Program-made: the position numbers and the translations under genes
IMG/VR virus record: IMGVR_UViG_3300043773_000773
Coordinates: 1-61,604 of that record
Reading direction: 5' to 3' (one strand)
Source: a virus
Lineage: Duplodnaviria > Caudoviricetes
DNA: 61,604 nt
In this document: positions 1 through 61,604 of the stretch, one piece after another
Position numbering within the stretch: position 1 is the stretch's first letter
Layout: each line of letters opens with the position of its first letter
The notes under the pieces: model-generated
What the model saw: the letters and a program-made list of their open reading frames with translations, nothing else
What the model was told of the DNA's origin: nothing
Database searches by the model: none

Positions 1-121
1 CTCGCCGTACCGCATCGCGGCCTGGGCATCGAAGGCGTCGGCCCGCCCCAGGTCGAACCACGCAGGATAGTGGCGAAGGATGCGTCGGGCTTCCTCGCGG
101 ATGTCGCGGCGGATGCCCTTG
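1..121. repeat. Exact repeat of 60658-60778 (circular/assembly overlap)
   Basis: 121 identical bases compared directly; divergence starts at 122 vs 60779. Confidence 0.95.
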
Positions 122-207
122 TAGCCGCCCAAGTGGTAGCTACTCAGCCTCTGGAGGAACGTCCTCGCGTAGATCACGGCCCTGGTTCTCTCGTCTGGCA
201 TGGTCAT
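1..207 (-). CDS. BPSL0761-like small protein, allele A (partial; continues via 60657 on the circle)
   Basis: Translates MTMPDERTRAVIYARTFLQRLSSYHLGGYKGIRRDIREEARRILRHYP, collinear with 60559..60864. Confidence 0.8.
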   Translation of the reverse strand, partial: MTMPDERTRAVIYARTFLQRLSSYHLGGYKGIRRDIREEARRILRHYPAWFDLGRADAFDAQAAMRYGE

Positions 208-651
208 GTGTAAGAAACCTTGGCGTGTCTTTCTTCCGCTTTATCGCAGCTTACGAGCCTATACCGCCGGTATATCGGCGGCTGCCGAATCAAAGGGGCG
301 GTCTGCCCTGAGCAGGGCAGCCCGCTCCTCCCTGAGTCCAGCGATCTCCAGGCGTTGCTCCCTCACCTCGCGCCGCCCGTTTTCTGTATCTTTTTCGGTA
401 CGTCTCGGGATTCGCGAATCGCGAACGCCTTACCTAGTCGAAGTAGTGCCACCCCGCGCTGCCTAAGAGCATGAAGCCCGGAGAAACGCGGCGCGTAACC
501 TTTCAGCAGACCGCAGGGTGGCAACAAAGACCGACGAAAGTGTGCTGCTCGCCGGGTTCCCCAGTCCGCAGCATCGCCGGTTTGCTGGCCTCATTGTACC
601 GCGTCGTCAACGGAGCGCAACGCTCGCCGTGACGCTACATCACTCGGCTGA

Positions 652-778
652 ACACTGTGGGTGTAGAGCTGTCAGCGAAGCAGACCCTTCAGGCCAGCCG
701 CGACATCCGGGCCGAGCAACTCCAGCACCCTCGCATCGACCTGCGCCTGCGTGTAGTCGCCAGCAGCGTCGTACTTCT
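652..778. repeat. Exact repeat of 61478-61604 (circular/assembly overlap)
   Basis: 127 identical bases matching the window end. Confidence 0.95.
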
Positions 779-977
779 CGCCTTCCCAGAGAACCAGCGA
801 AGCCCGGTCAAACGGAAACTGGAGGCTCGCCATGCAGGACTTCCGCATGGGGTTGTCGGTCACGGTGACATCCAGATGAGGCACGGTGAGCGGAGCGATG
901 TGCCGCACCTCGCCGGTCTTGGGGCGGGTGTACGAGTCAGGCTGCACGGTGACAGGGGGATTGAGTTGCATGGTCAC
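672..977 (-). CDS. Hypothetical protein downstream of tail fibre (possible fibre chaperone)
   Basis: 101 aa ORF, ATGA-coupled to 974..2443. Confidence 0.7.
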   Translation of the reverse strand: MTMQLNPPVTVQPDSYTRPKTGEVRHIAPLTVPHLDVTVTDNPMRKSCMASLQFPFDRASLVLWEGEKYDAAGDYTQAQVDARVLELLGPDVAAGLKGLLR

Positions 978-2443
978 ACTACTCCAAGGATGGATGATCC
1001 GTTGATGCCGCGAGATGGATTGAACGCAAGCGTCGGAGGGTTTGGCTGGTACGCACCTGAACTCGCGTAATAGAACCCACCGCGATTCTGGGCGTTGTCA
1101 TTGAACGTGATCGTGTAGCCTGGACTCGGCCAGTCCTGCATATACGGCGACTGATTGTACGAGTCGTCATTGAACACAAGCGGGCCGTAGAACGCAGGAA
1201 TATAGGAAGACGAAGCATAAACCGCCGAACTAGCCCAGTTCGACGACTGATCGTTGAACGTCGCCGTGCCGCCGATCTTTGACCAGTATTCATTCTTCGA
1301 CGAGTCGTTGAACGTCGCCGTGCCGTTCACTTCGGCTCGTGTATTCGGAAGGTTGTACTGCGAACTGTTCACTCCGTTCGCAGAATATCCGTTGAACGTC
1401 GCGTTGCCGTACACAACGCCCGAATAGTTCCATGCGTTGTTGAACGTCGCGTTACCCTGTACGTTGCCATACAGGGTGTTGTCCGAATAGTGTCCGTTGG
1501 AAGAGCCGTCATTGAAGACGCCAGTTTGCACGCTTCCGGCGTTGTACGGCCCACCGTCGCCGAACGTCGCCGTGCCTTGCACTGAACCATATGGGCTGTT
1601 GTACGCACCAAACGAAAACGTCGCGTTGCCTTCGACGATGCCGTTGTTGTATGCCCCGACAAAAGTCGCGTCACCTGTGATTCGCCTACCGTAAGGCTGA
1701 TTCCCGGCACCACTCAGGAACGTCGCGTTGCCGTTGATCTGCGAGAGGTTATTCGCCCCGTTCTGGAACGTCGCGTTGCCAACAACTGTTCCCTCGCCAA
1801 TCGTATAGTCGTTCGACGCATTCGCACCGTCGAACGTCACGTTGCCCGTAATGGTGCCGTAATTGTACGCGGCAGAGGTTGAGCCGTTGAACGTCGCCGT
1901 GCCGGTCACAGTGATGGCGATAGACCAGTTCCCGCCACTCATCGTGAAGTCCACCACCGTCGGCTCGCTGCCGCTGGTGTTTTGCGAGAGCGACCCTGTC
2001 ACCACTACGCTGTCGCTGCTCGTCGGCAGGCTCGTCGCCGGGATTGTGCAAGCCTCGTCCGTCCACCAGTTCCCATCGGAGCCGCCGGTCATGTACGAGG
2101 ACGATGCGGCGACATCAGGGCTGCAAGACAAAAGGAGGTTCCCCGCTGCGCCAGCAGCGTTTGCGACCAAGTTGAACGTCGCGCCGTCAATCGTCGCGGT
2201 CACAGCGACATTGGCCTCAATAACCGACTTCAGATTGGCGAGCGACTCCGCTAGGTCAGCCCCAATAGGAACGGCGACATAGCTCGTGGAACTGTCGCTA
2301 TCAAACTCAAAGGCAGTGCTTCCGATAACGATAGTGGTGCCGTCGCTGGGCTGGCCGGAGAAAGTGAAATAGCCGGTCGCAGCCGCAAGGACATTCGCCC
2401 AGTTCCCGTCACCCGTCGCGTTGTTGTAGTACAGCGTTGCCAT
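974..2443 (-). CDS. Putative tail fibre/receptor-binding protein with G(N/T/D)ATFN beta-helix repeats
   Basis: 489 aa; about 13 imperfect xxG[NTD]ATF[NQLVSG] repeats; Asn/Gly/Ser/Thr rich. Confidence 0.7.
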   Translation of the reverse strand: MATLYYNNATGDGNWANVLAAATGYFTFSGQPSDGTTIVIGSTAFEFDSDSSTSYVAVPIGADLAESLANLKSVIEANVAVTATIDGATFNLVANAAGAAGNLLLSCSPDVAASSSYMTGGSDGNWWTDEACTIPATSLPTSSDSVVVTGSLSQNTSGSEPTVVDFTMSGGNWSIAITVTGTATFNGSTSAAYNYGTITGNVTFDGANASNDYTIGEGTVVGNATFQNGANNLSQINGNATFLSGAGNQPYGRRITGDATFVGAYNNGIVEGNATFSFGAYNSPYGSVQGTATFGDGGPYNAGSVQTGVFNDGSSNGHYSDNTLYGNVQGNATFNNAWNYSGVVYGNATFNGYSANGVNSSQYNLPNTRAEVNGTATFNDSSKNEYWSKIGGTATFNDQSSNWASSAVYASSSYIPAFYGPLVFNDDSYNQSPYMQDWPSPGYTITFNDNAQNRGGFYYASSGAYQPNPPTLAFNPSRGINGSSILGVV

Positions 2444-2447
2444 CTAT

Positions 2448-2897
2448 TTAGTATCCCGGTACGAAGGCGACCACATCCCACTTGTCCCGCCCCGCGTGAT
2501 ACGTCGCGGCGAGGATGTCCGTCTTGCCTGCCGTCGTGCTGAACGGCAGCGGCGAGGTCGCAGACGCAGGCAGATTGAATGCCGAGTCCAGCGTCACCGA
2601 CCGGCCACCAGTGCCGTCCTGCGTGATCCGCCACCGGAGAGTCTTGCCATCCACCGGGTTCGTCGGATTGGCGAGCGTGCAGTTGTCGGTTAGCGTGATG
2701 TCGAAGATGTCGCCAGACGCGGCGTCCGTGCTGAGCGTGGCGGCGTAGGCGATAGCAACAACGTGCGGGTTCCGCAGCAGTGAGGCCGACACCTTCTTGG
2801 TGACAGGCGAGCCAGTGGGGTCGTCAACAATAACGAACAGGTCATCGGGCGTGACGGCCGAAGCCGCAGACAGTTCGCTGATCTTCACCTCTGTCAT
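2448..2897 (-). CDS. Tail-fibre-associated structural protein
   Basis: N-terminal KISEL...DDLFVIVD...TKKV motif typical of phage fibre/collar proteins; beta-rich C-terminus (ITQDGTGGR). Confidence 0.65.
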   Translation of the reverse strand: MTEVKISELSAASAVTPDDLFVIVDDPTGSPVTKKVSASLLRNPHVVAIAYAATLSTDAASGDIFDITLTDNCTLANPTNPVDGKTLRWRITQDGTGGRSVTLDSAFNLPASATSPLPFSTTAGKTDILAATYHAGRDKWDVVAFVPGY

Positions 2898-3031
2898 TAG
2901 TTCTGCTCCGTTCTGATCTTGTCGCCCGATTCAGTGGCGATGGCCGCACCGGACTCAGTCAAAAGCACAGGAGCCGAAGGCGCGGCGATCGGCTTTTTCG
3001 ACGGCCTGAGAAGCCTGGGGTTCATTGGCAT
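2897..3031 (-). CDS. Small structural-module protein (44 aa, MPMNPRLLRP...LLTESGAAIATESGD)
   Basis: Read manually; its TAA overlaps the ATG of the next gene; contains two xTESG repeats. Confidence 0.7.
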   Translation of the reverse strand: MPMNPRLLRPSKKPIAAPSAPVLLTESGAAIATESGDKIRTEQN

Positions 3032-3072
3032 AGTGCGCTACTCGCTATGGCTTTACAGTGGTAGACGTAAGG

Positions 3073-3336
3073 TCAGTTCACGCCGCGCCCGGAGTCCGTC
3101 CCGGTCGCCGTGACCTTCGGCTGCAAGGCATACAGGAGTTGCGTCTGCTCCCGAATCGCAGCAGTAATCTCCCTCTGTGTCTTCGACATCTCAATCAAGA
3201 ACTCTTGGTGTGACTCGACCATCGGCAGCACAAGGTCTGTCCGGACGAACCACAGCACCGCTGTCGCCAGGATCAGCCCAAACCCGTACCGCTCCACCAT
3301 GCGGAGCGCCGTCTCGTATACCTCTACGCTGCTCAC
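3073..3336 (-). CDS. Membrane protein, holin-like
   Basis: GTG start coupled to the upstream stop; one TM segment (YGFGLILATAVLWFV) followed by a coiled coil. Confidence 0.55.
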   Translation of the reverse strand: MSSVEVYETALRMVERYGFGLILATAVLWFVRTDLVLPMVESHQEFLIEMSKTQREITAAIREQTQLLYALQPKVTATGTDSGRGVN

Positions 3337-3677
3337 GGCTCGCCTCTCATTGCGCACTGCCACCCAGCCAGCTTCACCCGATTGGCCGGTCTGGATAGCC
3401 ACCATTCCAGCACGAGTCGGATCACGGCTGACAGGGCAGACGCCAGCAGCAGTGACCAGACAAACCCATAGCGCTCTCGACGGGCGCGAACACGCTCAGC
3501 AATTCCGCCAAGCACCTTGCGCTCCATCGGCGTGTCGTGGACGCACTCCATGAGCGGAGAGATGGGCCACTCGGCTATAGCATCATCTACCAGCCCGCCG
3601 AGCCCGTCTTGTCCCAGCATGCGAGCGCGCACTGGCATGCGGCTCCTGACGTAGTCTTTGAGTTCTTCAGTGGACAT
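3333..3677 (-). CDS. Hypothetical membrane protein
   Basis: 114 aa, hydrophobic YGFVWSLLLASALSAVIRLVLEWW segment. Confidence 0.65.
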   Translation of the reverse strand: MSTEELKDYVRSRMPVRARMLGQDGLGGLVDDAIAEWPISPLMECVHDTPMERKVLGGIAERVRARRERYGFVWSLLLASALSAVIRLVLEWWLSRPANRVKLAGWQCAMRGEP

Positions 3678-3909
3678 GGCACTTGCCTCCAGCGCATGTA
3701 CCCGAAAGGGTCATCTTCGGGCGGTTCTTGGCGCACGGACAGGTTGCCGGACACGGGCACGGGAACCGAAGCAGCCTGTCTCCAGACCACACCATGCCAG
3801 TGCCGCCGCACTCGCCGCAGCACTTCTGCGGAGCGGGGGCTGGCGTCGGCGCGCCATGCGGATGGGCGAACGCGAACCACACGGCGACGGTCGCAACGGA
3901 CAGCTTCAC
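3667..3909 (-). CDS. Secreted Cys-rich small protein
   Basis: GTG start coupled to the peptidase stop; signal-like N-terminus, CCGECGGTG and CPCPATCPC motifs. Confidence 0.65.
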   Translation of the reverse strand: MKLSVATVAVWFAFAHPHGAPTPAPAPQKCCGECGGTGMVWSGDRLLRFPCPCPATCPCAKNRPKMTLSGTCAGGKCHVH

Positions 3910-4841
3910 CCAAGCACCTCCTTCGCGCCCCAGTCCTTGAGCTTGCGACGAGGGAAGCCGTCGACATTGCTGACGGCCCACGTTCCGTTGTGGGCGATGA
4001 TGCGCTGCGCCACATCCTGCGTGACCCAGAACGACCCCTCTGGCTGGCCGTGAACCTTAGGGCCGGTTATCCACGAGTAGCCCCAGCTATTCTGGATGCA
4101 GAAGCGGCAGTCGCCGGGACGAGTATCGTCAACCGCGATCCACGCCATCGCGTGGCCCCACGACCCAGAAGGCACGGCCACGCCCTCGTCCGAGCGAACA
4201 TGCTTGAAGCCAACGCTCGAGCACGCCAGCACGCCATACCCATTCGCCAGCGCATCACGCGCCTGCTGCCACGACTGAATCAAGCTGATCGTGCCGACGC
4301 GGTGCTTCGCCGCAGCCGCAGTGACGTTCTCCGGCACGCCACGACCGCCCCACCTGATGCCGATGTTCGCGCTGTACTTCGTCAGGTCGACGCCTAGATC
4401 GTCGTACTTCTTCCGCAGCATGCAGCCGCCGGTGCGATGCGCCCACCGCACGATCTCCGAACACACTGCGCCCTGCCCGGAGTGGCCGCGCGCGCCGTAC
4501 AGCGGCTCGGTGGCCGTGCGGTCCACCCAGTCCTCTGTCGTATGCAGGTCGGGGTCGTTCGCCCTCGCAAGGTCGACGGCATTGCGAACTGCATGGGACA
4601 CGCAGTCGCCTGTGGTCTGCGCCTCGTCGTAAGGCTTCCTGCCGGTCGCCTCCTCGAACGCCACGACCGCTTTGAACGGGAGGCTGAGCTTGCCAGCGCC
4701 CGAGCTATGCAGGGTGTTGCCGAAGAACGGCATCGGCAGGCTGGCGACAAGACGGGCCGTGTCCTCCGGGTCACAGATGGAACCCGCGAAGCCCTCTTCG
4801 TAGAGCCGGACAATCTCTTCTGGGGAGTACGTTTCGCTCAT
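3906..4841 (-). CDS. Papain-like (C1 family) cysteine peptidase
   Basis: QTTGDCVSHA (Gln, Cys), GHAM (His), QNSWG (Asn) catalytic motifs. Confidence 0.85.
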   Translation of the reverse strand: MSETYSPEEIVRLYEEGFAGSICDPEDTARLVASLPMPFFGNTLHSSGAGKLSLPFKAVVAFEEATGRKPYDEAQTTGDCVSHAVRNAVDLARANDPDLHTTEDWVDRTATEPLYGARGHSGQGAVCSEIVRWAHRTGGCMLRKKYDDLGVDLTKYSANIGIRWGGRGVPENVTAAAAKHRVGTISLIQSWQQARDALANGYGVLACSSVGFKHVRSDEGVAVPSGSWGHAMAWIAVDDTRPGDCRFCIQNSWGYSWITGPKVHGQPEGSFWVTQDVAQRIIAHNGTWAVSNVDGFPRRKLKDWGAKEVLG

Positions 4842-4851
4842 GACTCCCCGC

Positions 4852-5274
4852 CTACCTCACGGCAGCGAACGCCTTCGACGCCGCAGCCCGACTCTCTGTA
4901 GTCAGCGGCACATCGGTGTCGCCAATCGCCTTGAGCAGATAGGCGTCCAGGCGGTCGCCAAGACCTGCGTACTTGCCTGCCAGCCCGGTGTTGGCAAACG
5001 CCGTCGCCAGAGCCTGCCGGTGCCGGTTGCAAAGCTCGAACGTAGTCTTGCAGAGCGGAGTAGCCTGCAACCCATCACGAACTACGATGTCTGCCATCGC
5101 AGCGTAGAAGTCGCGAATCAGTGAGGCATCGGCAGGAGTCACGCCAGCCAGAATCCCAGACGGATCGACCGCCGGAGCAACGGCCGGTCGACCGGCTCGC
5201 TCCAAGTAGACAACGCCGCAGGCCAGCGACACGGCCAGCCCGGCGGCGATCACGGCTTTGCGCACGATGCCCAT
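4852..5274 (-). CDS. Membrane-anchored/periplasmic protein
   Basis: Likely start MGIVRKAVIAAGLAVSLACGVVYL (signal/TM). Confidence 0.65.
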   Translation of the reverse strand: MGIVRKAVIAAGLAVSLACGVVYLERAGRPAVAPAVDPSGILAGVTPADASLIRDFYAAMADIVVRDGLQATPLCKTTFELCNRHRQALATAFANTGLAGKYAGLGDRLDAYLLKAIGDTDVPLTTESRAAASKAFAAVR

Positions 5275-5275
5275 G

Positions 5276-5521
5276 CTATCGCCCCTTCTTCGCAGGCTCC
5301 CGCTCTGCCACCAGCGCCGCAATCAGCGACCTCGATGCCGACGCAACCGCATGCTCGCCAGCCACCTCCGCGTCGGAGGCCAGCCCAAACAGGCGATTCA
5401 CCCAGTCGGCCCTCGTCTTGGCAGACAGGCCCGACGGGATCGCCGCTGCCGGAATGTACGGCCACGCAAAGGCAACGCCAGCCGATCCAATCGCGACAAG
5501 GGCCAGGACAGCAATCGTCAT
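5276..5521 (-). CDS. Small membrane protein
   Basis: 81 aa, N-terminal TM helix, ATGA coupling. Confidence 0.65.
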   Translation of the reverse strand: MTIAVLALVAIGSAGVAFAWPYIPAAAIPSGLSAKTRADWVNRLFGLASDAEVAGEHAVASASRSLIAALVAEREPAKKGR

Positions 5522-5790
5522 TCGTCAATCTCCGAGAAAGAGATTGCCGTCACCAGCGTCACGATGTACTGGAAAAGCTCCTGGCCCTGCGAGCTAAGCA
5601 GCACGGCCTCCAGCCGCTCCAGCAACTCATCGTCGATTGGGGTCTGGGTTTTGGTAGCGACAAACCGCATGAGTTTGAGCGCCCCGTCGACCCTCTCTTT
5701 CGCCGTGCTGGCGGCGGAAATCTCGGACAGCAGCGACAATGCTGGCGCCCACTCGACCAGTTGCTTTACCTTTTGCGCGACGGTTGCCAT
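5518..5790 (-). CDS. Hypothetical lysis-module protein
   Basis: 90 aa, TQTPIDDELL motif, GAGG upstream. Confidence 0.65.
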   Translation of the reverse strand: MATVAQKVKQLVEWAPALSLLSEISAASTAKERVDGALKLMRFVATKTQTPIDDELLERLEAVLLSSQGQELFQYIVTLVTAISFSEIDE

Positions 5791-6166
5791 GCTGCCTCGC
5801 CTCCTGCCGACGGACCCAGTCCACCAACAGATTTATGTCCCGCTCCGGGCGACACAGAGACAGCAGCTTCTGCCGCACTAGGTGAGGGTCGCGGCCCAAA
5901 TCCAGGCAGGTCTGGGCGAATGAGAAGTCGCCTCCCGTTCCCTCGAACACCCACCTGTACGCGGCCACCTGCCTCCGGAGGATTTCCCACTCCTTCCGGT
6001 TCGACGGACACATCTGCGCCACCCCCAATCGGCGGTGCCGGGCGCACAACTCCCGCAGGTGATAGTGCGTTCTAACGAGAACCTCTGCACAAAACCTCCT
6101 CCAGCCAGCTTCGCACTCCTCGATGATGTTCTCGTCGTCGTAGTCCATTACGGCGACGGCGATCAT
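5627..6166 (-). CDS. Hypothetical protein
   Basis: 179 aa ORF coupled to the upstream stop; 3' end overlaps 5518..5790. Confidence 0.55.
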   Translation of the reverse strand: MIAVAVMDYDDENIIEECEAGWRRFCAEVLVRTHYHLRELCARHRRLGVAQMCPSNRKEWEILRRQVAAYRWVFEGTGGDFSFAQTCLDLGRDPHLVRQKLLSLCRPERDINLLVDWVRRQEARQHGNRRAKGKATGRVGASIVAAVRDFRRQHGEREGRRGAQTHAVCRYQNPDPNRR

Positions 6167-6525
6167 TATTGTCTCGGTGCCTCGTAAAAGCCGGACCTAA
6201 GGGTTCCCTCGTTGAGTTCCGGCCAGACCTCAAGAGAGTGGATCGCCGCCATGACGTTCCACGCAGCGTGTCCAAGATGATCCTCAGCGCGGTCGCCCCC
6301 GAGAAACAGGTACAGGTGGCGGATCGCGTGGTTCAGCATGTCGTTCGCAGGCATGCCCTTCTCCCAGTTGTAGTCGCCGTACTTGGCCGCACCTTCGGCG
6401 CACGCCGCCGCCACAGCCGCCAGTCCGATCGGGGTAATCAGGTCGTAGCGCGTTGCCTCCGCATCGCTCGACCGCACAGCGCCACTCGAATACTTCACGG
6501 CTTTTTCCTCAGTGAACTTAATCAT
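6166..6525 (-). CDS. dATP/dGTP diphosphohydrolase domain protein (DUF5664-like)
   Basis: SGAVR...RYDLI...GAAKYGDYNWEKG...HAIRHL...DHLGHAAWN signature. Confidence 0.85.
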   Translation of the reverse strand: MIKFTEEKAVKYSSGAVRSSDAEATRYDLITPIGLAAVAAACAEGAAKYGDYNWEKGMPANDMLNHAIRHLYLFLGGDRAEDHLGHAAWNVMAAIHSLEVWPELNEGTLRSGFYEAPRQ

Positions 6526-7037
6526 CACTCCAACTCCTTGTAGCGGTTCAGGAACAACATCTTTGCTTGGTGCCAACGCAGCGCACTGACAGGTCCGCTC
6601 ATCGGCTGTACGTCAATCCCCCAGTCGTGATCGCATGGGATGAGGTCGCGCTTCTCTGCCATGAGCGCGCGGTTGTCTGCCAGCTTCACCTCGTCGGGGA
6701 TGGGCCAGCAGAGATAGAAGGCTTTGGCGATCTCCTGCTGCACGTGCTGCTCAAGCTCCTTGTACTCCGGCAGCATCGCCTTCAGGGGCCGGGCAACATC
6801 CCCCAGATACGCCTCGCTTGCGTCGTGCAGCAAGCCCCACATCGCATGCTCGGGGCGCACGAGACGGCTCACCATGACGCTGTGCTGCGCCACCGAATAC
6901 GGCACCTTGCTGTGGCCGGTGAAGCGATTGACGATCGAAAGGGAGTGGGCTATGTCGTCGATCGACACATCTCTCGCTGCGAACCCACGAAGGTCGATCA
7001 TCCTTCCGGAGAACGTCTGCATGGTGGTGTCGTTCAT
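6525..7037 (-). CDS. HD-domain deoxynucleotidase, YfdR-like
   Basis: DIAHSLS..NRFTGH..YSVAQHS..LLHDASEAYLGD signature. Confidence 0.88.
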   Translation of the reverse strand: MNDTTMQTFSGRMIDLRGFAARDVSIDDIAHSLSIVNRFTGHSKVPYSVAQHSVMVSRLVRPEHAMWGLLHDASEAYLGDVARPLKAMLPEYKELEQHVQQEIAKAFYLCWPIPDEVKLADNRALMAEKRDLIPCDHDWGIDVQPMSGPVSALRWHQAKMLFLNRYKELE

Positions 7038-7077
7038 CGCTCGTCCTCCTTGAGTTTCGCTATCGTGAAGGAGCCCA

Positions 7078-7548
7078 TCAAGAATGCGCCTTCCAAATCC
7101 GCCGCGCCATATCGCCCATCGGCCGCAGCGCAGTTCGTTGGATGTAGTGGTTCACGATCCCGTAGCCGAAGTCCTTTGTCGGCGCCGCCATGAGCCTCTG
7201 CCGCCACTCCCATCCGACAAGAGACGCAGCGCCGTCTTCGCCGTACTCGGCTAGGACGTAGATGTCGGCTGGCATCTTCTTCCCGGCCTCGTGAATCAGG
7301 TTGCCAGCATTGCGCGCCGTCTTTACGTCAACCGTGTATAGCAACGGCACGACGAAGTCGATTCCCTTGTCACCGCCGGGACGCTCCGAGAAGTCGGGGC
7401 ACTGGCCGCAGAACATCCCGAACGCCACCTCGCCGGCAAGGCCGACATTCTCGTAGCCGTCGGATAGGGGACGCGACGAGGCGTGGCCCGCGTGAATCGC
7501 AGCACGCCGCTCGGCGATGTTCACGATGAGGGCGTTGTGGGTCATCAC
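7078..7548 (-). CDS. Putative PD-(D/E)XK-fold nuclease
   Basis: GLAGEVAF...GGDKGID...DVKT...DIYVL...GW. Confidence 0.6.
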   Translation of the reverse strand: MMTHNALIVNIAERRAAIHAGHASSRPLSDGYENVGLAGEVAFGMFCGQCPDFSERPGGDKGIDFVVPLLYTVDVKTARNAGNLIHEAGKKMPADIYVLAEYGEDGAASLVGWEWRQRLMAAPTKDFGYGIVNHYIQRTALRPMGDMARRIWKAHS

Positions 7549-8012
7549 TATTCCTCCTTGAGGTTCGCTATGTCGAGCAGCCGATCCTTCGGGACGAAGA
7601 ACGCTGCCCCATAACTGCCGTAGTTCTGTCGGTACTCGGGCCGCTTGGCGTCCTTGCCTCGCACCCAGCCATGTACGCGGAAGTCGTTTGGCCCGCCAGT
7701 CACCAGCACGAACGCATCGTCGTCTCTATCGCTGTCGCGCACGATGAGGTCGTAGCCATGACGGGACCGCGTCCGTATCTGAATGCTCTCGCCTATGTCG
7801 CCGCCAGCCTTGAAGGTGTTCACGCTGCCGTTCCAGTAGCGGTTAGTGGCCTTCGCGAACGCACACTCGCCAAGCGCACCCAGAATGTGAATGCTCCACT
7901 CGTCGTTGATCGGGAGCCTGTTCTGGCATCCCTTGCGCAGCGCCTCGACATTGCGAGACACGCCGACGAGGGCGGCCCGGCTCACCTCGAACCACTCCAG
8001 CGCTACGTTCAT
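7548..8012 (-). CDS. Putative PD-(D/E)XK-fold protein, distant paralogue of 7078..7548
   Basis: GALGECAF...GGDIG..QIRT...DAFVLV...GW. Confidence 0.6.
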   Translation of the reverse strand: MNVALEWFEVSRAALVGVSRNVEALRKGCQNRLPINDEWSIHILGALGECAFAKATNRYWNGSVNTFKAGGDIGESIQIRTRSRHGYDLIVRDSDRDDDAFVLVTGGPNDFRVHGWVRGKDAKRPEYRQNYGSYGAAFFVPKDRLLDIANLKEE

Positions 8013-8302
8013 GCTTCCTCCATCCGCCGGTATCCCAGCGCCCACAGGATGCGACTTAGCTCCGTCCCCTGCTGCGCGACATGCTCCTCGCTCAGCGTCG
8101 GGTTTGCGGCATGCAGATACTCATGAATCTCCGTATCGAGCCTTGCCCTGCCGGTAAGGCGCTCGTCAATCAGAACTTTCTTCTCCAAGTTAGGGCTGCG
8201 GTTGTCGGGCCACTGCGCCCAGCCAATGGCCCTTCCCTTGAGGCGGGCGTATCGCCACAGCCACCGGACGCCGTTGATGCGAAACGAGTGGTTCTCTGGC
8301 AT
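8009..8302 (-). CDS. Small HExxH metallopeptidase-like protein
   Basis: Start MPENHSF coupled to the upstream stop; DTEIHEYLHA and SEEHV. Confidence 0.65.
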   Translation of the reverse strand: MPENHSFRINGVRWLWRYARLKGRAIGWAQWPDNRSPNLEKKVLIDERLTGRARLDTEIHEYLHAANPTLSEEHVAQQGTELSRILWALGYRRMEEA

Positions 8303-9000
8303 CACATCGCTCCTTGCGCCTGCTGGACGAACCGCTTGATGTCTTCGAGCCTGAAGGTCACGAGCCAGTCGCTGTCGTTCTTGCGGTGCAATACCACTGG
8401 GGCCAGCTCGCCGCACTGCTCCTTCGACTTCTCCATCACTGCCGTCAGATTCAGCGCCTGAACACGCTTCACTTCGAGCCAGAGGTGCGGCGTGCCAGGG
8501 CTGATGAGGTCGCTGGCGGACTCTGTTCCCGAGTGCTGCTGGCTCCTTCTGGCGTGGGCGTTCGGCATGTGCCGGTTCCACTCGGCCGCAGCCTCCAGTT
8601 CCCCGCGCTTTCCCTTCTGTCGTGAGTTGATCGCCATCTTGGTTAGCTCCGGTGGGACTCCGTTCTTCCGCCGCCACATGAACACACGAAACGGGTAGCG
8701 CTGTGGGCCGTAGCCGAGATGCCTCTTGTGACGTAGCGAAGCCAGGAACTCAGGGTCGTAAAAGGCGTCGTCCACTTCGCGCTTGGCCGTGAGGCACATG
8801 CCCTTCGTGAGGTCGTGCTTGCCACCGAAGTGAAGCCCGTCGTGGCACCACCGACAGAGCCGCAACAGGTTCCGCCTGTCGTGCGAGCGCCCAGCGCCCT
8901 GCTGCAAGTGGTGGATGTGCAGGTCCGAGCGCGACCAGCACACGGCGCAGAACTGGTATTCCTGCGCGAAGGCCGATAGTTCCTGGCGCCCATCGCTCAC
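8302..9000 (-). CDS. HNH endonuclease fused to Hjc-like Holliday junction resolvase
   Basis: CAVC..HIHH..NLLRLCRWCH, then SRQKGKRGE..DL..LEVKR. Confidence 0.75.
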   Translation of the reverse strand: MSDGRQELSAFAQEYQFCAVCWSRSDLHIHHLQQGAGRSHDRRNLLRLCRWCHDGLHFGGKHDLTKGMCLTAKREVDDAFYDPEFLASLRHKRHLGYGPQRYPFRVFMWRRKNGVPPELTKMAINSRQKGKRGELEAAAEWNRHMPNAHARRSQQHSGTESASDLISPGTPHLWLEVKRVQALNLTAVMEKSKEQCGELAPVVLHRKNDSDWLVTFRLEDIKRFVQQAQGAM

Positions 9001-9269
9001 GACTCCCCTCTCGACACGTGGTCAATGGCGCGGCGGATCGCAGTGTCGAACGCCTCGACCTGCTCCGCAGTCTCGAAGTCGATGACGTACCGAAACATCC
9101 GCTCGCCAGTAGTCATGTTCGTCACCGCTTCGCGGCGGTGCCTTCTGAACGCAACGACGGACGCCACCGACCGGGCGCACTCGGCAAGCTCATGCTCGTC
9201 CTTGAGCAGCGACCCCAGCGCCTTTGCAATGAACGATCCCATCGCCCTCTCCTTTTCCTCACCCGCCAT
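8997..9269 (-). CDS. Hypothetical protein
   Basis: 90 aa, coupled within the operon. Confidence 0.6.
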   Translation of the reverse strand: MAGEEKERAMGSFIAKALGSLLKDEHELAECARSVASVVAFRRHRREAVTNMTTGERMFRYVIDFETAEQVEAFDTAIRRAIDHVSRGES

Positions 9270-9528
9270 GTGTCTTGAGCCAGCTAGCGGCCACCGCGAA
9301 CCAGAACGAGAGCAACGTCAGGTCTTCCGAAGATGTGATTGACACCGTCCCGTCCGTGTCGATCACGACAGCGGACTGGTGATCCTGCCTGTACCACTCC
9401 CTGTCGGACTCCTCCTCGTCGCCGACCACCCGGCGCAGCGTCTCGACGCCCTCGCTTGGGCGGCACAGGGCGGCAAGGCGCCTGCCGGTTGGGTCGGTGT
9501 ATCGAAGAAGCACAAGGTCGCGTGGCAT
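9259..9528 (-). CDS. Hypothetical protein
   Basis: Likely start MPRDLVLL at 9528 within ORF 9259..9711. Confidence 0.55.
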   Translation of the reverse strand: MPRDLVLLRYTDPTGRRLAALCRPSEGVETLRRVVGDEEESDREWYRQDHQSAVVIDTDGTVSITSSEDLTLLSFWFAVAASWLKTHGG

Positions 9529-9561
9529 GGTTTGTCTGGTGTGTGTCCGTACCGCATCCGT

Positions 9562-9738
9562 GCTGAGGAAGGCCCGACGCCCTGTCTCAGCTACCCCACG
9601 AGGGGTTGCGACTCCAGCCTTATATGGCCCTTCCTCAGCTAACCACCGGGACGTTGCGTTGCTCGCAGGATCAAGTACCTGCCCGTTGCCCGGATTTCGC
9701 GCTGGAGTCACACCGCCGCCCGATCAAGTTCAAGGCGG
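9562..9738 (-). ncRNA. Candidate structured ncRNA or ssDNA element with pseudoknot
   Basis: Crossing helices 9701-9709/9610-9618 and 9629-9639/9562-9572, plus nested hairpins. Confidence 0.55.
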
Positions 9739-9791
9739 TTTGTTTAGGCTCGACCGTTTTGATTTCTGAAACGCTGACCGGCACGAGAAGA

Positions 9792-10193
9792 TCAACAGCG
9801 TTGTGGCTTGATGTCGTGCAGCACGCCCATGTCCGACCACTTGCCAGCCTCGCTCCAGTTGAGCCAGACGCGGCCTGCGGTCGCAGACACGGGAACGCAC
9901 ATGACGACGTTTGTTCGGATGTTGACGGCGACAAAGGCGTCAACGTGGCGAGGGCTGTAGCGAGCGACCTTCGAGCTGCCCCTGCCGATGCGGATGCGGC
10001 GCTTGTTGGAAGCGCGGGATGCGCTCGCCTTGACTTGGATGCGCCAGTGACGGCGATCCGCGAAGGCCAGCAGGTCGTAGCCGTCGTCGACAATTGGAAC
10101 CGCAACGTGGTAGCCAGCCCGCAAGAGCCGCTCCACCGCGATCGCCACGCCGATTTCTGCAATAACCTTCCCATCAAGCACTCCATTGCTCAT
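9792..10193 (-). CDS. PD-(D/E)XK endonuclease, PDDEXK_5/I-Ssp6803I-like
   Basis: GYHVAVP..DDGYDLL..RIQVKA..Y...VDAFVAV. Confidence 0.75.
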   Translation of the reverse strand: MSNGVLDGKVIAEIGVAIAVERLLRAGYHVAVPIVDDGYDLLAFADRRHWRIQVKASASRASNKRRIRIGRGSSKVARYSPRHVDAFVAVNIRTNVVMCVPVSATAGRVWLNWSEAGKWSDMGVLHDIKPQRC

Positions 10194-10201
10194 GCAGCCT
10201 C

Positions 10202-11755
10202 CTAGCTGGCGGCGTGCTGTCCCTTCTGCCGCCGCCCAAGCTCCGTCCGCACGGCCGTCTTGAATGGCGAGTCCTTCTTGGTCGACTCCATGACCCAAGA
10301 CAGGTAGCCCTCCGGGATGGACTCCAGCGGCTGGCCCTTGTACTTGCCGTACAGCATCCGCCAGCCACGACGCTTCGGGCCTTCCGGCTCGGAGAACAGG
10401 TCGCGGGTGCTGTGATCGAACGTGACTCCGACAACGAGACGCTTCCGCTTCTCGATCATCTCTGCGGCCTTAGCCTCAAGCTCGGCAAGCTCGAAGGCGT
10501 CCGCTTCCTTGATCGCATCGACTGCGGCGGTACCCTCCATCGACAGCTTGTTCCGCATCATCTCCCTGCGGGACGCAGCCTTGCGGCTCTTGGCGTCGAG
10601 AACGTCAAGCGCCGACAGAAGCTGGTGGCTGCGACTTGAATCAGTGATGTCGAAGAGGTTGAACGTCGGCTTGGGCGAGGTGCGAATTGCCTCAAGCCGC
10701 TCGTCACGGCTCATTTCGGGGTGGATGATGTTGCGCCACGCCCGAGTGCCACGCCCGAGACGCTGCTCATAGCGCGATAGGCTCTTGGTCGGAGCCGCCA
10801 TGTAGATATTCATCAACTCTGGGTGGTCCCAGCCGTACCCCAAGATGCCGACGTTCACGATGATCTTGGATTCGCCCGACACGAAGGCGTCCATGTTGGC
10901 CTTCCGCTCGACCGGGTTCTGCATGCCGTAGACGAGGCTAGGCGAAGCGCCGTACCGCTGGAGAATCTCGACCAGAAGCTTCGCCTGACGCACGTTCGAG
11001 GCGTACACGACAGACGGCATCTGCTTGAACGTGGAAAGCACGAGGCTCGAGACTTCTTGGGCGAAGTGTTCCGCCGCCAGCACCGCAGCAAGCTGCGTCT
11101 TGTTCCACTCGCCAGACACCTCGTCCACCATCGTGAGGTCGAACGACTTCGCCTCCGACAGGAAGCACGTTGGGCCGACGAGATAGCCGTCGTTGATGCC
11201 CTCCATCAGCGAGTACACAACCTGCGGGCGGGGCCAGTACCGGAGCGCCTTTCCCTTGCCCTTGTATGGCGTTGCCGAGAAGCCGACGATCGTGGCTCCG
11301 CGATCCTCGTACCACCTCAGCATCTCCTCCATGCGTGGAGTCATGCCTACGTGGCACTCATCGACCAGCACCAGCGACACTCGCTCGTAGGCGCGGGCCT
11401 TGTACCGACCATTGGAGAGCAGGCTGTCGCGAGAGCCGACGATGACACGGCTGCGCAGCCCCTCGATGCTCTCGGCGAAGTTCCCGCCCTGCTCGATGTC
11501 GCAGGACTCGCCAAGCCGAAGCTCCAGGCGGTCGCGGTTCTGACGCATCAGGTCGACCAGCGGCACGATCGACAGCGGGTAGCGGGCAATGCGGCACAGT
11601 TCCGCAATGATCTCCGTCTTGCCGCTGCCTACTGGCTGGCACACAACGACGCGCTTCTCGCCTCGCTTGGCGGCTGCGCACACGCCCTCGATGGCACTGC
11701 GCTGGTAGTCACGAAGGGCCGCACGGACGGCCGAGCGAATCTGCTGACGGCTCAT
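10202..11755 (-). CDS. Superfamily 2 DNA helicase with C-terminal YGKYKG (DUF3820-like) domain
   Basis: PVGSGKT, DECH, SATP, QRLGRGTR; C-terminal YGKYKGQPLESIPEGYLSW. Confidence 0.92.
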   Translation of the reverse strand: MSRQQIRSAVRAALRDYQRSAIEGVCAAAKRGEKRVVVCQPVGSGKTEIIAELCRIARYPLSIVPLVDLMRQNRDRLELRLGESCDIEQGGNFAESIEGLRSRVIVGSRDSLLSNGRYKARAYERVSLVLVDECHVGMTPRMEEMLRWYEDRGATIVGFSATPYKGKGKALRYWPRPQVVYSLMEGINDGYLVGPTCFLSEAKSFDLTMVDEVSGEWNKTQLAAVLAAEHFAQEVSSLVLSTFKQMPSVVYASNVRQAKLLVEILQRYGASPSLVYGMQNPVERKANMDAFVSGESKIIVNVGILGYGWDHPELMNIYMAAPTKSLSRYEQRLGRGTRAWRNIIHPEMSRDERLEAIRTSPKPTFNLFDITDSSRSHQLLSALDVLDAKSRKAASRREMMRNKLSMEGTAAVDAIKEADAFELAELEAKAAEMIEKRKRLVVGVTFDHSTRDLFSEPEGPKRRGWRMLYGKYKGQPLESIPEGYLSWVMESTKKDSPFKTAVRTELGRRQKGQHAAS

Positions 11756-12024
11756 TTCCGCCCCCCCTTAGCCTTGCGGCGCTTGGGCTTTGCCTGCTTC
11801 GGCTTGGCGGCAGGCTCCTGCTCGGGAGTGGCTTCCTGCGGCTGCGGAGCGATCGACCCGAGAAACGCATTCGCGTTCTGGGCGACACGCCGCATCACCT
11901 CCAACTCGACAAGGAGTTGCGGGAGTACGGCCTTGCAGAAATGAACCGCCGTCTGGGCCTCCAGCACATCCTGCTGCGCCATGAGGGCCACGACTCGGGT
12001 GTAGTCAATCAGCTTCTCGTCCAT
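11752..12024 (-). CDS. Hypothetical protein with basic tail
   Basis: 90 aa, ATGA-coupled to the helicase. Confidence 0.65.
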   Translation of the reverse strand: MDEKLIDYTRVVALMAQQDVLEAQTAVHFCKAVLPQLLVELEVMRRVAQNANAFLGSIAPQPQEATPEQEPAAKPKQAKPKRRKAKGGRK

Positions 12025-12027
12025 GAT

Positions 12028-12059
12028 TTAAAAGCCGGATGGATGGGACGGCATCCGGC
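12028..12059 (-). terminator. Possible intrinsic terminator after erf
   Basis: GCCGGATG-10 nt-CATCCGGC stem followed by TTTT. Confidence 0.5.
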
Positions 12060-12097
12060 GTGCCGCTGAGGAGGCTCCCCAACCTGAGTGTGCGGAA

Positions 12098-12790
12098 CTA
12101 GGACGCCATCGCCGGTTGCTTCTTCTCTGCTTCCGGCTTCTTCTTCGCGAGCTTCGTCGCTGCATCGCCGCCAACCAGACGAAGCCGGGTTGCGGCTGCG
12201 TCTGAAAGCTGGCTGCTCGACACGCCACGAGCCACCTGATCCATCACGGCCGCGATCGTCTCGGCGTCCTGGGCGGCGCGAATCTTCGCCGCCAGAGCCT
12301 TCTCAATGCGGGCCTCGTCGTTGACGGCGGCGCTCGCAGCAGACTTCTCTGCCTGCTCGCCGTCGTCGTCGTCATCTGCTGCGATCCCGGCGATGGCGCA
12401 GAGCGCGATCCGCTTCAGGTAGGTCGCCGTCTTGGCAAGCTCCTGCGGCGGGATGCGTCCCGGCATCGGCAGGTAGGACCGCTCGAACTGCCCGCTGGAG
12501 TGACGCACCGTCGTGACGAGGTGGATCGTGCCGTCCTCGCCGTACGGATGGAACGTCTGGCTCACCGACAGGCCGTTCGTGGAGTACGCCGTGCGGATGC
12601 AGTCGAAGCACGACGCGAGGTCGGCGTAGTCAGGAACCGGCTTGCCGTCCTTGCCCTTCTTGGCGAAGTGCGACACCTTGTTCCGGACGACGTTCTGCAA
12701 CTGGCCGAACGCCTTTGCCATAGCGTCGGAAAGCTCGCTCACGTTTTCGCTGCATGCGTTCCACACAGACATGTCAATCACCTTGCTCAT
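12098..12790 (-). CDS. erf: ERF family single-strand annealing protein
   Basis: YADL...HSSGQ...TYLKRIALCAIAGIAADDDDDG signature. Confidence 0.88.
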   Translation of the reverse strand: MSKVIDMSVWNACSENVSELSDAMAKAFGQLQNVVRNKVSHFAKKGKDGKPVPDYADLASCFDCIRTAYSTNGLSVSQTFHPYGEDGTIHLVTTVRHSSGQFERSYLPMPGRIPPQELAKTATYLKRIALCAIAGIAADDDDDGEQAEKSAASAAVNDEARIEKALAAKIRAAQDAETIAAVMDQVARGVSSSQLSDAAATRLRLVGGDAATKLAKKKPEAEKKQPAMAS

Positions 12791-13767
12791 CTCATCCTCC
12801 CCAGGACATGCGCCGGAAACTGAAGTTCAACAACCTCGCCGTGCGTATCCGGCAACCACCAGTCGAGGCTTTCACGAAGACGAAGATCAGCCAGCGCCCG
12901 ATCCATGAGCCGCTGCCCTTCGGCAACGACGGCGTCTGGCAGCGTCACGACTTGGCAGTCGTGCGGCAGTGATGTGCTGATGACGATGAAGCGGAGGGGC
13001 GCTGGCTCCATGCCGCACGCCTCCATCCCCCTGCGATACCACGCATCTTGCAGGTGGTACTTGAAGTCAACGACGGACTTCCAGAACCCGGAGAGGATGT
13101 CTGCCTCTCGCGTGGTCTTGAGGTCGAGCGCCAAGCCGTCCGAAGTGATCGCGTCGAAGCGGCACTTGAGTCGGTCGCCATTGGCTTCCTCCCAGTACAC
13201 GCCCAACTCGTGATCCGCGATGCGGGAGATGAGTTCTGCTGCGGCTGGGTGGTTCTTGATCGCAGCCACCTCCGCGACGATCTGCGCCCGCTCCTTCGGG
13301 GAGACAATGACCGAACCGGCCGGAGCCTCGTTTTTGGCCCATTTCTCTGCGTCTTTGCCAACAAGCCCGGTGGCTGTTAGGGTTTCTGACGGAGGAACGA
13401 CCAGCGATTCAAGGAAGTCGTCGCCCAGTTCCAGCCATGAGTGAAGCAGCGTGCCGTGATCGGTGGCGCTGCTTGAGAACGGTGGCAGGGTCTTGGCTAT
13501 GTACCGCTGGTAGTACAGGACAGGAGAGTCAAGGAGCGTTTTGGCTCGACTGCACGACCTGTGCGTCTCGTTAGCGTGATAGTCGGCGTTCGCTTCTCCA
13601 CGCCGAATATCGACCCCTACATATTCAGCGTACGAACCAAAGCTAGTGTTCGTACATGCTGGTTGTAGGGGCGAAGGCGAAGCGATTGTGCCGGTCGAAT
13701 CGGCCCGACCAACGGTGCCGCTTCCATTTGCACCCTCGCGGCCCACCGTAGCTGGGGAAAAAAACAT
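12787..13767 (-). CDS. RecE/exonuclease VIII-like PD-(D/E)XK nuclease (DUF3799-like)
   Basis: DYHA..GTLLH..KCRFD..DLKTT..YHLQDAWY; start uncertain (13767 ATG or 13746 GTG). Confidence 0.85.
   Translation of the reverse strand: MFFSPATVGREGANGSGTVGRADSTGTIASPSPLQPACTNTSFGSYAEYVGVDIRRGEANADYHANETHRSCSRAKTLLDSPVLYYQRYIAKTLPPFSSSATDHGTLLHSWLELGDDFLESLVVPPSETLTATGLVGKDAEKWAKNEAPAGSVIVSPKERAQIVAEVAAIKNHPAAAELISRIADHELGVYWEEANGDRLKCRFDAITSDGLALDLKTTREADILSGFWKSVVDFKYHLQDAWYRRGMEACGMEPAPLRFIVISTSLPHDCQVVTLPDAVVAEGQRLMDRALADLRLRESLDWWLPDTHGEVVELQFPAHVLGRMR
13630..13655. promoter_or_regulatory. Perfect 8-bp inverted repeat GTACGAAC-N10-GTTCGTAC (operator or recombination site candidate)
   Basis: Seen directly, about 110 bp upstream of the recombinase start. 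Confidence 0.4.
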
Positions 13768-14584
13768 GACTTTGAATCTACCTGTGATCGTGGAGCGCTA
13801 TCTGAACGGACGATGCGTGAGCAATGGCTACACCAACAACCTCAGGGCCGTCGCCCGGTCCTGCGGAACGATGTCAGTCGATGCCATAAATGCGTACTTG
13901 AAGCGCCGCATGGATGCCATCAAGCCAGTCACCGTTGCTACCGAGAGAGCCATGTTGGTTGGTATCTGGAGGTGGGCTTACGAAACCGGAGTAGTTAACG
14001 AGATGCCACGAGGAATCGTCAAGATCAAACCGGCGCGTAAGCCAACTAAGGCGTGGACTATAGAGCAGTGCTGTACGGGTGTCAATGGGACGTTCTCGCT
14101 GAGGGCGATCGTGCGACGGAAGAAAGTCCCGGTCGGCCTGTTCCTGCGCTGCTGGATGCTGCTGGGGTACGAGACTGGTGCGAGGATGGGGGATTTGTGG
14201 GAGATGCGGGGGGATGACATCGAGGACGGTGCGGCCCGCTGGTCGCAGCACAAGACCGGCGATCCGCATGTCAAGACGCTGTCGCCCAAGTGCATCGAGG
14301 CCGTGCAGCAGATGCTGGCGCTATCGCCGGACGGGAGGATTCTGGGCTGGGTGATGAGCGCAAACGCGGCGCGAGTGCGTATGCGGAAGTACCTGCGCAG
14401 CGTCGGCCTGAGCGGCACATCCAAGTGGCTGCGGCGATCTGGCGCCACCCACATCGAGATTGAGCATCCCGGAAAGGGCCGCCTGCACTTAGGGCATCGC
14501 ACCGTCGGGCTGGCCGAGAAGTCCTATATCGACTGGTCGCAGGTGCGCAGGGACATCCCCTGCACTCCCGTGCTACTCGAATAG
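13766..14584 (+). CDS. int: Tyrosine recombinase/integrase
   Basis: ETGAR, QHKTG, KWLRR, LGH, SY catalytic pattern; ATG at 13766. Confidence 0.88.
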   Translation: MTLNLPVIVERYLNGRCVSNGYTNNLRAVARSCGTMSVDAINAYLKRRMDAIKPVTVATERAMLVGIWRWAYETGVVNEMPRGIVKIKPARKPTKAWTIEQCCTGVNGTFSLRAIVRRKKVPVGLFLRCWMLLGYETGARMGDLWEMRGDDIEDGAARWSQHKTGDPHVKTLSPKCIEAVQQMLALSPDGRILGWVMSANAARVRMRKYLRSVGLSGTSKWLRRSGATHIEIEHPGKGRLHLGHRTVGLAEKSYIDWSQVRRDIPCTPVLLE

Positions 14585-17500
14585 CTCCAGTGCGCCAGTG
14601 TTCGTGTCCCGCTTCTTCTTGCGCGACTTCTTGGCGGGCTTACGGGCCTCCCGGTTCTCGCGAGTCAGGGCGCGGGCAACGGCCTGACGCTCCAGCGCCC
14701 ACTGCGGAACGTGTGGAACCATCGCCTCCGGGATGTACTCCATCTTGTACTCGCGGGTGTACGGGTCGATGCTCGCTTCCGCGTCCCTGGCTGCGGCACG
14801 GCGAACGTCTTCTGCGGTGGTCTTGCGGACCTTCAGGCCAGAGGTGGCGTTGAGTAGCGTGCGGGGAACGCGAGTCGAAAGCGGCTCGCCGCCAGCGTCG
14901 TCCAGCAGGGTTCGCAGGGCGTAGAGCGGACGGCCCACGAACGGCGCCATCTCGATCGGCTTCTCGATGATGGCCGGGATGTCGATGTCGCGGTTGCCGG
15001 TGATGGACCGGGCCAGCGCGTCGAGCGTGGAGGTGGATTCGCCGATCGGGCGATCCGTGAACAGGTCTTTCCCAGCCCCAAGCTCTACGGTCGTGCGGAG
15101 CAGCGGGTGCAACTGCATGGCAAACTGGCGAGCAGTTCCGGCGATTGCGCCAGACGGCGTGCCGGGAGTCTCGAACATGTTGATCTGGTCGAAGCCGGGA
15201 GCGTCGAAGTCGTTGATGCTTAACTGCACGCCGGGAGCAGGCACGCCGCCCCACTCCTCCGGGATCGGAACCGAGAACTGCGCCCGCATGCCGGGAGGAA
15301 CGTACGTGTCGTTGCTCTCGTCCTGCACGGCTTCGGTTGCCTGAATGAGCTGCCCATACCGGCCTCCCGGACGCTCGGACAACTGCCGCAGCACCTCACG
15401 AAAAATTCTTGACTGGAAACTGTACCAGGGAAAAAGCCGCTTCAGCACGAGCCTCTCTGTGTCGGAAAGGCTGGCGTAGTTTACGTGCGCCCGCTGCATG
15501 GCCTTCGTCGCAGCGGATGGATCGTAGCCCTGCTTCATCAGCGAGAGGTAGCCGCTAAAGCGGTTGATGCCGTCCGTCAGCGAGTTCATCTGCTCGCCAG
15601 CGCGCATGATCGGATTCATCGTCTCTTGCAGCGGCTTGAGAGACGAGCGCCACGTACGAAAGTCACGGGCAAACTGCCCCCACGAGCGGTCGGCCTGCGG
15701 CGCAAGCTCGCTCAAGATCGAGCGCATGGTCACTGGCGTTGTGCCGGGAAGCATGCCAAGTGCGCCCTTGCCGACTACGCTGCCGCCATGCTCGAAGATG
15801 GTCTGGTTGCCGATCAGTCCGGTGCCTGCGACATCTGCGTAGAACTGCGCTACGCCGTCATCGCCAGCGTAGCGAGTAATGGACGCCAGAAACTGCATGA
15901 AGCGAGGGCTCTGCGGACCCTCCTGCATGAGCGCCCGCGCCGCCCGCACGGCATCGGGGTCGAGCGCCCCCTCAAGCCAGTTGCTGATCGCTCCCGAATA
16001 TAGATCGCGCGTTGCTCGCGCAGGCCACGTGAGGATGGAGCCTTTCCAAGCCTGCGTGATATGGTCGAGGCCGTTGAGCAGCGACTGGCTCGCCTCGCCC
16101 GTCTCGAAGGCGTCACGCGCCCGCAGGAGGCGGTCGACATGTGCCTCAGGGACGCTGATCTCGGAGAGCTTGATGGAGTCTGGATCGACTCCTCCTCGCA
16201 TGGCAGCGATGCGTTTTCGCATTTGCCATCCGGCGCCGCCGTCCGACGCCGCATCGACCACATCCTCGTCGTAGCTCTTGAGCCCCAGCCGATTAAGCGC
16301 CTCCTGCATGGAGATGTGCCGCCCACCAGACGCCGCCGTATCCACGCGGTTGTACGGCATGTCGCGGGCAAACGTGGCAAGCGAATCCTCGAGCGTGCCT
16401 GCCGTCGCCATGCTCTCGCTGCGGTTGCGCATGTACGATCCGATCATCTCGGTCGGATGCTGGCCGAACAGCGGCGACTTCTGTGTCACCTCGTCGGGGA
16501 GCTTGTTGAGGACGCGGGCAAGATGCTCAACGTCCTTGCGGGCGAGCGCTGGCCCGCCCGCCGGGATCATCGGCGTCAGCTTGTCGAGCAGGTACTGCGT
16601 GGCCTGCTCGTCTGTCTTGAGCGTGCGCTTCGGGCCTGACACCATCTTGTCTCGTGACAGGTCGATGATCGTGTCCCGCCCGCCGGGCAGTTGCATGGCG
16701 TCCGTACGCCGCAGCATGTCGCCCGTGAAGGTGTTTAGCACCTCCCCGAGCTTCCGGTTCCGCCTTGCCTCCATCTCAAGGATGGCCTCTGCCCGGCGGG
16801 GCAGGTAGTCGATCCCGTACTTGTCGGTGAGTTCCGCAGACGAAAGGCCCATGCGGCGCGACTCGGCGAGGTAGTCCTGCCGGTTATTCACCCACCAGTC
16901 GGCGTACTCCTTCAGGGCTGGGCGGCTCTCGACAAAGTCGATGTCTTCCTGCTTGCGGACGTTCGGGCCTTCGAGGTAGCGGCCCAGATGGCGGTTGCCT
17001 TGTTCAGTGAAAACGTCCGGATGCTCCTGCTGGAGCTTCGCGATGTGATAGGTGTGAGCTGCCGTCGCGATGCCGCCCGCCTTCTGCTTCGCCTCGAAGT
17101 TCGCGATGTTGGTTAGCTGCACCTCCGGGTCCAGCTTGCCGCCCACCCTCTGATCGAAGGCAGCAGCCATGCCGCGACCGACAGGACTCCAGCGGTAGGC
17201 TTGACCGGCCGTGTCGAGGATGTCTGCGTAGGCGTCTCCAAATCCCTTTCCAAGCAGGTCGCCAGCCGCAAAGGTTTCGCCGAGAGGAGTGGCAAGGCCG
17301 AACGACTTGGCAAGTGGCTGGTTGCGCAGGCGGGCCAGTTCGTCCGGGCCAAGCACGCCAAGCAGCGCCTTCTCTGCCGCCGCTTGAGCCTTCTCGTCTC
17401 CGGCGTATCGGATGGCATCATCGAGCGTGCCAGCGCGCATGGACGTACGAGTGCCGTACAGCGGCCTGCCGACGACGGCGGGGTCGAGTTCGCTAATGTT

Positions 17501-18031
17501 TCGCCCGGTCTTCTCAAGGGCTTCCAGCGTGCGCTTTGCTACGCCAGGAAGCTCCTTCCTGGCGACGGCTCCAGTCGAGATAGCCTTGCGCGTCATGGCA
17601 GACGGAAGGGCGTCGGCAAGGCCAGCCTTTTGCAGCGCCTTGCCAGCAGCAGTCACCGACTTGGCGGGACCGGTGATCCAGCTAAGAGGATCGGTGGCAA
17701 CGTCCGCAACAAGGCCAGCCGTGAAGTTGCCCCAGTTGTCTTCTTCGCCGACAAGTCCGGCCTCTCGGAGAAGGTCGCGACCAGTGACGCGCTCGCCCGT
17801 CTTGCCGACTAGAAAGCCGCGAAGGTAATCGCCGGGAGCAGAAAGCGCATCGCCGACTCGAGACAGCGTGCCGCCCGCTACGGCGCCAAGCTCGCTCAGC
17901 ACGGAGTCGCGCATCTCGGGCGTGACGTTGATCTGCGCCGCAGGCTCGTCGGCGAGGGCAGCTTCGTCAAAGAGCGGTATGTAGCCAGCCGGTCGCCTGC
18001 GCCCCGACGGCGGCGGATCGAAGAGTTCCAT
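14573..18031 (-). CDS. Large putative internal virion (DNA ejection) protein
   Basis: 1152 aa, last gene of the virion block; helical with a PWYSF/PF-type C-terminal region. Confidence 0.6.
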   Translation of the reverse strand: MELFDPPPSGRRRPAGYIPLFDEAALADEPAAQINVTPEMRDSVLSELGAVAGGTLSRVGDALSAPGDYLRGFLVGKTGERVTGRDLLREAGLVGEEDNWGNFTAGLVADVATDPLSWITGPAKSVTAAGKALQKAGLADALPSAMTRKAISTGAVARKELPGVAKRTLEALEKTGRNISELDPAVVGRPLYGTRTSMRAGTLDDAIRYAGDEKAQAAAEKALLGVLGPDELARLRNQPLAKSFGLATPLGETFAAGDLLGKGFGDAYADILDTAGQAYRWSPVGRGMAAAFDQRVGGKLDPEVQLTNIANFEAKQKAGGIATAAHTYHIAKLQQEHPDVFTEQGNRHLGRYLEGPNVRKQEDIDFVESRPALKEYADWWVNNRQDYLAESRRMGLSSAELTDKYGIDYLPRRAEAILEMEARRNRKLGEVLNTFTGDMLRRTDAMQLPGGRDTIIDLSRDKMVSGPKRTLKTDEQATQYLLDKLTPMIPAGGPALARKDVEHLARVLNKLPDEVTQKSPLFGQHPTEMIGSYMRNRSESMATAGTLEDSLATFARDMPYNRVDTAASGGRHISMQEALNRLGLKSYDEDVVDAASDGGAGWQMRKRIAAMRGGVDPDSIKLSEISVPEAHVDRLLRARDAFETGEASQSLLNGLDHITQAWKGSILTWPARATRDLYSGAISNWLEGALDPDAVRAARALMQEGPQSPRFMQFLASITRYAGDDGVAQFYADVAGTGLIGNQTIFEHGGSVVGKGALGMLPGTTPVTMRSILSELAPQADRSWGQFARDFRTWRSSLKPLQETMNPIMRAGEQMNSLTDGINRFSGYLSLMKQGYDPSAATKAMQRAHVNYASLSDTERLVLKRLFPWYSFQSRIFREVLRQLSERPGGRYGQLIQATEAVQDESNDTYVPPGMRAQFSVPIPEEWGGVPAPGVQLSINDFDAPGFDQINMFETPGTPSGAIAGTARQFAMQLHPLLRTTVELGAGKDLFTDRPIGESTSTLDALARSITGNRDIDIPAIIEKPIEMAPFVGRPLYALRTLLDDAGGEPLSTRVPRTLLNATSGLKVRKTTAEDVRRAAARDAEASIDPYTREYKMEYIPEAMVPHVPQWALERQAVARALTRENREARKPAKKSRKKKRDTNTGALELFE

Positions 18032-18042
18032 GCACCGCTACC

Positions 18043-20103
18043 TCACTTCTTCGGAGGAGCGAGCGGCGGCGCGCCGCCCCACGCCTGCGGCGAACCGCCA
18101 CCGCCACCGCCACCGCCGCCAAAAAATCCTGCCACCCGGCCTGCCTCGTCTTCTGCCCACTGGCCCCACTCCTGAGCAGATCGCGCGCCTTGCTCGGCAG
18201 GAGTGCCGGCCTCTTCGTCGTACACGGCGCTTGCCTCGTCAACAGTGATCCCCATCGCGGAGGGCGCCCACTCCATAAATGCGGCCTTGCCCTTCTTGAG
18301 CATTCTCTTCATGGCGGATTGCGCAATCGGATGAGCAGGCCGGTTCCTAAGGAAGAAATCCTCCATCATTTGTGGAATGTCGCCTGCGTCAAATCCGGAC
18401 CGCATGTACACCCTGCGCAGCGACTGCGCGGCAGCAACGTCATCCGGCGTTGCTAACACCCCCTGCAACTGCTCGTTGAGCTGCCCCGCCACCGTGTTGT
18501 CTTCTGCGACCCCCTGCGCCCCAAGCTGGGCCTGGATGCCAGCCAGACCAGCAGCAGCATTGCGGTCGTTCATGGCGGCGTCCATCGCGCGGATGGCGAG
18601 CATGGGCTGGCCCATCATGCTGTAGGCCGCAGCCTGCGCCATCGGGTCGCCGTTTTTGACGGCCGCTGCGAGCGTCTGGATCATGAATCCACGAGCGCGC
18701 TCCGGATTCGCCATGTCACGGCTAAGAGCCTGCCCGGCTACGCGGTCGAGGTGGTTGGCCCATGACCTCTCCCCCTGCCGCCGCTGCAAGTCCATCCGCA
18801 GGGCTTCAAGCTCAGGCCCGCCGTTCGGAGACTGCACCGCCGCAGCAAGCCGCTCCCTGTCTTCGTCAGTCATCACGCGCGTGTAGGCGCGAGCCATGCG
18901 GATCGCAACATTGTTCCGCTGGCGTGCCGTCATGTTCGACTGGAACTGCCTGCGGCCCTCCTCCTGCTTGCGCGGGTCCGACACGTACATGTCCTGGCCG
19001 GGCGACATCGGGTTCGGCACGACGGAAAGATACTGGCCGAGCTTGTCGTGCTTCGCCTTTTCGCGCATTACGTCGGCCCGCAGCAAGTCCATGTCGTCGC
19101 CGTACTGGATGGCGTCGATGTGGTACGCCTGCGCGAGCGCCGAGAGGTAGGAGTCGGACTCCGGCCCCTGCTCTGGATCGGCGGCGATCTGCTCGGCGGT
19201 CGCGAGCATCTGCTGGTTCGGGGCGCGACGGTTCCGGGTGCCGTCTACATTCGTGGTGTAGCTGCCGCCATCGGCAGTCATGGGGACTTCTGGGCTTTCG
19301 ACGTTTTCGGACATCGCAGCCCGCTGCTCGGGCGTGTACTGTCGAGCGGCGCGCCCCTCTGGCAGAGGCTTGCCTGCGGCCCGCCTGGAGTCTGCCAGAG
19401 CGGTGTTCGTCTCGGGCGGCAGGTTCGGGTCGCGGCCGAGCGACATGCGTGGCGTAGCCGTCGCGAACCGTCGCATGGCTACCTCGCGATCGGTCGGCTT
19501 TAGCTCGCCGAAGTTGTCGGTCAGGTAGTCCTCGAACGACATCGTGCCGGTATGGCCGCTGCCGTCATACCGCTTTCTGATGGCGGCTTGCTCTTCGGGA
19601 GTCATGCTGCGCAGCGTGGCCTGCGTCGAGACTTGCTCCTCGCCGGGCAGGATGCCGGATGGCGAATCTGCACTCGCCATTGCATCGTCCCATTCTTGCT
19701 GGGACAGGCCGGTGTCATGGCGAAACAAAGTCTCTTCGCGTGGCGGCCGATCCGCGCTCTTCTCTCCGGAGCGGCGAGGCCGCGCCTCCATCGTGATCGG
19801 AAGCCCTATGTCCCCAGCGTTGGCGTACCCCGTGACGTACTTGTACGCCTGCGCAGTAGAGCCAGCGCCTATTTCATTCTCTTGGCTGGCAGTGGCGTTG
19901 TCGACAACTGGCTGGCCGATGGTGGCCCAGTACGTCTTCCAGGAGTCGCCATCGCCCACGCGATCGCCGCCGTCTGGCTTGACGGCAGAGTCTGGGACTG
20001 GTCCGTTGCGAGTCAGGCGAGGCTCGGCCGCATACTGGTTTGGGTTTACGTCGATCCCGGCCTCCTTGAGGCGACGAATCCTGTCTGCTCTCGACTCTTC
20101 CAT
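18043..20103 (-). CDS. Putative internal virion protein
   Basis: 686 aa, Ala/Gln/Arg/Met rich, position in ejection block. Confidence 0.55.
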   Translation of the reverse strand: MEESRADRIRRLKEAGIDVNPNQYAAEPRLTRNGPVPDSAVKPDGGDRVGDGDSWKTYWATIGQPVVDNATASQENEIGAGSTAQAYKYVTGYANAGDIGLPITMEARPRRSGEKSADRPPREETLFRHDTGLSQQEWDDAMASADSPSGILPGEEQVSTQATLRSMTPEEQAAIRKRYDGSGHTGTMSFEDYLTDNFGELKPTDREVAMRRFATATPRMSLGRDPNLPPETNTALADSRRAAGKPLPEGRAARQYTPEQRAAMSENVESPEVPMTADGGSYTTNVDGTRNRRAPNQQMLATAEQIAADPEQGPESDSYLSALAQAYHIDAIQYGDDMDLLRADVMREKAKHDKLGQYLSVVPNPMSPGQDMYVSDPRKQEEGRRQFQSNMTARQRNNVAIRMARAYTRVMTDEDRERLAAAVQSPNGGPELEALRMDLQRRQGERSWANHLDRVAGQALSRDMANPERARGFMIQTLAAAVKNGDPMAQAAAYSMMGQPMLAIRAMDAAMNDRNAAAGLAGIQAQLGAQGVAEDNTVAGQLNEQLQGVLATPDDVAAAQSLRRVYMRSGFDAGDIPQMMEDFFLRNRPAHPIAQSAMKRMLKKGKAAFMEWAPSAMGITVDEASAVYDEEAGTPAEQGARSAQEWGQWAEDEAGRVAGFFGGGGGGGGGSPQAWGGAPPLAPPKK

Positions 20104-20106
20104 CGC

Positions 20107-23100
20107 CTAGCTCCGGTACGTGTAATTGAACATGGTGTTGTAGGCAGGCATGCCGCTCGGCTTCCGCGAGCCACGCAGCCGCTCAAGCGCACGCTCAATG
20201 GCGTCCTCAGGCGAGGACGGGCCTGCGCCCACGCCAGAGGCGCCGCCAGCGCCCACAGGGATATATGGCGTCCCGCCGCCGCCACCAGAGCCACCGCCTC
20301 CAGGGCCACCTTCGCCAGGGACGTTGATTTGCCCGTCCAGCACCGGCTGGCCCGCGTTGCGGTAGAGGTACGCAAGGGTGCCAGCCCCAACGAGCGCAGC
20401 GCGCTTCCAGGGGAGCCGCCGCTTCTTTGGGGTGGGGGCAGGCCCGTCGCTGCCCTCGCCCCTTGGCTTCGGCCCATCCGGCGGCTCCGAACCGCTGCCG
20501 TCGCCCTTTGGCTTGGCGGGCGTATCGCTGGGCATGTCAACGATGTCTTCGCCGTCCGCGCCAGTCGGGCGGCTAGGCTCCGGGCTCGCGGGCTTTGAGG
20601 GCGCATCGTCTGGGGCGTCGACCACATCGGCATCGTCAGCGGCGTCAACCGCAGCCGAAGTCTCTGCCTCAAGTTCGGCTCGTCGCCTGTTGACTCGCTG
20701 CCTGACTTCCTGCTCGATCTCGTCGTCGCTCAGGCCGGAGTCGCGGTACTCATCACGTACGTCCTGCTCGAACTGCACCAGTTCGTCGTTCTCTTCCTTG
20801 CTCGTCCGGCGCCGACCGCGAGAGCGCGGCTTATCGTCTGGGGCGTCTGCCACTTCGGCCGTGTCGCCAGCAGCCGCTGGCTTAGCAGTCGGATCGTCAG
20901 GGGCGTCGATCACCTCCGGGTCATCAAGCGGGATGTTGGAATTGAGCAGCGCCTGCTCCTCAGGCGACCGGACAGTCTCAGGTGCGGAGAAGTCTCTAGC
21001 ACCGCTCGGCATGGCGGGCTTGACCGCCACCGGAACGCCAGACGAGTCAATCGGCACCGGGAAGCCTTGCTCTTCTGGCGAAGAGATTGGCGAACCAGCG
21101 CCTTCTGGGCGCGTGCGTGGCGTCAGAACGTCGGAGTTGGCCGTCGCCGCGTACCCCCTCCTGCCAACCATCCTCTGGAACGCCTCCAGCTTTTGCTCGT
21201 ACTCTGCAAGCCGCTGCTCGGGCGCAAGCTGCTGAACGGAGCCGCGCTGATTGGGCACGCCGCGACCAAGTCCGCGCATGTCCCGCGCTCCCTCGCGCGG
21301 AATGCTGGCCGGGTCTTGCGCCGTGCCGATGCCACCAGCGGGAGAGGACGCAGGGGCTGGCGTAGCGTTCGTAAAAGGCACCTCTTCGGTCACGACGCGG
21401 CCGTCTTCCTCGATGCGCGTGACAACAGGCTTGCCAGAAGTTCCGAACTCACGCTCCACGAGCGCCTTCCAGCGCTCCTTAGCCATCTGCGTGTTAGCGC
21501 TGTCGGGGTTGTTGAAGTCCGTGCTTTTCGTGAACAGGTCGTCAACAACATCTTCCACCGTGAACCGCTTTTTTGTGCGCGGGTTTGTAAGACTAAGCGG
21601 GTTGCGACCCTTGTACATCGACAGCACGGCGGCTCGCGCGAGGCTCTGCTGCTGCGCCCCGCCGAGTCGGCCCGGCTTGATGGGGGCAGAGGGGTCGCTC
21701 AGGTCGCTGGTGTCGACGGCCCAGTCGGGGTCGATGTCCTCCATCAGGGCGGCGGCCTCTTCGCCGAACATCTCGATGGCTTCTTCCCGCATCATCGCCC
21801 GATCGAACTTAGACATGTCGTCGCTGGCGCGCGAGATGTTATCGGCACCGCGCGGCTGCATGCCTGCGCCAGTCCTGATGATCCTGTCGAATGTCTCTTG
21901 CTGGCCGGGACGATTCAGCCACGAGTCGGTGTTTGCTCGGCGGCCCCGCTCGATGACGAATCCAGGCGGAACCTTGCGCGGGTTTGCCAGCATGGAGGCG
22001 GGAGCGAGCCGCACCTCGCCGGTGCGCTCGTTGATGAGGCGAGGCGGAAATAGCTTGTCCTCGCGGGCGTAGAGGTTGCGCAGCGTCTGCTGTGCGGCAG
22101 CGACATCCGCCTCAGGGTTGGGCGTGCGCCCCATCTGGGCGAGCCGAAGCTCGGCCTGCGCCATATCTATTGCGGCCTTAAGCTCTTCGGCCTGTTCGAT
22201 CGCCTGCTCGTCAAGCGTGCCGAGTTCTCCGGCGCGGTCGCCAGCAGAACGCGACTCGAATGGCGTCCCTCTCCCGTCCCGACCCTTGAACGCAAGGTCG
22301 GCCTTTCGCATCGCCTGCGGGTTATTCGGGTCGAGGCCGAGCATTTCGATGCGCTGGGCGCGAGTCAGCCCGCCTCCGGTCGCATTGGCCGCGACCTGCG
22401 CTGCACGCTCATCAAGAGCCGCCTGCGCATCCGCCCCCTGCGGGGCCGGAACTTCATCGACCGGAGAAATCTCCGGAGAGCGGGCTCCAGGCGGAATGGC
22501 GGTCGGCTGCGCCGGTGGCATGCTGGCCCTAAGCATGCGGACCTGAGCGCCGTCGTAGTCCGGGTTCACGCCGATGATCTGGTTGCGGAACTCTTGCTCT
22601 ACCTGACGCCGGAGCGTAAATCGCTTCACGGCCTCGTCCATCTGCTCACGGGTAAACGCACCGCTCTGCATGGACTCGCGCAGTTGCGCGCTAAGCTGGC
22701 CCTGAAGCTCCGCATTGCCAGTGCGCTTGGCGTTGTCGATCTGCATGAGCAAATCGTCTGCGTCGTTCACTGGGCTGAGCATCAGCGCCATCTGATTCGG
22801 GCTTATGGTCGGCTCCGGCGAGCTGCCATCCAGCATTCGCGAGACAAAGCCACGAGTGGTGGAGGCGTCGGCCGTCGATGGGTTGTCTGCTCCGGCAGGG
22901 TAGAAGCGATGCGTTGGCGTGGTGGCGCCAGAGGCAGACAGACGGCTCAGTACCACCGCACGCTGCTCGGGGTCGAGACTGCCGAATGCCTTTGCGAGCG
23001 CACCCCAGTCGCCATCCGGCATCGACTCTATAAGCAGGCTGCGCGTGATGGCAGCATCCTCGATGGACGGCTGGGCGTCTGCCGAGCGCGGGCGCGGCAC

Positions 23101-23880
23101 GCCAGCGGCCTCGACCGCCTGCGCGGCCGTGTCGATCGCGGCGGCGGAACGCCCCTCCGGGTCGGCGCCAGCCATTGCGGCAAGTCGACTGAGCCTCTCT
23201 TGGGCCTCAGCGGGGTCGCGAGAGATACGCTTTGCCAGTTCCGCCAACTCGTCTCCAGAGAGGGCCGACACCTTCCTGGCGATCCTGAGCACGGAACCAT
23301 GACGCAGCGATTCCTCAGGGGCTTCTGGCGTGACTCCCCAAACTTCCCCAGCGAGCTTGTCTAGCTGGTCGACCTTCTTTTGGTTTGGCCTGAGGTTCTT
23401 CGCGCCGCCCTTTGGAGCCTCGTCCATCTCGACCGCAGAGGCATCAAGGTTGTCGGCAGGCGTGGCTGACGTAGTGGTCAGGTCGCCCTGCGCCGTCATT
23501 CCAAGCACGTTGCCTTCAACGTCAACAACGGTGCCGTCGGCAAATTGGAATCGCGAGCCATCGAGGCGGATTGCCGGAACGCCGTCCGCGTCCTGAAGCC
23601 TTCCGTTTCCAAGATCGTAAGGAATCCGCTGCGGAGTGCCTTCTGGCGCCGGAACCAGAACGGGCGCAGGGGCGGCTACCGGTGGCTCGACTACGGCGGC
23701 GGGCGGAAGAGGGCTGGACTGGCCCCACTGCGTCGGTGCGGCAACGCCGCTCGGGCGAGGGCTGGCCGACTCGGCGGCAAGACGGCTGGCTTCACGCTGC
23801 ATCTGCTTGATGCGGGCAAGCCGGGCGCCGGGAGCCAAGCTGGACGGATTCGGGCTGTACCCCTTGCCGGGAACGCTCAT
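20107..23880 (-). CDS. Large low-complexity putative internal virion protein
   Basis: 1257 aa, Pro/Ala/Asp rich, DAPDD repeats, short hydrophobic C-terminal segment. Confidence 0.55.
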   Translation of the reverse strand: MSVPGKGYSPNPSSLAPGARLARIKQMQREASRLAAESASPRPSGVAAPTQWGQSSPLPPAAVVEPPVAAPAPVLVPAPEGTPQRIPYDLGNGRLQDADGVPAIRLDGSRFQFADGTVVDVEGNVLGMTAQGDLTTTSATPADNLDASAVEMDEAPKGGAKNLRPNQKKVDQLDKLAGEVWGVTPEAPEESLRHGSVLRIARKVSALSGDELAELAKRISRDPAEAQERLSRLAAMAGADPEGRSAAAIDTAAQAVEAAGVPRPRSADAQPSIEDAAITRSLLIESMPDGDWGALAKAFGSLDPEQRAVVLSRLSASGATTPTHRFYPAGADNPSTADASTTRGFVSRMLDGSSPEPTISPNQMALMLSPVNDADDLLMQIDNAKRTGNAELQGQLSAQLRESMQSGAFTREQMDEAVKRFTLRRQVEQEFRNQIIGVNPDYDGAQVRMLRASMPPAQPTAIPPGARSPEISPVDEVPAPQGADAQAALDERAAQVAANATGGGLTRAQRIEMLGLDPNNPQAMRKADLAFKGRDGRGTPFESRSAGDRAGELGTLDEQAIEQAEELKAAIDMAQAELRLAQMGRTPNPEADVAAAQQTLRNLYAREDKLFPPRLINERTGEVRLAPASMLANPRKVPPGFVIERGRRANTDSWLNRPGQQETFDRIIRTGAGMQPRGADNISRASDDMSKFDRAMMREEAIEMFGEEAAALMEDIDPDWAVDTSDLSDPSAPIKPGRLGGAQQQSLARAAVLSMYKGRNPLSLTNPRTKKRFTVEDVVDDLFTKSTDFNNPDSANTQMAKERWKALVEREFGTSGKPVVTRIEEDGRVVTEEVPFTNATPAPASSPAGGIGTAQDPASIPREGARDMRGLGRGVPNQRGSVQQLAPEQRLAEYEQKLEAFQRMVGRRGYAATANSDVLTPRTRPEGAGSPISSPEEQGFPVPIDSSGVPVAVKPAMPSGARDFSAPETVRSPEEQALLNSNIPLDDPEVIDAPDDPTAKPAAAGDTAEVADAPDDKPRSRGRRRTSKEENDELVQFEQDVRDEYRDSGLSDDEIEQEVRQRVNRRRAELEAETSAAVDAADDADVVDAPDDAPSKPASPEPSRPTGADGEDIVDMPSDTPAKPKGDGSGSEPPDGPKPRGEGSDGPAPTPKKRRLPWKRAALVGAGTLAYLYRNAGQPVLDGQINVPGEGGPGGGGSGGGGGTPYIPVGAGGASGVGAGPSSPEDAIERALERLRGSRKPSGMPAYNTMFNYTYRS

Positions 23881-24185
23881 TCCTTGCTCCGCTTCTTAGT
23901 CTTGGCTGGCTTCTCGTCATCGGCATCTGCCTCAGCAGAGGCTTCGGACGCTTCGTCGCCGCTCTCGTCGTCCTCGCCGATGTCGAACGGCATGTCTTCC
24001 TTCGTGACAGGAACCTTCGGGGCCGTGCCGTTCGTCTCTTCGTGCAGGTCGGCCAGCGCCTCACGCTCCTTGTCGGACTCGTCAGACTGCTTGTCGTCGG
24101 CGGGCTTGTTCTTTTTTGAAAGCTGACTGCGGATGTACTCCCGCAGCGCAGGGGCAGACATCGCAAGCAGAACGCGCTCATCCAT
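23877..24185 (-). CDS. Highly charged hypothetical protein
   Basis: Start MDERVLL with AGGAG upstream; acidic and basic blocks. Confidence 0.6.
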   Translation of the reverse strand: MDERVLLAMSAPALREYIRSQLSKKNKPADDKQSDESDKEREALADLHEETNGTAPKVPVTKEDMPFDIGEDDESGDEASEASAEADADDEKPAKTKKRSKE

Positions 24186-24195
24186 GACGAATCTC

Positions 24196-24732
24196 CTACT
24201 GAAACAGGCCGCCAAGTAGCGGGGTGTAATCCAACTGAATCTGGTCGAGTCCGAACTGGCCGCGACGGCGAGCCTCGCTCTGGTCTTGCAGCCATCCCTG
24301 CCTAGCAAGCCGCTCCATCGCCGACATGTTGCGCAGGCTTTCGAGCATCCCGGCGTTGCTAAGCTGCTCGTTGCGCATGGCGTTGTCGTAGGCAGCTTGG
24401 GTGTTGGCGTTGGCGGCAGCGGCGCCCATTTCCGTCTTGGCGGCGGCGGTGCGGGCGCTTACGTCAGCACCGGCCTGCGCCATGTCTGCACGGTATTGCT
24501 GGCCGCGACCTCTAGATACGCCCGCTCGGTCCATGCCCTGCATCGCCATCTGCCCGGCGCCAGCCGACGAGGCAAGCTGGTTGCTCACAACGTCTTGCAC
24601 CTTGCCGTCGTTGATCATCGGCGGGCGGTAGCCGTACGAGGGCGGCGACTGCTGGCGCGAGGCCGGTGCAGTCAGTCCGCGCAACGGCGACCGCTGCGTC
24701 TTAGGGAGCATCAAGTCGTCGCCAACGGCCAC
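24196..24732 (-). CDS. Putative pilot/ejection protein
   Basis: Ala/Gln/Met rich, ends LLGGLFQ. Confidence 0.55.
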   Translation of the reverse strand: MAVGDDLMLPKTQRSPLRGLTAPASRQQSPPSYGYRPPMINDGKVQDVVSNQLASSAGAGQMAMQGMDRAGVSRGRGQQYRADMAQAGADVSARTAAAKTEMGAAAANANTQAAYDNAMRNEQLSNAGMLESLRNMSAMERLARQGWLQDQSEARRRGQFGLDQIQLDYTPLLGGLFQ

Positions 24733-25109
24733 TAGAAGTCCCTCGCCAGTCCGTTGAGTAGCGCCTGCTGGAGCGCCGTCTGCCGCCGCTTGTTCAGCGA
24801 GGCATAGTCAAAGGCCATCCCGGTGTTGAACACGTTCTTCCGCGACTGCAAGTCGCCCTTCCGGGTGCGGATTTGGGCGTCGTTCTGGAGCCGGGTCGTC
24901 TTGTTCTGGGCCTCGCGCTGGCGCTGCTGGCTGTCCTCTTGCATCTGCCGCACGCCAGCCTCTTGGTTCTGCTGCTCACGCTCTAGGTTTAGGTCCGCAG
25001 ATGCCGACATGGCCTGACCGTGAGCGAACGCCCCAGCGTCACCCTTCTTGCTCAGGCCAGAAAGGAGGCGACCGCCCGGATTGAAGCCGACCGACTGCTG
25101 GTACATCAC
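24732..25109 (-). CDS. Putative pilot/ejection protein
   Basis: Gln-rich coiled coil, ends LLNGL. Confidence 0.55.
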   Translation of the reverse strand: MMYQQSVGFNPGGRLLSGLSKKGDAGAFAHGQAMSASADLNLEREQQNQEAGVRQMQEDSQQRQREAQNKTTRLQNDAQIRTRKGDLQSRKNVFNTGMAFDYASLNKRRQTALQQALLNGLARDF

Positions 25110-25372
25110 CCGATCCTTCGAGGTGCGCCGAGCAGGCCGCCGAGCAGGCCCATCTTCTGCCGCTGCGTCTCGGAGTCGTATTGCCGACGAGCCTGCTCCT
25201 GCCGTTGCAAGCCCATCTCGTGCTGCTCCTTGCGGAGGTCGCGACCGTATTCACCGGCCATGTTCTCGGCCTGTGCGATCAGGTCCGGATTGTTCGACTG
25301 GAACATCCGGGCAGTCGTGCCGAACGGCGTGTATCCAAACTGCTTCACGGCATCTCTCCTAAGCTCTGTCAA
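25106..25372 (-). CDS. Putative pilot/ejection protein
   Basis: Gln-rich, ends LLGGLLG. Confidence 0.55.
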   Translation of the reverse strand: MTELRRDAVKQFGYTPFGTTARMFQSNNPDLIAQAENMAGEYGRDLRKEQHEMGLQRQEQARRQYDSETQRQKMGLLGGLLGAPRRIG

Positions 25373-25895
25373 GGAACGACGGCGGGTCGCCAGTCATCAT
25401 GTGGAGTCCGGGCGTCTTGGGGTCTTTGCGGTCGCCACGCTTCACATCTGCGGCAGTCGGCGGCTTGAATCGTGGCGGCGCGGGCGGGGCGGCAATTCTT
25501 TGTGCGGGAGGAGCGCCGCCACCTGCGCCGCCACCTGCGCCGCCACGATTGCCAGCCATCTGCGCCATCGCCTTGAGGTACTCGAGGTCGGCGTGCTCGC
25601 CGCCAAAGACTTCGCCGTCGGCGTCAGAAGACCCGCTGGAGCGGTAGCTCGACAGGCGAACCGGCTCGATGTTGCCGATCTCGGACAGCAGGCTCTTGAT
25701 GCGCCTGCCAGCCTTCATCGACCCTTCGAGGTCGCCCCTATACAGGGCGCCCTGCTTCTCACCCTCAAGCTCCGACGCGGCGTCCCGGCGCTTGCGGATT
25801 TCATCCAGCCCGCTGTAGTCAAGGCTGTAGTCCTCGCTGCTGCTGGACTGCGATCCGGGAGCCTTGTAGCTGGTGATGTGCGACGGAAAGATCAT
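25359..25895 (-). CDS. Hypothetical virion-block protein
   Basis: 178 aa, first gene after a candidate late promoter. Confidence 0.6.
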   Translation of the reverse strand: MIFPSHITSYKAPGSQSSSSEDYSLDYSGLDEIRKRRDAASELEGEKQGALYRGDLEGSMKAGRRIKSLLSEIGNIEPVRLSSYRSSGSSDADGEVFGGEHADLEYLKAMAQMAGNRGGAGGGAGGGAPPAQRIAAPPAPPRFKPPTAADVKRGDRKDPKTPGLHMMTGDPPSFLDRA

Positions 25896-25932
25896 CGGTA
25901 GCCCTCTCGCAGGATTTATGTCCGCGAAACAG

Positions 25933-26361
25933 CTACCGAGCGGCGGCTTTGCGCGCCCTCCGAATGGCGAGCTTTATGGCCTGTTCGGCGGCAAACCGCA
26001 CAAAAGGCAGCTTTCTGGCCCGTGCCTGCTCCTCCAGCCAGCCCACAATCTCCGGCAGGCGGCGTTCGCACTCATCCGGCCCCCAGTCGTCCATCTGCTG
26101 GGCGCGGGCGTTGCAGGAGCAGTCCGGCGAGGCGCTGACGCCTGCTATAGCGCGCAGCAGTGCCTTTAGCTCAGACCCGGCGCCTCCAGCCATTGGCCGC
26201 GCCGCCGCCGGGTAGGACGGATGAGATTCGTCTACCGTGATCTGGTCGGCATCTACAGACACTATGCACCCGCGAACCTCGTCTAGCGTGTATCCACGCT
26301 GGCGGCATCGAGCCTCGAACTGCTTTCTCGGGCCAGTGATCATGGGAACTGATTTGGGCAC
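25933..26361 (-). CDS. Hypothetical protein downstream of tail fibre
   Basis: CSCNARAQQMDDWGPDEC motif. Confidence 0.65.
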   Translation of the reverse strand: MPKSVPMITGPRKQFEARCRQRGYTLDEVRGCIVSVDADQITVDESHPSYPAAARPMAGGAGSELKALLRAIAGVSASPDCSCNARAQQMDDWGPDECERRLPEIVGWLEEQARARKLPFVRFAAEQAIKLAIRRARKAAAR

Positions 26362-28475
26362 TCGCAGTCTTCCGCAAAGTCAATTTCGTTGAACGTCTCC
26401 GTGACCGTGCCACGCACGGTGACGATGCCTTCGGCTACGTTGGTATGTTCAAAGCCTAGCGCGCCTCGCGGGCATACGATCATGCCCTCGTTGAAGTCGG
26501 ATGTCGTGAAAAAGGATGTGGCGCAGCAGTCCCAAAACCCGCCTACCCCAAACACGACGGGATGCGTCCCTGGAGGCCCGTTGCTCTCCTGCCAATCCCA
26601 GCCAGGATTGCCAAGCGGAAAGTTTGGCGGCGCGCTGACCGGATTGCCGTTCAGGCATGTCATCAGATATGGGTCTGGGTGCGCCGTCCGGACGGCCAAG
26701 TATCCGTCGCCGCCATTGGCAATGGCTATTCCCGTGACGCGCCCAAAGGTGAGCGCATCGTTCGGGTTGGCGCCCACAGCGACAGCAAAAGCAGCGCCGT
26801 CCCCATTGCTTGGAGCTTCTTGCCGAATGTGCGCCGTCACGTTGGCGACGTACGGCGGCAGCGTGGCGTCTTCCTTGTAATACTTTCCGCCGCCAGCGAC
26901 TGTGCATCCAGTGGGCGTACCCGTGTAGTAGTAATAGGCGCCTCCATCCAGCACCTGCACTCTCTCGATTACGCCCGTGTCTTTGTAGAAGCCGCCGCCG
27001 GAGGTAAGAGCGACTGACTCGACAACGCCGGTATCCAGGACGGTTTGTTTATAAAACGCACCGCCGCCAAAATACTCGTCCTTTCCGACTCCTGTGATAG
27101 CGCCATTCTCATCGACGCTCGATATAAACCACCCGTCTATCGCAACTAGGTAGTACGGAGGTACGTTGTCAAACCCAAGTCCGAATTGCGAATACCAGAA
27201 ATACTCTCCGACCTGATAGCCGCTGCCGCCATCCACAACTGTAATCGCGTCCACGCGCCACGTTTCCTCCGGAGCGCCTCCGTTGCTTGCCATCGTCGCA
27301 GACAGCACTGCGCCGCTGCCTGCGGTGGTGCCGTCAAAACCCCACACGTACGGGGTGAGGAGGGGATTCTCCCGCGCCCCAGTGCCGGTCACAATCGTCC
27401 CGCTCGCAGTTGTCACCTGCGTTCCGTTTGTCACCGTAAACGTGACAGGATCGCCGTTGGAATGGCCCGCGCCGCCGTCAATGACACGCACGCCAGACAC
27501 CCTCCAGAGCTTGTCGCCAAGCGTGCCGAAACCAAACGTCGGCTGGTCGAGGTGCGAAACGTGAAACGAGCTAAGGAGGACAGTCAGGGAGGCGCCGCCT
27601 AGAGTCGTGGCCTCGACGGTCGGCTTTGCGCGCACAGTGCGAACGCGGGCGGAAGCAGCCTCCTGCTCCGTGACGCCTGCTGGATAGCTGAACGTAAGTG
27701 GTTCCTTATCGACGTATCCAGCAGTCTCGCCGTCTACAAGAACGGCACTGACAAGCCATGTGGGGTTGCCCTGCCGCAGGTAGCCGTCCACCGTCGCAGC
27801 GGTAGCCACCGTAAACGTAGCGCCGCTGCCAGTCGTGGCTTCCGCAACAAGAGGAGGTTCTGAGCGCGGCTCAGTGTGTACGATGACGTACGCATAGGCG
27901 TCGGCGTGACTGTGCGGCTGCTGAACGCCCGCTCCCAAGCCAATCGACAGCAGCTCTCCGTTGGAGTATCCTTCGCCTCCGGAACATGACACGCTGGCGA
28001 TCGACCACAGCGGTACGCCACAGGCGTCATACGAGGCCGACAGCGTCGGCGTGAACGTGGCGCCGGACCCGCTCCCGCTCAATGTCAGCGTCGGCGCCAC
28101 CCTCCCGAGCTTGGCGTAGCCGCTTCCGGGAGAGTCAATCACGGCGGCGGTGATCGGCCCCATGTCGGTGCTGAGGTGGCCGGTGGGCGCAGTGACAATC
28201 GCTGTCGCGCCCGTGCCGAAGCACGACGACAGCCTCAGCCAGACGAGCCTCCGGGCGCCGGAGGCGCACCGCACAGTGGCGGAACCCTCGTAGCGATGCC
28301 ACACCTCCTGCTGCTGGTTCGTCCAGGCGTCCTGTTCGAGGTACTCGATGTCCCACGTGAACGTGACGCAGTTGATCGTCTGGCATGGAACGGGAGCCGC
28401 TTGTGCGCAGCAACAGTCGGCCGAAGCGAGCACGCCGTCGCTGGCGAGCAGTGCCTGAGAGGAGGCGACAGGCAT
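26340..28475 (-). CDS. Tail fibre/spike with GxGY repeats
   Basis: 711 aa Gly/Thr/Val rich; repeated GSGA...(I/V)xxGGxGY units; N-terminal CCC. Confidence 0.65.
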   Translation of the reverse strand: MPVASSQALLASDGVLASADCCCAQAAPVPCQTINCVTFTWDIEYLEQDAWTNQQQEVWHRYEGSATVRCASGARRLVWLRLSSCFGTGATAIVTAPTGHLSTDMGPITAAVIDSPGSGYAKLGRVAPTLTLSGSGSGATFTPTLSASYDACGVPLWSIASVSCSGGEGYSNGELLSIGLGAGVQQPHSHADAYAYVIVHTEPRSEPPLVAEATTGSGATFTVATAATVDGYLRQGNPTWLVSAVLVDGETAGYVDKEPLTFSYPAGVTEQEAASARVRTVRAKPTVEATTLGGASLTVLLSSFHVSHLDQPTFGFGTLGDKLWRVSGVRVIDGGAGHSNGDPVTFTVTNGTQVTTASGTIVTGTGARENPLLTPYVWGFDGTTAGSGAVLSATMASNGGAPEETWRVDAITVVDGGSGYQVGEYFWYSQFGLGFDNVPPYYLVAIDGWFISSVDENGAITGVGKDEYFGGGAFYKQTVLDTGVVESVALTSGGGFYKDTGVIERVQVLDGGAYYYYTGTPTGCTVAGGGKYYKEDATLPPYVANVTAHIRQEAPSNGDGAAFAVAVGANPNDALTFGRVTGIAIANGGDGYLAVRTAHPDPYLMTCLNGNPVSAPPNFPLGNPGWDWQESNGPPGTHPVVFGVGGFWDCCATSFFTTSDFNEGMIVCPRGALGFEHTNVAEGIVTVRGTVTETFNEIDFAEDCECPNQFP

Positions 28476-28484
28476 GGAATGCCC

Positions 28485-29939
28485 CTAGTACGACGGGCTG
28501 GGCGCAGGGCAGTTGTCCACTGCGATAACAACGCCGATGTTTCTGTTTCGGCACGCGCCAGTCAGTTCAATGCGCCCTGGTCGCTCGCCAGTCGGCATGC
28601 CAGACTGCAACTGCACGGAGCCTCCGGTGATGCGCTGACCAAGATCAGAACAGCCCACGCCCCCGCTGGCTGACAGGATGTTGCCGAATGCGTCAGGAAA
28701 CGGAAGCGCCCACACGACGCGCTCCGTCCACTCAATCCCGCCGCTGCCGTCGGACTGGAGCGGGCTGTCGGGAAACTCAGGCTCTGCCGCCACAGTTCGC
28801 AGTAATTTCGTAGACACCCAGCGCGTGCAGCCGCCTTGCTGCACAAGCACCTGCGGCGCGTTTTCGTCGCCTCCAGCTATTTGGCCGACGCCTACCTCAA
28901 AGTTTTCTGGCAGCAGCCCCTCTCGCGTGATCTCGGCGCCGTGATGCCCTGACGATTCGCCGCAGCCGATCTCGGACTCCACGACGGCCCAGTCTCCGTT
29001 CGCGTCCTGTGCGATCGCCACGAACTGGCCGGGCCGAATGTAGCGGAACGGGTTCTGGACATCCGGAATCGGGTCGCCCTCAATCGCCACCCCGTGCTGC
29101 TCCCATGTCATCGGGTCTTCAGGGTCGTCAAATGGGCCAGGGACCATCTGGTACTGGCGGAAGGACGCCCGCTCGTCCTTCTCCCACTCGTCAAGGTCGT
29201 CGCGCTTGCCGATGATGATCGGCGCGGTGATGCTGACGCCATCCCCAGCGGCCGGAATCGGCACGAGCCGTCTGGTGGGCTGGCCTATCGTCCATGCGTC
29301 GATTTCCTGATACGTGACGACAAGGCCGCGACCCGGCTGATGCTCGATGCCAGTCACGACCTTCGTGCGGCTGATGTTGACCATCTGGAGCTTCCACACC
29401 GCTTCGGCGTCACGCTCCTCGATCCAGAGCCTGACGCGACCGTCATCGCGACCACCGCACTCGGCGCGTAGCGTCTTTCCGCGCAGCGTGTTGGTGGCCG
29501 GGTCAGCGAACAGGCACGGGCCGTCGTGCCTCACGTTGAGGTCGATCTTGGTCGCATCGCCTATGCCGTTGGCTGAGGTATAGGCGCCGCCAGCCACGCG
29601 AAACGCATCTGGCGACTGCTGCGGAGATACGGTAATGAGAACGTCAGGCTCTGGGACAGGAGCGGCGCGCTCCTCGCCGTCCGGAGTAAGCCGCCTGCGA
29701 TGGTCTGGGTCTTGCCGCTTGAAATCTAATTCCTTGAATACGTGGCGGCGCTTGTCAGCATCCACCATGCGCATGGACTTCGGCGTGCGGTCATGTTCGA
29801 TCACGCCCTCATGGCGCATTGTCTGCGCCGCGTTGCCCAAGATGTTGGCAATCGTTGCGGCCTGCGCGGAAGGCATGCCAGCCGCCTCTAGCGCGCCGCG
29901 AATCTGGCTGTTCTGTAGGCTGAACGAACTCACGCTCAC
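28485..29939 (-). CDS. Putative tail protein
   Basis: 484 aa, between nozzle and fibre genes. Confidence 0.55.
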   Translation of the reverse strand: MSVSSFSLQNSQIRGALEAAGMPSAQAATIANILGNAAQTMRHEGVIEHDRTPKSMRMVDADKRRHVFKELDFKRQDPDHRRRLTPDGEERAAPVPEPDVLITVSPQQSPDAFRVAGGAYTSANGIGDATKIDLNVRHDGPCLFADPATNTLRGKTLRAECGGRDDGRVRLWIEERDAEAVWKLQMVNISRTKVVTGIEHQPGRGLVVTYQEIDAWTIGQPTRRLVPIPAAGDGVSITAPIIIGKRDDLDEWEKDERASFRQYQMVPGPFDDPEDPMTWEQHGVAIEGDPIPDVQNPFRYIRPGQFVAIAQDANGDWAVVESEIGCGESSGHHGAEITREGLLPENFEVGVGQIAGGDENAPQVLVQQGGCTRWVSTKLLRTVAAEPEFPDSPLQSDGSGGIEWTERVVWALPFPDAFGNILSASGGVGCSDLGQRITGGSVQLQSGMPTGERPGRIELTGACRNRNIGVVIAVDNCPAPSPSY

Positions 29940-32893
29940 CCTCCCTCTACGTCCAGGCGGTAGAACTCCACAGGGGCGGCGTTCTTGCGTGCGCCCAGCA
30001 TCTCGACGGCCACGTGCCTGTCGGCTGACGCAATGTCATCCATCGTGCGCCCGGCCAGCATGGCTTTGGCAACGCCCGTGTCGTAGCCATAGCGCACGGT
30101 GAGAGCGGCCATGTCCAGGCGGGCGGCGTTGTCAACGGTGTCATACGAGAATCCCACGCCACGCGATCGAGGGGCGACGTTTGGGCGCGGGTGAGGGGCG
30201 TTGTTGTAGTAGGTGCGCAGGGACAACTCACATGCAGACGGCTGCGGCTTGTACAAAAGGCTCACGCCACGCGGGTGCTGCGCCGCCGCCTTCGGATCGT
30301 CGGAGTCGCTCGGATATGCCATGCAGCCGCTCTTGAAGCGGTACGTGGGGTACATCGGGTCGGCCTCGCCCGCCACCGAGAACGTGGCGACGGCCTGCGT
30401 TCCGTTCGGGTCGTCTGGCGGCGATATGGACAGGGAGCCAGGGGCATACCCGAATCCGGGATTGGTGATCCACACAGCGGACAGCGACCCGGACGAATCG
30501 ACAGATGCCTGGAACGTCGCCCCAACGCCGCCGGTCGCCGTCACGACTGGGGGCAGCTTGTATCCCGTGCCGCGATTAGTCAGCACGACGGACTCTACAG
30601 AGCCGTCCCCAACGTCGACCGCCCCCTCGTCAAGAAGGAATGCACCGTGCGGCGTGGCGTACGCGCAGCGAAAGTCTCCGCTGGCGAGTCGCACGTGGGC
30701 AGCGCTGCGCACCTGCGTTGGGTACGACTCGATCCACCACGCCTTGCTTGCGATGCTGTAGCAAAGAGCCTTTGTGGCGTACCCGTCCTGCTCCTCCCGC
30801 GAGTCGTCACCCTTGAACGCCACAAAGGCGCGCAGCGTGCTGGCGGCGTGATCGACAACAACGAAGGGCCAGTCCGATTTGCTGAAGTCGATCCGGTCGT
30901 TGAAGATGTCGTCTATGGCGTCCGACAGTGGCTCAACGCCTCCTGACGGCGCCAGCGCATACACGCCGTACTGATCCATGACATAGCACACGCCATTGTG
31001 GATGTCCCAGCAGCGCTGGTTGAGCGCACCCCTGTAGGCGATCGGCGCAACCTGCGCATCGAGAACGGGCTGCTTGGAAAACGACAGGGAGTAGGCGTGC
31101 CGCGACTGCATTAGCAGGAGTGTCGGGCCAAACGGAATCAACGCCCGCAGGCTGTCCGCTTGGGCTGCATTCTGCTGGATGACAAGCTCGTTGGACTCCG
31201 GCACGCTCTCTGGCTCATCCACTTCAGAGAACAAGACGGTGTTCGGCTGGGCGCCTCCAGTGTCGACGCCGTACCAGAACCGGTCTTGGAACCTGACGAC
31301 CACTGCCTTGTCTGACGGAGGCGGCGTGAACCGATTGGCGTTGATCTCGCCGTTCGGCAGCACGATCGGCATGGCGGCGTATCCGGCGCGGTCTGGGTCG
31401 CGCAACTCTTCGTCTGTCAGCGAGTCCACGAACGACGCCGCAGAGGTCGATGTGACTCGGTATAGCGTCGTGGCCTGATTGCTGCTGGTGCGCCACAACT
31501 CCACAAGTGCGGCGCGACCGGTGACGGCTGGCACGGACCATGTCATGCTCCGCGCGCCCTCTCCTGCGTCGACCTCTCGCACCGGACTCAGGCTGCTCGG
31601 GATCGGTCCCCCGCTGCCCTCTGGCGTGGCGTCAACGAATCGGGTGTAGCACTGATACTTTCCGCGCAAGTGCGGGCGAGCGACCACAAACGCCTCTGCG
31701 CCTCCGGAGACGGCCGTGACCGTCGGAGGGAGCCGGTAGCCGCCACCGCTGTTCTCAAGCTTGACGGAGGCGATCGCGCCTCCGGCGACTGTGCATGTCG
31801 CATACGCGCCAAAGCCGGTGTCGCTGGCGATCGAAATGGCCGGTGCGACGACGTATCCGCTGCCGCCAGACAGAATATCCAGCTTGGCGAGGGAATGGCC
31901 GCGAGACATCGTGTTCTTGGGGTTGCTGGCGGCGTACCCCTCGATGACGACCTGCGCCTCCTCGCCGTAGATCGAATCTATCGTGACCCTGATGTCTTCT
32001 GTTGCGCCATAGCCTGCCCCCCACATGTGTGGCTCTGCCGACTCAAGCTCGGTGGCGCCATACCACAGGCTGGCGCCGTTGCCGAGCGGCCCAGCGCACG
32101 TGTTGTACCACACTGCGCCATCCCAGCGCAGTCGCAGGACGGCGCCTGTACCAGCCGTCACGCCAGAAACCGTATAGGTGATGCTCTGCGTGAAGAACTC
32201 GGCCGGTGGGTTGCACGGGTCGATGGTGCCAAGCGCGCCGCGCTTGCGGACGTAGGCCGAGCCTGCCTCTACGGTGAACGTCCCGTTGCCGTCAATCGGA
32301 AGGTCGATATTGACGCAGTTGGTTGCCGCGAAGCGGGCGACATCGCCAGAAGGGCAGTTCAGCACTGGGTTCGTGCCAGCAGGCTGTTCGACAATCTCCC
32401 ACTGCGTGATGCCGGTGTATGGGCTCCCGCGCTTCGGGTCCGGGTCTGCTGGTCCGGCGAGGGTGGCCTTGATGTTGGCGCCAGAACCGTGCGTGGCGCT
32501 TAGTGTCGCGGAGGGGGGCTCCGGGTAGCCCTTCCCGCCATCCTGCACGGCAATCTCGTACACGCCACCCTGGCTGAGGTACGCCAGAGTCTTGGCCTCG
32601 CGGCCTCCGTTGGCAACAGCGGCCGCACCGCCAGACAGCGTCACGACGGGCGGCTTGTTGTAGCACGCGCCCGGCTTGGAAACGTCAACCCGCGCCACGT
32701 AATACAGCGGCAGCGAGTTGAGAGCAATCGTTGGGGCGGCGACCGGCTTGTTCATGCCTGCGTCAACGGCCGCGCCAACGCCAGACCAGCGCGCGGGGCG
32801 AACGCCGCCGCCCTGCACGAGGATGACCTCGCCGTACCTGCCCTGCGCGGCGGTGATCGGCTTTGAGCCGTTGAATCGCGTCGTGACGGTCAT
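29936..32893 (-). CDS. Tail nozzle (P22 gp10/T7 gp12-like) with GxGY repeat insertions
   Basis: Beta-propeller-type segments (FQDRFWY, VLFSEVDEPES); GKGY/GSGY/GGGY/GTGY/GFGY repeats. Confidence 0.7.
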   Translation of the reverse strand: MTVTTRFNGSKPITAAQGRYGEVILVQGGGVRPARWSGVGAAVDAGMNKPVAAPTIALNSLPLYYVARVDVSKPGACYNKPPVVTLSGGAAAVANGGREAKTLAYLSQGGVYEIAVQDGGKGYPEPPSATLSATHGSGANIKATLAGPADPDPKRGSPYTGITQWEIVEQPAGTNPVLNCPSGDVARFAATNCVNIDLPIDGNGTFTVEAGSAYVRKRGALGTIDPCNPPAEFFTQSITYTVSGVTAGTGAVLRLRWDGAVWYNTCAGPLGNGASLWYGATELESAEPHMWGAGYGATEDIRVTIDSIYGEEAQVVIEGYAASNPKNTMSRGHSLAKLDILSGGSGYVVAPAISIASDTGFGAYATCTVAGGAIASVKLENSGGGYRLPPTVTAVSGGAEAFVVARPHLRGKYQCYTRFVDATPEGSGGPIPSSLSPVREVDAGEGARSMTWSVPAVTGRAALVELWRTSSNQATTLYRVTSTSAASFVDSLTDEELRDPDRAGYAAMPIVLPNGEINANRFTPPPSDKAVVVRFQDRFWYGVDTGGAQPNTVLFSEVDEPESVPESNELVIQQNAAQADSLRALIPFGPTLLLMQSRHAYSLSFSKQPVLDAQVAPIAYRGALNQRCWDIHNGVCYVMDQYGVYALAPSGGVEPLSDAIDDIFNDRIDFSKSDWPFVVVDHAASTLRAFVAFKGDDSREEQDGYATKALCYSIASKAWWIESYPTQVRSAAHVRLASGDFRCAYATPHGAFLLDEGAVDVGDGSVESVVLTNRGTGYKLPPVVTATGGVGATFQASVDSSGSLSAVWITNPGFGYAPGSLSISPPDDPNGTQAVATFSVAGEADPMYPTYRFKSGCMAYPSDSDDPKAAAQHPRGVSLLYKPQPSACELSLRTYYNNAPHPRPNVAPRSRGVGFSYDTVDNAARLDMAALTVRYGYDTGVAKAMLAGRTMDDIASADRHVAVEMLGARKNAAPVEFYRLDVEGG

Positions 32894-32910
32894 GGCGGCA
32901 CTGCCCTCTT

Positions 32911-33282
32911 CTAGTCAGACGAGGCGCCAGAGCGTCCGTCCCTGTATCGCATGGTGTAGGACGTAGCCACCTGTCCAAGTGGCGCAGACAAAGTCGGCTC
33001 TGATGGCGCTGGTAGCTCGGTGCCGCGATCAGGCGCGCCGTGAGCGGTAACTGCGCCGCTGTCGCTCATGCAGAGCAAGATCGGCAGGCCAGCAACATCG
33101 ACGGACACGATGTCGGCGAGGCTCGATACGGGCGGGGACACAGAGACTGGCCTCATGCCCCCGCGCACGCGAAGTACGCCCGGAACATTCACGCCGACGT
33201 TGACTTGCTCGACGGCGGCGCCAATCGGAACGACAAACGGGCTGGCGTTGGTGACGAGCCCGCCCCACGAATCTGCTCGCAT
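32911..33282 (-). CDS. Separate N-terminal module of nozzle-like protein
   Basis: WGGL..NASP..A..Q.N...PG.L.VRGG resembles nozzle N-termini. Confidence 0.55.
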   Translation of the reverse strand: MRADSWGGLVTNASPFVVPIGAAVEQVNVGVNVPGVLRVRGGMRPVSVSPPVSSLADIVSVDVAGLPILLCMSDSGAVTAHGAPDRGTELPAPSEPTLSAPLGQVATSYTMRYRDGRSGASSD

Positions 33283-33285
33283 CGG

Positions 33286-34206
33286 TCAGCCCCCAGTGTC
33301 AGGACCGCTCGGCGAGTAGTACCCCAGTGCCTGCGGCGTTCCGAATGACACGGCGTCGATGTCCGGGTAGCGGCCAACGCCAGACCTGCGCCCAGACATC
33401 GGCGCAATCGTGTCTGCTTCAAACGCCATGCGCAGGTCGCGGTTGTAGACGGCGAGCGCGCCCTCCACGTTCTTCCCGGCCATCTTCGCCAGCCAGACCT
33501 CAGCGCCAGACAGCACGGCACTGAACATCGACGGCGACACATCGAGATAGTCGCTCACGACAGTCTTCGCGTCCTCTGGAGGCGTGCCGATAAGGCTGTT
33601 CGCCAGCCCGAGAATCTCCTCTGCCGTATACGGGTTGATGCCCGCCATTCCCTCAGGGTGCGTGGTCGCCGTTCCGTACCGCACGACAGCGCCGGGAGCG
33701 GTTTCGTCCGTGAGCGATCCGTCTCGGCATACGTCCTCGAAGCCCATGTACTTCAGGGGCTGTGGCAACCGCCGATACGTGATGTAGTACGTCTCGGTCG
33801 GGTCGATGGTGGCGCTGGTTCCAGCCACAAGAAGCTGCCAGCGGTCTGGCTTGGCCTCCGACTTCACTACCGTCCAGAACACCGGATGCCCTGACGCAAC
33901 CATCCCGGACTCAAGCCTCCTGTACTCATTGGGCGTGACGTACACCGCACGGTTGGTGCGATCGGGGAGGATCAGGCCATCTACGTTCTTGACGTTGGCC
34001 GGGAGCAAGAAAGCCTTGTTGTCGCTCCCTCCGATAGCTGCCGGAAGAGTGGCTTCCGTCGAGAGCCAGTTCCAGTCGCGAGCGTGCATCACATCACGGT
34101 AGGCGTGATGGGCCGCAGCGCGCAGAAGCCGATGCTCCGAGTCCTGCGCCCCGCCGCCGACGGAGTTCATCAGGTACTCAATGATGTCTTGCGCTGCGTA
34201 GTACAT
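33286..34206 (-). CDS. Head-tail adaptor (P22 gp4/T7 gp11-like)
   Basis: Helical N-terminus ending RDWNWL, LPANV, ITYRR; upstream of the nozzle. Confidence 0.6.
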   Translation of the reverse strand: MYYAAQDIIEYLMNSVGGGAQDSEHRLLRAAAHHAYRDVMHARDWNWLSTEATLPAAIGGSDNKAFLLPANVKNVDGLILPDRTNRAVYVTPNEYRRLESGMVASGHPVFWTVVKSEAKPDRWQLLVAGTSATIDPTETYYITYRRLPQPLKYMGFEDVCRDGSLTDETAPGAVVRYGTATTHPEGMAGINPYTAEEILGLANSLIGTPPEDAKTVVSDYLDVSPSMFSAVLSGAEVWLAKMAGKNVEGALAVYNRDLRMAFEADTIAPMSGRRSGVGRYPDIDAVSFGTPQALGYYSPSGPDTGG

Positions 34207-34230
34207 GCCACCTCCATCCTGCCGTCAGGA

Positions 34231-34563
34231 CTAGCCCTTCACGCTAATCCGGATGGAAGCCGTGCCTGCGTTCGTGACCGCCACGATGTACGGCGCAGCG
34301 AACGCCTCGTCAGGGATGGCGTACGCCCGACTCGCCACAATAGCCGTTGTCACGGCACCGCTGCTGTTGTGGAGCGGCTGCGGGGTGGCTTCTGGGTTGA
34401 AGGCAACGTGCCACGCCAGCGTCGTGGCGCCGCCAGCCACCGAGTCCACGATGAAGACGCCGCCACCGGCCGCTCCGAAAGGAACCTTTGGGCTGGTGCT
34501 GGCAGATGCCGTGACCGTGATCTGACTGGTGACGGAGTTCAGCCGCTCGATCTTATTGGACAT
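34231..34563 (-). CDS. Small beta-rich structural protein
   Basis: 110 aa, coupled. Confidence 0.6.
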   Translation of the reverse strand: MSNKIERLNSVTSQITVTASASTSPKVPFGAAGGGVFIVDSVAGGATTLAWHVAFNPEATPQPLHNSSGAVTTAIVASRAYAIPDEAFAAPYIVAVTNAGTASIRISVKG

Positions 34564-35123
34564 TACTTCTTCCTTTTCCAGTGGGGAACGATGCGGTCCT
34601 TCACCTTTTCGACCGCTTCCCCACGCTTGAGCTTGGGGTTTGCCTTCATCTCCTCGCGAACATGCTCGCGGAGGATGCGGGGGTTGATGTCGACTTCCTT
34701 CGGCGGCCCCTTCTGCGGAGGCACGTAGTCGACAATGCCGTGAACCTCGAGGTCGCGCTTCTTGGCGACACGCAGAACATCACCGGCCGAGTCGACCCAC
34801 GCTTCCGGGTCGAGGTGCGCCCGCTTGTCGGCAAGCCCGCCCATGTAGAAGCGGCCGGAGGTGTTGATGCCAGCCGCCTGCGCCTGCTGGACGAGCAGGG
34901 CCGCCTGCTTCTTGGGCATCCCGTTCAGCCACTCGCCAGCGTATCGGCCCTGCATGAACGCCCGGTCGGTGCCGCGAGTTCCAGGCGGCGCGCGCAGAGC
35001 GCACATCTCGGCAAAGCGGGGGTTCTGGCCGTCCTGCACCATGCGGACGTAGTGCGACCGCACCTCCGAAGAGGCTCTGGCGATGTCCGGCGGAAGCTCG
35101 ATCGTGTCGCTCATGGCACCCAT
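34563..35123 (-). CDS. Hypothetical protein downstream of portal
   Basis: 186 aa ORF (alternative start 35114). Confidence 0.7.
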   Translation of the reverse strand: MGAMSDTIELPPDIARASSEVRSHYVRMVQDGQNPRFAEMCALRAPPGTRGTDRAFMQGRYAGEWLNGMPKKQAALLVQQAQAAGINTSGRFYMGGLADKRAHLDPEAWVDSAGDVLRVAKKRDLEVHGIVDYVPPQKGPPKEVDINPRILREHVREEMKANPKLKRGEAVEKVKDRIVPHWKRKK

Positions 35124-35137
35124 AGGTTTGTGTCCCG

Positions 35138-37168
35138 TCAGCCCTGCATTTCTGGCGGCACCTGCGGAACGTCGGTCGGTGGTGCATCTGGCGGCGGTCC
35201 AGCCTCAGGAGGCACCCCACCCGCCCCCTCCGCACCAGCAGGCGGTCCCGGAGGCGTCCCTTCCGGCGGCTGCGGCGCAGGAGGGGGCGGGATCAGATAC
35301 GGCTTGGCGTCAATATCGAGGCTGTCGGCCCAGTCGGTAATGAGCGCGTTGAGCGGGTCCACAACGCCCATCGGCACCAGCCCTTGCAGAATCGGACCCA
35401 GCGTCTGGAGGGCCGCCTGCATCTGCTCGACGCGGGTTGCCTTGTTGGGCTTCCTGGCAGACCCCGCCTCGATCCGGTACTCGAACTCTCGTGCCAGGAT
35501 CGCCGGGTCCAGCGGCTTGACATGCTGCGCCCATGCCGCAGCGCCAAGCGGGCCGATGATCGGCTCCACATCCGTCGGCTCCAAGAGCCAGCGGGCCGCA
35601 AACGCCTCCCTGCGAGCCAGCAGGCTCATGGCGTCTTCGAGCCGGTTTGCCATGTCGTCCGGCCTGACGCTCAGTTGCTCGGCCTTCACGGTCGCCTCTG
35701 TGGCGCTCCGTATCTGGCTGGAGGTCATGGCGTAGGCGAGTTCGGTGAGTCCGACACGCTTGTCGAACATCGCCGTCACAGCCTCCAGAATCTTCCACAA
35801 CTCCGGCGACACCTCCGGAAGCTGGAACACCGAGATGAGGTCGTTCACGCTGCGGCCAAGAGTCTCGCTGATCTCCACGACCTTGAAGCCCTTCTCGGAC
35901 CCAGACAGGATTTGATCCTTGATGTCTTGGTCGGCGGCCTTGCTCACGCCAAGCAGCGTCTCGCAACTCACGGCCACGCGCTGGGCGATGAACGACAGCG
36001 CAAAGTTGATGAACCGAAGCTCGCCGATGCCCGGCTTGATGTGCGAAATCGGCCAGATGTATCCCGGCTTGCGGTGGAAGTCGAGCGGCACGAACGGCCA
36101 GCCATTGGCCTCTGTCCAGAACGGGATCGGCCACTGCACCGAGCGGAACAGGTCTGGCGGAACGCCAGCCGACTCGTCGACCGGAGCCTCTAACATCGAC
36201 GGCGGCATGTTGAGCGGGAAGTCCACGCCCTCGCACACCACGACGTAGCAGTTCTCGCCAAGCCCGTCGAAGGCGCCGACAAGGTCTTTCGGCATGTCCT
36301 TCAGCCGGTCGCCAAGCCCCGTCTTGCTCCAGACCTTCCAGTACGTGACAAGCTCGTTGCTCTTGCCAACGCGGCGGCCCTTGTACTGGGCGTCATCGTC
36401 GCCGAACACCTGATGGTCGGCGTCGGCGTCGATTGGCTTGACGCCCTCCAAGTGGCCCTTGAGTTGGTCGCGGTCCAAGCCGTACTGGCGAGCCACAACG
36501 TCGATCGGGTGCGTGCAGCGCCGGGCGCACCACGTGATGTCCTCGATCTCGGTGGCGTCCGGGTCCATCGTGAAGTTGTCGACGCTGTCGGCAAACGACC
36601 CCACGAGAGCCATGTTGGTGCCGGGAAGCTGGACAAGCTCCGTCCACCACACGCCCATGCCCTTGATGATCGCCTCGTCCACGACCCGGCGGCTGTGCGT
36701 CTTGAGGTCAAGCTCGTTCGGCGTGTAGTTGAGGTATCGCTCCATCAACAGCGCCGCAACTTTCCTCACCTCCGACAGTTGCATCGTCTGCTGCGCGGCC
36801 TGCTGGTACGCCATCATGCTGGCGTCGTCCATCACGCCTACAACCTCCGGCGTCACAAACGGGTACCTCGCGGGCGTCACGTTCCGAACCGGATTGCGGT
36901 GGTAGATCACGCTGCCGAACAGCTTGACGGCCTCGAACACGCGGTTGCACTGCATGCGAAACGCCGGAGGCGCGATCGTGCGGTTGTAGCCGTACTCGTG
37001 CTTGGCGTACGTGTCTTTCCAGAACCAGTTGTGAGGACCGTCAAAGAACGACATCGCCTCCTGCGCATCCTGCGTGAAGGGGCGCTTGTGCTTCAGAGAC
37101 AGTTCGATCTTCTTGATCCAGCCCTGCGCAATGGCGCGCAGGGCGTCCTCACCCGTTCTTGGTTCCAC
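35138..37168 (-). CDS. Portal protein
   Basis: About 680 aa after TerL; DEAIIKGMGV, SATEA motif, Pro-rich tail typical of P22-like portals; GTG 37168 (ORF open to 37192). Confidence 0.85.
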   Translation of the reverse strand: MEPRTGEDALRAIAQGWIKKIELSLKHKRPFTQDAQEAMSFFDGPHNWFWKDTYAKHEYGYNRTIAPPAFRMQCNRVFEAVKLFGSVIYHRNPVRNVTPARYPFVTPEVVGVMDDASMMAYQQAAQQTMQLSEVRKVAALLMERYLNYTPNELDLKTHSRRVVDEAIIKGMGVWWTELVQLPGTNMALVGSFADSVDNFTMDPDATEIEDITWCARRCTHPIDVVARQYGLDRDQLKGHLEGVKPIDADADHQVFGDDDAQYKGRRVGKSNELVTYWKVWSKTGLGDRLKDMPKDLVGAFDGLGENCYVVVCEGVDFPLNMPPSMLEAPVDESAGVPPDLFRSVQWPIPFWTEANGWPFVPLDFHRKPGYIWPISHIKPGIGELRFINFALSFIAQRVAVSCETLLGVSKAADQDIKDQILSGSEKGFKVVEISETLGRSVNDLISVFQLPEVSPELWKILEAVTAMFDKRVGLTELAYAMTSSQIRSATEATVKAEQLSVRPDDMANRLEDAMSLLARREAFAARWLLEPTDVEPIIGPLGAAAWAQHVKPLDPAILAREFEYRIEAGSARKPNKATRVEQMQAALQTLGPILQGLVPMGVVDPLNALITDWADSLDIDAKPYLIPPPPAPQPPEGTPPGPPAGAEGAGGVPPEAGPPPDAPPTDVPQVPPEMQG

Positions 37169-37508
37169 CGTTTTGCTTCCTTGCAAGGGCAACCTGTTCC
37201 GTCAGGCTGGCGATCTGAGACATCAACCCGTCGAGCTTCTTGGACTGGGCGGTCTGCGGCGAATACTCCCAGCATCCCCACTGCCGCCAATCGGCGTTCT
37301 CTTGCAGTCCGGGATCGTCGCGGTGCCGCACGGACGGCTTCTCCTGAAAGCCCGCATACGGGCTGAACGTCAGGATGCACACCGTGCTCACGCCCGGGCG
37401 CTGCACGATCCAGCCCAGCACGGGCTCCGCGCAGGTGAGCGGGTCGTGATACCAGTACACGCTGTCGCCAATCCGAACTGGCGGCTGGCTAAAGGATTCG
37501 GCTTCCAT
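37149..37508 (-). CDS. Hypothetical protein
   Basis: 119 aa between TerL and portal. Confidence 0.65.
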   Translation of the reverse strand: MEAESFSQPPVRIGDSVYWYHDPLTCAEPVLGWIVQRPGVSTVCILTFSPYAGFQEKPSVRHRDDPGLQENADWRQWGCWEYSPQTAQSKKLDGLMSQIASLTEQVALARKQNGGTKNG

Positions 37509-39195
37509 ACTTTGCTCCTGACTGCGGGCCTAAGAAGATGAAGTCGTCGGCTTCTGCGGCCATGCGCTTTTTGCGCCTCCGCATCCAGTCGACGTACCAG
37601 GGGTCGGGACCGGCATCCACCTTAGGCTTGTGGTATCGAGGTCGATAGGCACACAAATACTCGAGGCACTGGCAGGCGTGGACTTCGCCCCGCGTATTGG
37701 GCTGGTCGGTCACGACGTACGCCCCAGCCACCAGTTGGGTCTTGTGCTTGTAGCGCCGCAATTCCCGCTCAAGGTCGGGGCAGGCGCTGCGCAGCACACG
37801 CAGCGTCGGCCTCCCTTCTGGGCGGATGTGGAGATAGTTCCGCACTGCCGACATGCGGGCCTGAACGTCGTCGCACCCGGCAATAAAGCTGTGGCCGGTG
37901 GTCTGGCTGGAGACCCCCTGCTTCTTGAGTTCCTCCGTGTACAGTTCGACCGGGAGCCTGCCAGAGCCGATTTCGCGGAGGCGCCCGCCGTGCATGTCGA
38001 TGAGGAAAGCGTAGAAGTTCTGCCCGACGCACTTCTCCCTCATCTTCTCGCCGAAGATGATGGCATTGCAGTTCCGGATGTAGAGCTGGTCGTAGATCAG
38101 GAGCATCGACTCGTCTGGCGGCACGGCTGCGAAAAGCACGGAGGTGACTGCGTGTCCAGGGTCGATGGCGGCGTACCGGCACCAGTCCGAAGGCACCACG
38201 AGATTCTCTAGCTCCGTCCTCTCGTAGCCGTGAACGTGCATGGCGAACGTGGGGTAGCAGAGGATCGAGTCGCTGATGAACTCGCCCTCGCTGCGCATCC
38301 GCAGCACATCCTCGCCAAGCGCCGACCACGCCTCGATACGCTTGCGCTTTTCCCCGTCGTCGATGTGAGGGTTGTCAAGAAAGCGCAGCACGAACTTAAC
38401 GATCGAGGGATTCTCGGCGCCATCCTCCGCGAGCTTGTCGGCGCGCTCCGCAAGCGACTGGAGGGAGTCGTTCTTCGAGTGCGGCATGGCCGACCATGCG
38501 AAGACGCCCTTGCGGTCGGAGAGGCGGGCCTGCATTTCAGGAACCCACGCATCGCCGTTGTTAACGTCCTCGTCGATGTGGACGCGGTTGGCCTGCCAGC
38601 CCTGCGGCGGCTCGCCTTCAGACGAGAAGAAATAAATCTGCCAGCCGTTCGTCAGCGTGCAGGACTGGATGTACCGGGCAGACTTCAGAATCCACGACTT
38701 CTTCGCCACCATGCGCGGCGGGATCAGCGGGGGCGCAGGCTTGGCGTCCTTCTCGCGCGCTGCGTCTGTCACGGGGTTGTACGCGCGCCACTCGCCTGTC
38801 TGCTCGTCCTTGATGATCTTGAACGCCCCAGCCATGAACAGCATGGGGTAGACGACAAGGCCGATGTGCTTCCAGTCCTTGCCGACGATGGCGAGGATGC
38901 CGTCCTTTTCCGGGTACTTGCCGTGCGGGTCTTTGCCGCACACAGCCCGAGCGTCCTCTACGAACGTGCAAAGCGACTTGCCGGAGCGATTGCCGCCCAG
39001 AACCAGAATCTCACTCGCCTTGCACTCGTGGACTTCCTCCTGCTTCGGGGTGGGCATGTAGAGCTTCAGCGCCTCGATCCGGCGGCTCGCCAGTTCCGCC
39101 TGCATCTCCTTCAACTCGCCCTGCTGGAACGCCCCCAATCGCTTGACGGACGGCAGCGGCGAAATCTGCGGGGGTTTCCGGCGCGACTTGGACAT
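37489..39195 (-). CDS. terL: Terminase large subunit
   Basis: GGNRSGKS Walker A, HIDED Walker B, IDPG nuclease motif. Confidence 0.93.
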   Translation of the reverse strand: MSKSRRKPPQISPLPSVKRLGAFQQGELKEMQAELASRRIEALKLYMPTPKQEEVHECKASEILVLGGNRSGKSLCTFVEDARAVCGKDPHGKYPEKDGILAIVGKDWKHIGLVVYPMLFMAGAFKIIKDEQTGEWRAYNPVTDAAREKDAKPAPPLIPPRMVAKKSWILKSARYIQSCTLTNGWQIYFFSSEGEPPQGWQANRVHIDEDVNNGDAWVPEMQARLSDRKGVFAWSAMPHSKNDSLQSLAERADKLAEDGAENPSIVKFVLRFLDNPHIDDGEKRKRIEAWSALGEDVLRMRSEGEFISDSILCYPTFAMHVHGYERTELENLVVPSDWCRYAAIDPGHAVTSVLFAAVPPDESMLLIYDQLYIRNCNAIIFGEKMREKCVGQNFYAFLIDMHGGRLREIGSGRLPVELYTEELKKQGVSSQTTGHSFIAGCDDVQARMSAVRNYLHIRPEGRPTLRVLRSACPDLERELRRYKHKTQLVAGAYVVTDQPNTRGEVHACQCLEYLCAYRPRYHKPKVDAGPDPWYVDWMRRRKKRMAAEADDFIFLGPQSGAKYGSRIL

Positions 39196-39688
39196 TGAGG
39201 AATCCTCCCTGAATGCTCATGGCAATGCGGCTCAGCCGCTGATCGAGTTCGCTCTCAAGCTCCTCGTCGCTCCACTGGGTGAGCGGCTTCTTGGCGCCCC
39301 CCAATTCGGTGTTCTTCGTGACGAGACGAACGATGCCTTCGAGTAGCTTGGTGCGATGGGAGCCGCCGGGAGGGGCGTCGAAATACTGCTTCACCATCAT
39401 GGCGGCGAACCCGCTGGAGCCTCCGAAGTAGTCCATCAGCCGTTCCAGCAGTTCGCTGGAGTGCGGGATGTTCTCCCCTCCCCTGCCAGCAGCCTTCGTG
39501 AACGCGCTCAGGGCGCCGTCCTCGATGGCCTTCATGTCTGCGGCCTTCTGCTTGCGCTTCTTGCCCCTGTTCACCTTCGCCCGGCAGGCGAGGCAGCGTG
39601 CGTCCCACGTGCCGTCCTTCTTGACGCGGAAGTGGTCCCGCGTGTGCGGGAACTGCTGGCCGCAATCGGTGCAGGTCTTGTCGGCCAT
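39011..39688 (-). CDS. Putative terminase small subunit with N-terminal Zn finger
   Basis: CTDC..CLAC; WSDEELE motif; directly upstream of and overlapping terL. Confidence 0.55.
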   Translation of the reverse strand: MADKTCTDCGQQFPHTRDHFRVKKDGTWDARCLACRAKVNRGKKRKQKAADMKAIEDGALSAFTKAAGRGGENIPHSSELLERLMDYFGGSSGFAAMMVKQYFDAPPGGSHRTKLLEGIVRLVTKNTELGGAKKPLTQWSDEELESELDQRLSRIAMSIQGGFLNVQVAPETPADFAAAVRQAIGGVPAGRVEGDAGGTGEPPDRGAEALHAHPEAGGSPRVQGE

Positions 39689-39689
39689 G

Positions 39690-39956
39690 TCAGCAGTTCC
39701 ATGCCCGCAGGGACTTGTTGATGCGGCTGTCTGGGTCGCTGGCCGTCTCCTTGCTCGTCAGCTTCTTCTTCATGCCCTCCATCCGGGCGCAGAAGGAGTC
39801 ACGCCGGGAGCCACCCTCTGGCTGTGGCGGCTTGAGGTTGGCGTTGTTCGCGCGGTTGTAGGCCGCGCGCCCAGCGGCATTGAGTCCACCGTCAGGGTCT
39901 TGCCCCTCCTTGCGGGTCCACACCTCAGAGCGCAGCTTGCGGATGCGATCACTCAT
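39690..39956 (-). CDS. DUF6321-like phage protein
   Basis: WTRKEG..GGLN..GR..SFCARM..RINKSLRAWNC signature. Confidence 0.75.
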   Translation of the reverse strand: MSDRIRKLRSEVWTRKEGQDPDGGLNAAGRAAYNRANNANLKPPQPEGGSRRDSFCARMEGMKKKLTSKETASDPDSRINKSLRAWNC

Positions 39957-40162
39957 CGGTCTGCCTGGGGGACGGACGTAATCATCGGCGCCATGCCAGT
40001 GCGCGGCGGCGGCACGTTGCCAGCCCCCACTTCGCGCTTGGCCTTGAAGCCCTCAAGCTCCGGGAAGTCGAGCAGGCCCGCCTTGTGAAGCTGCGCCATG
40101 ATCGACTGGCGGTCGCCGTCATGGAACTGCGTCATGGCATCAGGATCGCCGGGCATCGCCAT
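39953..40162 (-). CDS. Small hypothetical protein
   Basis: MAMPGDPD start with GGAG upstream. Confidence 0.55.
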   Translation of the reverse strand: MAMPGDPDAMTQFHDGDRQSIMAQLHKAGLLDFPELEGFKAKREVGAGNVPPPRTGMAPMITSVPQADR

Positions 40163-40182
40163 TGAAGAAACTCCCGAAGTGC

Positions 40183-40224
40183 AAAAAGAAGGCCGCAGGG
40201 GGGCGTCCCGTCCCTCCTGCGGCC
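40183..40224 (-). terminator. Intrinsic terminator after capsid operon
   Basis: GGCCGCAGG...CCTGCGGCC stem followed by TTCTTTTT. Confidence 0.75.
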
Positions 40225-40250
40225 AGTCGTCGCGACGATGATGACAAGAA

Positions 40251-40787
40251 TCAGAAGCCAGCCGCCGTGCGGACGAGAATCCGACCGGAGGTCGTGGCGC
40301 TCGTGTCGATGGCGTAGCCGAGCAGGGCGTTGGCGCCTTGCGCAGCAGCCGAACCAGCCGTAGCCGAAGGGCCGTAGGCCGCACCGGCAGACACGCTGGT
40401 CGCGGTCTTCGTCACCGTCGAGGGACCACGAACCACGAGCCAGAACACCTCGTTGTTCGGCACGCCAGCAGCGGGGAGGTACTCGTCCACCACGCCCATG
40501 AGGACCGTAGCGGCAACGGCACCGCCGTCCACCTCCGTCAGGATCGCCGAGTCCTTGAACTTGGCAACCGCGCCGGGAAGCAGAGCGGAACCGCTCGTGT
40601 TCTTCACCGCGATGCACTCGACCGTCCGATTGCTCTTGATCGCGCCCGTCTTCGGGTCTTCGTCGCGAAACACCTTGCGGGTGCCCACGACGGTCGATCC
40701 GTCGCCATTCTCGGCCTCGTACATCGTCACGGTGATGCCAAGCGTCTGGCCTCGACCGAAACCGGGATCAGCAGTCAACGTACTCAT
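40251..40787 (-). CDS. Capsid decoration/cement protein
   Basis: Ala/Thr/Gly-rich beta protein right after MCP; GVVD..FWLVVRGP. Confidence 0.6.
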   Translation of the reverse strand: MSTLTADPGFGRGQTLGITVTMYEAENGDGSTVVGTRKVFRDEDPKTGAIKSNRTVECIAVKNTSGSALLPGAVAKFKDSAILTEVDGGAVAATVLMGVVDEYLPAAGVPNNEVFWLVVRGPSTVTKTATSVSAGAAYGPSATAGSAAAQGANALLGYAIDTSATTSGRILVRTAAGF

Positions 40788-40817
40788 CTGCTAGGGAACT
40801 CCTTCTTGGGCTCTGGG

Positions 40818-41936
40818 TCAGGCGAGGGCAGCGAACTTCACAAAGTTGCGCGGAGACTTCATCTTGATGTTGGCGAGGACCGACACGGCGTAGCGGTAGC
40901 TGGAGAGTTCCTCGTTGTAGAACGGTCCCTCAGCCTCCATAAGCTGCCCGGTCATCACCTTCATCTCCATGTTGCCGATCGAGAGGGCATAGCCCACACC
41001 CGACGGCACGGCGTAGTCCGACGCGGTTTCGATGCCGTCGATTTCGACCACATCGCCGAAGCCGTAGGACTTCAGGCCGTTCGTCTTCGACACGATCGCC
41101 CGCTCGCGAGCATCCAGCCGGTTCAGGAACTGGATGTACATCTCGCGATCGAGCAGGATCATGTCGATCTGGTTCTCGCGAGTGTCATTCCGCTTCGCGT
41201 GGTTGACCGACGCGCGGATCGCCTCGATGCACTGATCCTTCCACGTGGCAGTTGCGCCGCCGAACGCGGTGCTGGTGTAGTTGCACACCAGCGGCGACCA
41301 GAAGTCGTACTCGGGGTCGACCGGCACTCGCGGCCACGAGCCCGTCGCGAGCTGCGAGCCAGCGTACTGGCCGAGACCCGTCTTCAGACCGGCGTATTCG
41401 TCAGCCGGGAAGCCGAACGGATCAGCCGCATTGGCCGTCCGCTGCGCGCCCGTCCCCACGTTCACCGTGCCGTTGACGGCGAACATCGACTCCAGGCCCA
41501 TCCAGCGATTGTCGTTGCCGCTGGCGTAGCCGTCGATGAACACTTCCTTGCTGAGGTGCGACTCCATCGACTCCCGGAGGCGGTTCGCCATTTTCCCGGC
41601 AACGTCGATGAGTTGGGCCTGACCGCGATTCTCAAGCATCTCACGCTTGCTGATCTGGTCGGTCACGCTGTACCCCCGATACGGGAGGTAGGCGCGCTGC
41701 CAGAGCGCATGGCGTGCGAAAACGCGAGGCGACTCACCCGTGTAAGACGACACGGGGATGTCGCGGTAGCGGACCTGCCAGTCGAAACCACGACCTCCCT
41801 GATTCATGGCGACGTTGCCGTTCGCCTGAAGTGCAGCGAAGACCTTGTACTTGCGGAAGGTGGTCTGCTCCTCTTCCTTCAAATGCAGGGTCAGGGTAGT
41901 GCCGATAGACCGTGCCCAATCTACGCTCGACGCCAT
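40818..41936 (-). CDS. Major capsid protein (HK97 fold)
   Basis: 372 aa after scaffold; N-arm GGR, ENRG..QLID, MGLES, terminal SPRN. Confidence 0.85.
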   Translation of the reverse strand: MASSVDWARSIGTTLTLHLKEEEQTTFRKYKVFAALQANGNVAMNQGGRGFDWQVRYRDIPVSSYTGESPRVFARHALWQRAYLPYRGYSVTDQISKREMLENRGQAQLIDVAGKMANRLRESMESHLSKEVFIDGYASGNDNRWMGLESMFAVNGTVNVGTGAQRTANAADPFGFPADEYAGLKTGLGQYAGSQLATGSWPRVPVDPEYDFWSPLVCNYTSTAFGGATATWKDQCIEAIRASVNHAKRNDTRENQIDMILLDREMYIQFLNRLDARERAIVSKTNGLKSYGFGDVVEIDGIETASDYAVPSGVGYALSIGNMEMKVMTGQLMEAEGPFYNEELSSYRYAVSVLANIKMKSPRNFVKFAALA

Positions 41937-41949
41937 TTCGTTTTACCTT

Positions 41950-43086
41950 TCAAGAGATGCCGTCGCGCTGAAGCTGCTTCGCGAGACGTTGCTCAAAAGT
42001 CATCGGTGCCTGTGGTGCGCGAGGGTCGCTGGTTCCCGTACTCCGACTCGGATTACGAGAGGCTTCCCTCCTAAGGAACTCTATGTCTTTCTGAGCCTGA
42101 CTTGGGGCATCGGGTGATGCAGAAACCGGCGCAGAAACCGGCACCGCAGGGGGCGCGGCGAGCGCGGTTTGCTGCGGTAATCCAGCCTCAAACGCGCTGC
42201 GCTGCGCAGTCTGCGCCTGCATCGCACGCAGCCTGTTGTGCAGGTCTAATTCCACTTTCATCGTGGCGTATTCCCAGCGCGCTTCAGCGCTCTGGATGCC
42301 AAGCGAGGCGGCCTCGTTGATGTAGCCCTCGATGGCTTGGCCCTCCTCAGTGGGCGTCTTGCCATCGGCCTCGTAGAGCCAGTCGCGATTCTCCTGCTCC
42401 AGCGACGAGACGTACTGCTGGGCGTGCGCCTCCTCGAACTGGGCCTGGACGATCTGCTGAGCCTGCTGCTGGGCGATTTCCTGAATCATCGGCCCGATCG
42501 CCTCCTCAGGGTTGGTGAGGAACTTCTGGGCGAAGTCAGCCTTGTACTTCTGGTACTCGTACAGAGAGTGCTTGGCGTCGAGCGGAGCCTCCGGCGAGAT
42601 GACTTCCCGGCCGTTCTCGTCCCGGACGAGGTACTGCTTGTACGATTCGCGGACTTCGGGCGGATTCCACCACTTTTTCACCGCCTCCGCAGCAGATGCT
42701 CTCTCTACGTTGGCGGGCTGCTGCTGGGAGGAGAGCCATCGCTGGAAGGATTCTCGATGCTGCTGGAATTGCTCGAAGGGCTCTCGCTGCTGGAGGTACT
42801 GCTGGGCGTATGGGATGTACTGCTGGTATTGGGCAAGAGCTTGAGTTGCTGCTTTCTCGCGCTCCATCGAAGAGTAGAGGCGGCGTGCAATCGCAGTGTC
42901 GTCCTGCCCCTGGAAGTCAGGGAGAGTGCGGAAGGCATCCCACACCGTCTGCTGAGGCGGTGCAGAAGCCGCCGCAGGTGAAGTTTCCGTCGGCGTGGAT
43001 GCACTGGCGCTCTCCGGCGCAGAGGTGTACTCGGGCGTGCTGTCTACGACTTCGCTCTCGACGACCGCAGATTCTTCCATCGACAT
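41950..43086 (-). CDS. Capsid scaffolding protein
   Basis: Acidic/Ser-Pro N-terminus, Gln-rich coiled coils, directly before MCP. Confidence 0.65.
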   Translation of the reverse strand: MSMEESAVVESEVVDSTPEYTSAPESASASTPTETSPAAASAPPQQTVWDAFRTLPDFQGQDDTAIARRLYSSMEREKAATQALAQYQQYIPYAQQYLQQREPFEQFQQHRESFQRWLSSQQQPANVERASAAEAVKKWWNPPEVRESYKQYLVRDENGREVISPEAPLDAKHSLYEYQKYKADFAQKFLTNPEEAIGPMIQEIAQQQAQQIVQAQFEEAHAQQYVSSLEQENRDWLYEADGKTPTEEGQAIEGYINEAASLGIQSAEARWEYATMKVELDLHNRLRAMQAQTAQRSAFEAGLPQQTALAAPPAVPVSAPVSASPDAPSQAQKDIEFLRREASRNPSRSTGTSDPRAPQAPMTFEQRLAKQLQRDGIS

Positions 43087-43134
43087 GGGTAGATTCCCTG
43101 TGGATTCATGGCCTGGACGGGCTGCGGGGCAGCG

Positions 43135-44481
43135 TCAGCGGACCCAAGGGCTTACGAGCCCGTCCTTCTGCAACCGTGACCATGCCGCATCGTCGGCGCT
43201 CTTGATAGCCCCGTCATTGGCGAGCCTGTCGTGAATCGCCTTGCGTGCCTTCCGCGCAGCGTCAATCTCGCTGTCGGTGCGCGCCTTTCCATCTGCCGCG
43301 CCGCCGGTTGCCTGCACGACCGCTTGGTTGATTCCCTGCTCGACGGCTTGGTCCCTGCCGACGGCCCCCGCTGCACCACGCCCAGCCCCAGCCGCAACTG
43401 CGCCTCTCGTTGCGACACGACCACTCGCGGCCGCTGTCTTTGCAGCCGTCTGTGCGCCAGCGAGACCCGCCCGCACGGCGTCATCGGCCAGCCCAACGAA
43501 AGGCATCAGGACGCTCGGATCGGCTGAACTGAATAGCGCATCGAGGGTGGTGGACACGACCTTCGGAGGCGCAAACTCGAACCCGAAGTTCTTCTTCGAC
43601 CACTGCCTCCAGCGCTGGTCCGGATTGGGAAGCTCGGCTTGGCGTAGCTCCTCGCGCAGTTCCGCCACCCGCCTGCCGACATCGGCCTGCGTGGCCCCAG
43701 GCGGCAAATCCCCGATCATCGAGGGCGCCAGCGGTCGATAGCGGTTTAGCGCAAGCCTCTTTCCGGCAGCAGCTTCCCACGACTCGCTCCCGGTCGCGGT
43801 CTCTCCGCTACCCTGCATGCGCATGTAATCGGGGAGAACTTCCGAGAAGTTCGCGTAGTTGCCGAGCGGTACGTCGGGGTTCGAGACGGCGTTCCCGACG
43901 AGGTTTCCGGCGCCGCCCGTGCTCTGGAAGTTGCCGCTCGTGGCCGACTCTCGCCACAGCGGAGTCATGTTGCTGCTGTCCCAGTAGCCCAGCGCCTCGC
44001 CAAGCTTCACGGCGCGGTCGCTCTCTGCCCGCCAGCCCAACTGGCCTCGCGTGGGGGCGGCGTCCGATGCGAGCTTGCCTTCCAGAAAGTCCGCGTCACG
44101 CACGAACCCTTGGTGGAGGCGCGCCGTCTGCGGGTCCATCAGGTAGACGGACTTGTCCCACCGCTCCTTAACTTCTTCTGGGGACTTGCCCTTTCTGGCG
44201 TACGCCTCTCGCGCGGCCGCCCGCCCCTCAGGATTCGCCCACATCGAGGTGGATTGCCCGGATTCGCTCATCAGCCCAGCCACCTGAGCATTGGCCGAGA
44301 TGTACGCCATCGCCTTGTCGAGCGGCACATCGGGCTTGATGCCGTGCCGGGCATAGATGTCTTTGACGATCGCCTCTGCGCGAAGCTGCTGCGGGTCGCG
44401 CTTGGCTGGGGCAGGCTCCAGCGCAGGCTCCGGGTAGGCGGTGAGCGATTTCAGTTCGTCGTCGGTGAGTGATCCAGCCAT
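43135..44481 (-). CDS. Hypothetical (possible virion) protein
   Basis: Start MAGSLTDD with GAGG upstream; 448 aa. Confidence 0.65.
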   Translation of the reverse strand: MAGSLTDDELKSLTAYPEPALEPAPAKRDPQQLRAEAIVKDIYARHGIKPDVPLDKAMAYISANAQVAGLMSESGQSTSMWANPEGRAAAREAYARKGKSPEEVKERWDKSVYLMDPQTARLHQGFVRDADFLEGKLASDAAPTRGQLGWRAESDRAVKLGEALGYWDSSNMTPLWRESATSGNFQSTGGAGNLVGNAVSNPDVPLGNYANFSEVLPDYMRMQGSGETATGSESWEAAAGKRLALNRYRPLAPSMIGDLPPGATQADVGRRVAELREELRQAELPNPDQRWRQWSKKNFGFEFAPPKVVSTTLDALFSSADPSVLMPFVGLADDAVRAGLAGAQTAAKTAAASGRVATRGAVAAGAGRGAAGAVGRDQAVEQGINQAVVQATGGAADGKARTDSEIDAARKARKAIHDRLANDGAIKSADDAAWSRLQKDGLVSPWVR

Positions 44482-44483
44482 TG

Positions 44484-45272
44484 CTATTTCCTCGCTGGGG
44501 TGACGAGGCTGTCGAAAAGCCGACGCATGCCGACCGCTTCGTCTACAGCAGCCTCCGTTGGCGCAATGCCGACGCCTGGATGGAAGTCTTTGGGCCACCA
44601 CACGCCGCGCCGGATCGGCCAGTCAACGCTTCCTCCGGCCGCCTTGATCGTGCCGTCGATCGCGACTGGCTGGCCGTCAAGGAATCCCATGTTGTCTGGG
44701 GCGGCATCGCCCCAGTCCCAGCCCTGGTACCCAAGCAAGCCCTCAAGGTTTTCGACATCCTGCGGGCTCGCCCGGTCACGCCCGGTTGGAAGCGACACAT
44801 CGGCCTTTCGCTGTAGCTCGACGCGGAATGGGCCTATTTTTGCCGTCGACTGATATGGCAATACGCCCTGAACGCCTTCCGGCAGCGTTCTTGGCGACCC
44901 CATGCCGAGCTTGACGACCCTGTCGCCAGCATCAAGCACAACGCTCTCAAATCCCCCAGAGAGCGGACGGACATCTTTGACTCCTGCACCGCCAAGATGC
45001 GAGGAAATCCCAGCAAGAATATCTCGCGACTTTGGATGATTGAGTATGTCTTGCGCGTGCGGGTCTGGTACGTCCCACTTGGCCCCGTACTGGGTCATGG
45101 CGCGCTTTGATTCCCTTAGCGCCTGCGCAAGCTCAGCGATGTTAGTGGCCCGAAGCGACCCAGCGGAAGGCGCCGCTGGTATTCCGCTCGCCATCCGCGC
45201 CTTCTGCGCCGCCAGAGCCCTCGCCATCTGGGCTATCGACGGCGCTGAAATGCTCTTTCCCGGTACGGCCAT
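44484..45272 (-). CDS. Protein-kinase-like fold protein
   Basis: LSGGFESVV (Gly loop), VVK, GDAAPDNM (DxxxxN), AIDG (DFG-like). Confidence 0.7.
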   Translation of the reverse strand: MAVPGKSISAPSIAQMARALAAQKARMASGIPAAPSAGSLRATNIAELAQALRESKRAMTQYGAKWDVPDPHAQDILNHPKSRDILAGISSHLGGAGVKDVRPLSGGFESVVLDAGDRVVKLGMGSPRTLPEGVQGVLPYQSTAKIGPFRVELQRKADVSLPTGRDRASPQDVENLEGLLGYQGWDWGDAAPDNMGFLDGQPVAIDGTIKAAGGSVDWPIRRGVWWPKDFHPGVGIAPTEAAVDEAVGMRRLFDSLVTPARK

Positions 45273-45325
45273 AGAATCTCCCTCACGGGATTCATGGCCT
45301 TGCGGGGGCTACCGAGAGCCAGCGG

Positions 45326-45619
45326 CTACTGAACCATCGCCCGCAGATTGCCGTCCTTGTCGCGGGAGAACCCCGATGGGGTGCCGCCCTTGCGGGCAAG
45401 CTCGTGGTCTTCCTTCGTCATGAGGAAGCCCTGCCCGTTCTTTTGGAGATTCTTGCGGGTGTCGAACTTCTCTGGCGCTTTCTTCGTCAGGCCGTCGAGC
45501 ACGCCAGCAGTCTTGTGCGCCAACCCGCCAAGCACCTTCGGGTGCTCTCGCTCAAGCTCTTTAGCCGCAGCCACACCCTCGTCGCGATAGAGCTTCCTGT
45601 AGTTGATGCTATCGGCCAT
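45326..45619 (-). CDS. Basic hypothetical protein
   Basis: 97 aa, strong AGGAGGT RBS. Confidence 0.7.
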   Translation of the reverse strand: MADSINYRKLYRDEGVAAAKELEREHPKVLGGLAHKTAGVLDGLTKKAPEKFDTRKNLQKNGQGFLMTKEDHELARKGGTPSGFSRDKDGNLRAMVQ

Positions 45620-45653
45620 GCGTCACCTCCTGTGCTTAGGAATCTATGTCCCT

Positions 45654-45797
45654 CTAGCGGGCCAGCATGTACATTCCAATGGCCGAGAAGGCGTACCCGG
45701 AGTAGGTGATCGCCAGCCACACGTTCCCCCGCATGAACTGCTCCCCAGCGACGTAGGCGTAGGCAGCGCCGGTAAGGATGATGAGCCAGCCACTCAT
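45654..45797 (-). CDS. 47-aa two-TM membrane protein
   Basis: Read manually: MSGWLIILTGAAYAYVAGEQFMRGNVWLAITYSGYAFSAIGMYMLAR; AGGAG RBS. Confidence 0.75.
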   Translation of the reverse strand: MSGWLIILTGAAYAYVAGEQFMRGNVWLAITYSGYAFSAIGMYMLAR

Positions 45798-45816
45798 GGC
45801 GGGGCGCTCCTGTGTG

Positions 45817-46002
45817 TCAGTCCGCGTGGCCCTTCGGCGGATGCTTGCGATGCCGCACCTTGCGGGGAGGGCGGCTGCATTCCGCCTTCCAGCGCGCTAT
45901 CCCACGCTCCACGCTGGCCGGGTCAATGCCCTTGTAGGTGCCGTTCCGGATGCACTGCTCGCGGAACTCCCGGTGAATCCTTGACAGCGGGTCTTCTGGC
46001 AT
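45817..46002 (-). CDS. Small basic hypothetical protein
   Basis: Likely start MPEDPLSR. Confidence 0.5.
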   Translation of the reverse strand: MPEDPLSRIHREFREQCIRNGTYKGIDPASVERGIARWKAECSRPPRKVRHRKHPPKGHAD

Positions 46003-46010
46003 GGGCGGGG

Positions 46011-46058
46011 TGCCGAGCCACCGGAACGCAGCGTCCCTGCTGCGCCCGGCGACCGGCA
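46011..46058 (-). other. Long stem-loop downstream of ssb
   Basis: CGCAGC/GCTGCG core extended by CCGG and GCCG arms; no U tract. Confidence 0.5.
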
Positions 46059-46064
46059 ACTAGA

Positions 46065-46451
46065 TCAGAACGGGATCGCGGCCTCTTCGACCTCCTGCGA
46101 CTCCTCAGACGCCTCCGGCATCTCTGGCATCCCGCCAGCCGCCCGACGGGGCCAGCGAAGGCTCCGGCCCACCTCATTTGCCATTAGACGCAATGAGAAG
46201 CCCTGTGAGCCGTCTTTCTTCTGGAACGTCTCCAGAGCCACCCGGCCCGTCACAACGACCCTGTCGCCCTTCTGGAGCGCCTGAGTGACCATGTCAGCCT
46301 GCTCGTCAAAGCAGGCGACCTCCACCCACGTTGTCGGGCCGTCCTTCTTCTCCGTAGACGCCACCGAGAACGTCGCCATCTGCTTGCCGCTACGGGTCGC
46401 CTTCAACTCCGGTGCGCGGCCCACGTTGCCTGTGATTGTTGCCTCGATCAT
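46065..46451 (-). CDS. ssb: Single-stranded DNA-binding protein
   Basis: ITGNVGRAPEL..FSVA..KGDRVVVTGR; acidic tail ending IPF. Confidence 0.95.
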   Translation of the reverse strand: MIEATITGNVGRAPELKATRSGKQMATFSVASTEKKDGPTTWVEVACFDEQADMVTQALQKGDRVVVTGRVALETFQKKDGSQGFSLRLMANEVGRSLRWPRRAAGGMPEMPEASEESQEVEEAAIPF

Positions 46452-46793
46452 CGAACACCCTTTCTATCGGGAGGGGACTATACAGGCGCCCAGTATAGCG
46501 GGGTGCGCATGTACAGATACCCCCAGAGAAGAGGGGGGCCAATGAAACTGGGAAAAAATCCAGGAGGGGAACGTAATTAACGTGCGCGGCGAGTGGGGGG
46601 GCTCGGGGCTCCCGCGTTCCATCTATACGCAAACCGCGACCGCTCCACGACTTCCGCTTCACGCTCTCCGTCGAGAGGCGGAAACCAGCCCGGCGAACCC
46701 ACGAGAAACGCGGTCCATCCCCGATGCGGAGTCTGCATTGTGTCGGAGCGACGACGACGGTCGATCGTCGTGCTACTGACACGGAGCAACGTC

Positions 46794-47009
46794 ATGAGCA
46801 AACCCTGGCACCGCGAGACTTGGATCACCGTCGTCACGAAACCGGGAAAGCGGAACATCGTGTGCGGCCCATTCGACAGCACGCTCGATGCCTGCGACTT
46901 CGTATCGCTCGACTTCGACTACGAAGGCTTCACCCTTCATCCCTCCTATGAAGCGGCCGTCGCTGACGGCACGAAGATGGCGTTCGTTCCCCCTGCGGAA
47001 TCCGCCTGA
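46794..47009 (+). CDS. Early small hypothetical protein
   Basis: GGAG RBS, MSKPWHRE, 71 aa. Confidence 0.65.
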   Translation: MSKPWHRETWITVVTKPGKRNIVCGPFDSTLDACDFVSLDFDYEGFTLHPSYEAAVADGTKMAFVPPAESA

Positions 47010-47089
47010 TTCCCCGATGCGGAGTCTGTCTTTCGACGGCTGGCACGTTGCCGCTGTCGTGTCCCGTTCCTTCCTTCGAGGATCGTCCC

Positions 47090-47269
47090 ATGTTCTGTGT
47101 CGTTCGCATCACGGCATCCGGCGAGCGTCTGGCCTACACGTTCCCCACCGAACGTAAGGCCCGCTGGTACATCAACGACAACTCCGACGGCATCACGCTG
47201 TTCGTGTTGTACGACCCCGACGGTGATCGTGTGGTCGAGACTCGCTTCCCGGTGCTGATGGTGGCCTGA
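47090..47269 (+). CDS. Early small hypothetical protein
   Basis: GAGG RBS, MFCVVRIT, 59 aa. Confidence 0.65.
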   Translation: MFCVVRITASGERLAYTFPTERKARWYINDNSDGITLFVLYDPDGDRVVETRFPVLMVA

Positions 47270-47376
47270 TTTCCCGATGCGGAGTCTGGATGGTAGCGGG
47301 GCTGGCACTTCGCCTCCCCGCCTCCACCCGCACTTCGCGGGATGGTTCGATTGGTTCCTTTCTTGAGGAGATTGCT

Positions 47377-47778
47377 ATGAACGCCGACATGATGAAGAAG
47401 CTGTTCCTGTCCCTGATCGCCGATGCCGCCTCCAGCCCCGTCAAGGCGAAGGGCAAGGCGAAGGGCAAGCGTAAGGGCAACCCCGAAGCCCTTGCCAAGT
47501 GGCGTGCCGAGCAGAAGGGCAAGGCCGCTCCCGCCAAGAGCAAGGCGAAGGCAAGGCCGAAGGCCGTCGAGGTCGAGGAGGTCGAAGGCGTCGAGTGTGG
47601 TGGCGTGGAGTTCCGCAAGGGCAGCGTCACCAAGCAGGGACGCGAGTACGTGCTGATCTACGTGGGCGGTGCCTTCGCTGGGTCGCTCCGCGTCGATGAC
47701 GGCAACCTGCTCAAGGCCGCTCTCGGTGGCTTGAAGCACCGCGATGCCGTCGATGCCATCGAGCTGGCCTGCGAGTGA
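47377..47778 (+). CDS. Lys/Ala-rich histone-like early protein
   Basis: GAGGAG RBS; KAKGKAKGKRKG, AKSKAKA runs. Confidence 0.7.
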   Translation: MNADMMKKLFLSLIADAASSPVKAKGKAKGKRKGNPEALAKWRAEQKGKAAPAKSKAKARPKAVEVEEVEGVECGGVEFRKGSVTKQGREYVLIYVGGAFAGSLRVDDGNLLKAALGGLKHRDAVDAIELACE

Positions 47779-47873
47779 TCGCAGCCTGACGGTTCACACA
47801 CCACGCCCCGTTGGCTCACCGCTGACGGGGCGTTCGCCTGCACCGTCGCAGGTTTCATGTCAGGAGCATCGTC

Positions 47874-48041
47874 ATGCACGAAATGATCGGCAAGCGTATC
47901 TGCTGGGAGTGGCGGAACACCGTCCGGCACGGCGTCGTCTATTCCGTCATCGGATCGGGCGAGCACGAAATGTATCTGGTCATCGCATCTGATGGCGGCA
48001 GAACGGTTGTCGCGTGCCGCATGGCACATGTCACCGCATAG
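47874..48041 (+). CDS. Early small hypothetical protein (55 aa)
   Basis: Read manually MHEMIGKRICWEW...; AGGAG RBS; stop abuts motif copy 4. Confidence 0.65.
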   Translation: MHEMIGKRICWEWRNTVRHGVVYSVIGSGEHEMYLVIASDGGRTVVACRMAHVTA

Positions 48042-48136
48042 GCCGCTGCGGAGTCTGGGATACGGGGCTGTGCTGCCAGCCAGCCCCCAATCCTGCACTC
48101 GCGGGAAGTTGACTTCACCACAGAAAGGAAAGGCCG

Positions 48137-48355
48137 ATGACAGACCCATTCGTGATTCTGGAGAGGTATCGCAACGACATCCGCCACTGGAGCCGCATCC
48201 TCTGCGGCGACATCGTTGGGCCGCACGGCTCTCGGGCGTGGCAGGACGTAGCAGCCATGCTGGCGACAGACCTCCGGAGGTACGCCGACTACCTCGACAA
48301 CTGCCGGGAAGGCCATGTCGCTGGGCCGATTGTGTTCCCGTCTTGGGACGATTGA
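48137..48355 (+). CDS. Early small hypothetical protein
   Basis: AAGGA RBS, 72 aa, stop abuts motif copy 5. Confidence 0.65.
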   Translation: MTDPFVILERYRNDIRHWSRILCGDIVGPHGSRAWQDVAAMLATDLRRYADYLDNCREGHVAGPIVFPSWDD

Positions 48356-48478
48356 CCGCTGCGGAGTCCGGCTCATAGCGGGGAAGGCTGACGCCCCGCC
48401 TTGACCTGCACTCGCAGGACGCACCCATCGCACTTCGCGGTGGGTGTTTTCGTTTCCACGCTTCATAAGGAGCTTTCC

Positions 48479-48703
48479 ATGCCCCGTTCCAACGTGTCGA
48501 TCTTCCAGTCCCCCAAGACCCGCCTGTTCTACCTCGTCAACCTCAAGGGCGATGGTGCCGTGCATGGCGGGTACGACAGCGAGAAGGAGGCCCGCGAAGC
48601 CCGCCGCCTCCTGCCTGCCCACGAGGAGTCCTGCCGCACCGTCGAGCGGCTCATCGCCCCGCAGCCCGGCGTGGAGGACGACATCAACCCTCTCGCCCGG
48701 TGA
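48479..48703 (+). CDS. Early small hypothetical protein
   Basis: AAGGAG RBS, MPRSNVSI. Confidence 0.65.
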   Translation: MPRSNVSIFQSPKTRLFYLVNLKGDGAVHGGYDSEKEAREARRLLPAHEESCRTVERLIAPQPGVEDDINPLAR

Positions 48704-48793
48704 ATAGCCGCTGCGGAGTCTGACTTTTGCGAACGGGGCCGGTCGTCATGGTGGCGGCTGGCCCCGTTCGCGTTTCCCATGAGGAGCAATGCG

Positions 48794-49177
48794 ATGAAGC
48801 GGGAGGTGATGGAGAAGTGGGTGCATGCACTACGTCACGGCAACTACGGCCAGACGTACGGCTACCTGCGTGAGGAGTCCGACCCCATCGAAGAGCCTGG
48901 AGAGTACGCCTACTGTGCGTTGGGCGTGCTGTGCGATGTGTACGTCAAGGAGCAGTGTGATGGCGACTGGGGATCGCTGTGTCGCCCGCAGTCATACGGC
49001 GAGACGCCCCCTCCTGCCGTGATCGAGTGGGCCGGTCTTTCGTGCCGCGACCCAGATGTGAACGTGACGGCTCACGGCGAAGAAGAACACTACGAAAGCA
49101 TCAGCGAGATCAACGACGCTGGCGTGGAGTTCAGCAAGCTGGCTTCGCTCATCGAGGAGCAGTGGGAAAAGCTGTGA
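48794..49177 (+). CDS. Conserved phage hypothetical protein
   Basis: KWVHALR.G.Y.Q..YCALGVLCD..ND...F...A..IE pattern, recurrent in phages. Confidence 0.7.
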   Translation: MKREVMEKWVHALRHGNYGQTYGYLREESDPIEEPGEYAYCALGVLCDVYVKEQCDGDWGSLCRPQSYGETPPPAVIEWAGLSCRDPDVNVTAHGEEEHYESISEINDAGVEFSKLASLIEEQWEKL

Positions 49178-49257
49178 TTCCCCGCTGCGGAGTCTGTCTC
49201 TTGACCGGCGGCACGTTGCCGTCGGTGGTTCTGTGTCTCTTTCAATGAGGTGTTCCT

Positions 49258-49428
49258 ATGCGTACCCACAACCCCACCCAGTACCCGCGACTCATGCACT
49301 TCGTGTCGCTCAACGCTGCCGCCAAGCAGCTTGGTGCCGCAACCAAGCGGCAGTTCGTGGCCGACCTCCGCACGCTGTCTCACCGTGAGCGGCGGGATGT
49401 TGCCGACCTCGTGAAGAAGGAGGGCTGA
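49258..49428 (+). CDS. Early small hypothetical protein (56 aa)
   Basis: Read manually MRTHNPTQYPR...; GAGGT RBS. Confidence 0.6.
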   Translation: MRTHNPTQYPRLMHFVSLNAAAKQLGAATKRQFVADLRTLSHRERRDVADLVKKEG

Positions 49429-49430
49429 AC

Positions 49431-49625
49431 ATGGAGAAGGAGTTGAACTACATGCGAATGGCGTTCTGGGCGGACGCCGCAGACTCAAACGAACCGCTGC
49501 CTCCGGGCTTGGCTGCGTCAATGGCGAACGACCTCGACGCCATCGCCAGAGACATCGCCCTGTTCTATCTGGAAAACGGCAGGTCGCCACACCTTGAGGA
49601 GGGCGGCGCATGCCATTCGTCATGA
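49431..49625 (+). CDS. Early small hypothetical protein
   Basis: 64 aa, AAGGAGG upstream. Confidence 0.6.
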   Translation: MEKELNYMRMAFWADAADSNEPLPPGLAASMANDLDAIARDIALFYLENGRSPHLEEGGACHSS

Positions 49626-49783
49626 CGTACGGCGGCGGCAGATACACCTCCGTCGCGTGGTACCCGACCCATGCGGAAGCACAGGCAGAGTGCGACCGCA
49701 TCAAGCGTGCCGGTTCATGGAGCGGGATGCCGCCCAAAGTTGAACCGGATTCCCCGCAATCCACCGCTGCGGAGTCTGCGTGA
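49610..49783 (+). CDS. Early small hypothetical protein (57 aa)
   Basis: MPFVMTYGGG...; GAGGAGG RBS; reads through motif copy 8. Confidence 0.55.
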   Translation: MPFVMTYGGGRYTSVAWYPTHAEAQAECDRIKRAGSWSGMPPKVEPDSPQSTAAESA

Positions 49784-49905
49784 TGGGCAACAAGTGGAAC
49801 GACCAGTGGTGGACGCTGGTCAAGGCAGAGAAGCACAAGGAGGAGCGTCGTCTTAGGGCGGCACGCAAGAGAGCCAAGCGTGTCGGCCGCATCAGGCAGC
49901 GGTAA
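49783..49905 (+). CDS. Basic 40-aa peptide
   Basis: TGATG coupling; MGNKWNDQWW...RAARKRAKR; stop just before motif copy 9. Confidence 0.5.
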   Translation: MGNKWNDQWWTLVKAEKHKEERRLRAARKRAKRVGRIRQR

Positions 49906-49934
49906 TCGCCGCTGCGGAGTCTGGTTCATACGGC

Positions 49935-49969
49935 AAGGCCGTCCCAACGTGGGGCGGCCTTTTCTTTTT
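49935..49969 (+). terminator. Terminator-like hairpin just after motif copy 9
   Basis: AAGGCCGTCCCA-ACG-TGGGGCGGCCTT then TTCTTTTT. Confidence 0.6.
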
Positions 49970-49987
49970 CACTGAGGAGACAGGCAC

Positions 49988-51235
49988 ATGCCTACCGAGA
50001 ACACCAACACGGACGAAGTGGTGCGGGATGAGTACGGGTTCGATGAGAACGGCATCCACACCAACGGCACGGAGTTCAACGACGCCGGGTTCGACCAACA
50101 TCACCTTCACCGCGACACGGACACCGAGTTCGATGAGTCCGGCCGCACCATCAACGGAACGCGGTACAACGTCGATGGCTACGACGTCGAGGGCTACGAC
50201 CGCAACGGCTACGACGAGGATGGGTACGACAGTGACGGCTGGGACCGCGACGGCTACAACACCGAAGGCTACGACGCCGACGGCTATGACTGCGACGGGC
50301 AGGACTCGTGCGGCAATACCCGCTGCGACAACGGCGACTGCGACGACGACTACTGTGACTGCCGCACTCGCGGGTCGGACGAACTGCTCGACTCCGATGC
50401 CTGCGTGCTGGAGGAAACACGCTGGTGCCAGTACCGCTACAAGCGGACGGCCCAACTCGTAGCCTTCGAGTTCGAGTGCATCGCCCACGACTGCGCCAAC
50501 GACGGGGCCGAGCGGCTGATGGTGCCGTTCGATGAGGCGTACGACGAACTGATCGGTCACACCGCAGGCTGCGGCTCGATCGCCAAGCACGACGGTAGCC
50601 TGCCGACCGGCAAGGGCGTCGAGTTCGTCACCGTGCCGATGCTTCTCGACGAACACCGGCGCGTGCTGGCGAAGGCATTTCCCGGCGGTCGGCTCGGCGG
50701 CGGGCATGTCAGTGCGTGGAACCACACCAAGTGCGGCATGCACGTGCATCTCAACCGCCGCAGCATGGGCAACCTCACGCTCGGCAAGCTCCTGTGCTTC
50801 ATGCACCAGAGTTGCAACCGCTCCTTCCACATCGACATCGCTGGCCGTGAGACAACCTACGCCAAGTTCCAGGGGCATCGCTCGTTCGTGAGCAACGGCC
50901 TGCCCGTGAAGGCGGATCACGGCGAGAAGTATTCGGCCCTCAACATCAAGCCGCACACCGTCGAGTTCCGCATCTTCCGCCCGTCCACGCAGCTTCCCAC
51001 GATCCTCAAGAACCTGTGCTACTGCCTTGCGGCGCGTGAGTTCTGCGTGAGCGTGTCTGCCATGCGGTCGAGCATCACGTGGCAGGAGTTCCTCAAGTGG
51101 CTCGGCACCACCGATGCCCGGCTCCGCTACCGCGAGCTTGATTCGTGGCTCCGCAACCGGCAGTCGGACTACGGCATGTACTACCGCGCCCACGCCAAGC
51201 CGCTGCCCAAGCCCAAGCCGCTCGGCGCAGCCTGA
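49988..51235 (+). CDS. Putative amidoligase (COOH-NH2 ligase) with N-terminal GYDxx repeats
   Basis: FEFE, DGSL, GVEFVT, CGMHVH, KYSALN, TVEFRIFR motifs. Confidence 0.85.
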   Translation: MPTENTNTDEVVRDEYGFDENGIHTNGTEFNDAGFDQHHLHRDTDTEFDESGRTINGTRYNVDGYDVEGYDRNGYDEDGYDSDGWDRDGYNTEGYDADGYDCDGQDSCGNTRCDNGDCDDDYCDCRTRGSDELLDSDACVLEETRWCQYRYKRTAQLVAFEFECIAHDCANDGAERLMVPFDEAYDELIGHTAGCGSIAKHDGSLPTGKGVEFVTVPMLLDEHRRVLAKAFPGGRLGGGHVSAWNHTKCGMHVHLNRRSMGNLTLGKLLCFMHQSCNRSFHIDIAGRETTYAKFQGHRSFVSNGLPVKADHGEKYSALNIKPHTVEFRIFRPSTQLPTILKNLCYCLAAREFCVSVSAMRSSITWQEFLKWLGTTDARLRYRELDSWLRNRQSDYGMYYRAHAKPLPKPKPLGAA

Positions 51236-51281
51236 TCCTCTCGTCCCTTCATCCTTTCATCTCTCCACAGGAGCAATCCAC

Positions 51282-52196
51282 ATGTGCCTTGCAATCCACA
51301 AGCCCGCCGAGACTCGCCCCGACTGGATCGCCTACGCCAACGGCTACCGCAGCAACCCGCACTCGTGGGGCTTTGCCGCAATCCACGACGGACACCTCGT
51401 TGTCATGCACGGACTCGGCTCGTTCGATGAGTTCCGCCTCGCCTTCGAGCCGTATGCCGACTGCCAAGCCATCATCCACTACCGATGGGCCACGCATGGC
51501 AAGACCGACCTCGACAACTGCCACCCGTTCATGGTCAGCAACAGCCTCGCCATGATCCACAACGGCATCGTCAGCATCGAACGCAACGTGAACAGCGACC
51601 GCTCCGACACGTGGCACTTCAACGAGCTAATCCTCAAGCCCATGCACGAGCGCGACCCGGACTTCTTCCTGCGTGGCGACATGATCTACACGCAGGAGAT
51701 GGCTCACGCCGACAGCAAGTTCGTGTTCCTCCGGGCCGACGGCGACTTCGCCATCTGGAACAGCGGCGAGGGTGAGGTTGCGGCCGACGGCCACTGGTAC
51801 AGCAACTCTTCGCACAAGTCGCTGGCCCGCATCGGCTACGCGACCAGCAAGTACACGGACTCGACTGGCTGGCGCGACATGTCGCCCAGCGCCCGCTCCC
51901 CGCTGACGTACGCCAGCCGCAAGGCAGACGATGCCGACCGGCGGTACGAGCAGGACGACCTCATCGGCGGCTGCTCGCTCGAGGCCAGCGTCGAGCCGGA
52001 GACTGGCGTCACGCTCATCCGCGACCCGTACTACGGCGAGTACGACCCGATCGAGCATGCCGACGACGACGAGGAGCAACTGGCCGACATGATGTGGTCC
52101 GACCTCCGCACCTATGGCATCTCATCCGGGACGCTCAAGGAGGTCTACCACATGTTCGGCAACTGGGGCATCCAGGCTCTGTACGACTGCATGTAA
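51282..52196 (+). CDS. Class II (Ntn) glutamine amidotransferase
   Basis: Met-Cys start, N-P-H-S-W-G, HYRWATHG, NCHPF, HNG, SDT. Confidence 0.9.
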   Translation: MCLAIHKPAETRPDWIAYANGYRSNPHSWGFAAIHDGHLVVMHGLGSFDEFRLAFEPYADCQAIIHYRWATHGKTDLDNCHPFMVSNSLAMIHNGIVSIERNVNSDRSDTWHFNELILKPMHERDPDFFLRGDMIYTQEMAHADSKFVFLRADGDFAIWNSGEGEVAADGHWYSNSSHKSLARIGYATSKYTDSTGWRDMSPSARSPLTYASRKADDADRRYEQDDLIGGCSLEASVEPETGVTLIRDPYYGEYDPIEHADDDEEQLADMMWSDLRTYGISSGTLKEVYHMFGNWGIQALYDCM

Positions 52197-52230
52197 TTCC
52201 CCGCCACACACCCACGCAAGGAGGCGTGAC

Positions 52231-52305
52231 ATGAACCCAGACCAGAGGGAACTGGTGCTGATTCTGATCCGGCTGATTTTGGAACTGCTTACGGCGTCAC
52301 GCTGA
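52231..52305 (+). CDS. 24-aa hydrophobic peptide
   Basis: AAGGAGG RBS; MNPDQRELVLILIRLILELLTASR. Confidence 0.55.
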   Translation: MNPDQRELVLILIRLILELLTASR

Positions 52306-52328
52306 CGCCCCAACACAAGGAGAGTGTT

Positions 52329-52739
52329 ATGGCTCGCACGAAGAACAGTCTGCGCAAGGGTTGGGCCGCTGAGTTCATCGCTCGCTGGAAGGAGGCCGCC
52401 GATGCGGGCCTCACCCGGCGTGAGTTCGTTGATCTGTACGACGACTTGACCTACGGCATGGTGGCGACTCGCGTCCACGCCCTAGAGGCACGAGGCATCC
52501 ACCTGCCTGCGCTCCGGCACGGCAACGAGGGCAATCGCCACAACGCCACTGGCCGCAACCAGTGGAGCGGCAAGGCGAGCAAGCGCAAGAGCGGGCAGGC
52601 CAAGCTGATGCCGCCACTGACGGGCGAGGTGGTGGCGGCACCGGCACAACGCAGCGTGGAGGTGTCATCCATGCCGCGCTTCACCATCGAGGAGCGACCG
52701 GGCTCCTCGTATTCCATCACCATCACCATCGGAGGCTGA
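52329..52739 (+). CDS. Hypothetical, possibly HTH DNA-binding protein
   Basis: AAGGAG RBS, 136 aa. Confidence 0.65.
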   Translation: MARTKNSLRKGWAAEFIARWKEAADAGLTRREFVDLYDDLTYGMVATRVHALEARGIHLPALRHGNEGNRHNATGRNQWSGKASKRKSGQAKLMPPLTGEVVAAPAQRSVEVSSMPRFTIEERPGSSYSITITIGG

Positions 52740-52741
52740 TC

Positions 52742-53053
52742 ATGGCGCGGGTATACGACGACATCGTTCACTTCTTCAAGAAGCGGGACGTAGACATCAT
52801 GGCTCTGCAACCAGAGCGACTGCGCGAATTGTGCGCAGGCGAGGCAGACAGGGTGTACGAGCATCTCGATAAGCGGTCGAGCCCGACGGGCGACCTCATT
52901 GCCGCAGTCATCGAGGCCGAGCAGTACATCGCCAGCATCGAGGAGCAACTCCGGGCGCTGCGGTCGGACAACCGCATCCTGCGGGTGCAGTTGAGGGCGG
53001 CAGAGCGAATCATGGGCGGCACGCCAGGCGTCAACAAGGAGGACTGGGAATGA
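52742..53053 (+). CDS. Coiled-coil hypothetical protein
   Basis: GGAGG RBS, MARVYDD. Confidence 0.65.
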   Translation: MARVYDDIVHFFKKRDVDIMALQPERLRELCAGEADRVYEHLDKRSSPTGDLIAAVIEAEQYIASIEEQLRALRSDNRILRVQLRAAERIMGGTPGVNKEDWE

Positions 53054-53268
53054 CAGCGTTCTGGTTTCACTACAACAAGCCCGCTTCGCAGAAGGCGGGC
53101 CATCCCATCATGACAGTGCATCACAAGGGTGCCTGCCTGTTCGTGCGCAACATCGTGTGTTCTGTCCCGGTGCGTAGCCGGGAGCGGAACACGCAACCCA
53201 GAGTCGTGATGGCTGGCAGCGGCAGCGTCCGCATCGCTGGCGACACGGCGTACATCGAGGAGAACTGA
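53050..53268 (+). CDS. Conserved phage hypothetical protein
   Basis: FWFHYNKPAS...QPRVVM. Confidence 0.65.
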   Translation: MTAFWFHYNKPASQKAGHPIMTVHHKGACLFVRNIVCSVPVRSRERNTQPRVVMAGSGSVRIAGDTAYIEEN

Positions 53269-53269
53269 C

Positions 53270-53560
53270 ATGCCCTTTGCAGATGCCAAGTATCCGCCGC
53301 GCTTTATCAGCCGCAATTTCGGGCACGGAAAAGAACACCTCCTAACCCTGTCAAACGGCGAGCTACTGCTCGTTCGGGAGGCGGTCGAGGAAATCGCCAT
53401 AGCTCACTACGACGGCGAGTGGGGAGAGCCTACCTACTGGGTGTGTTCAATCAGTAGTAATGGAGTGCTGGCATACAGCCACGCCTCCGACGCATGCGCG
53501 ATGCTCACCGAAGGGTTGGGCTGCGCGGAGGATGCCAAAGCAGAAGGGAGGGGTGAGTGA
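53270..53560 (+). CDS. Hypothetical protein
   Basis: 96 aa, GAGGAG RBS. Confidence 0.55.
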   Translation: MPFADAKYPPRFISRNFGHGKEHLLTLSNGELLLVREAVEEIAIAHYDGEWGEPTYWVCSISSNGVLAYSHASDACAMLTEGLGCAEDAKAEGRGE

Positions 53561-53801
53561 TGGGATCGTTCACTGTTCTTGTTTCCAATATCTCCGATTA
53601 CTGGGAGGTGCGTGACGAAGATGGCGATCTGGTTGCCGACTACGTTCCGGCCAGCGACATAGCCAAGCTGTTCGCTGCTGCCCCTGAAATGCTGGAGGCA
53701 CTCAAGTCTGTCGCCAGCAAGCACTCGCATATTGAGACAGCCAATATGCCCGAATGGCTTGACGCTGTTGAAGATGCCATCGCCAAAGCAGAAGGGAGGG
53801 G
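53534..53801 (+). repeat. 20-bp direct repeat GCCAAAGCAGAAGGGAGGGG at 53534-53553 and 53782-53801
   Basis: Exact match at the 3' ends of two consecutive genes. Confidence 0.9.
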
Positions 53802-53811
53802 CGATGCCTAG
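53557..53811 (+). CDS. Hypothetical protein with AAAPEMLEALK motif
   Basis: Common phage early-gene motif LFAAAPEMLEAL...AIAKAEG. Confidence 0.7.
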   Translation: MMGSFTVLVSNISDYWEVRDEDGDLVADYVPASDIAKLFAAAPEMLEALKSVASKHSHIETANMPEWLDAVEDAIAKAEGRGDA

Positions 53812-54160
53812 CGTCACGGACCGGGAGCGTGCGGTCCTGCATCTGATCGCACGCTCCATCGAATCGAGCGGATGCCAGCCGTCGTACCGGGACATAGCCC
53901 AGCACTTCGGATGGGCCAGCCTCAACTCGGTGGCGCAGGTTTCTCGCAGCCTGCGCAAGAAGGGCGTGGTCGCCATTGAAGGCGCCCGCGCATGGTCGTT
54001 TGAGTGGACGAACTACCTCAAGGAGACAAGCAATGACGCTGAAGGAACTGATGGATCGTGTTCTCGCCATGCTTCCCGATGCCATGTTCGACGAGACGGG
54101 CGACGGGGAGGTGATCGTCATGACCGGCAAGCGCGCTCACCCAGAGGAGGACTGGAATGA
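53804..54160 (+). CDS. LexA-type winged-helix DNA-binding protein lacking peptidase domain
   Basis: TDRERAVL..I...GCQPSYRDIAQHFGWASLNSV....L.KKG. Confidence 0.8.
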   Translation: MPSVTDRERAVLHLIARSIESSGCQPSYRDIAQHFGWASLNSVAQVSRSLRKKGVVAIEGARAWSFEWTNYLKETSNDAEGTDGSCSRHASRCHVRRDGRRGGDRHDRQARSPRGGLE

Positions 54161-54197
54161 AGGGTCGCTTCCACTTCAACCTATCCTTGACGACTAG
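54033..54197 (+). CDS. Small acidic hypothetical protein
   Basis: AAGGAG RBS, MTLKELMD. Confidence 0.55.
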   Translation: MTLKELMDRVLAMLPDAMFDETGDGEVIVMTGKRAHPEEDWNEGSLPLQPILDD

Positions 54198-54234
54198 GTG
54201 TAGAACTGTACACTCACCACACAGGAGAGAGGGG

Positions 54235-54411
54235 ATGCCTTACCCCACCGCAACGATGACTCTCACCCCACGAGAACTCGCACTCGTAATCGACGCCCTG
54301 CATGAGTCGGCAGAGGATCGTCAGGAGTTCGATGAACTCACCCAAGCAGCAGAGTTCACGACGCTGCAACGCAAGTTCGTGAAGGCCCACGACTCACTCA
54401 TCACCCACTAG
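54235..54411 (+). CDS. Small hypothetical protein
   Basis: AGGAG upstream, MPYPTATM. Confidence 0.55.
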   Translation: MPYPTATMTLTPRELALVIDALHESAEDRQEFDELTQAAEFTTLQRKFVKAHDSLITH

Positions 54412-54420
54412 GAGATACCC

Positions 54421-55290
54421 ATGTCACGAGACAACATCACGCTCGGCGCTGGTCTTGGCGGCATCTGCCTCATGTCCACCCGCAGGCAGCGGAGGGACAC
54501 GGTCTACGATGCCGCCGTCCTGGCTGGCATCGAGCGGTTCGTACCTCCCACCCCAGCCGCAACCACCACGCTGCGGTCGGCCATGCTGGAGGAGGGCGCT
54601 CGCCTGTACGGCAGGCGGCGCAAGCAGCCCATCACTGTGCGGCAGCTCGATGAGCCGAACTCATTCGAGTGTGTGCGAGTCGTGCCAAGCGTGGCCCGCA
54701 ACGACTACCGCTTCCTGTTCTCGGCAAGCATCGACCCGCAGTGGCAGGTCACGATCCTCGACGCCAGCATGGACGTAAGCCGCAACGTGCTGTGGGATGC
54801 CGTCACCCAGCAAGTCGATGTGATGCGGCTGTACCTACCCGGCCCTGTCATCTCGCAGGTACTTGTCAAGGGGCTGCGCTCGTGGGGTGCGCTGTCGCTG
54901 AAGGACGACGGCGGCGCATGGTTCCTCGACGGCCGCTACCTTGAGAAGTATCGTGACTTCGCCCGCCACGCGCGGGGGGTCGACGGCCCCAAGTTTACGG
55001 TGACGCAGTTCGAGATCGGCTCCGACCCTGACACGGTGGCGCACGTACTCGACTGCCTGCACGAAGAGGTCACGGCTGGCGTGCAGGAGATCATGTCCGA
55101 TGTGATGGCAGCGGAGGGTGGCATGTCCGATCGCTCGATCAACTGCCGCACCGAGCGGGCCAACACGTTCCTCGCAAAGGTGCAGCAGTACGAGAGCCTG
55201 CTCGGCAGGCCGCTGCCCGAACTGACCGATGCTGTCGAGCAGACCAAGCAGGCGCTCGCCGTGAATCGCCTGCTGGCTTCGTCCATCTGA
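54421..55290 (+). CDS. DUF6744/DUF3150-like protein of AAA-VWA module
   Basis: DDGGAWF motif, helical C-terminus (YESLLG), context upstream of AAA and VWA genes. Confidence 0.55.
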   Translation: MSRDNITLGAGLGGICLMSTRRQRRDTVYDAAVLAGIERFVPPTPAATTTLRSAMLEEGARLYGRRRKQPITVRQLDEPNSFECVRVVPSVARNDYRFLFSASIDPQWQVTILDASMDVSRNVLWDAVTQQVDVMRLYLPGPVISQVLVKGLRSWGALSLKDDGGAWFLDGRYLEKYRDFARHARGVDGPKFTVTQFEIGSDPDTVAHVLDCLHEEVTAGVQEIMSDVMAAEGGMSDRSINCRTERANTFLAKVQQYESLLGRPLPELTDAVEQTKQALAVNRLLASSI

Positions 55291-55312
55291 ACCACCACAC
55301 AAGGAGAATGCA

Positions 55313-55777
55313 ATGGGATACTACGTTCGCACTACCGGCAGCAACTTCTATGTTGCGCAGAGCAAGAAGAACGCAGCGTACGAAGCGCTGTGCGCACTGA
55401 ACCAGAGGGACGACCTCAAAACCGGCGGGTCGTTTGGCGGCAACCTCAGCGGAGACAGCCCGCGCCCTGCTGGCCTCGATCACCACCCGAGCCGGTGGTT
55501 CTCGTGGATGGCGGCTGACTACCCGAGCAAGTGCAAAGACCTGAAGCAGGTGCTTGAGGAAGTCGGCTTCGATGTGGTCGAGGACGAGGCGGGCAACGTC
55601 ACGGGCCTGCACTACGACAGCAAGACCGGGCATGAGTCTCTGTTCCTGTCGGCACTCGCCCCTTTCGTGCGAGACGGCTCGCACATCGACTGGCAGGGCG
55701 AAGAGGGCGAGCACTTTCGGTACGAGTTTTCTGGCGGCCGCATGCTGGAGCGTGACGGACGCATCGTCTGGGCTTGA
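55313..55777 (+). CDS. Hypothetical protein
   Basis: MGY start, LAPFVRDGSHIDWQGEEGE motif, AAGGAG RBS. Confidence 0.7.
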   Translation: MGYYVRTTGSNFYVAQSKKNAAYEALCALNQRDDLKTGGSFGGNLSGDSPRPAGLDHHPSRWFSWMAADYPSKCKDLKQVLEEVGFDVVEDEAGNVTGLHYDSKTGHESLFLSALAPFVRDGSHIDWQGEEGEHFRYEFSGGRMLERDGRIVWA

Positions 55778-55806
55778 TACACACTCACACTAGGAGACTA
55801 TTCATC

Positions 55807-56910
55807 ATGGCTCGTGCAACTCTCGGAAACGATCCGGCTTTCATCGCTGCGCAGGTTGTTCCCACGCTCGTGCGTGGCGGCACCGGCGTCGGCAAGTCCT
55901 CCACGTGGGAGGCACTGGCTCGCGCGCTGGAGCGGACGTTCGTTCCGCTGCTTGGCGCTACTCACTTGCCAGAGGACTTCTCTGGCTATCCAACCCCTGA
56001 CCACAAGGCTCGCGTCACACGCATGATGGCTTCGTCGTGGGTGGAGAAGACGCGGGACGGCAACGCCCTCGTTCACGTGGACGAGGTGACGAACGTGGCG
56101 CCCGCCACTCAAGCCGGACTGCTCTCCGTAATCTCGGAGCGGCGAGTGGGCGACGAGGTGATGCCAGAGTCCACGATCGTCGTGGGTTCGTGCAACCCAC
56201 CGGAACTGTGCCCCAACGCAGTGCCGCTGTCGCCCGCCATGCGGGCGCGGTTCTTCCACCACGACTGGGTGGTGGACTACGAACACTGGTTCGAGGGGCT
56301 GCGTGCCGGGTGCAACTGGACAGCGCCCGAGTTCCCCGTCGTGCCGGAGCATTGGGTCGACATGCTCCCGCAGTTCGGCTCGCTGGCTGAGGCATTCCTC
56401 CGCTCGGCACCAGACTGCCGGGAGAAGCTGCCGACCGACGACGAAACCATGTCGTTCCCCAACCCCCGCACGTGGACGTACCTCGTCAAGTGCTTCGCCG
56501 CTGCGCAAGCCTGCGGCTTCGAGCGCAAGCACCCGATGTACCGGGCGCTGGCAATGGGCTGCGTCGGCGAGGCGGCGGGTGGCGAGTTCCTGCGGTACTG
56601 GCACAACCTCGACCTCGCCAACCCGGAGTCCTTCCTGTCTGGCGACGAGAAGTATGAGTACGAGAAGCGACCAGACGCCAACATCTGCCTGCTCACCGGG
56701 CTGGTGCGGTGCCTGCGTGACAACACCAGCAAGGAGCGGTGGCTCAACGCTGCGAAGGTGTTCATCACCATCGGCGAGCAGGAGATTGAGTCGTTCCTCA
56801 TGCAGTTCAAGTCCTTCTGGAACCCCGTCGGCAAGGGTGGCGTGCGGCCCGATGGCTGGTCGCCGCCGAAGGATGTTCTCGCCAAGCTGATGGGCCTCGT
56901 TCAGTCCTGA
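55807..56910 (+). CDS. MoxR-type AAA+ ATPase
   Basis: GGTGVGKS, VHVDE, CNP, SPAMRARF, NPRTW. Confidence 0.88.
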   Translation: MARATLGNDPAFIAAQVVPTLVRGGTGVGKSSTWEALARALERTFVPLLGATHLPEDFSGYPTPDHKARVTRMMASSWVEKTRDGNALVHVDEVTNVAPATQAGLLSVISERRVGDEVMPESTIVVGSCNPPELCPNAVPLSPAMRARFFHHDWVVDYEHWFEGLRAGCNWTAPEFPVVPEHWVDMLPQFGSLAEAFLRSAPDCREKLPTDDETMSFPNPRTWTYLVKCFAAAQACGFERKHPMYRALAMGCVGEAAGGEFLRYWHNLDLANPESFLSGDEKYEYEKRPDANICLLTGLVRCLRDNTSKERWLNAAKVFITIGEQEIESFLMQFKSFWNPVGKGGVRPDGWSPPKDVLAKLMGLVQS

Positions 56911-56932
56911 CCACACACACAAGGAGAATCCC

Positions 56933-58402
56933 ATGACGCCACGACAACTGCTTGGGCAGGCGAGGGTACACACCTTCGAGTACCTGCCCTACCTCGCAAG
57001 CTATGTCTATAGCCTGCGCGAACATGAGACGCCCGGCATCGGCACCGCTGCGGTAGACGATGCGGGCAATCTCTACTGGTGCCCGGAGTACATCACTTCG
57101 ATCGGCAAGGAGACGGCCTCCTACGTGATCCTGCACGAGACGCTCCACCTCATCTTCGATCACCACAAGAGGGCGATCGAGATGCTGGGCGAAGACATGA
57201 CGGAGACGGAGCGGTACATCTGCAACATCGCCGCCGACCTCGTGATCGAGCAGACGCTCCACATGATGCGGCACCTGCGACCAGAGGGTGCCGTCTGTCT
57301 TGGCGCAAAGGTTCCCAAGCTCGGGATCAAGCTCGACTTCCCAGAGAACAAGTCGATGCAGGAATACTACCGGCTCATCACCGAGAAGATGAAGTCCAAC
57401 CAACAGCAACAACCGGAGGGCAGCGATGGAGACGATGAGCAGCAACAGGGTTCGGGCGAGTCGCCCGACGGGAGTGGCAGCGGCGATGGCGATCGCAATG
57501 ACAACAACGGCGGACAGGATATGGGAGCAGGTGACGACGGAGGCGGCTCGGGGAACGACGATGACGGCACTGAGGCGGACGGCAAGGAAGATGCGTCTGG
57601 CAACGGAGCGGGGTCGCCTTCGGCTGGGCAGGGCAAGGCACCGCAAGCACCCTGCTCGCCCGGCTCCGGCGGGTCGTGCGCCGACGGGCAACGGCGGCCC
57701 TATGAAGTGGAGAGCGACGGGTCTTGGGAAGCGTACGGCGAAGACATGGCCGCCGCGAAAGCCGAAGAAGCGATCGCAGAGATAGAGGCATCCAAGCCCG
57801 GCACTGTACCCGGCAACATCAAGGAGGCACTCAAGCAGAAGCTGCGGCCCCAGCCAGACCCGTTCGATCAGCTTCGCTCTGCGGTCTGCACAAGCGTGGC
57901 CTCGCCGGTCGGGGGCCGGGAGTTCACCCACCGCAGGCTCTCCCGCAAGCAACCGCCGGGAGACAACGAGCCGCTGCTGCACGGCCGCATCTGCATGCAG
58001 CCGAAGGCAGTCGTCATCGTTGACACCAGCGCATCCATGATGCTCCGGGAAACGAAGGCGAAGGCGCTCTCGGTCATCGGGCAGGGGCTGCGCAAGCTGC
58101 ATCGAGTCAAGGTGTACTGCGCCGACACCCACGTGCGGAGCAACGCCATCGTCTCCACGACCAAGCGGTTCGAGTGGTACGGCGGCGGCGGCACCGACAT
58201 GGCGAGGGCGATCGAGGAGGTGGACCGTACCGAGAAGCCGGACTCCATCATCCTCGTGACCGACGCCGAGACGGACTGGTGCGCAGCCAAGCCACGCGCC
58301 CGCGTGGTCGTGGCCTACACCGGCAAGCCCGACTCGCACTGGCACAACGCCATCCCCAAGTGGTGCCGCACTGTGGTGCTGGAGAAAGGAGGGGCAGCAT
58401 GA
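56933..58402 (+). CDS. VWA-domain metallopeptidase (DUF2201-like)
   Basis: HETLH, NIAAD, acidic Gly linker, DTSASM MIDAS, GGGGTD, TDAE. Confidence 0.88.
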   Translation: MTPRQLLGQARVHTFEYLPYLASYVYSLREHETPGIGTAAVDDAGNLYWCPEYITSIGKETASYVILHETLHLIFDHHKRAIEMLGEDMTETERYICNIAADLVIEQTLHMMRHLRPEGAVCLGAKVPKLGIKLDFPENKSMQEYYRLITEKMKSNQQQQPEGSDGDDEQQQGSGESPDGSGSGDGDRNDNNGGQDMGAGDDGGGSGNDDDGTEADGKEDASGNGAGSPSAGQGKAPQAPCSPGSGGSCADGQRRPYEVESDGSWEAYGEDMAAAKAEEAIAEIEASKPGTVPGNIKEALKQKLRPQPDPFDQLRSAVCTSVASPVGGREFTHRRLSRKQPPGDNEPLLHGRICMQPKAVVIVDTSASMMLRETKAKALSVIGQGLRKLHRVKVYCADTHVRSNAIVSTTKRFEWYGGGGTDMARAIEEVDRTEKPDSIILVTDAETDWCAAKPRARVVVAYTGKPDSHWHNAIPKWCRTVVLEKGGAA

Positions 58403-58899
58403 AGAACGTGACTCTAGAGACGATGCCGCCGCCAGACTACCAGCCGTTCACCCATGACACGTGGGTAGAACAGGCATGGGTTCCGGCGTATCCGCTGTTC
58501 GCCAAGCGGGCGAGGCGATTCGCCATCAGGCTGCGCCGGGAACTGGCCGACATGAGCATGCCCGCCAGACTGATATTGCAAAGCGCCCCAGAGCTTCCGA
58601 TCCACCAGATACGCCTGGCCCCGCAGTCGCTTCAACTGATCGTCATCGCAGACAGCCCTACGCCCGGATACGGAACCGGCCTGTGGGTCTGGGTTGCGAT
58701 GCACAGCAACGAGTCGCGCCGCCACTTCGGCATCGACTACGACTACGGGCTGACCCACTGCCAGTACCTTGCCACGCGATGCGGCGCCAATATCAGCGAC
58801 CCATACTTCAACGACTACATGCGTTGGTGTTGCGCCAGAGACGCCATCAACGGCATCAAGGAGTGGGTCATGTCACATCTCTACATCCCTGGAATCTAG
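58399..58899 (+). CDS. Hypothetical protein
   Basis: ATGA-coupled start MKNVTLE. Confidence 0.6.
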   Translation: MKNVTLETMPPPDYQPFTHDTWVEQAWVPAYPLFAKRARRFAIRLRRELADMSMPARLILQSAPELPIHQIRLAPQSLQLIVIADSPTPGYGTGLWVWVAMHSNESRRHFGIDYDYGLTHCQYLATRCGANISDPYFNDYMRWCCARDAINGIKEWVMSHLYIPGI

Positions 58900-58910
58900 G
58901 AACCCTACCC

Positions 58911-59096
58911 ATGTACTCATTTCAGAAGCGCCTCGACATCATGCTCGGCGCCGAAGCGACTCCCTTCATCTGGTTCTGTCGGGCATGCTGGTTTGCATTC
59001 GCCTGCTACACGGCAAGCAACCCAGCCGCCACCTACTACATCGCGCCGCACCTGTGGGTGATCGGCGTTGCCCTGTACTACTTCTACCCCGCCTAA
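58911..59096 (+). CDS. Small two-TM membrane protein
   Basis: MYSFQKRL..FIWFCRACWFAF..LWVIGVALYYF. Confidence 0.55.
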   Translation: MYSFQKRLDIMLGAEATPFIWFCRACWFAFACYTASNPAATYYIAPHLWVIGVALYYFYPA

Positions 59097-59105
59097 GGAG
59101 AAGCC

Positions 59106-59846
59106 ATGCCTATCGTCTATGCCTACGGTCGCGCCAGTACCGGGCGTCAGACCATCACCGAATCGCACCAGCGGGCCACGTGCGAAGAGCACATCCAGCG
59201 GGCAATCCTCCCCGCCGGGTTCACCTACGGCGGCTGGCTCTATGACTCAGCCACCAGCGGCAGCAAGCCCATGTTCGAGCGGGACGAGGGCCGCAAGCTG
59301 TGGGCACTCGTCCAGCCAGGAGACAAGATCGTGTGGGCCAAGCTCGACCGTGCATTCCGCTCGGTCGTGGACGCAGCCCAGACGATGGCGCTGCTGCACC
59401 GCAAGGATGTGACGTTCTCGTCGCTGGACTTGGGCCTCGACACCAGCACGCCGATCGGTAGGTGCGTGTTCACTATCCTGTCTGCGTTCGCAGAGCTAGA
59501 GCTTGAGTTCATCCGGCAGCGCACCCGCGATAGCCTTCGCGCCAAGCGGGCCGATGGCAAGCCGTACAGCAAGCACGCCCCCATCGGCTGGAAGAAGATC
59601 GGCACCGGCAAGGACTCGTACTACATGCCAGACCCGCTCGAGAGGTCGCAGGTAGCCGAGATGCTGGCCCTGCGGCAGTCTGGCGCCAGCCTGGAGCGCA
59701 TCACCAATCACATGTACAACGTGACGCGCAGCAACGGCAAGCGGTGGAACATCAACTCCATCTCGCAGGCGCTCAGGGCAGCAAAGGCTCGCTTTGCAAA
59801 AGAGTTTGCAGCATCTCCAAAGCGGCGGCGAGCCGTCGCCGTATAG
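59106..59846 (+). CDS. Serine recombinase (resolvase/invertase family)
   Basis: YGRAST, SG, WAKLDRAFRS, FAELE..IRQRT. Confidence 0.92.
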   Translation: MPIVYAYGRASTGRQTITESHQRATCEEHIQRAILPAGFTYGGWLYDSATSGSKPMFERDEGRKLWALVQPGDKIVWAKLDRAFRSVVDAAQTMALLHRKDVTFSSLDLGLDTSTPIGRCVFTILSAFAELELEFIRQRTRDSLRAKRADGKPYSKHAPIGWKKIGTGKDSYYMPDPLERSQVAEMLALRQSGASLERITNHMYNVTRSNGKRWNINSISQALRAAKARFAKEFAASPKRRRAVAV

Positions 59847-60294
59847 TGCGCGGGTCGCACTTGGACTGCTCGCCAATCTCCCGCATGCTCATCCCCTTGA
59901 AGAACCGGAGGTGGATCAGCTTGCGGGACTTGGCGGGCAGTCTGGCGATAGCCGTCTGGAGCTTGGTCGACATGCTGTTCGGGGCCACCGCAAGCGCTTC
60001 GGCAAGCTCCAGCGGCACCCTGTCGGGCGAGTCGTACCGGGCGCGGCGGTTGCGGTCTATCTCCTTGAGGAGCGCATTGCGCACCGCCATTGAGAAGTAC
60101 GTCGTGATCTTCGACTGGGCCGGATCATAGGTCACGGCGGCGCGGCAGACGGCGAGGTACGCCACGCTTTCTGCGTCAATGCTAGCGACCTGCTTGCGCA
60201 GCGTGGGATAGCGGCACCGGAAGGCGACGATCGCCTTCGGAACTACCTCCATCGCCTGCTCGGCAAGCTGCCGCTGTTCATCCGTGAGCCGCAT
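59773..60294 (-). CDS. Sigma-70 family (ECF-size) sigma factor
   Basis: YDP....TTY region 2; LP...RKLIHLRF..GMSMREIG..HTH region 4. Confidence 0.85.
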   Translation of the reverse strand: MRLTDEQRQLAEQAMEVVPKAIVAFRCRYPTLRKQVASIDAESVAYLAVCRAAVTYDPAQSKITTYFSMAVRNALLKEIDRNRRARYDSPDRVPLELAEALAVAPNSMSTKLQTAIARLPAKSRKLIHLRFFKGMSMREIGEQSKCDPRTIRRRLAAALEMLQTLLQSEPLLP

Positions 60295-60358
60295 GCCACC
60301 ACTGTGGGCGGCGCCATGCCATGCTGATAGGCAGCGTCTTTACTTTCGCTCAGTAGCG

Positions 60359-60511
60359 TCACTCAGGCTGCAACCGCTGCGACTCGGCCGATTGCAGATC
60401 GCAAAGCATCGTCCGCAGGCGTTCAATCTCGTCGGCGGCATCGGACAGGAGTTGTCCGACCTCTGGCTCCCACGCCACCTCTGACCGCAACCGCTCGCAG
60501 ATGTCGCCCAT
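60359..60511 (-). CDS. Small hypothetical protein (AADEIERLR motif)
   Basis: MGDICERLR...DAADEIERLR, common phage accessory motif. Confidence 0.65.
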   Translation of the reverse strand: MGDICERLRSEVAWEPEVGQLLSDAADEIERLRTMLCDLQSAESQRLQPE

Positions 60512-60558
60512 GACCCTACCTTTTCGCTGTAGCGTCAACCAACGGTCAAGCAACGTGC

Positions 60559-60864
60559 CTACTTCGGCACCTTCCGTGCCCGAACCTGTCGCTTTGTGAC
60601 ACTTTTCGCCACTGTGTGTGGAGTCGTTTCGCGGAGCCAATCGGCCTGCGTCTCTTCCTCGCCGTACCGCATCGCGGCCTGGGCATCGAAGGCGTCGGCC
60701 CGCCCCAGGTCGAACCACGCAGGATAGTGGCGAAGGATGCGTCGGGCTTCCTCGCGGATGTCGCGGCGGATGCCCTTGATGCCGCCAGCGTATGGCGAGG
60801 CCAGCCTCTGGAGGAACGACTTGGCGTAGATCACCGCTCGCGTCCGTTCGTCTGGCATCGTCAT
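60559..60864 (-). CDS. BPSL0761-like small protein, allele B
   Basis: MTMPDERTRAV...FL..L...IREEARRILRHYP signature. Confidence 0.75.
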   Translation of the reverse strand: MTMPDERTRAVIYAKSFLQRLASPYAGGIKGIRRDIREEARRILRHYPAWFDLGRADAFDAQAAMRYGEEETQADWLRETTPHTVAKSVTKRQVRARKVPK

Positions 60865-60897
60865 CTGTAAGAAGTCCTGGCGTGTCTTTCTTCCGCT

Positions 60898-61101
60898 TTA
60901 TCGGAGCGTATCCGCGTATACCGCCGGTATATCGGTGGTTGCCAAATCAAAGCCACTGCCCCGTCCCCTCGTCGCCAAGCCGTTGTCGGGCTGCGTTACG
61001 CCTGGGGGCTGCCTCGCCTGCCCCGTCGCGGCACCGTAGGGCGCGGTGCCAGGACGGGCGAGGTTGTGTACGGTGTCTGTACTCAATCTATGTAGCGTCA
61101 C
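60898..61101 (-). CDS. Possible small ORF (allele B)
   Basis: GTG start inside the motif; weak coding signal. Confidence 0.3.
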   Translation of the reverse strand: MTLHRLSTDTVHNLARPGTAPYGAATGQARQPPGVTQPDNGLATRGRGSGFDLATTDIPAVYADTLR

Positions 61102-61412
61102 TCAATCCCAAGAGCCTTGAACGCCACTCTACGCAGGTCGGCAATGTGATGCTCGGCGGCTCGCATGGCACCGGCTGACCCAGCCCCTTCGGTCGGGCGG
61201 ATGCCAGCGTTCCACAAATCATCCATGAGAACTTGGGCTTGTTCTTTTCGGATCAGCAGTAGCGGCTTCATCTCGGCGCTGGCGGAAATCGTCTCCCACT
61301 GAATAGTCGCCACCTTGGTGTCGCCGTTCTGGAGCCTGCCGAACGCAGCAATCTCAACTCCATGCACCCAAGGTGCCGCCTTCGCCCGAACGTGGTCGTC
61401 GTAGTTCAGCAT
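61098..61412 (-). CDS. Hypothetical protein unique to allele B
   Basis: AAGGA RBS; AQVLMDDLWNAGIRPTEGAGSAG. Confidence 0.75.
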   Translation of the reverse strand: MLNYDDHVRAKAAPWVHGVEIAAFGRLQNGDTKVATIQWETISASAEMKPLLLIRKEQAQVLMDDLWNAGIRPTEGAGSAGAMRAAEHHIADLRRVAFKALGIE

Positions 61413-61604
61413 GGCCGATCCTTTCGGGTGGTCATTCTACCCGACAGGCAAACGAGCGCAACGCTCGCCGTGACGCTACACTGTGGGTGTAGAGCTGTCA
61501 GCGAAGCAGACCCTTCAGGCCAGCCGCGACATCCGGGCCGAGCAACTCCAGCACCCTCGCATCGACCTGCGCCTGCGTGTAGTCGCCAGCAGCGTCGTAC
61601 TTCT

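Follow-up and report, generated by a model that had tools for sequence, protein, structure and literature searches.

Comparative evidence for a conserved, multiply pseudoknotted RNA family in the early and replication regions of uncultured phages and integrated elements

The minus strand of a 61.6-kb virus record (IMGVR_UViG_3300043773_000773; CheckV completeness 97%) very probably carries, between 9787 and 9541, a conserved structure of RNA type that includes several pseudoknots and belongs to a large family. The whole of this stretch of DNA is called the window below, and coordinates are counted along it. The RNA spans about 250 nt. We are similarly confident that its carriers are uncultured phages and integrated elements or prophages of several bacterial phyla. 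Few large RNAs have an intricate, conserved tertiary fold, and most of those studied turned out to be ribozymes, riboswitches or components of ribonucleoproteins. The present RNA is abundant in soil and freshwater metagenomes, has carriers among the phages and integrated elements of six or more phylum-level groups, and occupies the early, replication and recombination region of phage genomes, where host-takeover and counter-defence functions cluster. The original prediction had described an undescribed, pseudoknotted non-coding element in the replication operon; this description holds for the replication and recombination operon of the window, and the family matches no catalogued RNA family (Rfam 15).

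Location of the RNA in the window

All genes around the RNA locus are on the minus strand, and the RNA lies on the strand transcribed with the exonuclease-erf-helicase-nuclease operon (Table 1). The nuclease ORF upstream closes at a TGA (9794-9792). The 89-aa ORF downstream gave no match in Pfam and PHROG searches; in relatives, a GGAG/GAGG-type ribosome site lies ahead of the ATG homologous to 9528. A strong promoter-like site (TTGACA-17-TATAGT, 11 of 12 positions, minus strand 14085-14057) is located upstream of the operon, ~4.3 kb upstream of the RNA, and is the only minus-strand site that reaches 11 of 12. Terminator-like sites are not commoner than chance in the 18 kb scanned (9, versus 12.0 +/- 3.8 in shuffles), and none was found in the window between the RNA and the next gene. 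As a crude check on the claim that this gap is one of the few long ones, a greedy ORF map was made of the window; it left 15 stretches free of ORFs for 120 nt or more, but spurious ORFs, in a genome of 63% G+C, cover the RNA's own gap. ARAGORN, run on the whole window, identified 0 tRNA or tmRNA genes. The sequencing runs recorded with window DNA, 20 from 14 lake and freshwater metagenome studies, include no RNA run.

Table 1. Features of the operon and of the RNA, in 5' to 3' order along the minus strand of the window.
Feature	Position	Strand	Details
Exonuclease VIII-like gene	12787-13767	-	
Erf	12098-12790	-	
DEAD/ResIII helicase	10202-11755	-	
PD-(D/E)XK nuclease	9792-10298	-	
Gap holding the RNA		-	263 nt, between PD-(D/E)XK nuclease and 89-aa ORF
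5' hairpin H0	9749..9787	-	CUCG-U-GCCG with CGGU-CGAG; RNAalifold, alignment A3
Hairpin H1	9716..9738	-	CCGCC(U)...(G)GGCGG; CCGCC 9738-9734 with GGCGG 9720-9716
Strand A of long-range helix A-A'	9701..9713	-	GUGUGACUCCAGC
Junction 5' of helix P	9694..9700	-	GCGAAAU
Helix P, 5' strand	9689..9693	-	CCGGG; pairs with 9650-9646
Junction	9683..9688	-	CAACGG
Core hairpin	9665..9682	-	Stem GCAGG/CCUGC (GCAGG 9682-9678, CCUGC 9669-9665), loop UACUUGAU
Strand L of helix L-L'	9655..9658	-	CGCA; inside P, partner 9556-9553 outside P
Junction	9651..9654	-	ACGU (family ACGY)
Helix P, 3' strand	9646..9650	-	CCCGG
Strand B of pseudoknot helix B-B'	9626..9639	-	GCUGAGGAAGG(GCC); GCUGAGGAAGG = 9639-9629
Junction ahead of A'	9619..9625	-	AUAUAAG (family A-Y-UAAG)
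Strand A'	9607..9618	-	GCUGGAGUCGCA; helix 4 of A3 scoring
Peripheral hairpin	9593..9606	-	ACCCC-UCGU-GGGGU
B2, partial copy of strand B	9576..9591	-	Direct repeat, 32 nt, 75%
Strand B'	9562..9575	-	(GGG)CCUUCCUCAGC; CCUUCCUCAGC = 9572-9562
3' motif, conserved	9557..9561	-	A-C-GGA; A-G-GGA in other subfamilies
Strand L'	9553..9556	-	UGCG
89-aa ORF 3' of the RNA	ATG 9526..9528	-	Start 25 nt past L'
ORFs after the 89-aa ORF		-	90-aa ORF, then HNH/RusA-like ORF

Comparative evidence for a folded RNA

The minimum free energy of 9528-9795 (268 nt) was -98.8 kcal/mol, versus -93.9 +/- 5.1 kcal/mol in shuffled sequences (z -0.97), and the opposite strand gave a z of -1.56. Because the single sequence folds no better than its shuffles, support for the structure is comparative. 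A search with the PD-(D/E)XK nuclease protein as query returned 35 IMG/VR loci, of which 16 (12 distinct sequences) keep the RNA gap at ~68-80% DNA identity, as high as that of the adjoining coding sequence. RNAalifold assigned 62 pairs to 13 sequences, 14 of them with compensatory changes. We then scored the full pseudoknotted structure on A3, an alignment that comprises 26 distinct window-lineage sequences; identity of the gap at the DNA level is ~75% in the set of 13 and in that of 26. In this alignment, 95.4% of cells are paired and 24 of the 49 pairs have changed on both sides. None of 500 shuffles reached the observed proportion of paired cells, the observed numbers of pairs and of cells with two-sided changes, or the observed covariation score, and 10 of the 500 reached the value for further pair types; when partners were moved by 1-3 columns, pairing fell to 31-45%. 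Covariation among homologous gaps, which had been named beforehand as the check on the element, is thus extensive, and compensatory changes were found in every helix.

The helices also identify the folded strand. Their cells contain 67 G-U versus 15 A-C combinations, indicating that the minus, sense strand is the one that folds, as had been proposed from the G-U pairs of the window. Of five neighbourhoods in which both strands were read, four have the RNA oriented like the annotated genes that flank it. An ORF overlapping the element (9259..9711) had been flagged as a potential challenge to a non-coding reading, and it proved not to be conserved: its frame is shut ahead of the core in 23 of 25 relatives; besides the window, L043 and L094 are the two in which it is open. 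Stops occur in all three frames of all 26 sequences, and the indels of the gap in A3 are not multiples of three.

Support extends to the individual helices. In A3, H0 has 8 pairs (5 changed on both sides, 93.3% of cells paired) and a conserved, A-rich loop (..AGAAAUCAAAAC); A-A' has 11 pairs in the 26 sequences (7 changed on both sides, 96.9% of cells paired); B-B' has 8 pairs (3 changed on both sides, 95.6% paired); and the ACCCC-UCGU-GGGGU hairpin has 5 (2 changed on both sides, 91.8% paired). Hairpin H1 is specific to the lineage and has exchanged GC for AU, CG for UA and CG for GC among relatives. Differing A-A' sequences were noted, without a count, at the same place in other subfamilies. 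A repeat search of the window recovered the long-range pairings as inverted repeats (9602-9618/9701-9717, 82%; 9562-9575/9626-9639, 93%).

Across the family, 61 of 75 distinct sequences have a contiguous B-B' helix of at least 6 bp in the fixed position, versus 17% when B and B' were taken from different members, and 43 different sequences of this helix occur. For L-L', 62 of 68 family sequences form at least 4 bp (25% in mismatched controls) and 36 of the 68 form 6 bp or more (4.7% in mismatched controls); CGCA/UGCG of the window is replaced in relatives by CGCU/AGCG, UCGCU/AGCGA or CCACU/AGUGG. Helix P was fixed by our first search patterns. In a later scan that fixed the hairpin and left P free, 48 loci gave 37 canonical helices, 7 CCAGG/CCUGG, 1 CGAGG/CCUCG and 1 CCGAG/CUCGG, and compensated variants of P accounted for 9 of the 48. 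CAACGG was set in all search patterns, so that its conservation is not independent evidence, and the invariance of CAACGGG and ACGY is in part imposed by the patterns.

The core hairpin provides further evidence of a compact fold. Four of its five stem pairs have changed on both sides in 67 distinct sequences, with 97% paired. In the same sequences, loop position 2 and the Y of ACGY form AU in 48 and GC in 19 cases with 0 exceptions, and 60 further distinct metagenome sequences gave AU in 48 and GC in 12. In the window this is the pair between A9676 of the loop and U9651 of the ACGU junction. Such a lone loop-junction pair, which crosses the hairpin stem, is a mark of a tertiary fold. In the window lineage, a second isolated pair, S-S' (G9644 with C9560 in the window), is G-C; elsewhere it is C-G, the metagenome set containing 31 C-G, 2 G-C and 2 C-C; this exchange may represent a single evolutionary event.

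Architecture of the fold

The core is, with high confidence, a three-way junction of P (CCGGG/CCCGG), L-L' and B-B', with CAACGG, ACGY and GGA as its conserved strands. The order of parts throughout the family is, in the 5' half, A, GAAAU (or UUUU), the 5' strand of P, CAACGG, a 5-bp hairpin and a linker; in the middle, L, ACGY, the 3' strand of P, U-S, 2-4 nt, B, A-Y-UAAG and A'; and at the 3' end, variable hairpins, B', A-S'-GGA, L' and a tail. The A-S'-GGA motif directly follows B' family-wide, and some members have an inserted hairpin in the linker 3' of the core hairpin. Two architectures can be distinguished: in type 1, to which the window belongs, A is directly 5' of GAAAU, and type 2 has a small hairpin and UUUU. 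CGAAAU is identical in 26 of 26 window-lineage sequences, with UUUU at this place in other subfamilies; AUAUAAG is almost invariant within the lineage and reads ACUAAG in other type-1 members. The crossing of A-A' with B-B' makes one pseudoknot, and that of L-L' with P makes a second. Since L lies inside P and B inside A-A', and both pair outside, the RNA is knotted at least twice.

These results refine the original prediction. The stems it listed are all present on the minus strand where it placed them, and the element does occupy the extent it gave (9562..9738) but is larger, with H0, L/L' and A-C-GGA added. For the order A-B-A'-B', either a long pseudoknot or two mutually exclusive folds had been envisaged; the pseudoknot is genuine and shows compensatory changes, whereas the exclusive folds gain no support, alignment column 274 of B' following B and not B2. 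The recurrence of ACTTGATC at two hairpin tips is real in the window, where it falls in a repeat (9664-9687/9717-9740), but it is confined to the window: the loop of H1, which contains ACUUGAUC in the window only, varies among relatives, and family-wide only the loop of the second, core hairpin is conserved (consensus U-R-N-U-N-G-A-U). Two additional pairings were considered and rejected. The 5' hairpin might pair with the 3' tail, and the 5' loop (GUCAGC) with B2 (GCUGAC); both pairings were plausible by eye, but each fails in some relatives (e.g., L057 and L049).

Distribution of the family

An invariant 16-mer of the core was found in 59 IMG/VR stretches; four of these matches (L039, L045, L056 and L058) were plain chance and were removed ahead of counting. 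A search with nhmmer yielded ~50 full-length kin and 19 sequences with the core alone. In a collection of bacteria and archaea with one genome per species, a two-part pattern matched 55 stretches, ~31 of which are true members, the other ~24 being chance matches in high-G+C DNA. Genome members are labelled Acidobacteriota (Terracidiphilus, Granulicella and others), Planctomycetota, Verrucomicrobiota (Verrucomicrobiae), Geobacter, Myxococcales, Clostridia, Paceibacterota and Moraniibacteriota. One of them resides in a cultured isolate, Paludisphaera soli JC670 (Planctomycetota), which makes end mapping and genetics feasible. The same pattern matched at least 119 metagenome stretches, and the core hairpin was present in 63 of the 80 examined. 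Three loci (L117, L119 and L146) were left out of the family analyses by hand.

The RNA occurs once per genome in the five genomes searched and is sporadic: among 151 Acidobacteriota genomes, counting the one at the centre of the search, 2 have it. When the 62-nt core was compared by blastn with 50,697 phage and 72,556 plasmid records, all matches were at chance level (E 1-5), and a 1.1-kb region had no match among the phage records. In the window itself, model R1 gave a second match (698-812, E 0.15), which consists of CCGGGC...CCCGGUC with a 90-nt gap and nothing more; we took it as chance.

Genomic context

All contexts examined resemble phages or integrated elements. In the window lineage, a helicase, or a helicase and a nuclease, is located upstream, and small ORFs without a known family downstream. 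In other subfamilies, the neighbours include Cro- or Xis-like HTH proteins, ParB-like proteins, RecT or Erf, a DnaJ-domain gene and integrases. Such neighbours are typical of the early and replication regions of phage genomes and integrated elements. No common protein partner was found across subfamilies by all-against-all BLAST of flanking ORFs, Pfam, PHROGs or tblastn with the helicase, and genes are shared between neighbourhoods only within the window lineage. A tblastn match to the helicase lies within 1.5 kb of the RNA in 39 of 114 loci (L039-L152). At 29 distinct loci with a helicase-family ORF on the same strand, this ORF is upstream of the RNA in 28.

On the 3' side, the downstream ORF, defined as the first ATG or GTG that gives at least 70 aa, starts 2-56 nt past the 3' motif in the window lineage, and other members have a ribosome site and a start within tens of nucleotides, as with Erf in L087. 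These ORFs fall into unrelated clusters, and 62 of 67 lack a Pfam family at E <=0.001. Some settings differ. In a Terracidiphilus genome, the RNA lies antisense, with a Shedu-like gene on one side, uvrB on the other and no gene close by on its own strand; a second metagenome-assembled genome (L131) has near-identical flanks and was judged to represent the same antisense setting. At another locus (L089), genes for tRNA-Arg and tRNA-Leu are directly 3' of the RNA, and at L096 a terminator-like hairpin lies 5' of it on the same strand. A promoter-like TTGAYT-17-AAYAMT ahead of the RNA was seen by eye in four Acidobacteria-type phage loci; it was not counted, because a consensus scan of three of the four (L096, L063 and L059) did not report it.

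Sister phages that have the same nuclease appear to lack the RNA, model R1 matching at 0 of 19 loci. At the same site, they contain a different conserved non-coding element of ~300 nt, which matched no Rfam family and whose 21-mer was found in 29 IMG/VR stretches. The presence of a second, unrelated conserved RNA in this slot points to a function tied to position and suggests that the position itself calls for a structured RNA.

Possible functions

Our best guess from these patterns, held tentatively, is that the RNA would be a cis-acting module of a polycistronic early-operon mRNA. The last 30-40 nt (B', A-S'-GGA, L' and the tail) would zip the whole fold shut, and these closing strands end, in the window lineage, 2-56 nt ahead of the called start codon of the next cistron. 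Formation of the fold, possibly aided by a conserved host factor or a ligand at the junction, would then decide what becomes of the downstream message, be it at translation start, through processing or stability, or by read-through. We favour this possibility because the closing strands are near the next start, because no terminator intervenes and because an unrelated RNA fills the slot in sister phages. Several observations run against it: the downstream genes are unrelated, and some members have no same-strand gene after them or precede tRNAs; L096 has its terminator-like hairpin 5' of the RNA; compact phage genomes would put any intergenic element near a start codon; and the core sequence is kept across phyla in a fold as intricate as those of ribozymes and ribonucleoprotein RNAs.

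The last of these features would suit a self-contained RNA, released from the transcript or made from a promoter of its own, which might be a new ribozyme, such as a self-processing RNA, or might bind and divert a conserved host protein, with the compact junction as the proposed active or binding site. We regard this close rival as possible, though on the doubtful side. The core is kept in many phyla without a conserved neighbouring protein, the RNA is present in one copy in each of the five genomes searched, and its sporadic occurrence among Acidobacteriota is typical of mobile RNAs. Small self-cleaving ribozymes and the GOLLD and ROOL RNAs have the same kind of distribution. Three crossing helices and a lone tertiary pair, the members that have no same-strand gene downstream and the one beside tRNA genes are likewise consistent with release. 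Most members, however, abut a ribosome site and start codon, no terminator follows the RNA in the window, and no Rfam ribozyme model matched. It is also conceivable, though unlikely, that the family is the first example of a novel class of large RNAs, catalytic or sensing, that mobile elements carry. The doubly or triply pseudoknotted three-way junction would then be a site at which early phage mRNAs process themselves or a pocket for a universal host signal. If so, an RNA of a new class would be common to phages from those of Acidobacteriota to those of candidate-phyla bacteria, and the unrelated RNA that sister phages have in this slot may serve the same purpose.

A two-state switch, suggested by the original prediction, gains no support from the comparison and appears quite improbable. 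In the window lineage, B' would pair either with B, forming the pseudoknot, or with B2 in a local hairpin, and thereby toggle downstream expression. B and B2 are direct repeats, each with a GCUGA at its start to which UCAGC of B' can pair; the single-sequence minimum-free-energy fold picks the B2-B' hairpin; and the small hairpin formed by the inner part of B2 and the 5' part of B' (columns 258-261/268-271) has changed from GC to CG in three sequences. Yet column 274 pairs with column 201 of B in 26 of 26 sequences (GC 21, AU 5) and with column 253 of B2 in 10 of 25, leaving 15 unpaired. B2 is moreover missing from other subfamilies, whereas B-B' is family-wide, and the inner hairpin can coexist with the outer B-B' helix. 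The evidence favours the knot over the switch.

A role in DNA replication, as a folded single-strand initiation site or as the template of a ColE1-like primer RNA for the phage origin, was also raised by the original prediction; it gains no support and seems highly improbable. Many origins adjoin a helicase gene, and a helicase is frequently near the RNA and nearly always upstream of it; ParB-like, RecT and Erf neighbours are frequent, and the same covariation would be expected of folded single strands. Nonetheless, many members have no helicase within 1.5 kb and contexts vary widely. The frequency of G-U (G-T) pairs, and the isolated loop-junction pair together with three crossing helices, point instead to a compact RNA tertiary fold. 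Reading the RNA sequence revealed no iterons and no A+T-rich tract, and the core is kept across phyla, unlike origins that are bound by phage-specific initiators.

Hardly credible is a stretch without function as RNA, being either the 5' part of a longer protein (the ORF at 9259..9711, with a GTG start) or a set of chance G+C-rich inverted repeats, for the open frame in three sequences and the unexceptional single-sequence energy are set against stops, frame-breaking indels, compensatory changes throughout and a long ORF that matched neither Pfam nor PHROG.

Comparison with known RNA families

A search of the window (9000-10400 and 9525-9800) with the 4227 covariance models of Rfam 15 at E <=10 returned noise alone, namely CRISPR-DR8 (14.8 bits, gathering threshold 39, E 1.9-9.9), which falls on the lineage-specific hairpin, and snoU82P. 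With regard to a CRISPR-type array, two imperfect copies, 75% alike, were all that was found. At E <=0.1, Rfam gave 0 matches in 20 genome loci, 9 of which hold true members. Our literature search found no description of such an RNA, and matches to the core as text were unrelated primers. PMC10690425, which catalogues over 10,000 candidate structured viral RNAs, makes no mention of such a motif in the parts consulted, and the core is absent from six of its supplement files, which cover the supplement in part; the family may be present there unnamed. The parts consulted of a 2026 preprint on noncoding clusters (10.64898/2026.10.21.760802) describe a PhoH2-linked RNA, which is not the present one.

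In habit, the RNA appears most like GOLLD and ROOL. Those RNAs, both of them Rfam families, are large, intricately folded orphans that are found mostly in phages and prophages, occur sporadically across hosts, have no obligatory protein neighbour, sometimes lie near tRNA genes and had no known function when found. The present RNA is likewise a sporadic phage and prophage RNA without a fixed protein neighbour, and has tRNA neighbours in L089. It differs in being smaller (~250-300 nt), in matching neither by sequence nor by model, and in having a core of its own (P, CAACGGG, hairpin, ACGY and [C/G]GGA).

A resemblance to group I introns is of topology only. Their strands follow in the order P3, P4-P6, P7, P3', P8 and P7', and the present order of A, inner domain, B, A', hairpin and B' corresponds to this P3-P7 order; the G+C-rich inner helix is also preceded by an A-rich strand (GAAAU). 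The lariat-capping ribozyme, which is derived from a group I intron, sits just 5' of an ORF, as does the present RNA. However, no group I intron or GIR1 model of Rfam matched at E <=10, and no gene is interrupted: the upstream ORF has its own stop and the downstream ORF its own ATG (9528). An extra pseudoknot of the L-L' type and a loop-to-junction pair are not known as features of group I introns. A likeness of GAAAUCCGGGC and ACGUCCCGGU to helix P4 of RNase P, GAAAUCCGGGC resembling the P4 strand, was likewise considered and was rejected for want of model support and for a different topology: the bacterial, archaeal and type-T RNase P models gave no match, and helix P here encloses one hairpin and a linker only, where P4 encloses the catalytic domain.

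Among cis-acting RNAs, HK022 put and EAR are gene-independent sense-strand elements of early or long operons that act on RNA polymerase, put consisting of two simple stem-loops of ~70 nt close to the promoter. The present RNA is similarly a gene-independent sense-strand element inside an early operon, and a conserved partner such as RNA polymerase could, by this analogy, explain a core kept across phyla. It differs from put in its length of ~250 nt and in its distance of ~4.3 kb from the only strong promoter-like site; put and EAR are promoter-proximal and have downstream terminators that are read through, whereas terminator-like sites downstream of the present RNA are no commoner than in shuffles. 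With ColE1 RNA II and single-strand origins it shares a structured nucleic acid near replication genes on one strand, but no antisense partner, origin features or fixed link to replication genes were seen. Metabolite riboswitches precede genes of shared function, host genes included, and no such set was found here; that the downstream genes are unrelated argues against a classical metabolite riboswitch. In many members, the 3' closing strands end close to the ribosome site.

A different element at the same site in sister phages

Sister phages that encode the same nuclease and lack the pseudoknotted RNA carry, at the same site, a different non-coding element of ~300 nt that is highly conserved. 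This element contains long hairpins and, as judged by eye, at least one long-range helix with compensation (GCGAC/GUCGC vs GAGUC/GACUC). A 21-mer taken from it was found in 29 IMG/VR stretches, 17 of them distinct, and Rfam returned no match to the ~300-nt element.

Positions of the elements and associated features (L-numbers are retrieved loci with their own coordinates)
Feature	Location	Strand	Description
Sister-phage element	L012-L031, just past the nuclease stop; also L283-L311		Between the PD-(D/E)XK nuclease and small ORFs
Sister-phage element, example locus	L028:3447-3780		
The RNA in a viral contig	L089:1188-1345	minus	
Best sigma-70-like match within the window's first 18 kb	14057-14085	minus	TTGACA-17-TATAGT, 11/12
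ORF in the window	8302-9000	minus	N-terminal HNH motif (Pfam) and C-terminal RusA-like resolvase (PHROG 244)

Genomic context and variants of the RNA

In the window, the sigma-70-like site closely precedes the exonuclease gene and probably serves the RNA-containing operon as its promoter. The ORF at 8302-9000, if correctly called, would represent an unusual fusion of the HNH and RusA-like domains.

In phage contigs of Acidobacteria type (L059, L063, L095 and L096), conservation reaches far 5' of the core, ~120-330 nt upstream (..AUGGCAGAGUCGAGAAAUCGAUUCGGGGAGUUCGCGGCAC..). The RNA of this subfamily may be 300-400 nt in length, and it may have its own promoter. A terminator-like hairpin precedes the RNA on the same strand in L096.

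In the viral contig L089, two tRNA genes lie past the RNA on the same strand, tRNA-Arg(CCU) within ~20 nt and then tRNA-Leu(UAA), and ~1 kb upstream of the RNA there is a Gp157-like gene. In L110 (1130-1205), which comes from an Acidobacteria genome, tRNA-Phe lies ~300 nt upstream of the RNA; an island may have integrated at this tRNA, with the RNA at its edge.

In a Terracidiphilus genome (L161, G002:C15, ~5600-9600), the RNA is antisense in a 700-nt gap that extends from a gene with a Shedu SduA_C domain to uvrB, and L131 has the same arrangement. Genes for a TumE-like toxin and an HVO_A0114-like protein are close by in L161, and the surroundings of the RNA look more like a defence island than an obvious prophage.

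Finally, a minimal variant of 40 nt (L163:1501-1540) scored 32 bits with the search model R1. It retains helix P and ACGU, with a short loop in place of the core hairpin. Either it is a copy that has degenerated or it is a small motif in its own right.

Follow-up and report, generated by a model that had tools for sequence, protein, structure and literature searches.

The window, that is, the whole 61,604-bp stretch of DNA analyzed here, is the near-complete 61.6-kb genome of an uncultivated lake phage. One of its arms carries an array of eleven small ORFs (starts at 46794, 47090, 47377, 47874, 48137, 48479, 48794, 49258, 49431, 49610 and 49783), none of which was assigned to a family by Pfam and most of which lack homologues in relatives (Table 1). 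A 15-bp motif, CCG(A/C)TGCGGAGTC(T/C)G, recurs throughout this array. A search with the pattern CCGMTGCGGAGTCYG returned exactly nine matches, all on the plus strand from 46721 to 49923; the rest of the record and the reverse strand contained no further copy, and none of 100 dinucleotide-preserving shuffles contained a match, giving a chance expectation of 0. Thus, the nine same-strand copies of the original prediction were borne out, and so, by the coordinates, was their predicted placement: seven copies 0-4 nt past a stop codon (gaps of 4, 4, 1, 0, 4, 4 and 3 nt), one opening the array and one within the last codons of an ORF. The GGAG of the latter, copy 8, lies 8 nt upstream of the ATG at 49783. 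The ORFs at 47874, 49431 and 49610 lack a motif copy, and relatives have copies ahead of the ATPase gene and other genes that the window does not; single copies are therefore dispensable, which counts against a promoter.

Table 1. Motif copies, leader hairpins, genes and contrasting promoters, in window positions.
Feature	Position	Strand	Remarks
Sigma70-type promoter, TTGACA-17-TATAGT	14057..14085	-	canonical; ahead of recombination module; contrast class
Motif copy 1, A-type	46721..46735	+	array opener; ATG 46794 is 58 nt downstream
Leader hairpin after copy 1	46739..46783	+	-25 kcal/mol, z -2.2
Eleven small ORFs, 40-133 aa	46794..49905	+	
Motif copy 2, A-type	47014..47028	+	4 nt past stop 47007-47009
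Leader hairpin after copy 2, GGCACGTTGCC family	47034..47059	+	z -2.7
Motif copy 3, A-type	47274..47288	+	4 nt past stop 47267-47269
Two leader hairpins after copy 3	47291..47341	+	first stem covaries between relatives
Motif copy 4	48043..48057	+	
Leader hairpin after copy 4	48058..48093	+	
Motif copy 5, ends CCG	48356..48370	+	abuts stop 48353-48355
Three leader hairpins after copy 5	48373..48447	+	z -4.0
Motif copy 6	48708..48722	+	4 nt past stop 48701-48703
Leader hairpin after copy 6, 20-bp	48729..48771	+	z -6.2
Motif copy 7	49182..49196	+	4 nt past stop 49175-49177
Leader hairpin after copy 7	49204..49226	+	
Motif copy 8	49764..49778	+	within last codons of ORF 49610-49783
Motif copy 9	49909..49923	+	3 nt past stop 49903-49905; precedes 415-aa gene
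Strong terminator-like hairpin + TTTTCTTTTT	49935..49961	+	12 nt after copy 9
Conserved 415-aa gene	49988..51235	+	behind last motif copy; used to fetch relatives
LexA-type winged-helix DNA-binding protein	53774..54160	+	candidate motif binder, by correlation only
Sigma70-type promoter, TTGACG-16-TACACT	54187..54214	+	canonical; contrast class
Small serine recombinase	59106..59846		conserved in all lineages

As predicted, position 4 of the motif is A in the first three copies and C in the last six. The proposed palindromic core, CCGC-T-GCGG, is present in the six C-type copies only; it is disrupted in the A-type copies, and the homologous element of a sister lineage (G006) lacks it, so that it is not supported as the essential feature. 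A degenerate copy near 46990 (CCCCTGCGGAATC) does exist, with two mismatches, but matches with up to three mismatches occurred at chance level (61 observed versus 56.3 +/- 6.1 expected) and this copy is therefore without weight. Local homogenisation of motif copies, also suggested at the outset, is plausible, as concerted variants occur genome-wide in relatives: L230 carries a G-to-C change at motif position 6 in 7/7 copies, and a concerted variant is found in about half of the copies of G003.

The conserved element is longer than the motif, extending over about 28 nt in 143 distinct copies. Beyond the search pattern, T was found at -3 in 99 of the 143, T13 in 124, G14 in 118, T17 in 108, Y20 in 129 and R21 in 133, and the layout is that of a specificity block, a T-rich stretch and a pyrimidine-purine step, with TG at +13/+14, T at +17 and the step at +20/+21. 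Behind it there is usually a GC-rich hairpin, followed by a ribosome site and then by a small ORF. Specifically, 132/141 distinct copies were followed within 150 nt (median 61) by a Shine-Dalgarno sequence, a start codon and an ORF of at least 30 codons, compared to 74/141 random positions, and 95/141 lay at most 15 nt after an ORF stop, compared to 25/141 random positions. Strand-specific, intergenic and with such a downstream context, the motif has the properties of an expression signal placed at the head of gene cassettes, in agreement with the original prediction.

Motif and leader are more strongly conserved than the ORFs; for instance, copy 4 with its leader (48043-48105) shares 84-98% identity with 5 relatives while the ORF behind it is not shared. 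The hairpin after copy 1 is kept in relatives with compensatory changes, and since the leader hairpins covary, the plus-strand RNA is under structural selection. The third hairpin after copy 5 (48421-48447) is terminator-like, with a T-run, and the terminator-like hairpin behind the last copy is kept in 6/6 genomes compared; a T-run follows the hairpin in only about 2-3 of 8 leader families. In the case of the last copy, hairpin and T-run at a distance of 12 nt should stop transcripts starting at that copy unless overridden, an observation that speaks against a promoter. In relatives, short leaders also occur in which the motif is followed after about 10 nt by Shine-Dalgarno sequence and ATG (G002 40159, G001 61500, G004 4531, G005 4944), and at G004 4935 a copy has arisen within a coding region, 109 nt ahead of the next gene. 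The hairpin is therefore not obligatory, and both arrangements are compatible with a promoter.

The 15-bp motif is a trait of the whole phage family. Loci fetched via the 415-aa gene carried 3-14 forward and 0-1 reverse copies in the early arm in 17/18 cases, and the motif persisted in such loci even where the 415-aa protein was only 27-37% identical; among loci fetched via the ATPase, 20/44 had at least three copies. Five related contigs carry 8-12 copies each, oriented as their early genes: 12, 11, 9 and 8 forward and 0 reverse copies in G002, G003, G004 and G005, and 11 reverse and 1 forward in G001, which lies inverted. The sites fall in one arm, within its first 3-10 kb. In the sister lineage G006, the leader hairpins and conserved genes are the same but are preceded by GGTTGAGGC-TCGTTCGGCAGGTG-nnTTGTG, and more distant lineages have a different element of matching architecture in the same slots, L238, L240 and L241 carrying third and fourth versions.

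We compared related genomes for breakpoints at the motif, a check proposed with the original prediction. Between 46700 and 50000, 35/45 BLASTN blocks began between 15 nt before and 3 nt after the start of a motif copy, compared to about 5% expected by chance, and the blocks spanned the leader and ended 46-129 nt later, near the ATG. Contig joints in other lake metagenomes had their 'to' end at most 12 nt from a motif copy in 9/10 cases, with flanks that were short (20-59 nt) in most and that may merely reflect motif-sharing relatives. In one 7.5-kb contig the ORF 46794-47009 was exactly replaced by 160 other bases. Where relatives differ in their cassettes, the differences start at the motif, in line with the proposed division of the region into gene cassettes.

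The expected lack of sigma70 boxes at the motif was confirmed: TTG stood upstream in 1/143 copies, and no TAnnnT was found at a fixed distance in the 143. The two canonical sigma70-type promoters of the window (Table 1) contrast with the motif; the one at 54187 is kept in position in 8 genomes, with a variable spacer and TACACT/TATACT forms, and the TTGACA-17-TATAGT promoter is likewise kept in these genomes. A host ECF sigma promoter, suggested initially, is not supported, as the 143 copies share no conserved block at 16-17 nt upstream of GTC and positions -16 to -7 contain at most 0.4 bit. Consistent with the original prediction, no RNA polymerase was flagged among the ORFs scanned with Pfam, PHROGs and NCBIfam, nor was a sigma factor, and aspartate-motif scans found nothing conserved. 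The 1152-aa protein, the most conserved giant, has a confidently predicted fold without resemblance to an RNA polymerase anywhere, and its model appears weakly similar to podovirus core/ejection proteins. The fast-diverging 289-aa protein beside the ATPase has an alpha/beta fold that is not sigma-like; it matches XisI-like excision factors locally (probability 0.92-1.0) over only 68-94 residues, with a TM of 0.18-0.20 on the query.

From its context we infer that the motif most likely marks the transcription start of each gene unit, and we give an even chance to the reading that it belongs to a lineage-specific promoter-plus-leader cassette that is read by a putative co-evolving factor and doubles as a cassette-shuffling linker, like the PeSLs of T4. 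The motif would be the core of a lineage-specific start signal for which the host housekeeping sigma alone is insufficient. Each unit runs from the previous stop through the ~28-nt element (T at -3, CCGCTGCGGAGTCTG, a T-rich stretch and a pyrimidine-purine step about 7 nt past the motif) to a GC-rich hairpin, Shine-Dalgarno sequence and ATG, and a small ORF. The block may be recognized by a factor evolving together with the phage lineage, such as a phage-encoded sigma-like protein, an activator or a cryptic polymerase, and the RNA would begin just ahead of the hairpin, which at or near the 5' end would shield it. As the same 15-28 nt and similar leaders precede unrelated ORFs, the units would serve as homology linkers through which ORFs are swapped, lost and gained by host recombination genes or by those of the phage, which encodes Erf and a RecE-like exonuclease.

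All of this evidence from context would be explained just as well by an RNA-cleavage site. It is conceivable, if unlikely, that a long early-arm RNA from upstream of 46721 is cut in the U-rich stretch after the motif by a sequence-specific endoribonuclease, phage-encoded or host, yielding per-gene mRNAs that start with a protective hairpin. Copies right behind stop codons, a U-rich single-stranded spacer at a fixed distance ahead of a stable hairpin, GGAG within the motif and covarying plus-strand leaders are all consistent with this; furthermore, about 270 nt with conserved blocks upstream of copy 1 could hold the start, and the terminator-like hairpin after the last copy suits the end of an early transcript. 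However, no nuclease candidate was found among the ORFs scanned, 46452-46720 contains no sigma70-like site, motif and flanks form no conserved structure, a host enzyme would leave the lineage-specific concerted block changes unexplained, and cutting at G004 4935, in a conserved gene, would destroy that mRNA. RNase III sites between T7 early genes and RegB, which cuts GGAG in T4 early mRNAs, likewise involve signals between early cistrons that split a region into single-gene messages, with hairpins at the junctions or a GGAG; yet the T7 sites are long irregular hairpins whereas the element here is an invariant linear 15-mer, and RegB sites are the Shine-Dalgarno sequences themselves whereas each gene here has a separate one apart from the motif. 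We regard as rather improbable that a phage DNA-binding protein such as the LexA-type protein occupies every copy and shuts off or licenses early-arm transcription in an early-to-middle switch or immunity function. Such an operator presupposes a promoter under its control, and no host-type promoter flanks the copies; the fixed hairpin spacing and the T-rich/Y-R tail would also be left unexplained. Its closest counterparts, the stoperators of Cluster A mycobacteriophages (L5), are asymmetric sites of about 13 bp; the 13-15-bp sites here share their single orientation relative to transcription, their location in short gaps between genes, close to stop and start codons, and a consensus that varies between lineages, as in heteroimmune phages. 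Stoperators are, however, spread over both genome arms, while the sites here occupy 3-10 kb of one arm at a fixed distance from a leader hairpin, and the repressor is a candidate only. The LexA-type gene is present in the main group, L229 and L230, which have motifs of the CGGAGTC type, and went undetected in the available stretches of L238-L241 and in G006, which have other elements; in several relatives it lies inside a motif-headed operon. Its co-occurrence with the motif is confounded by relatedness, though, and weak matches also occur in L243 and L248, both without the motif. The presence of a small serine recombinase is a hint that the phage may be temperate or plasmid-like.

That recombinase is also the sole candidate for an integron-like system excising and inserting ORF cassettes as circles at the motif, which we consider highly improbable. 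Integron attC sites are 57-141-bp imperfect inverted repeats recognized as a folded bottom strand by an IntI-type integrase. The array resembles an integron in its one-directional order, with a repeat after the stop of short ORFs without annotated function, and cassette content varies between relatives with boundaries at the motif; in addition, the serine recombinase is conserved and the adjoining 289-aa protein has the XisI-like match. The integron-like array of the original prediction nevertheless fails, since no tyrosine integrase was flagged by Pfam or PHROGs among the ORFs scanned and no attC-like inverted repeat or folded bottom strand is present: pairing of the motif with the 90 nt that follow averaged -14.2 kcal/mol, no better than the -15.3 kcal/mol of random phage DNA, and the dyad has only 3-4 bp per arm. 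Moreover, each unit brings a ribosome site and probably a start signal of its own, shared cassettes mostly follow one order in the relatives, breakpoints often fall at ATG or stop and not at one fixed phosphodiester bond, and four metagenomes yielded no well-flanked precise motif-to-motif deletion. Equally hard to credit is another strand-specific DNA signal: a programmed single-strand nick site, as in phiKMV-like, tf/LUZ24-like and T5 phages, or a site at which polymerase pauses or an antitermination factor is loaded, as in ops/RfaH and nut, letting polymerase pass the following hairpins. Strict strand specificity and an invariant sequence would suit either, G at +10 and Y-R at +20/+21 resemble the consensus pause signal, and some following hairpins are terminator-like. 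A nick motif, however, would not have to sit at a constant position between the stop codon and the leader hairpin, a T-run stands behind few leader families, and no NusG/RfaH-like or Q-like protein was detected among the ORFs scanned.

The promoter-plus-leader reading has a precedent in the promoter-early stem-loop (PeSL) cassettes of T4-like phages, which are built on strong sigma70-like -35/-10 promoters, have a stem-loop within or before the promoter that stops incoming transcripts, and were shown at the bench to have promoter and terminator activity and to form mini-circles (Arbiol et al. 2010, PMC2839356; Comeau et al. 2014, PMC4122927). Both kinds of unit contain a stem-loop, are more conserved than the ORFs they flank, and coincide with breakpoints of insertions, deletions and replacements between related phages. 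The element described here differs in that it has no -35/-10 boxes, is described from sequence, changes in concert between lineages, and has its hairpins downstream of the conserved block, in the presumed leader. In layout it resembles promoters of phage-encoded polymerases. Those of the T7/T3/SP6-group single-subunit RNA polymerases are blocks of about 20-28 nt, all oriented the same way ahead of many genes. The present phages differ in two respects: complete genomes of their group yielded no T7-like polymerase gene, and the signal occupies the region presumed to be expressed first, which T7 leaves to the host enzyme. The element and the T7-group promoters both consist of a single conserved block of similar length that leads from an upstream specificity part through an A/T-rich part to a purine, and both differ between relatives by few concerted base changes, such as the single base of L230.

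The motif array heads the plus-strand arm of the phage genome, starting about 270 nt from the divergent SSB gene. The small ORFs of this arm are followed by the 415-aa gene, a class-II amidotransferase-like gene, a LexA-type winged-helix protein, a 289-aa protein and a MoxR-type ATPase, with a DUF2201 protein and a small serine recombinase at its end. The pattern CCGMTGCGGAGTCYG matched the window nine times, always on the plus strand and at exactly the positions of the original prediction, and 0 times in 100 shuffles; no copy was found elsewhere in the record or on the reverse strand. A degenerate copy had also been proposed at 46990. Matches with up to three mismatches numbered 61 against 56.3 +/- 6.1 expected, which is chance level, and this copy therefore carries no weight. 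The placement described earlier held: seven copies lie 0-4 nt past a stop codon, the first stands at the head of the array, and another falls within the final codons of an ORF. Eight of the nine copies are followed by a leader of 58-108 nt, a ribosome site and an ATG, and at the remaining one (49764) an ATG follows within 5 nt.

Coordinates of the features discussed in the text
Feature	Position	Strand	Remarks
Minus-strand arm	974-46451	-	SSB, capsid, terminase, portal and tail genes, three giant proteins, Erf annealase, RecE-like exonuclease, helicase
489-aa ORF	974-2443	-	
Canonical promoter TTGACA-17-TATAGT	14085-14057	-	sigma70-type
1152-aa protein	14573-18031	-	
Conserved block TGGGAAAAAATCCAGGAGGGGAACGTAA	46530-46570		between the divergent SSB gene and copy 1; seen in four genomes
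Motif array	46721-49923	+	nine copies; copy 1 at 46721, copy 9 at 49909
Plus-strand arm	from 46794	+	opens with eleven ORFs of 40-133 aa without Pfam family
Terminator-like hairpin with T-run	48421-48447		
Terminator-like hairpin with T-run	49935-49961		
415-aa gene	49988-51235	+	conserved, behind copy 9
415-aa gene and amidotransferase-like gene	49988-52196	+	class-II glutamine amidotransferase-like protein after the 415-aa protein
TAATTCCCCGC	52194-52204		after the amidotransferase-like stop
Canonical promoter TTGACG-16-TACACT	54187-54214	+	position conserved in eight genomes, spacer varies
Four-gene module	54421-59846	+	289-aa protein, MoxR-type AAA ATPase, DUF2201 (VWA/metallopeptidase-like), small serine recombinase
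Small serine recombinase	59106-59846	+	

All of the window leaders (8/8) folded as a stable hairpin starting 0-12 nt past the motif, with z between -1.7 and -6.2 relative to shuffles, and covariation in these hairpins was seen between relatives. Two of the hairpins are terminator-like and the remaining ones are not. No preferential pairing of the motif with its flanks was detected, and pairing with the downstream flank was no better than random. Thus, the motif acts as a linear sequence rather than as a structure. Pairing of the motif with a downstream "anti-motif", hinted at by alifold in two leader families, was not general. A conserved hairpin between an upstream GATTYC and GGAGTC was likewise rejected: pairing at 5 or 6 of the 6 positions was seen in 34 of 143 copies, and at position -4, T is preferred over C, though C would pair better. 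Reading GAGTC as a CcrM-type GANTC site was also rejected: with 248 sites in the window and about 274 in simulations, GANTC is not under- or over-represented, and the site is lost in CGTC-type copies. The sequence TAATTCCCCGC consists of the usual upstream flank and the first four motif bases and then diverges, and may be the relic of a lost copy.

Outside the window, the exact 15-mer was clustered in eight other IMG/VR contigs, five of which were retrieved whole and proved to be syntenic relatives with roughly 65-86% nucleotide identity. Each of these five carries 8-12 copies of the 13-nt core (at most one mismatch), oriented with the early genes, and a backwards-read control pattern gave 0 matches; one relative (G001) has an additional core copy on the opposite strand. 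Using the 415-aa gene as bait, 17 of 18 loci contained 3-14 forward and 0-1 reverse copies, even at 27-37% protein identity. With the ATPase as bait, at least three copies were present in 20 of 44 loci; in the other 24 the upstream region is absent, or the locus belongs to a more distant lineage or is L230, which has a variant motif. The window copies span 3.2 kb at most (9/9), and those of relatives fall within about 10 kb of one arm.

Among 143 distinct copies, conservation extended past the search pattern, with T at -3 in 99, T13 in 124, G14 in 118, T17 in 108, and a Y-R step formed by a pyrimidine at +20 (129 copies) and a purine at +21 (133 copies). The element is therefore about 28 nt long, with the hairpin after it. 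Changes tolerated in the core were C1 to T (10), C4 to A or G (11), A10 to C (6), C7 to T (2) and G3 to T (2). Downstream of 132 of 141 distinct copies, at a distance of up to 150 nt (median 61), stood a Shine-Dalgarno sequence, a start codon and an ORF of 30 codons or more, compared to 74 of 141 random positions, and an ORF stop lay at most 15 nt upstream of 95 copies, compared to 25 random positions. In some relatives the leader is short, consisting of the motif, about 10 nt, the Shine-Dalgarno sequence and the ATG, and in one relative a conserved small gene has gained a copy within its coding sequence, 109 nt ahead of the next gene. In G003, copies at 7698 and 7751 of the locus stand 53 nt apart, and the ORF between them, of 40 aa in the window, is reduced to 9 codons by an internal deletion; a motif copy can thus stand without a gene.

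The set of small ORFs varies between relatives, and the genes from the 415-aa gene onward are common to them. The comparison of relatives suggested in the original prediction placed variable-gene boundaries at the motif: in BLASTN alignments of the window with seven relatives, 35 of the 45 block starts in 46700-50000 lay at -15 to +3 nt relative to a motif start, where chance would place about 5%. The blocks cross the leader and end 46-129 nt on, near the ATG. The stretch 48043-48105 is 84-98% identical in five relatives in which the ORF behind it has no homologue. Thus, motif and leader are better conserved than the coding sequence they serve. Four other lake metagenomes yielded ten contig joints, of which nine have a "to" end no more than 12 nt away from a copy; most have short flanks of 20-59 nt. 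One 7.5-kb contig has the ORF 46794-47009 exactly swapped for 160 other bases, and five contigs reach copy 9 and then continue differently. These joints show relatives that share the motif and diverge there, not excision within one population.

An integron-like array, one of the two readings first offered, is very improbable. It fails on the integrase, since neither Pfam nor PHROGs matched a tyrosine integrase or IntI among the ORFs scanned and the only recombinase found is of the small serine type, and on attC structure, since the motif is a linear 15-mer whose flank pairing is no better than random and no attC-type imperfect inverted repeat is present. The closest known system is the PeSL (promoter-early stem-loop) cassettes of T4-like phages, in which sigma70 promoters are combined with a stem-loop ahead of the start (PMC2839356, PMC4122927). 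For PeSLs, promoter and terminator activity and mini-circles have been demonstrated experimentally. Both systems share a repeated cassette reaching from an upstream stop codon to a downstream ATG in a variable ORFan region, a stem-loop within the unit, breakpoints at the cassette, and a cassette more conserved than the ORFs (PMC2839356, PMC4122927). Unlike PeSLs, the motif lacks sigma70-like -35/-10 boxes and, in contrast to most PeSLs, the window hairpins lie downstream of the block.

The element exists in several versions. A sister genome, G006, whose terminase and ATPase are 65% and 35% identical to those of the window, has 0 motif copies and instead carries five copies of GGTTGAGGC-TCGTTCGGCAGGTG-nnTTGTG, the first one degenerate, preceding the same leader hairpins (e.g. 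GGCGGCACGTTGCCGC) and the same conserved genes. A lineage at 55-58% ATPase identity has cccTTG(T/A)TTTCAGGGG(T/C)CGGCGAGTTCTTTnTAGAG and a hairpin, in six copies in L238 and five in L240, and L241 has three copies of TTGTTTTCAGGCACTGGAGAACATC. In L230 (ATPase 70%), all 7 of 7 copies read CCGATCCGGAGTC, one base from the main motif, and in G003 GGCGTC replaces GGAGTC in about half of the copies. All versions share the order ...CGG(n)SAG..., T-rich stretch, hairpin. Thus, this is a homologous element that varies from lineage to lineage, its copies within a genome changing in concert. Such change would be expected for a signal read by a factor evolving with the phage or host, and would not be expected for a universal host signal.

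The absence of sigma70 boxes noted at the outset was confirmed: no TAnnnT occurred at a fixed distance from the 143 copies, TTG stood upstream of 1 of them, and a consensus promoter scan gave no sigma70-like site at any copy. A sigma70 promoter with the motif block as its spacer, hinted at by TTG in G006, L230 and L238, was rejected, as this TTG is absent in the main group with CGGAGTC-type motifs. Promoters of ECF sigma factors have a conserved GGAAC-like -35 element 16-17 nt upstream of a short CGT- or GTC-like -10. The proposed ECF promoter did not stand up to this comparison: conservation at positions -16 to -7 does not exceed 0.4 bit, and there is no conserved -35. Canonical promoters are kept in the same genomes, so the host enzyme has ordinary specificity and the motif represents a second class of signal. 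At the promoter at 54187-54214 the -10 reads TACACT, TATACT or TATATT across genomes, and in four of eight it stands only about 9-10 nt ahead of the predicted gene start.

Other phage signals considered were stoperators, the RNase III sites of T7, the attC sites of integrons and the early promoters of phiC31. T7-type polymerase promoters resemble the motif in being a single conserved block of about 20 nt that stands ahead of genes in one orientation and differs between lineages by concerted base changes; however, no single-subunit RNA polymerase gene is present among the window ORFs scanned. The N4-type virion polymerase promoter contains a hairpin with a 5-7 bp stem and a 3-nt loop, whereas the motif offers only CCG/CGG (3 bp) and no enriched flank pairing, and the sister element lacks this dyad. 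The stoperators of Cluster A mycobacteriophages are asymmetric sites oriented with transcription in intergenic gaps, as the motif copies are, but are spread genome-wide over both arms, whereas the motif is confined to one. Stoperators are bound by the phage repressor, a role for which the LexA-type protein would be the candidate here, on co-occurrence alone. In the papers searched, the motif letters appeared just in unrelated primer sequences.

As first reported, no phage RNA polymerase was evident, and neither an RNA polymerase nor a sigma family was matched by 58 ORFs searched against Pfam, 26 against PHROGs and 45 against NCBIfam. In a scan for aspartate motifs (DxDGD/DFDxD) the sole match fell in an acidic, non-conserved part of the 1257-aa protein. 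A PDB sequence search gave no match, nor did a protein atlas search with the 1257-aa protein; this protein evolves fast, which would not suggest an enzyme role. N4-type promoters go with a giant virion RNA polymerase; of the 1152-aa, 1257-aa and 686-aa proteins, the fold comparison covered the first. The 1152-aa protein is highly conserved, with at least 90 metagenomic relatives (most 50-83% identical) and without a Pfam family. Its confident (pLDDT 80), mostly helical model gave no significant Foldseek match and no polymerase. In a second look (VIA) Z reached at most 5.4, and most of these matches covered a helical hairpin of 60 residues. The model weakly resembles the podovirus core/ejection proteins of PhiM1 (8vb2_A, Z 4.9 over 193 residues), T7 (9jyy_I, Z 4.9) and E1004 (9vvp_O, Z 4.7).

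The 289-aa protein adjoining the ATPase diverges quickly and is present in most lineages examined. Its model (pLDDT 90) is alpha/beta and not sigma-like, with a short local match to XisI-like excision factors and no convincing fold match. The LexA-type protein, encoded at 53774-54160, and the 58-aa gene behind it are present in lineages with CGGAGTC-type motifs and were not found in the stretches examined of lineages with other elements; weak LexA-type matches occur in L243 and L248 too. This co-occurrence may serve as a lead, confounded by relatedness. Most lineages examined retain the four-gene module, at ATPase identities as low as 31%, although its 289-aa member was not detected in the two loci that are most distant. 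In the 415-aa protein the N-terminus is Cys-rich with an acidic DGYD-repeat, and the invariant ExE, HxH and EFR motifs resemble those of "amidoligase" enzymes, for which the protein is a candidate.

The motif unit is real and strongly conserved: a regulatory cassette, specific to each lineage, in a novel family of uncultivated phages. As to its function, we rank a promoter first and would give it about an even chance, on account of the copy within a coding region, the short-leader copies, the layout of block, T-rich stretch and Y-R step, and the lineage-specific concerted changes. Against a promoter stand the strong terminator-like hairpin 12 nt past copy 9, found in six of six genomes, and the finding of no reader candidate among the ORFs scanned. 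A start signal and an RNA-cleavage signal agree about equally well with the evidence from gene context. Processing of RNA at the motif would need a sequence-specific nuclease, of which none was found, and we regard it as unlikely. Slightly less probable again is a regulator site, which the LexA-type co-occurrence supports; there is no host-type promoter for a regulator to act on, and the fixed spacing to the hairpin would be left unexplained. A nick or pause/antitermination site has as slim a chance as the integron-like system. These readings are not exclusive, as a promoter can also be regulator-bound and serve as a recombination linker.

Should the motif prove to be a promoter, transcription must be redirected by a so far unrecognised factor, either carried by the family or recruited by it. 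A fuller scenario is possible, though we hold it tentatively: this widespread lake-phage family would have its own promoter class, with a reader that current profiles do not recognise and a specificity switched several times, as visible in the concerted change of all copies in a genome, and the units would be exchange joints for early "host-takeover" genes. The lineage-specific motif versions provide a direct handle on the reader, via co-variation and binding tests. Furthermore, the array shows cleanly, in nature and in phages other than the T4-like ones, how regulatory cassettes can be better conserved than the genes under their control and mark gene-exchange joints, and the 15-mer is a precise metagenome marker for early regions of this family.

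The family has no cultivated relative. DNA-level matches to deposited phages never exceeded 127 bp, the terminase is at most 23% identical to that of any deposited phage, and the 1152-aa protein had no match among them. In the bacterial genome collection a relative of the 1152-aa protein was found on just two MAG contigs, and each of these MAGs holds one copy of the 13-mer, which is taken as chance level. Near-identical DNA came from lake and freshwater metagenomes only, one run (X5) covering the phage to a depth of about 42, and the listed sources included no RNA run matching 46400-51300. Scans of the window matched zero Rfam families and found no tRNA. The record, which is the entire IMG/VR entry of 61,604 bp, is rated 97% complete. 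Its last 950 bases resemble its first 780 at about 88% identity (1-295 and 591-778 against 60658-60952 and 61432-61604, with an indel between). The genome is probably circular or terminally redundant, two strain variants having been joined when the record was closed, and its true length would be about 60.7 kb. Direct terminal repeats in two relatives were rejected as markers of physical ends; they lie at different genome places and are therefore uninformative. At the far end of the minus-strand arm, the 489-aa ORF is poorly conserved among relatives and contains at least six copies of GTTGAACGTCGC-type words, spaced about 48-54 nt or further apart, which makes its protein internally repetitive.
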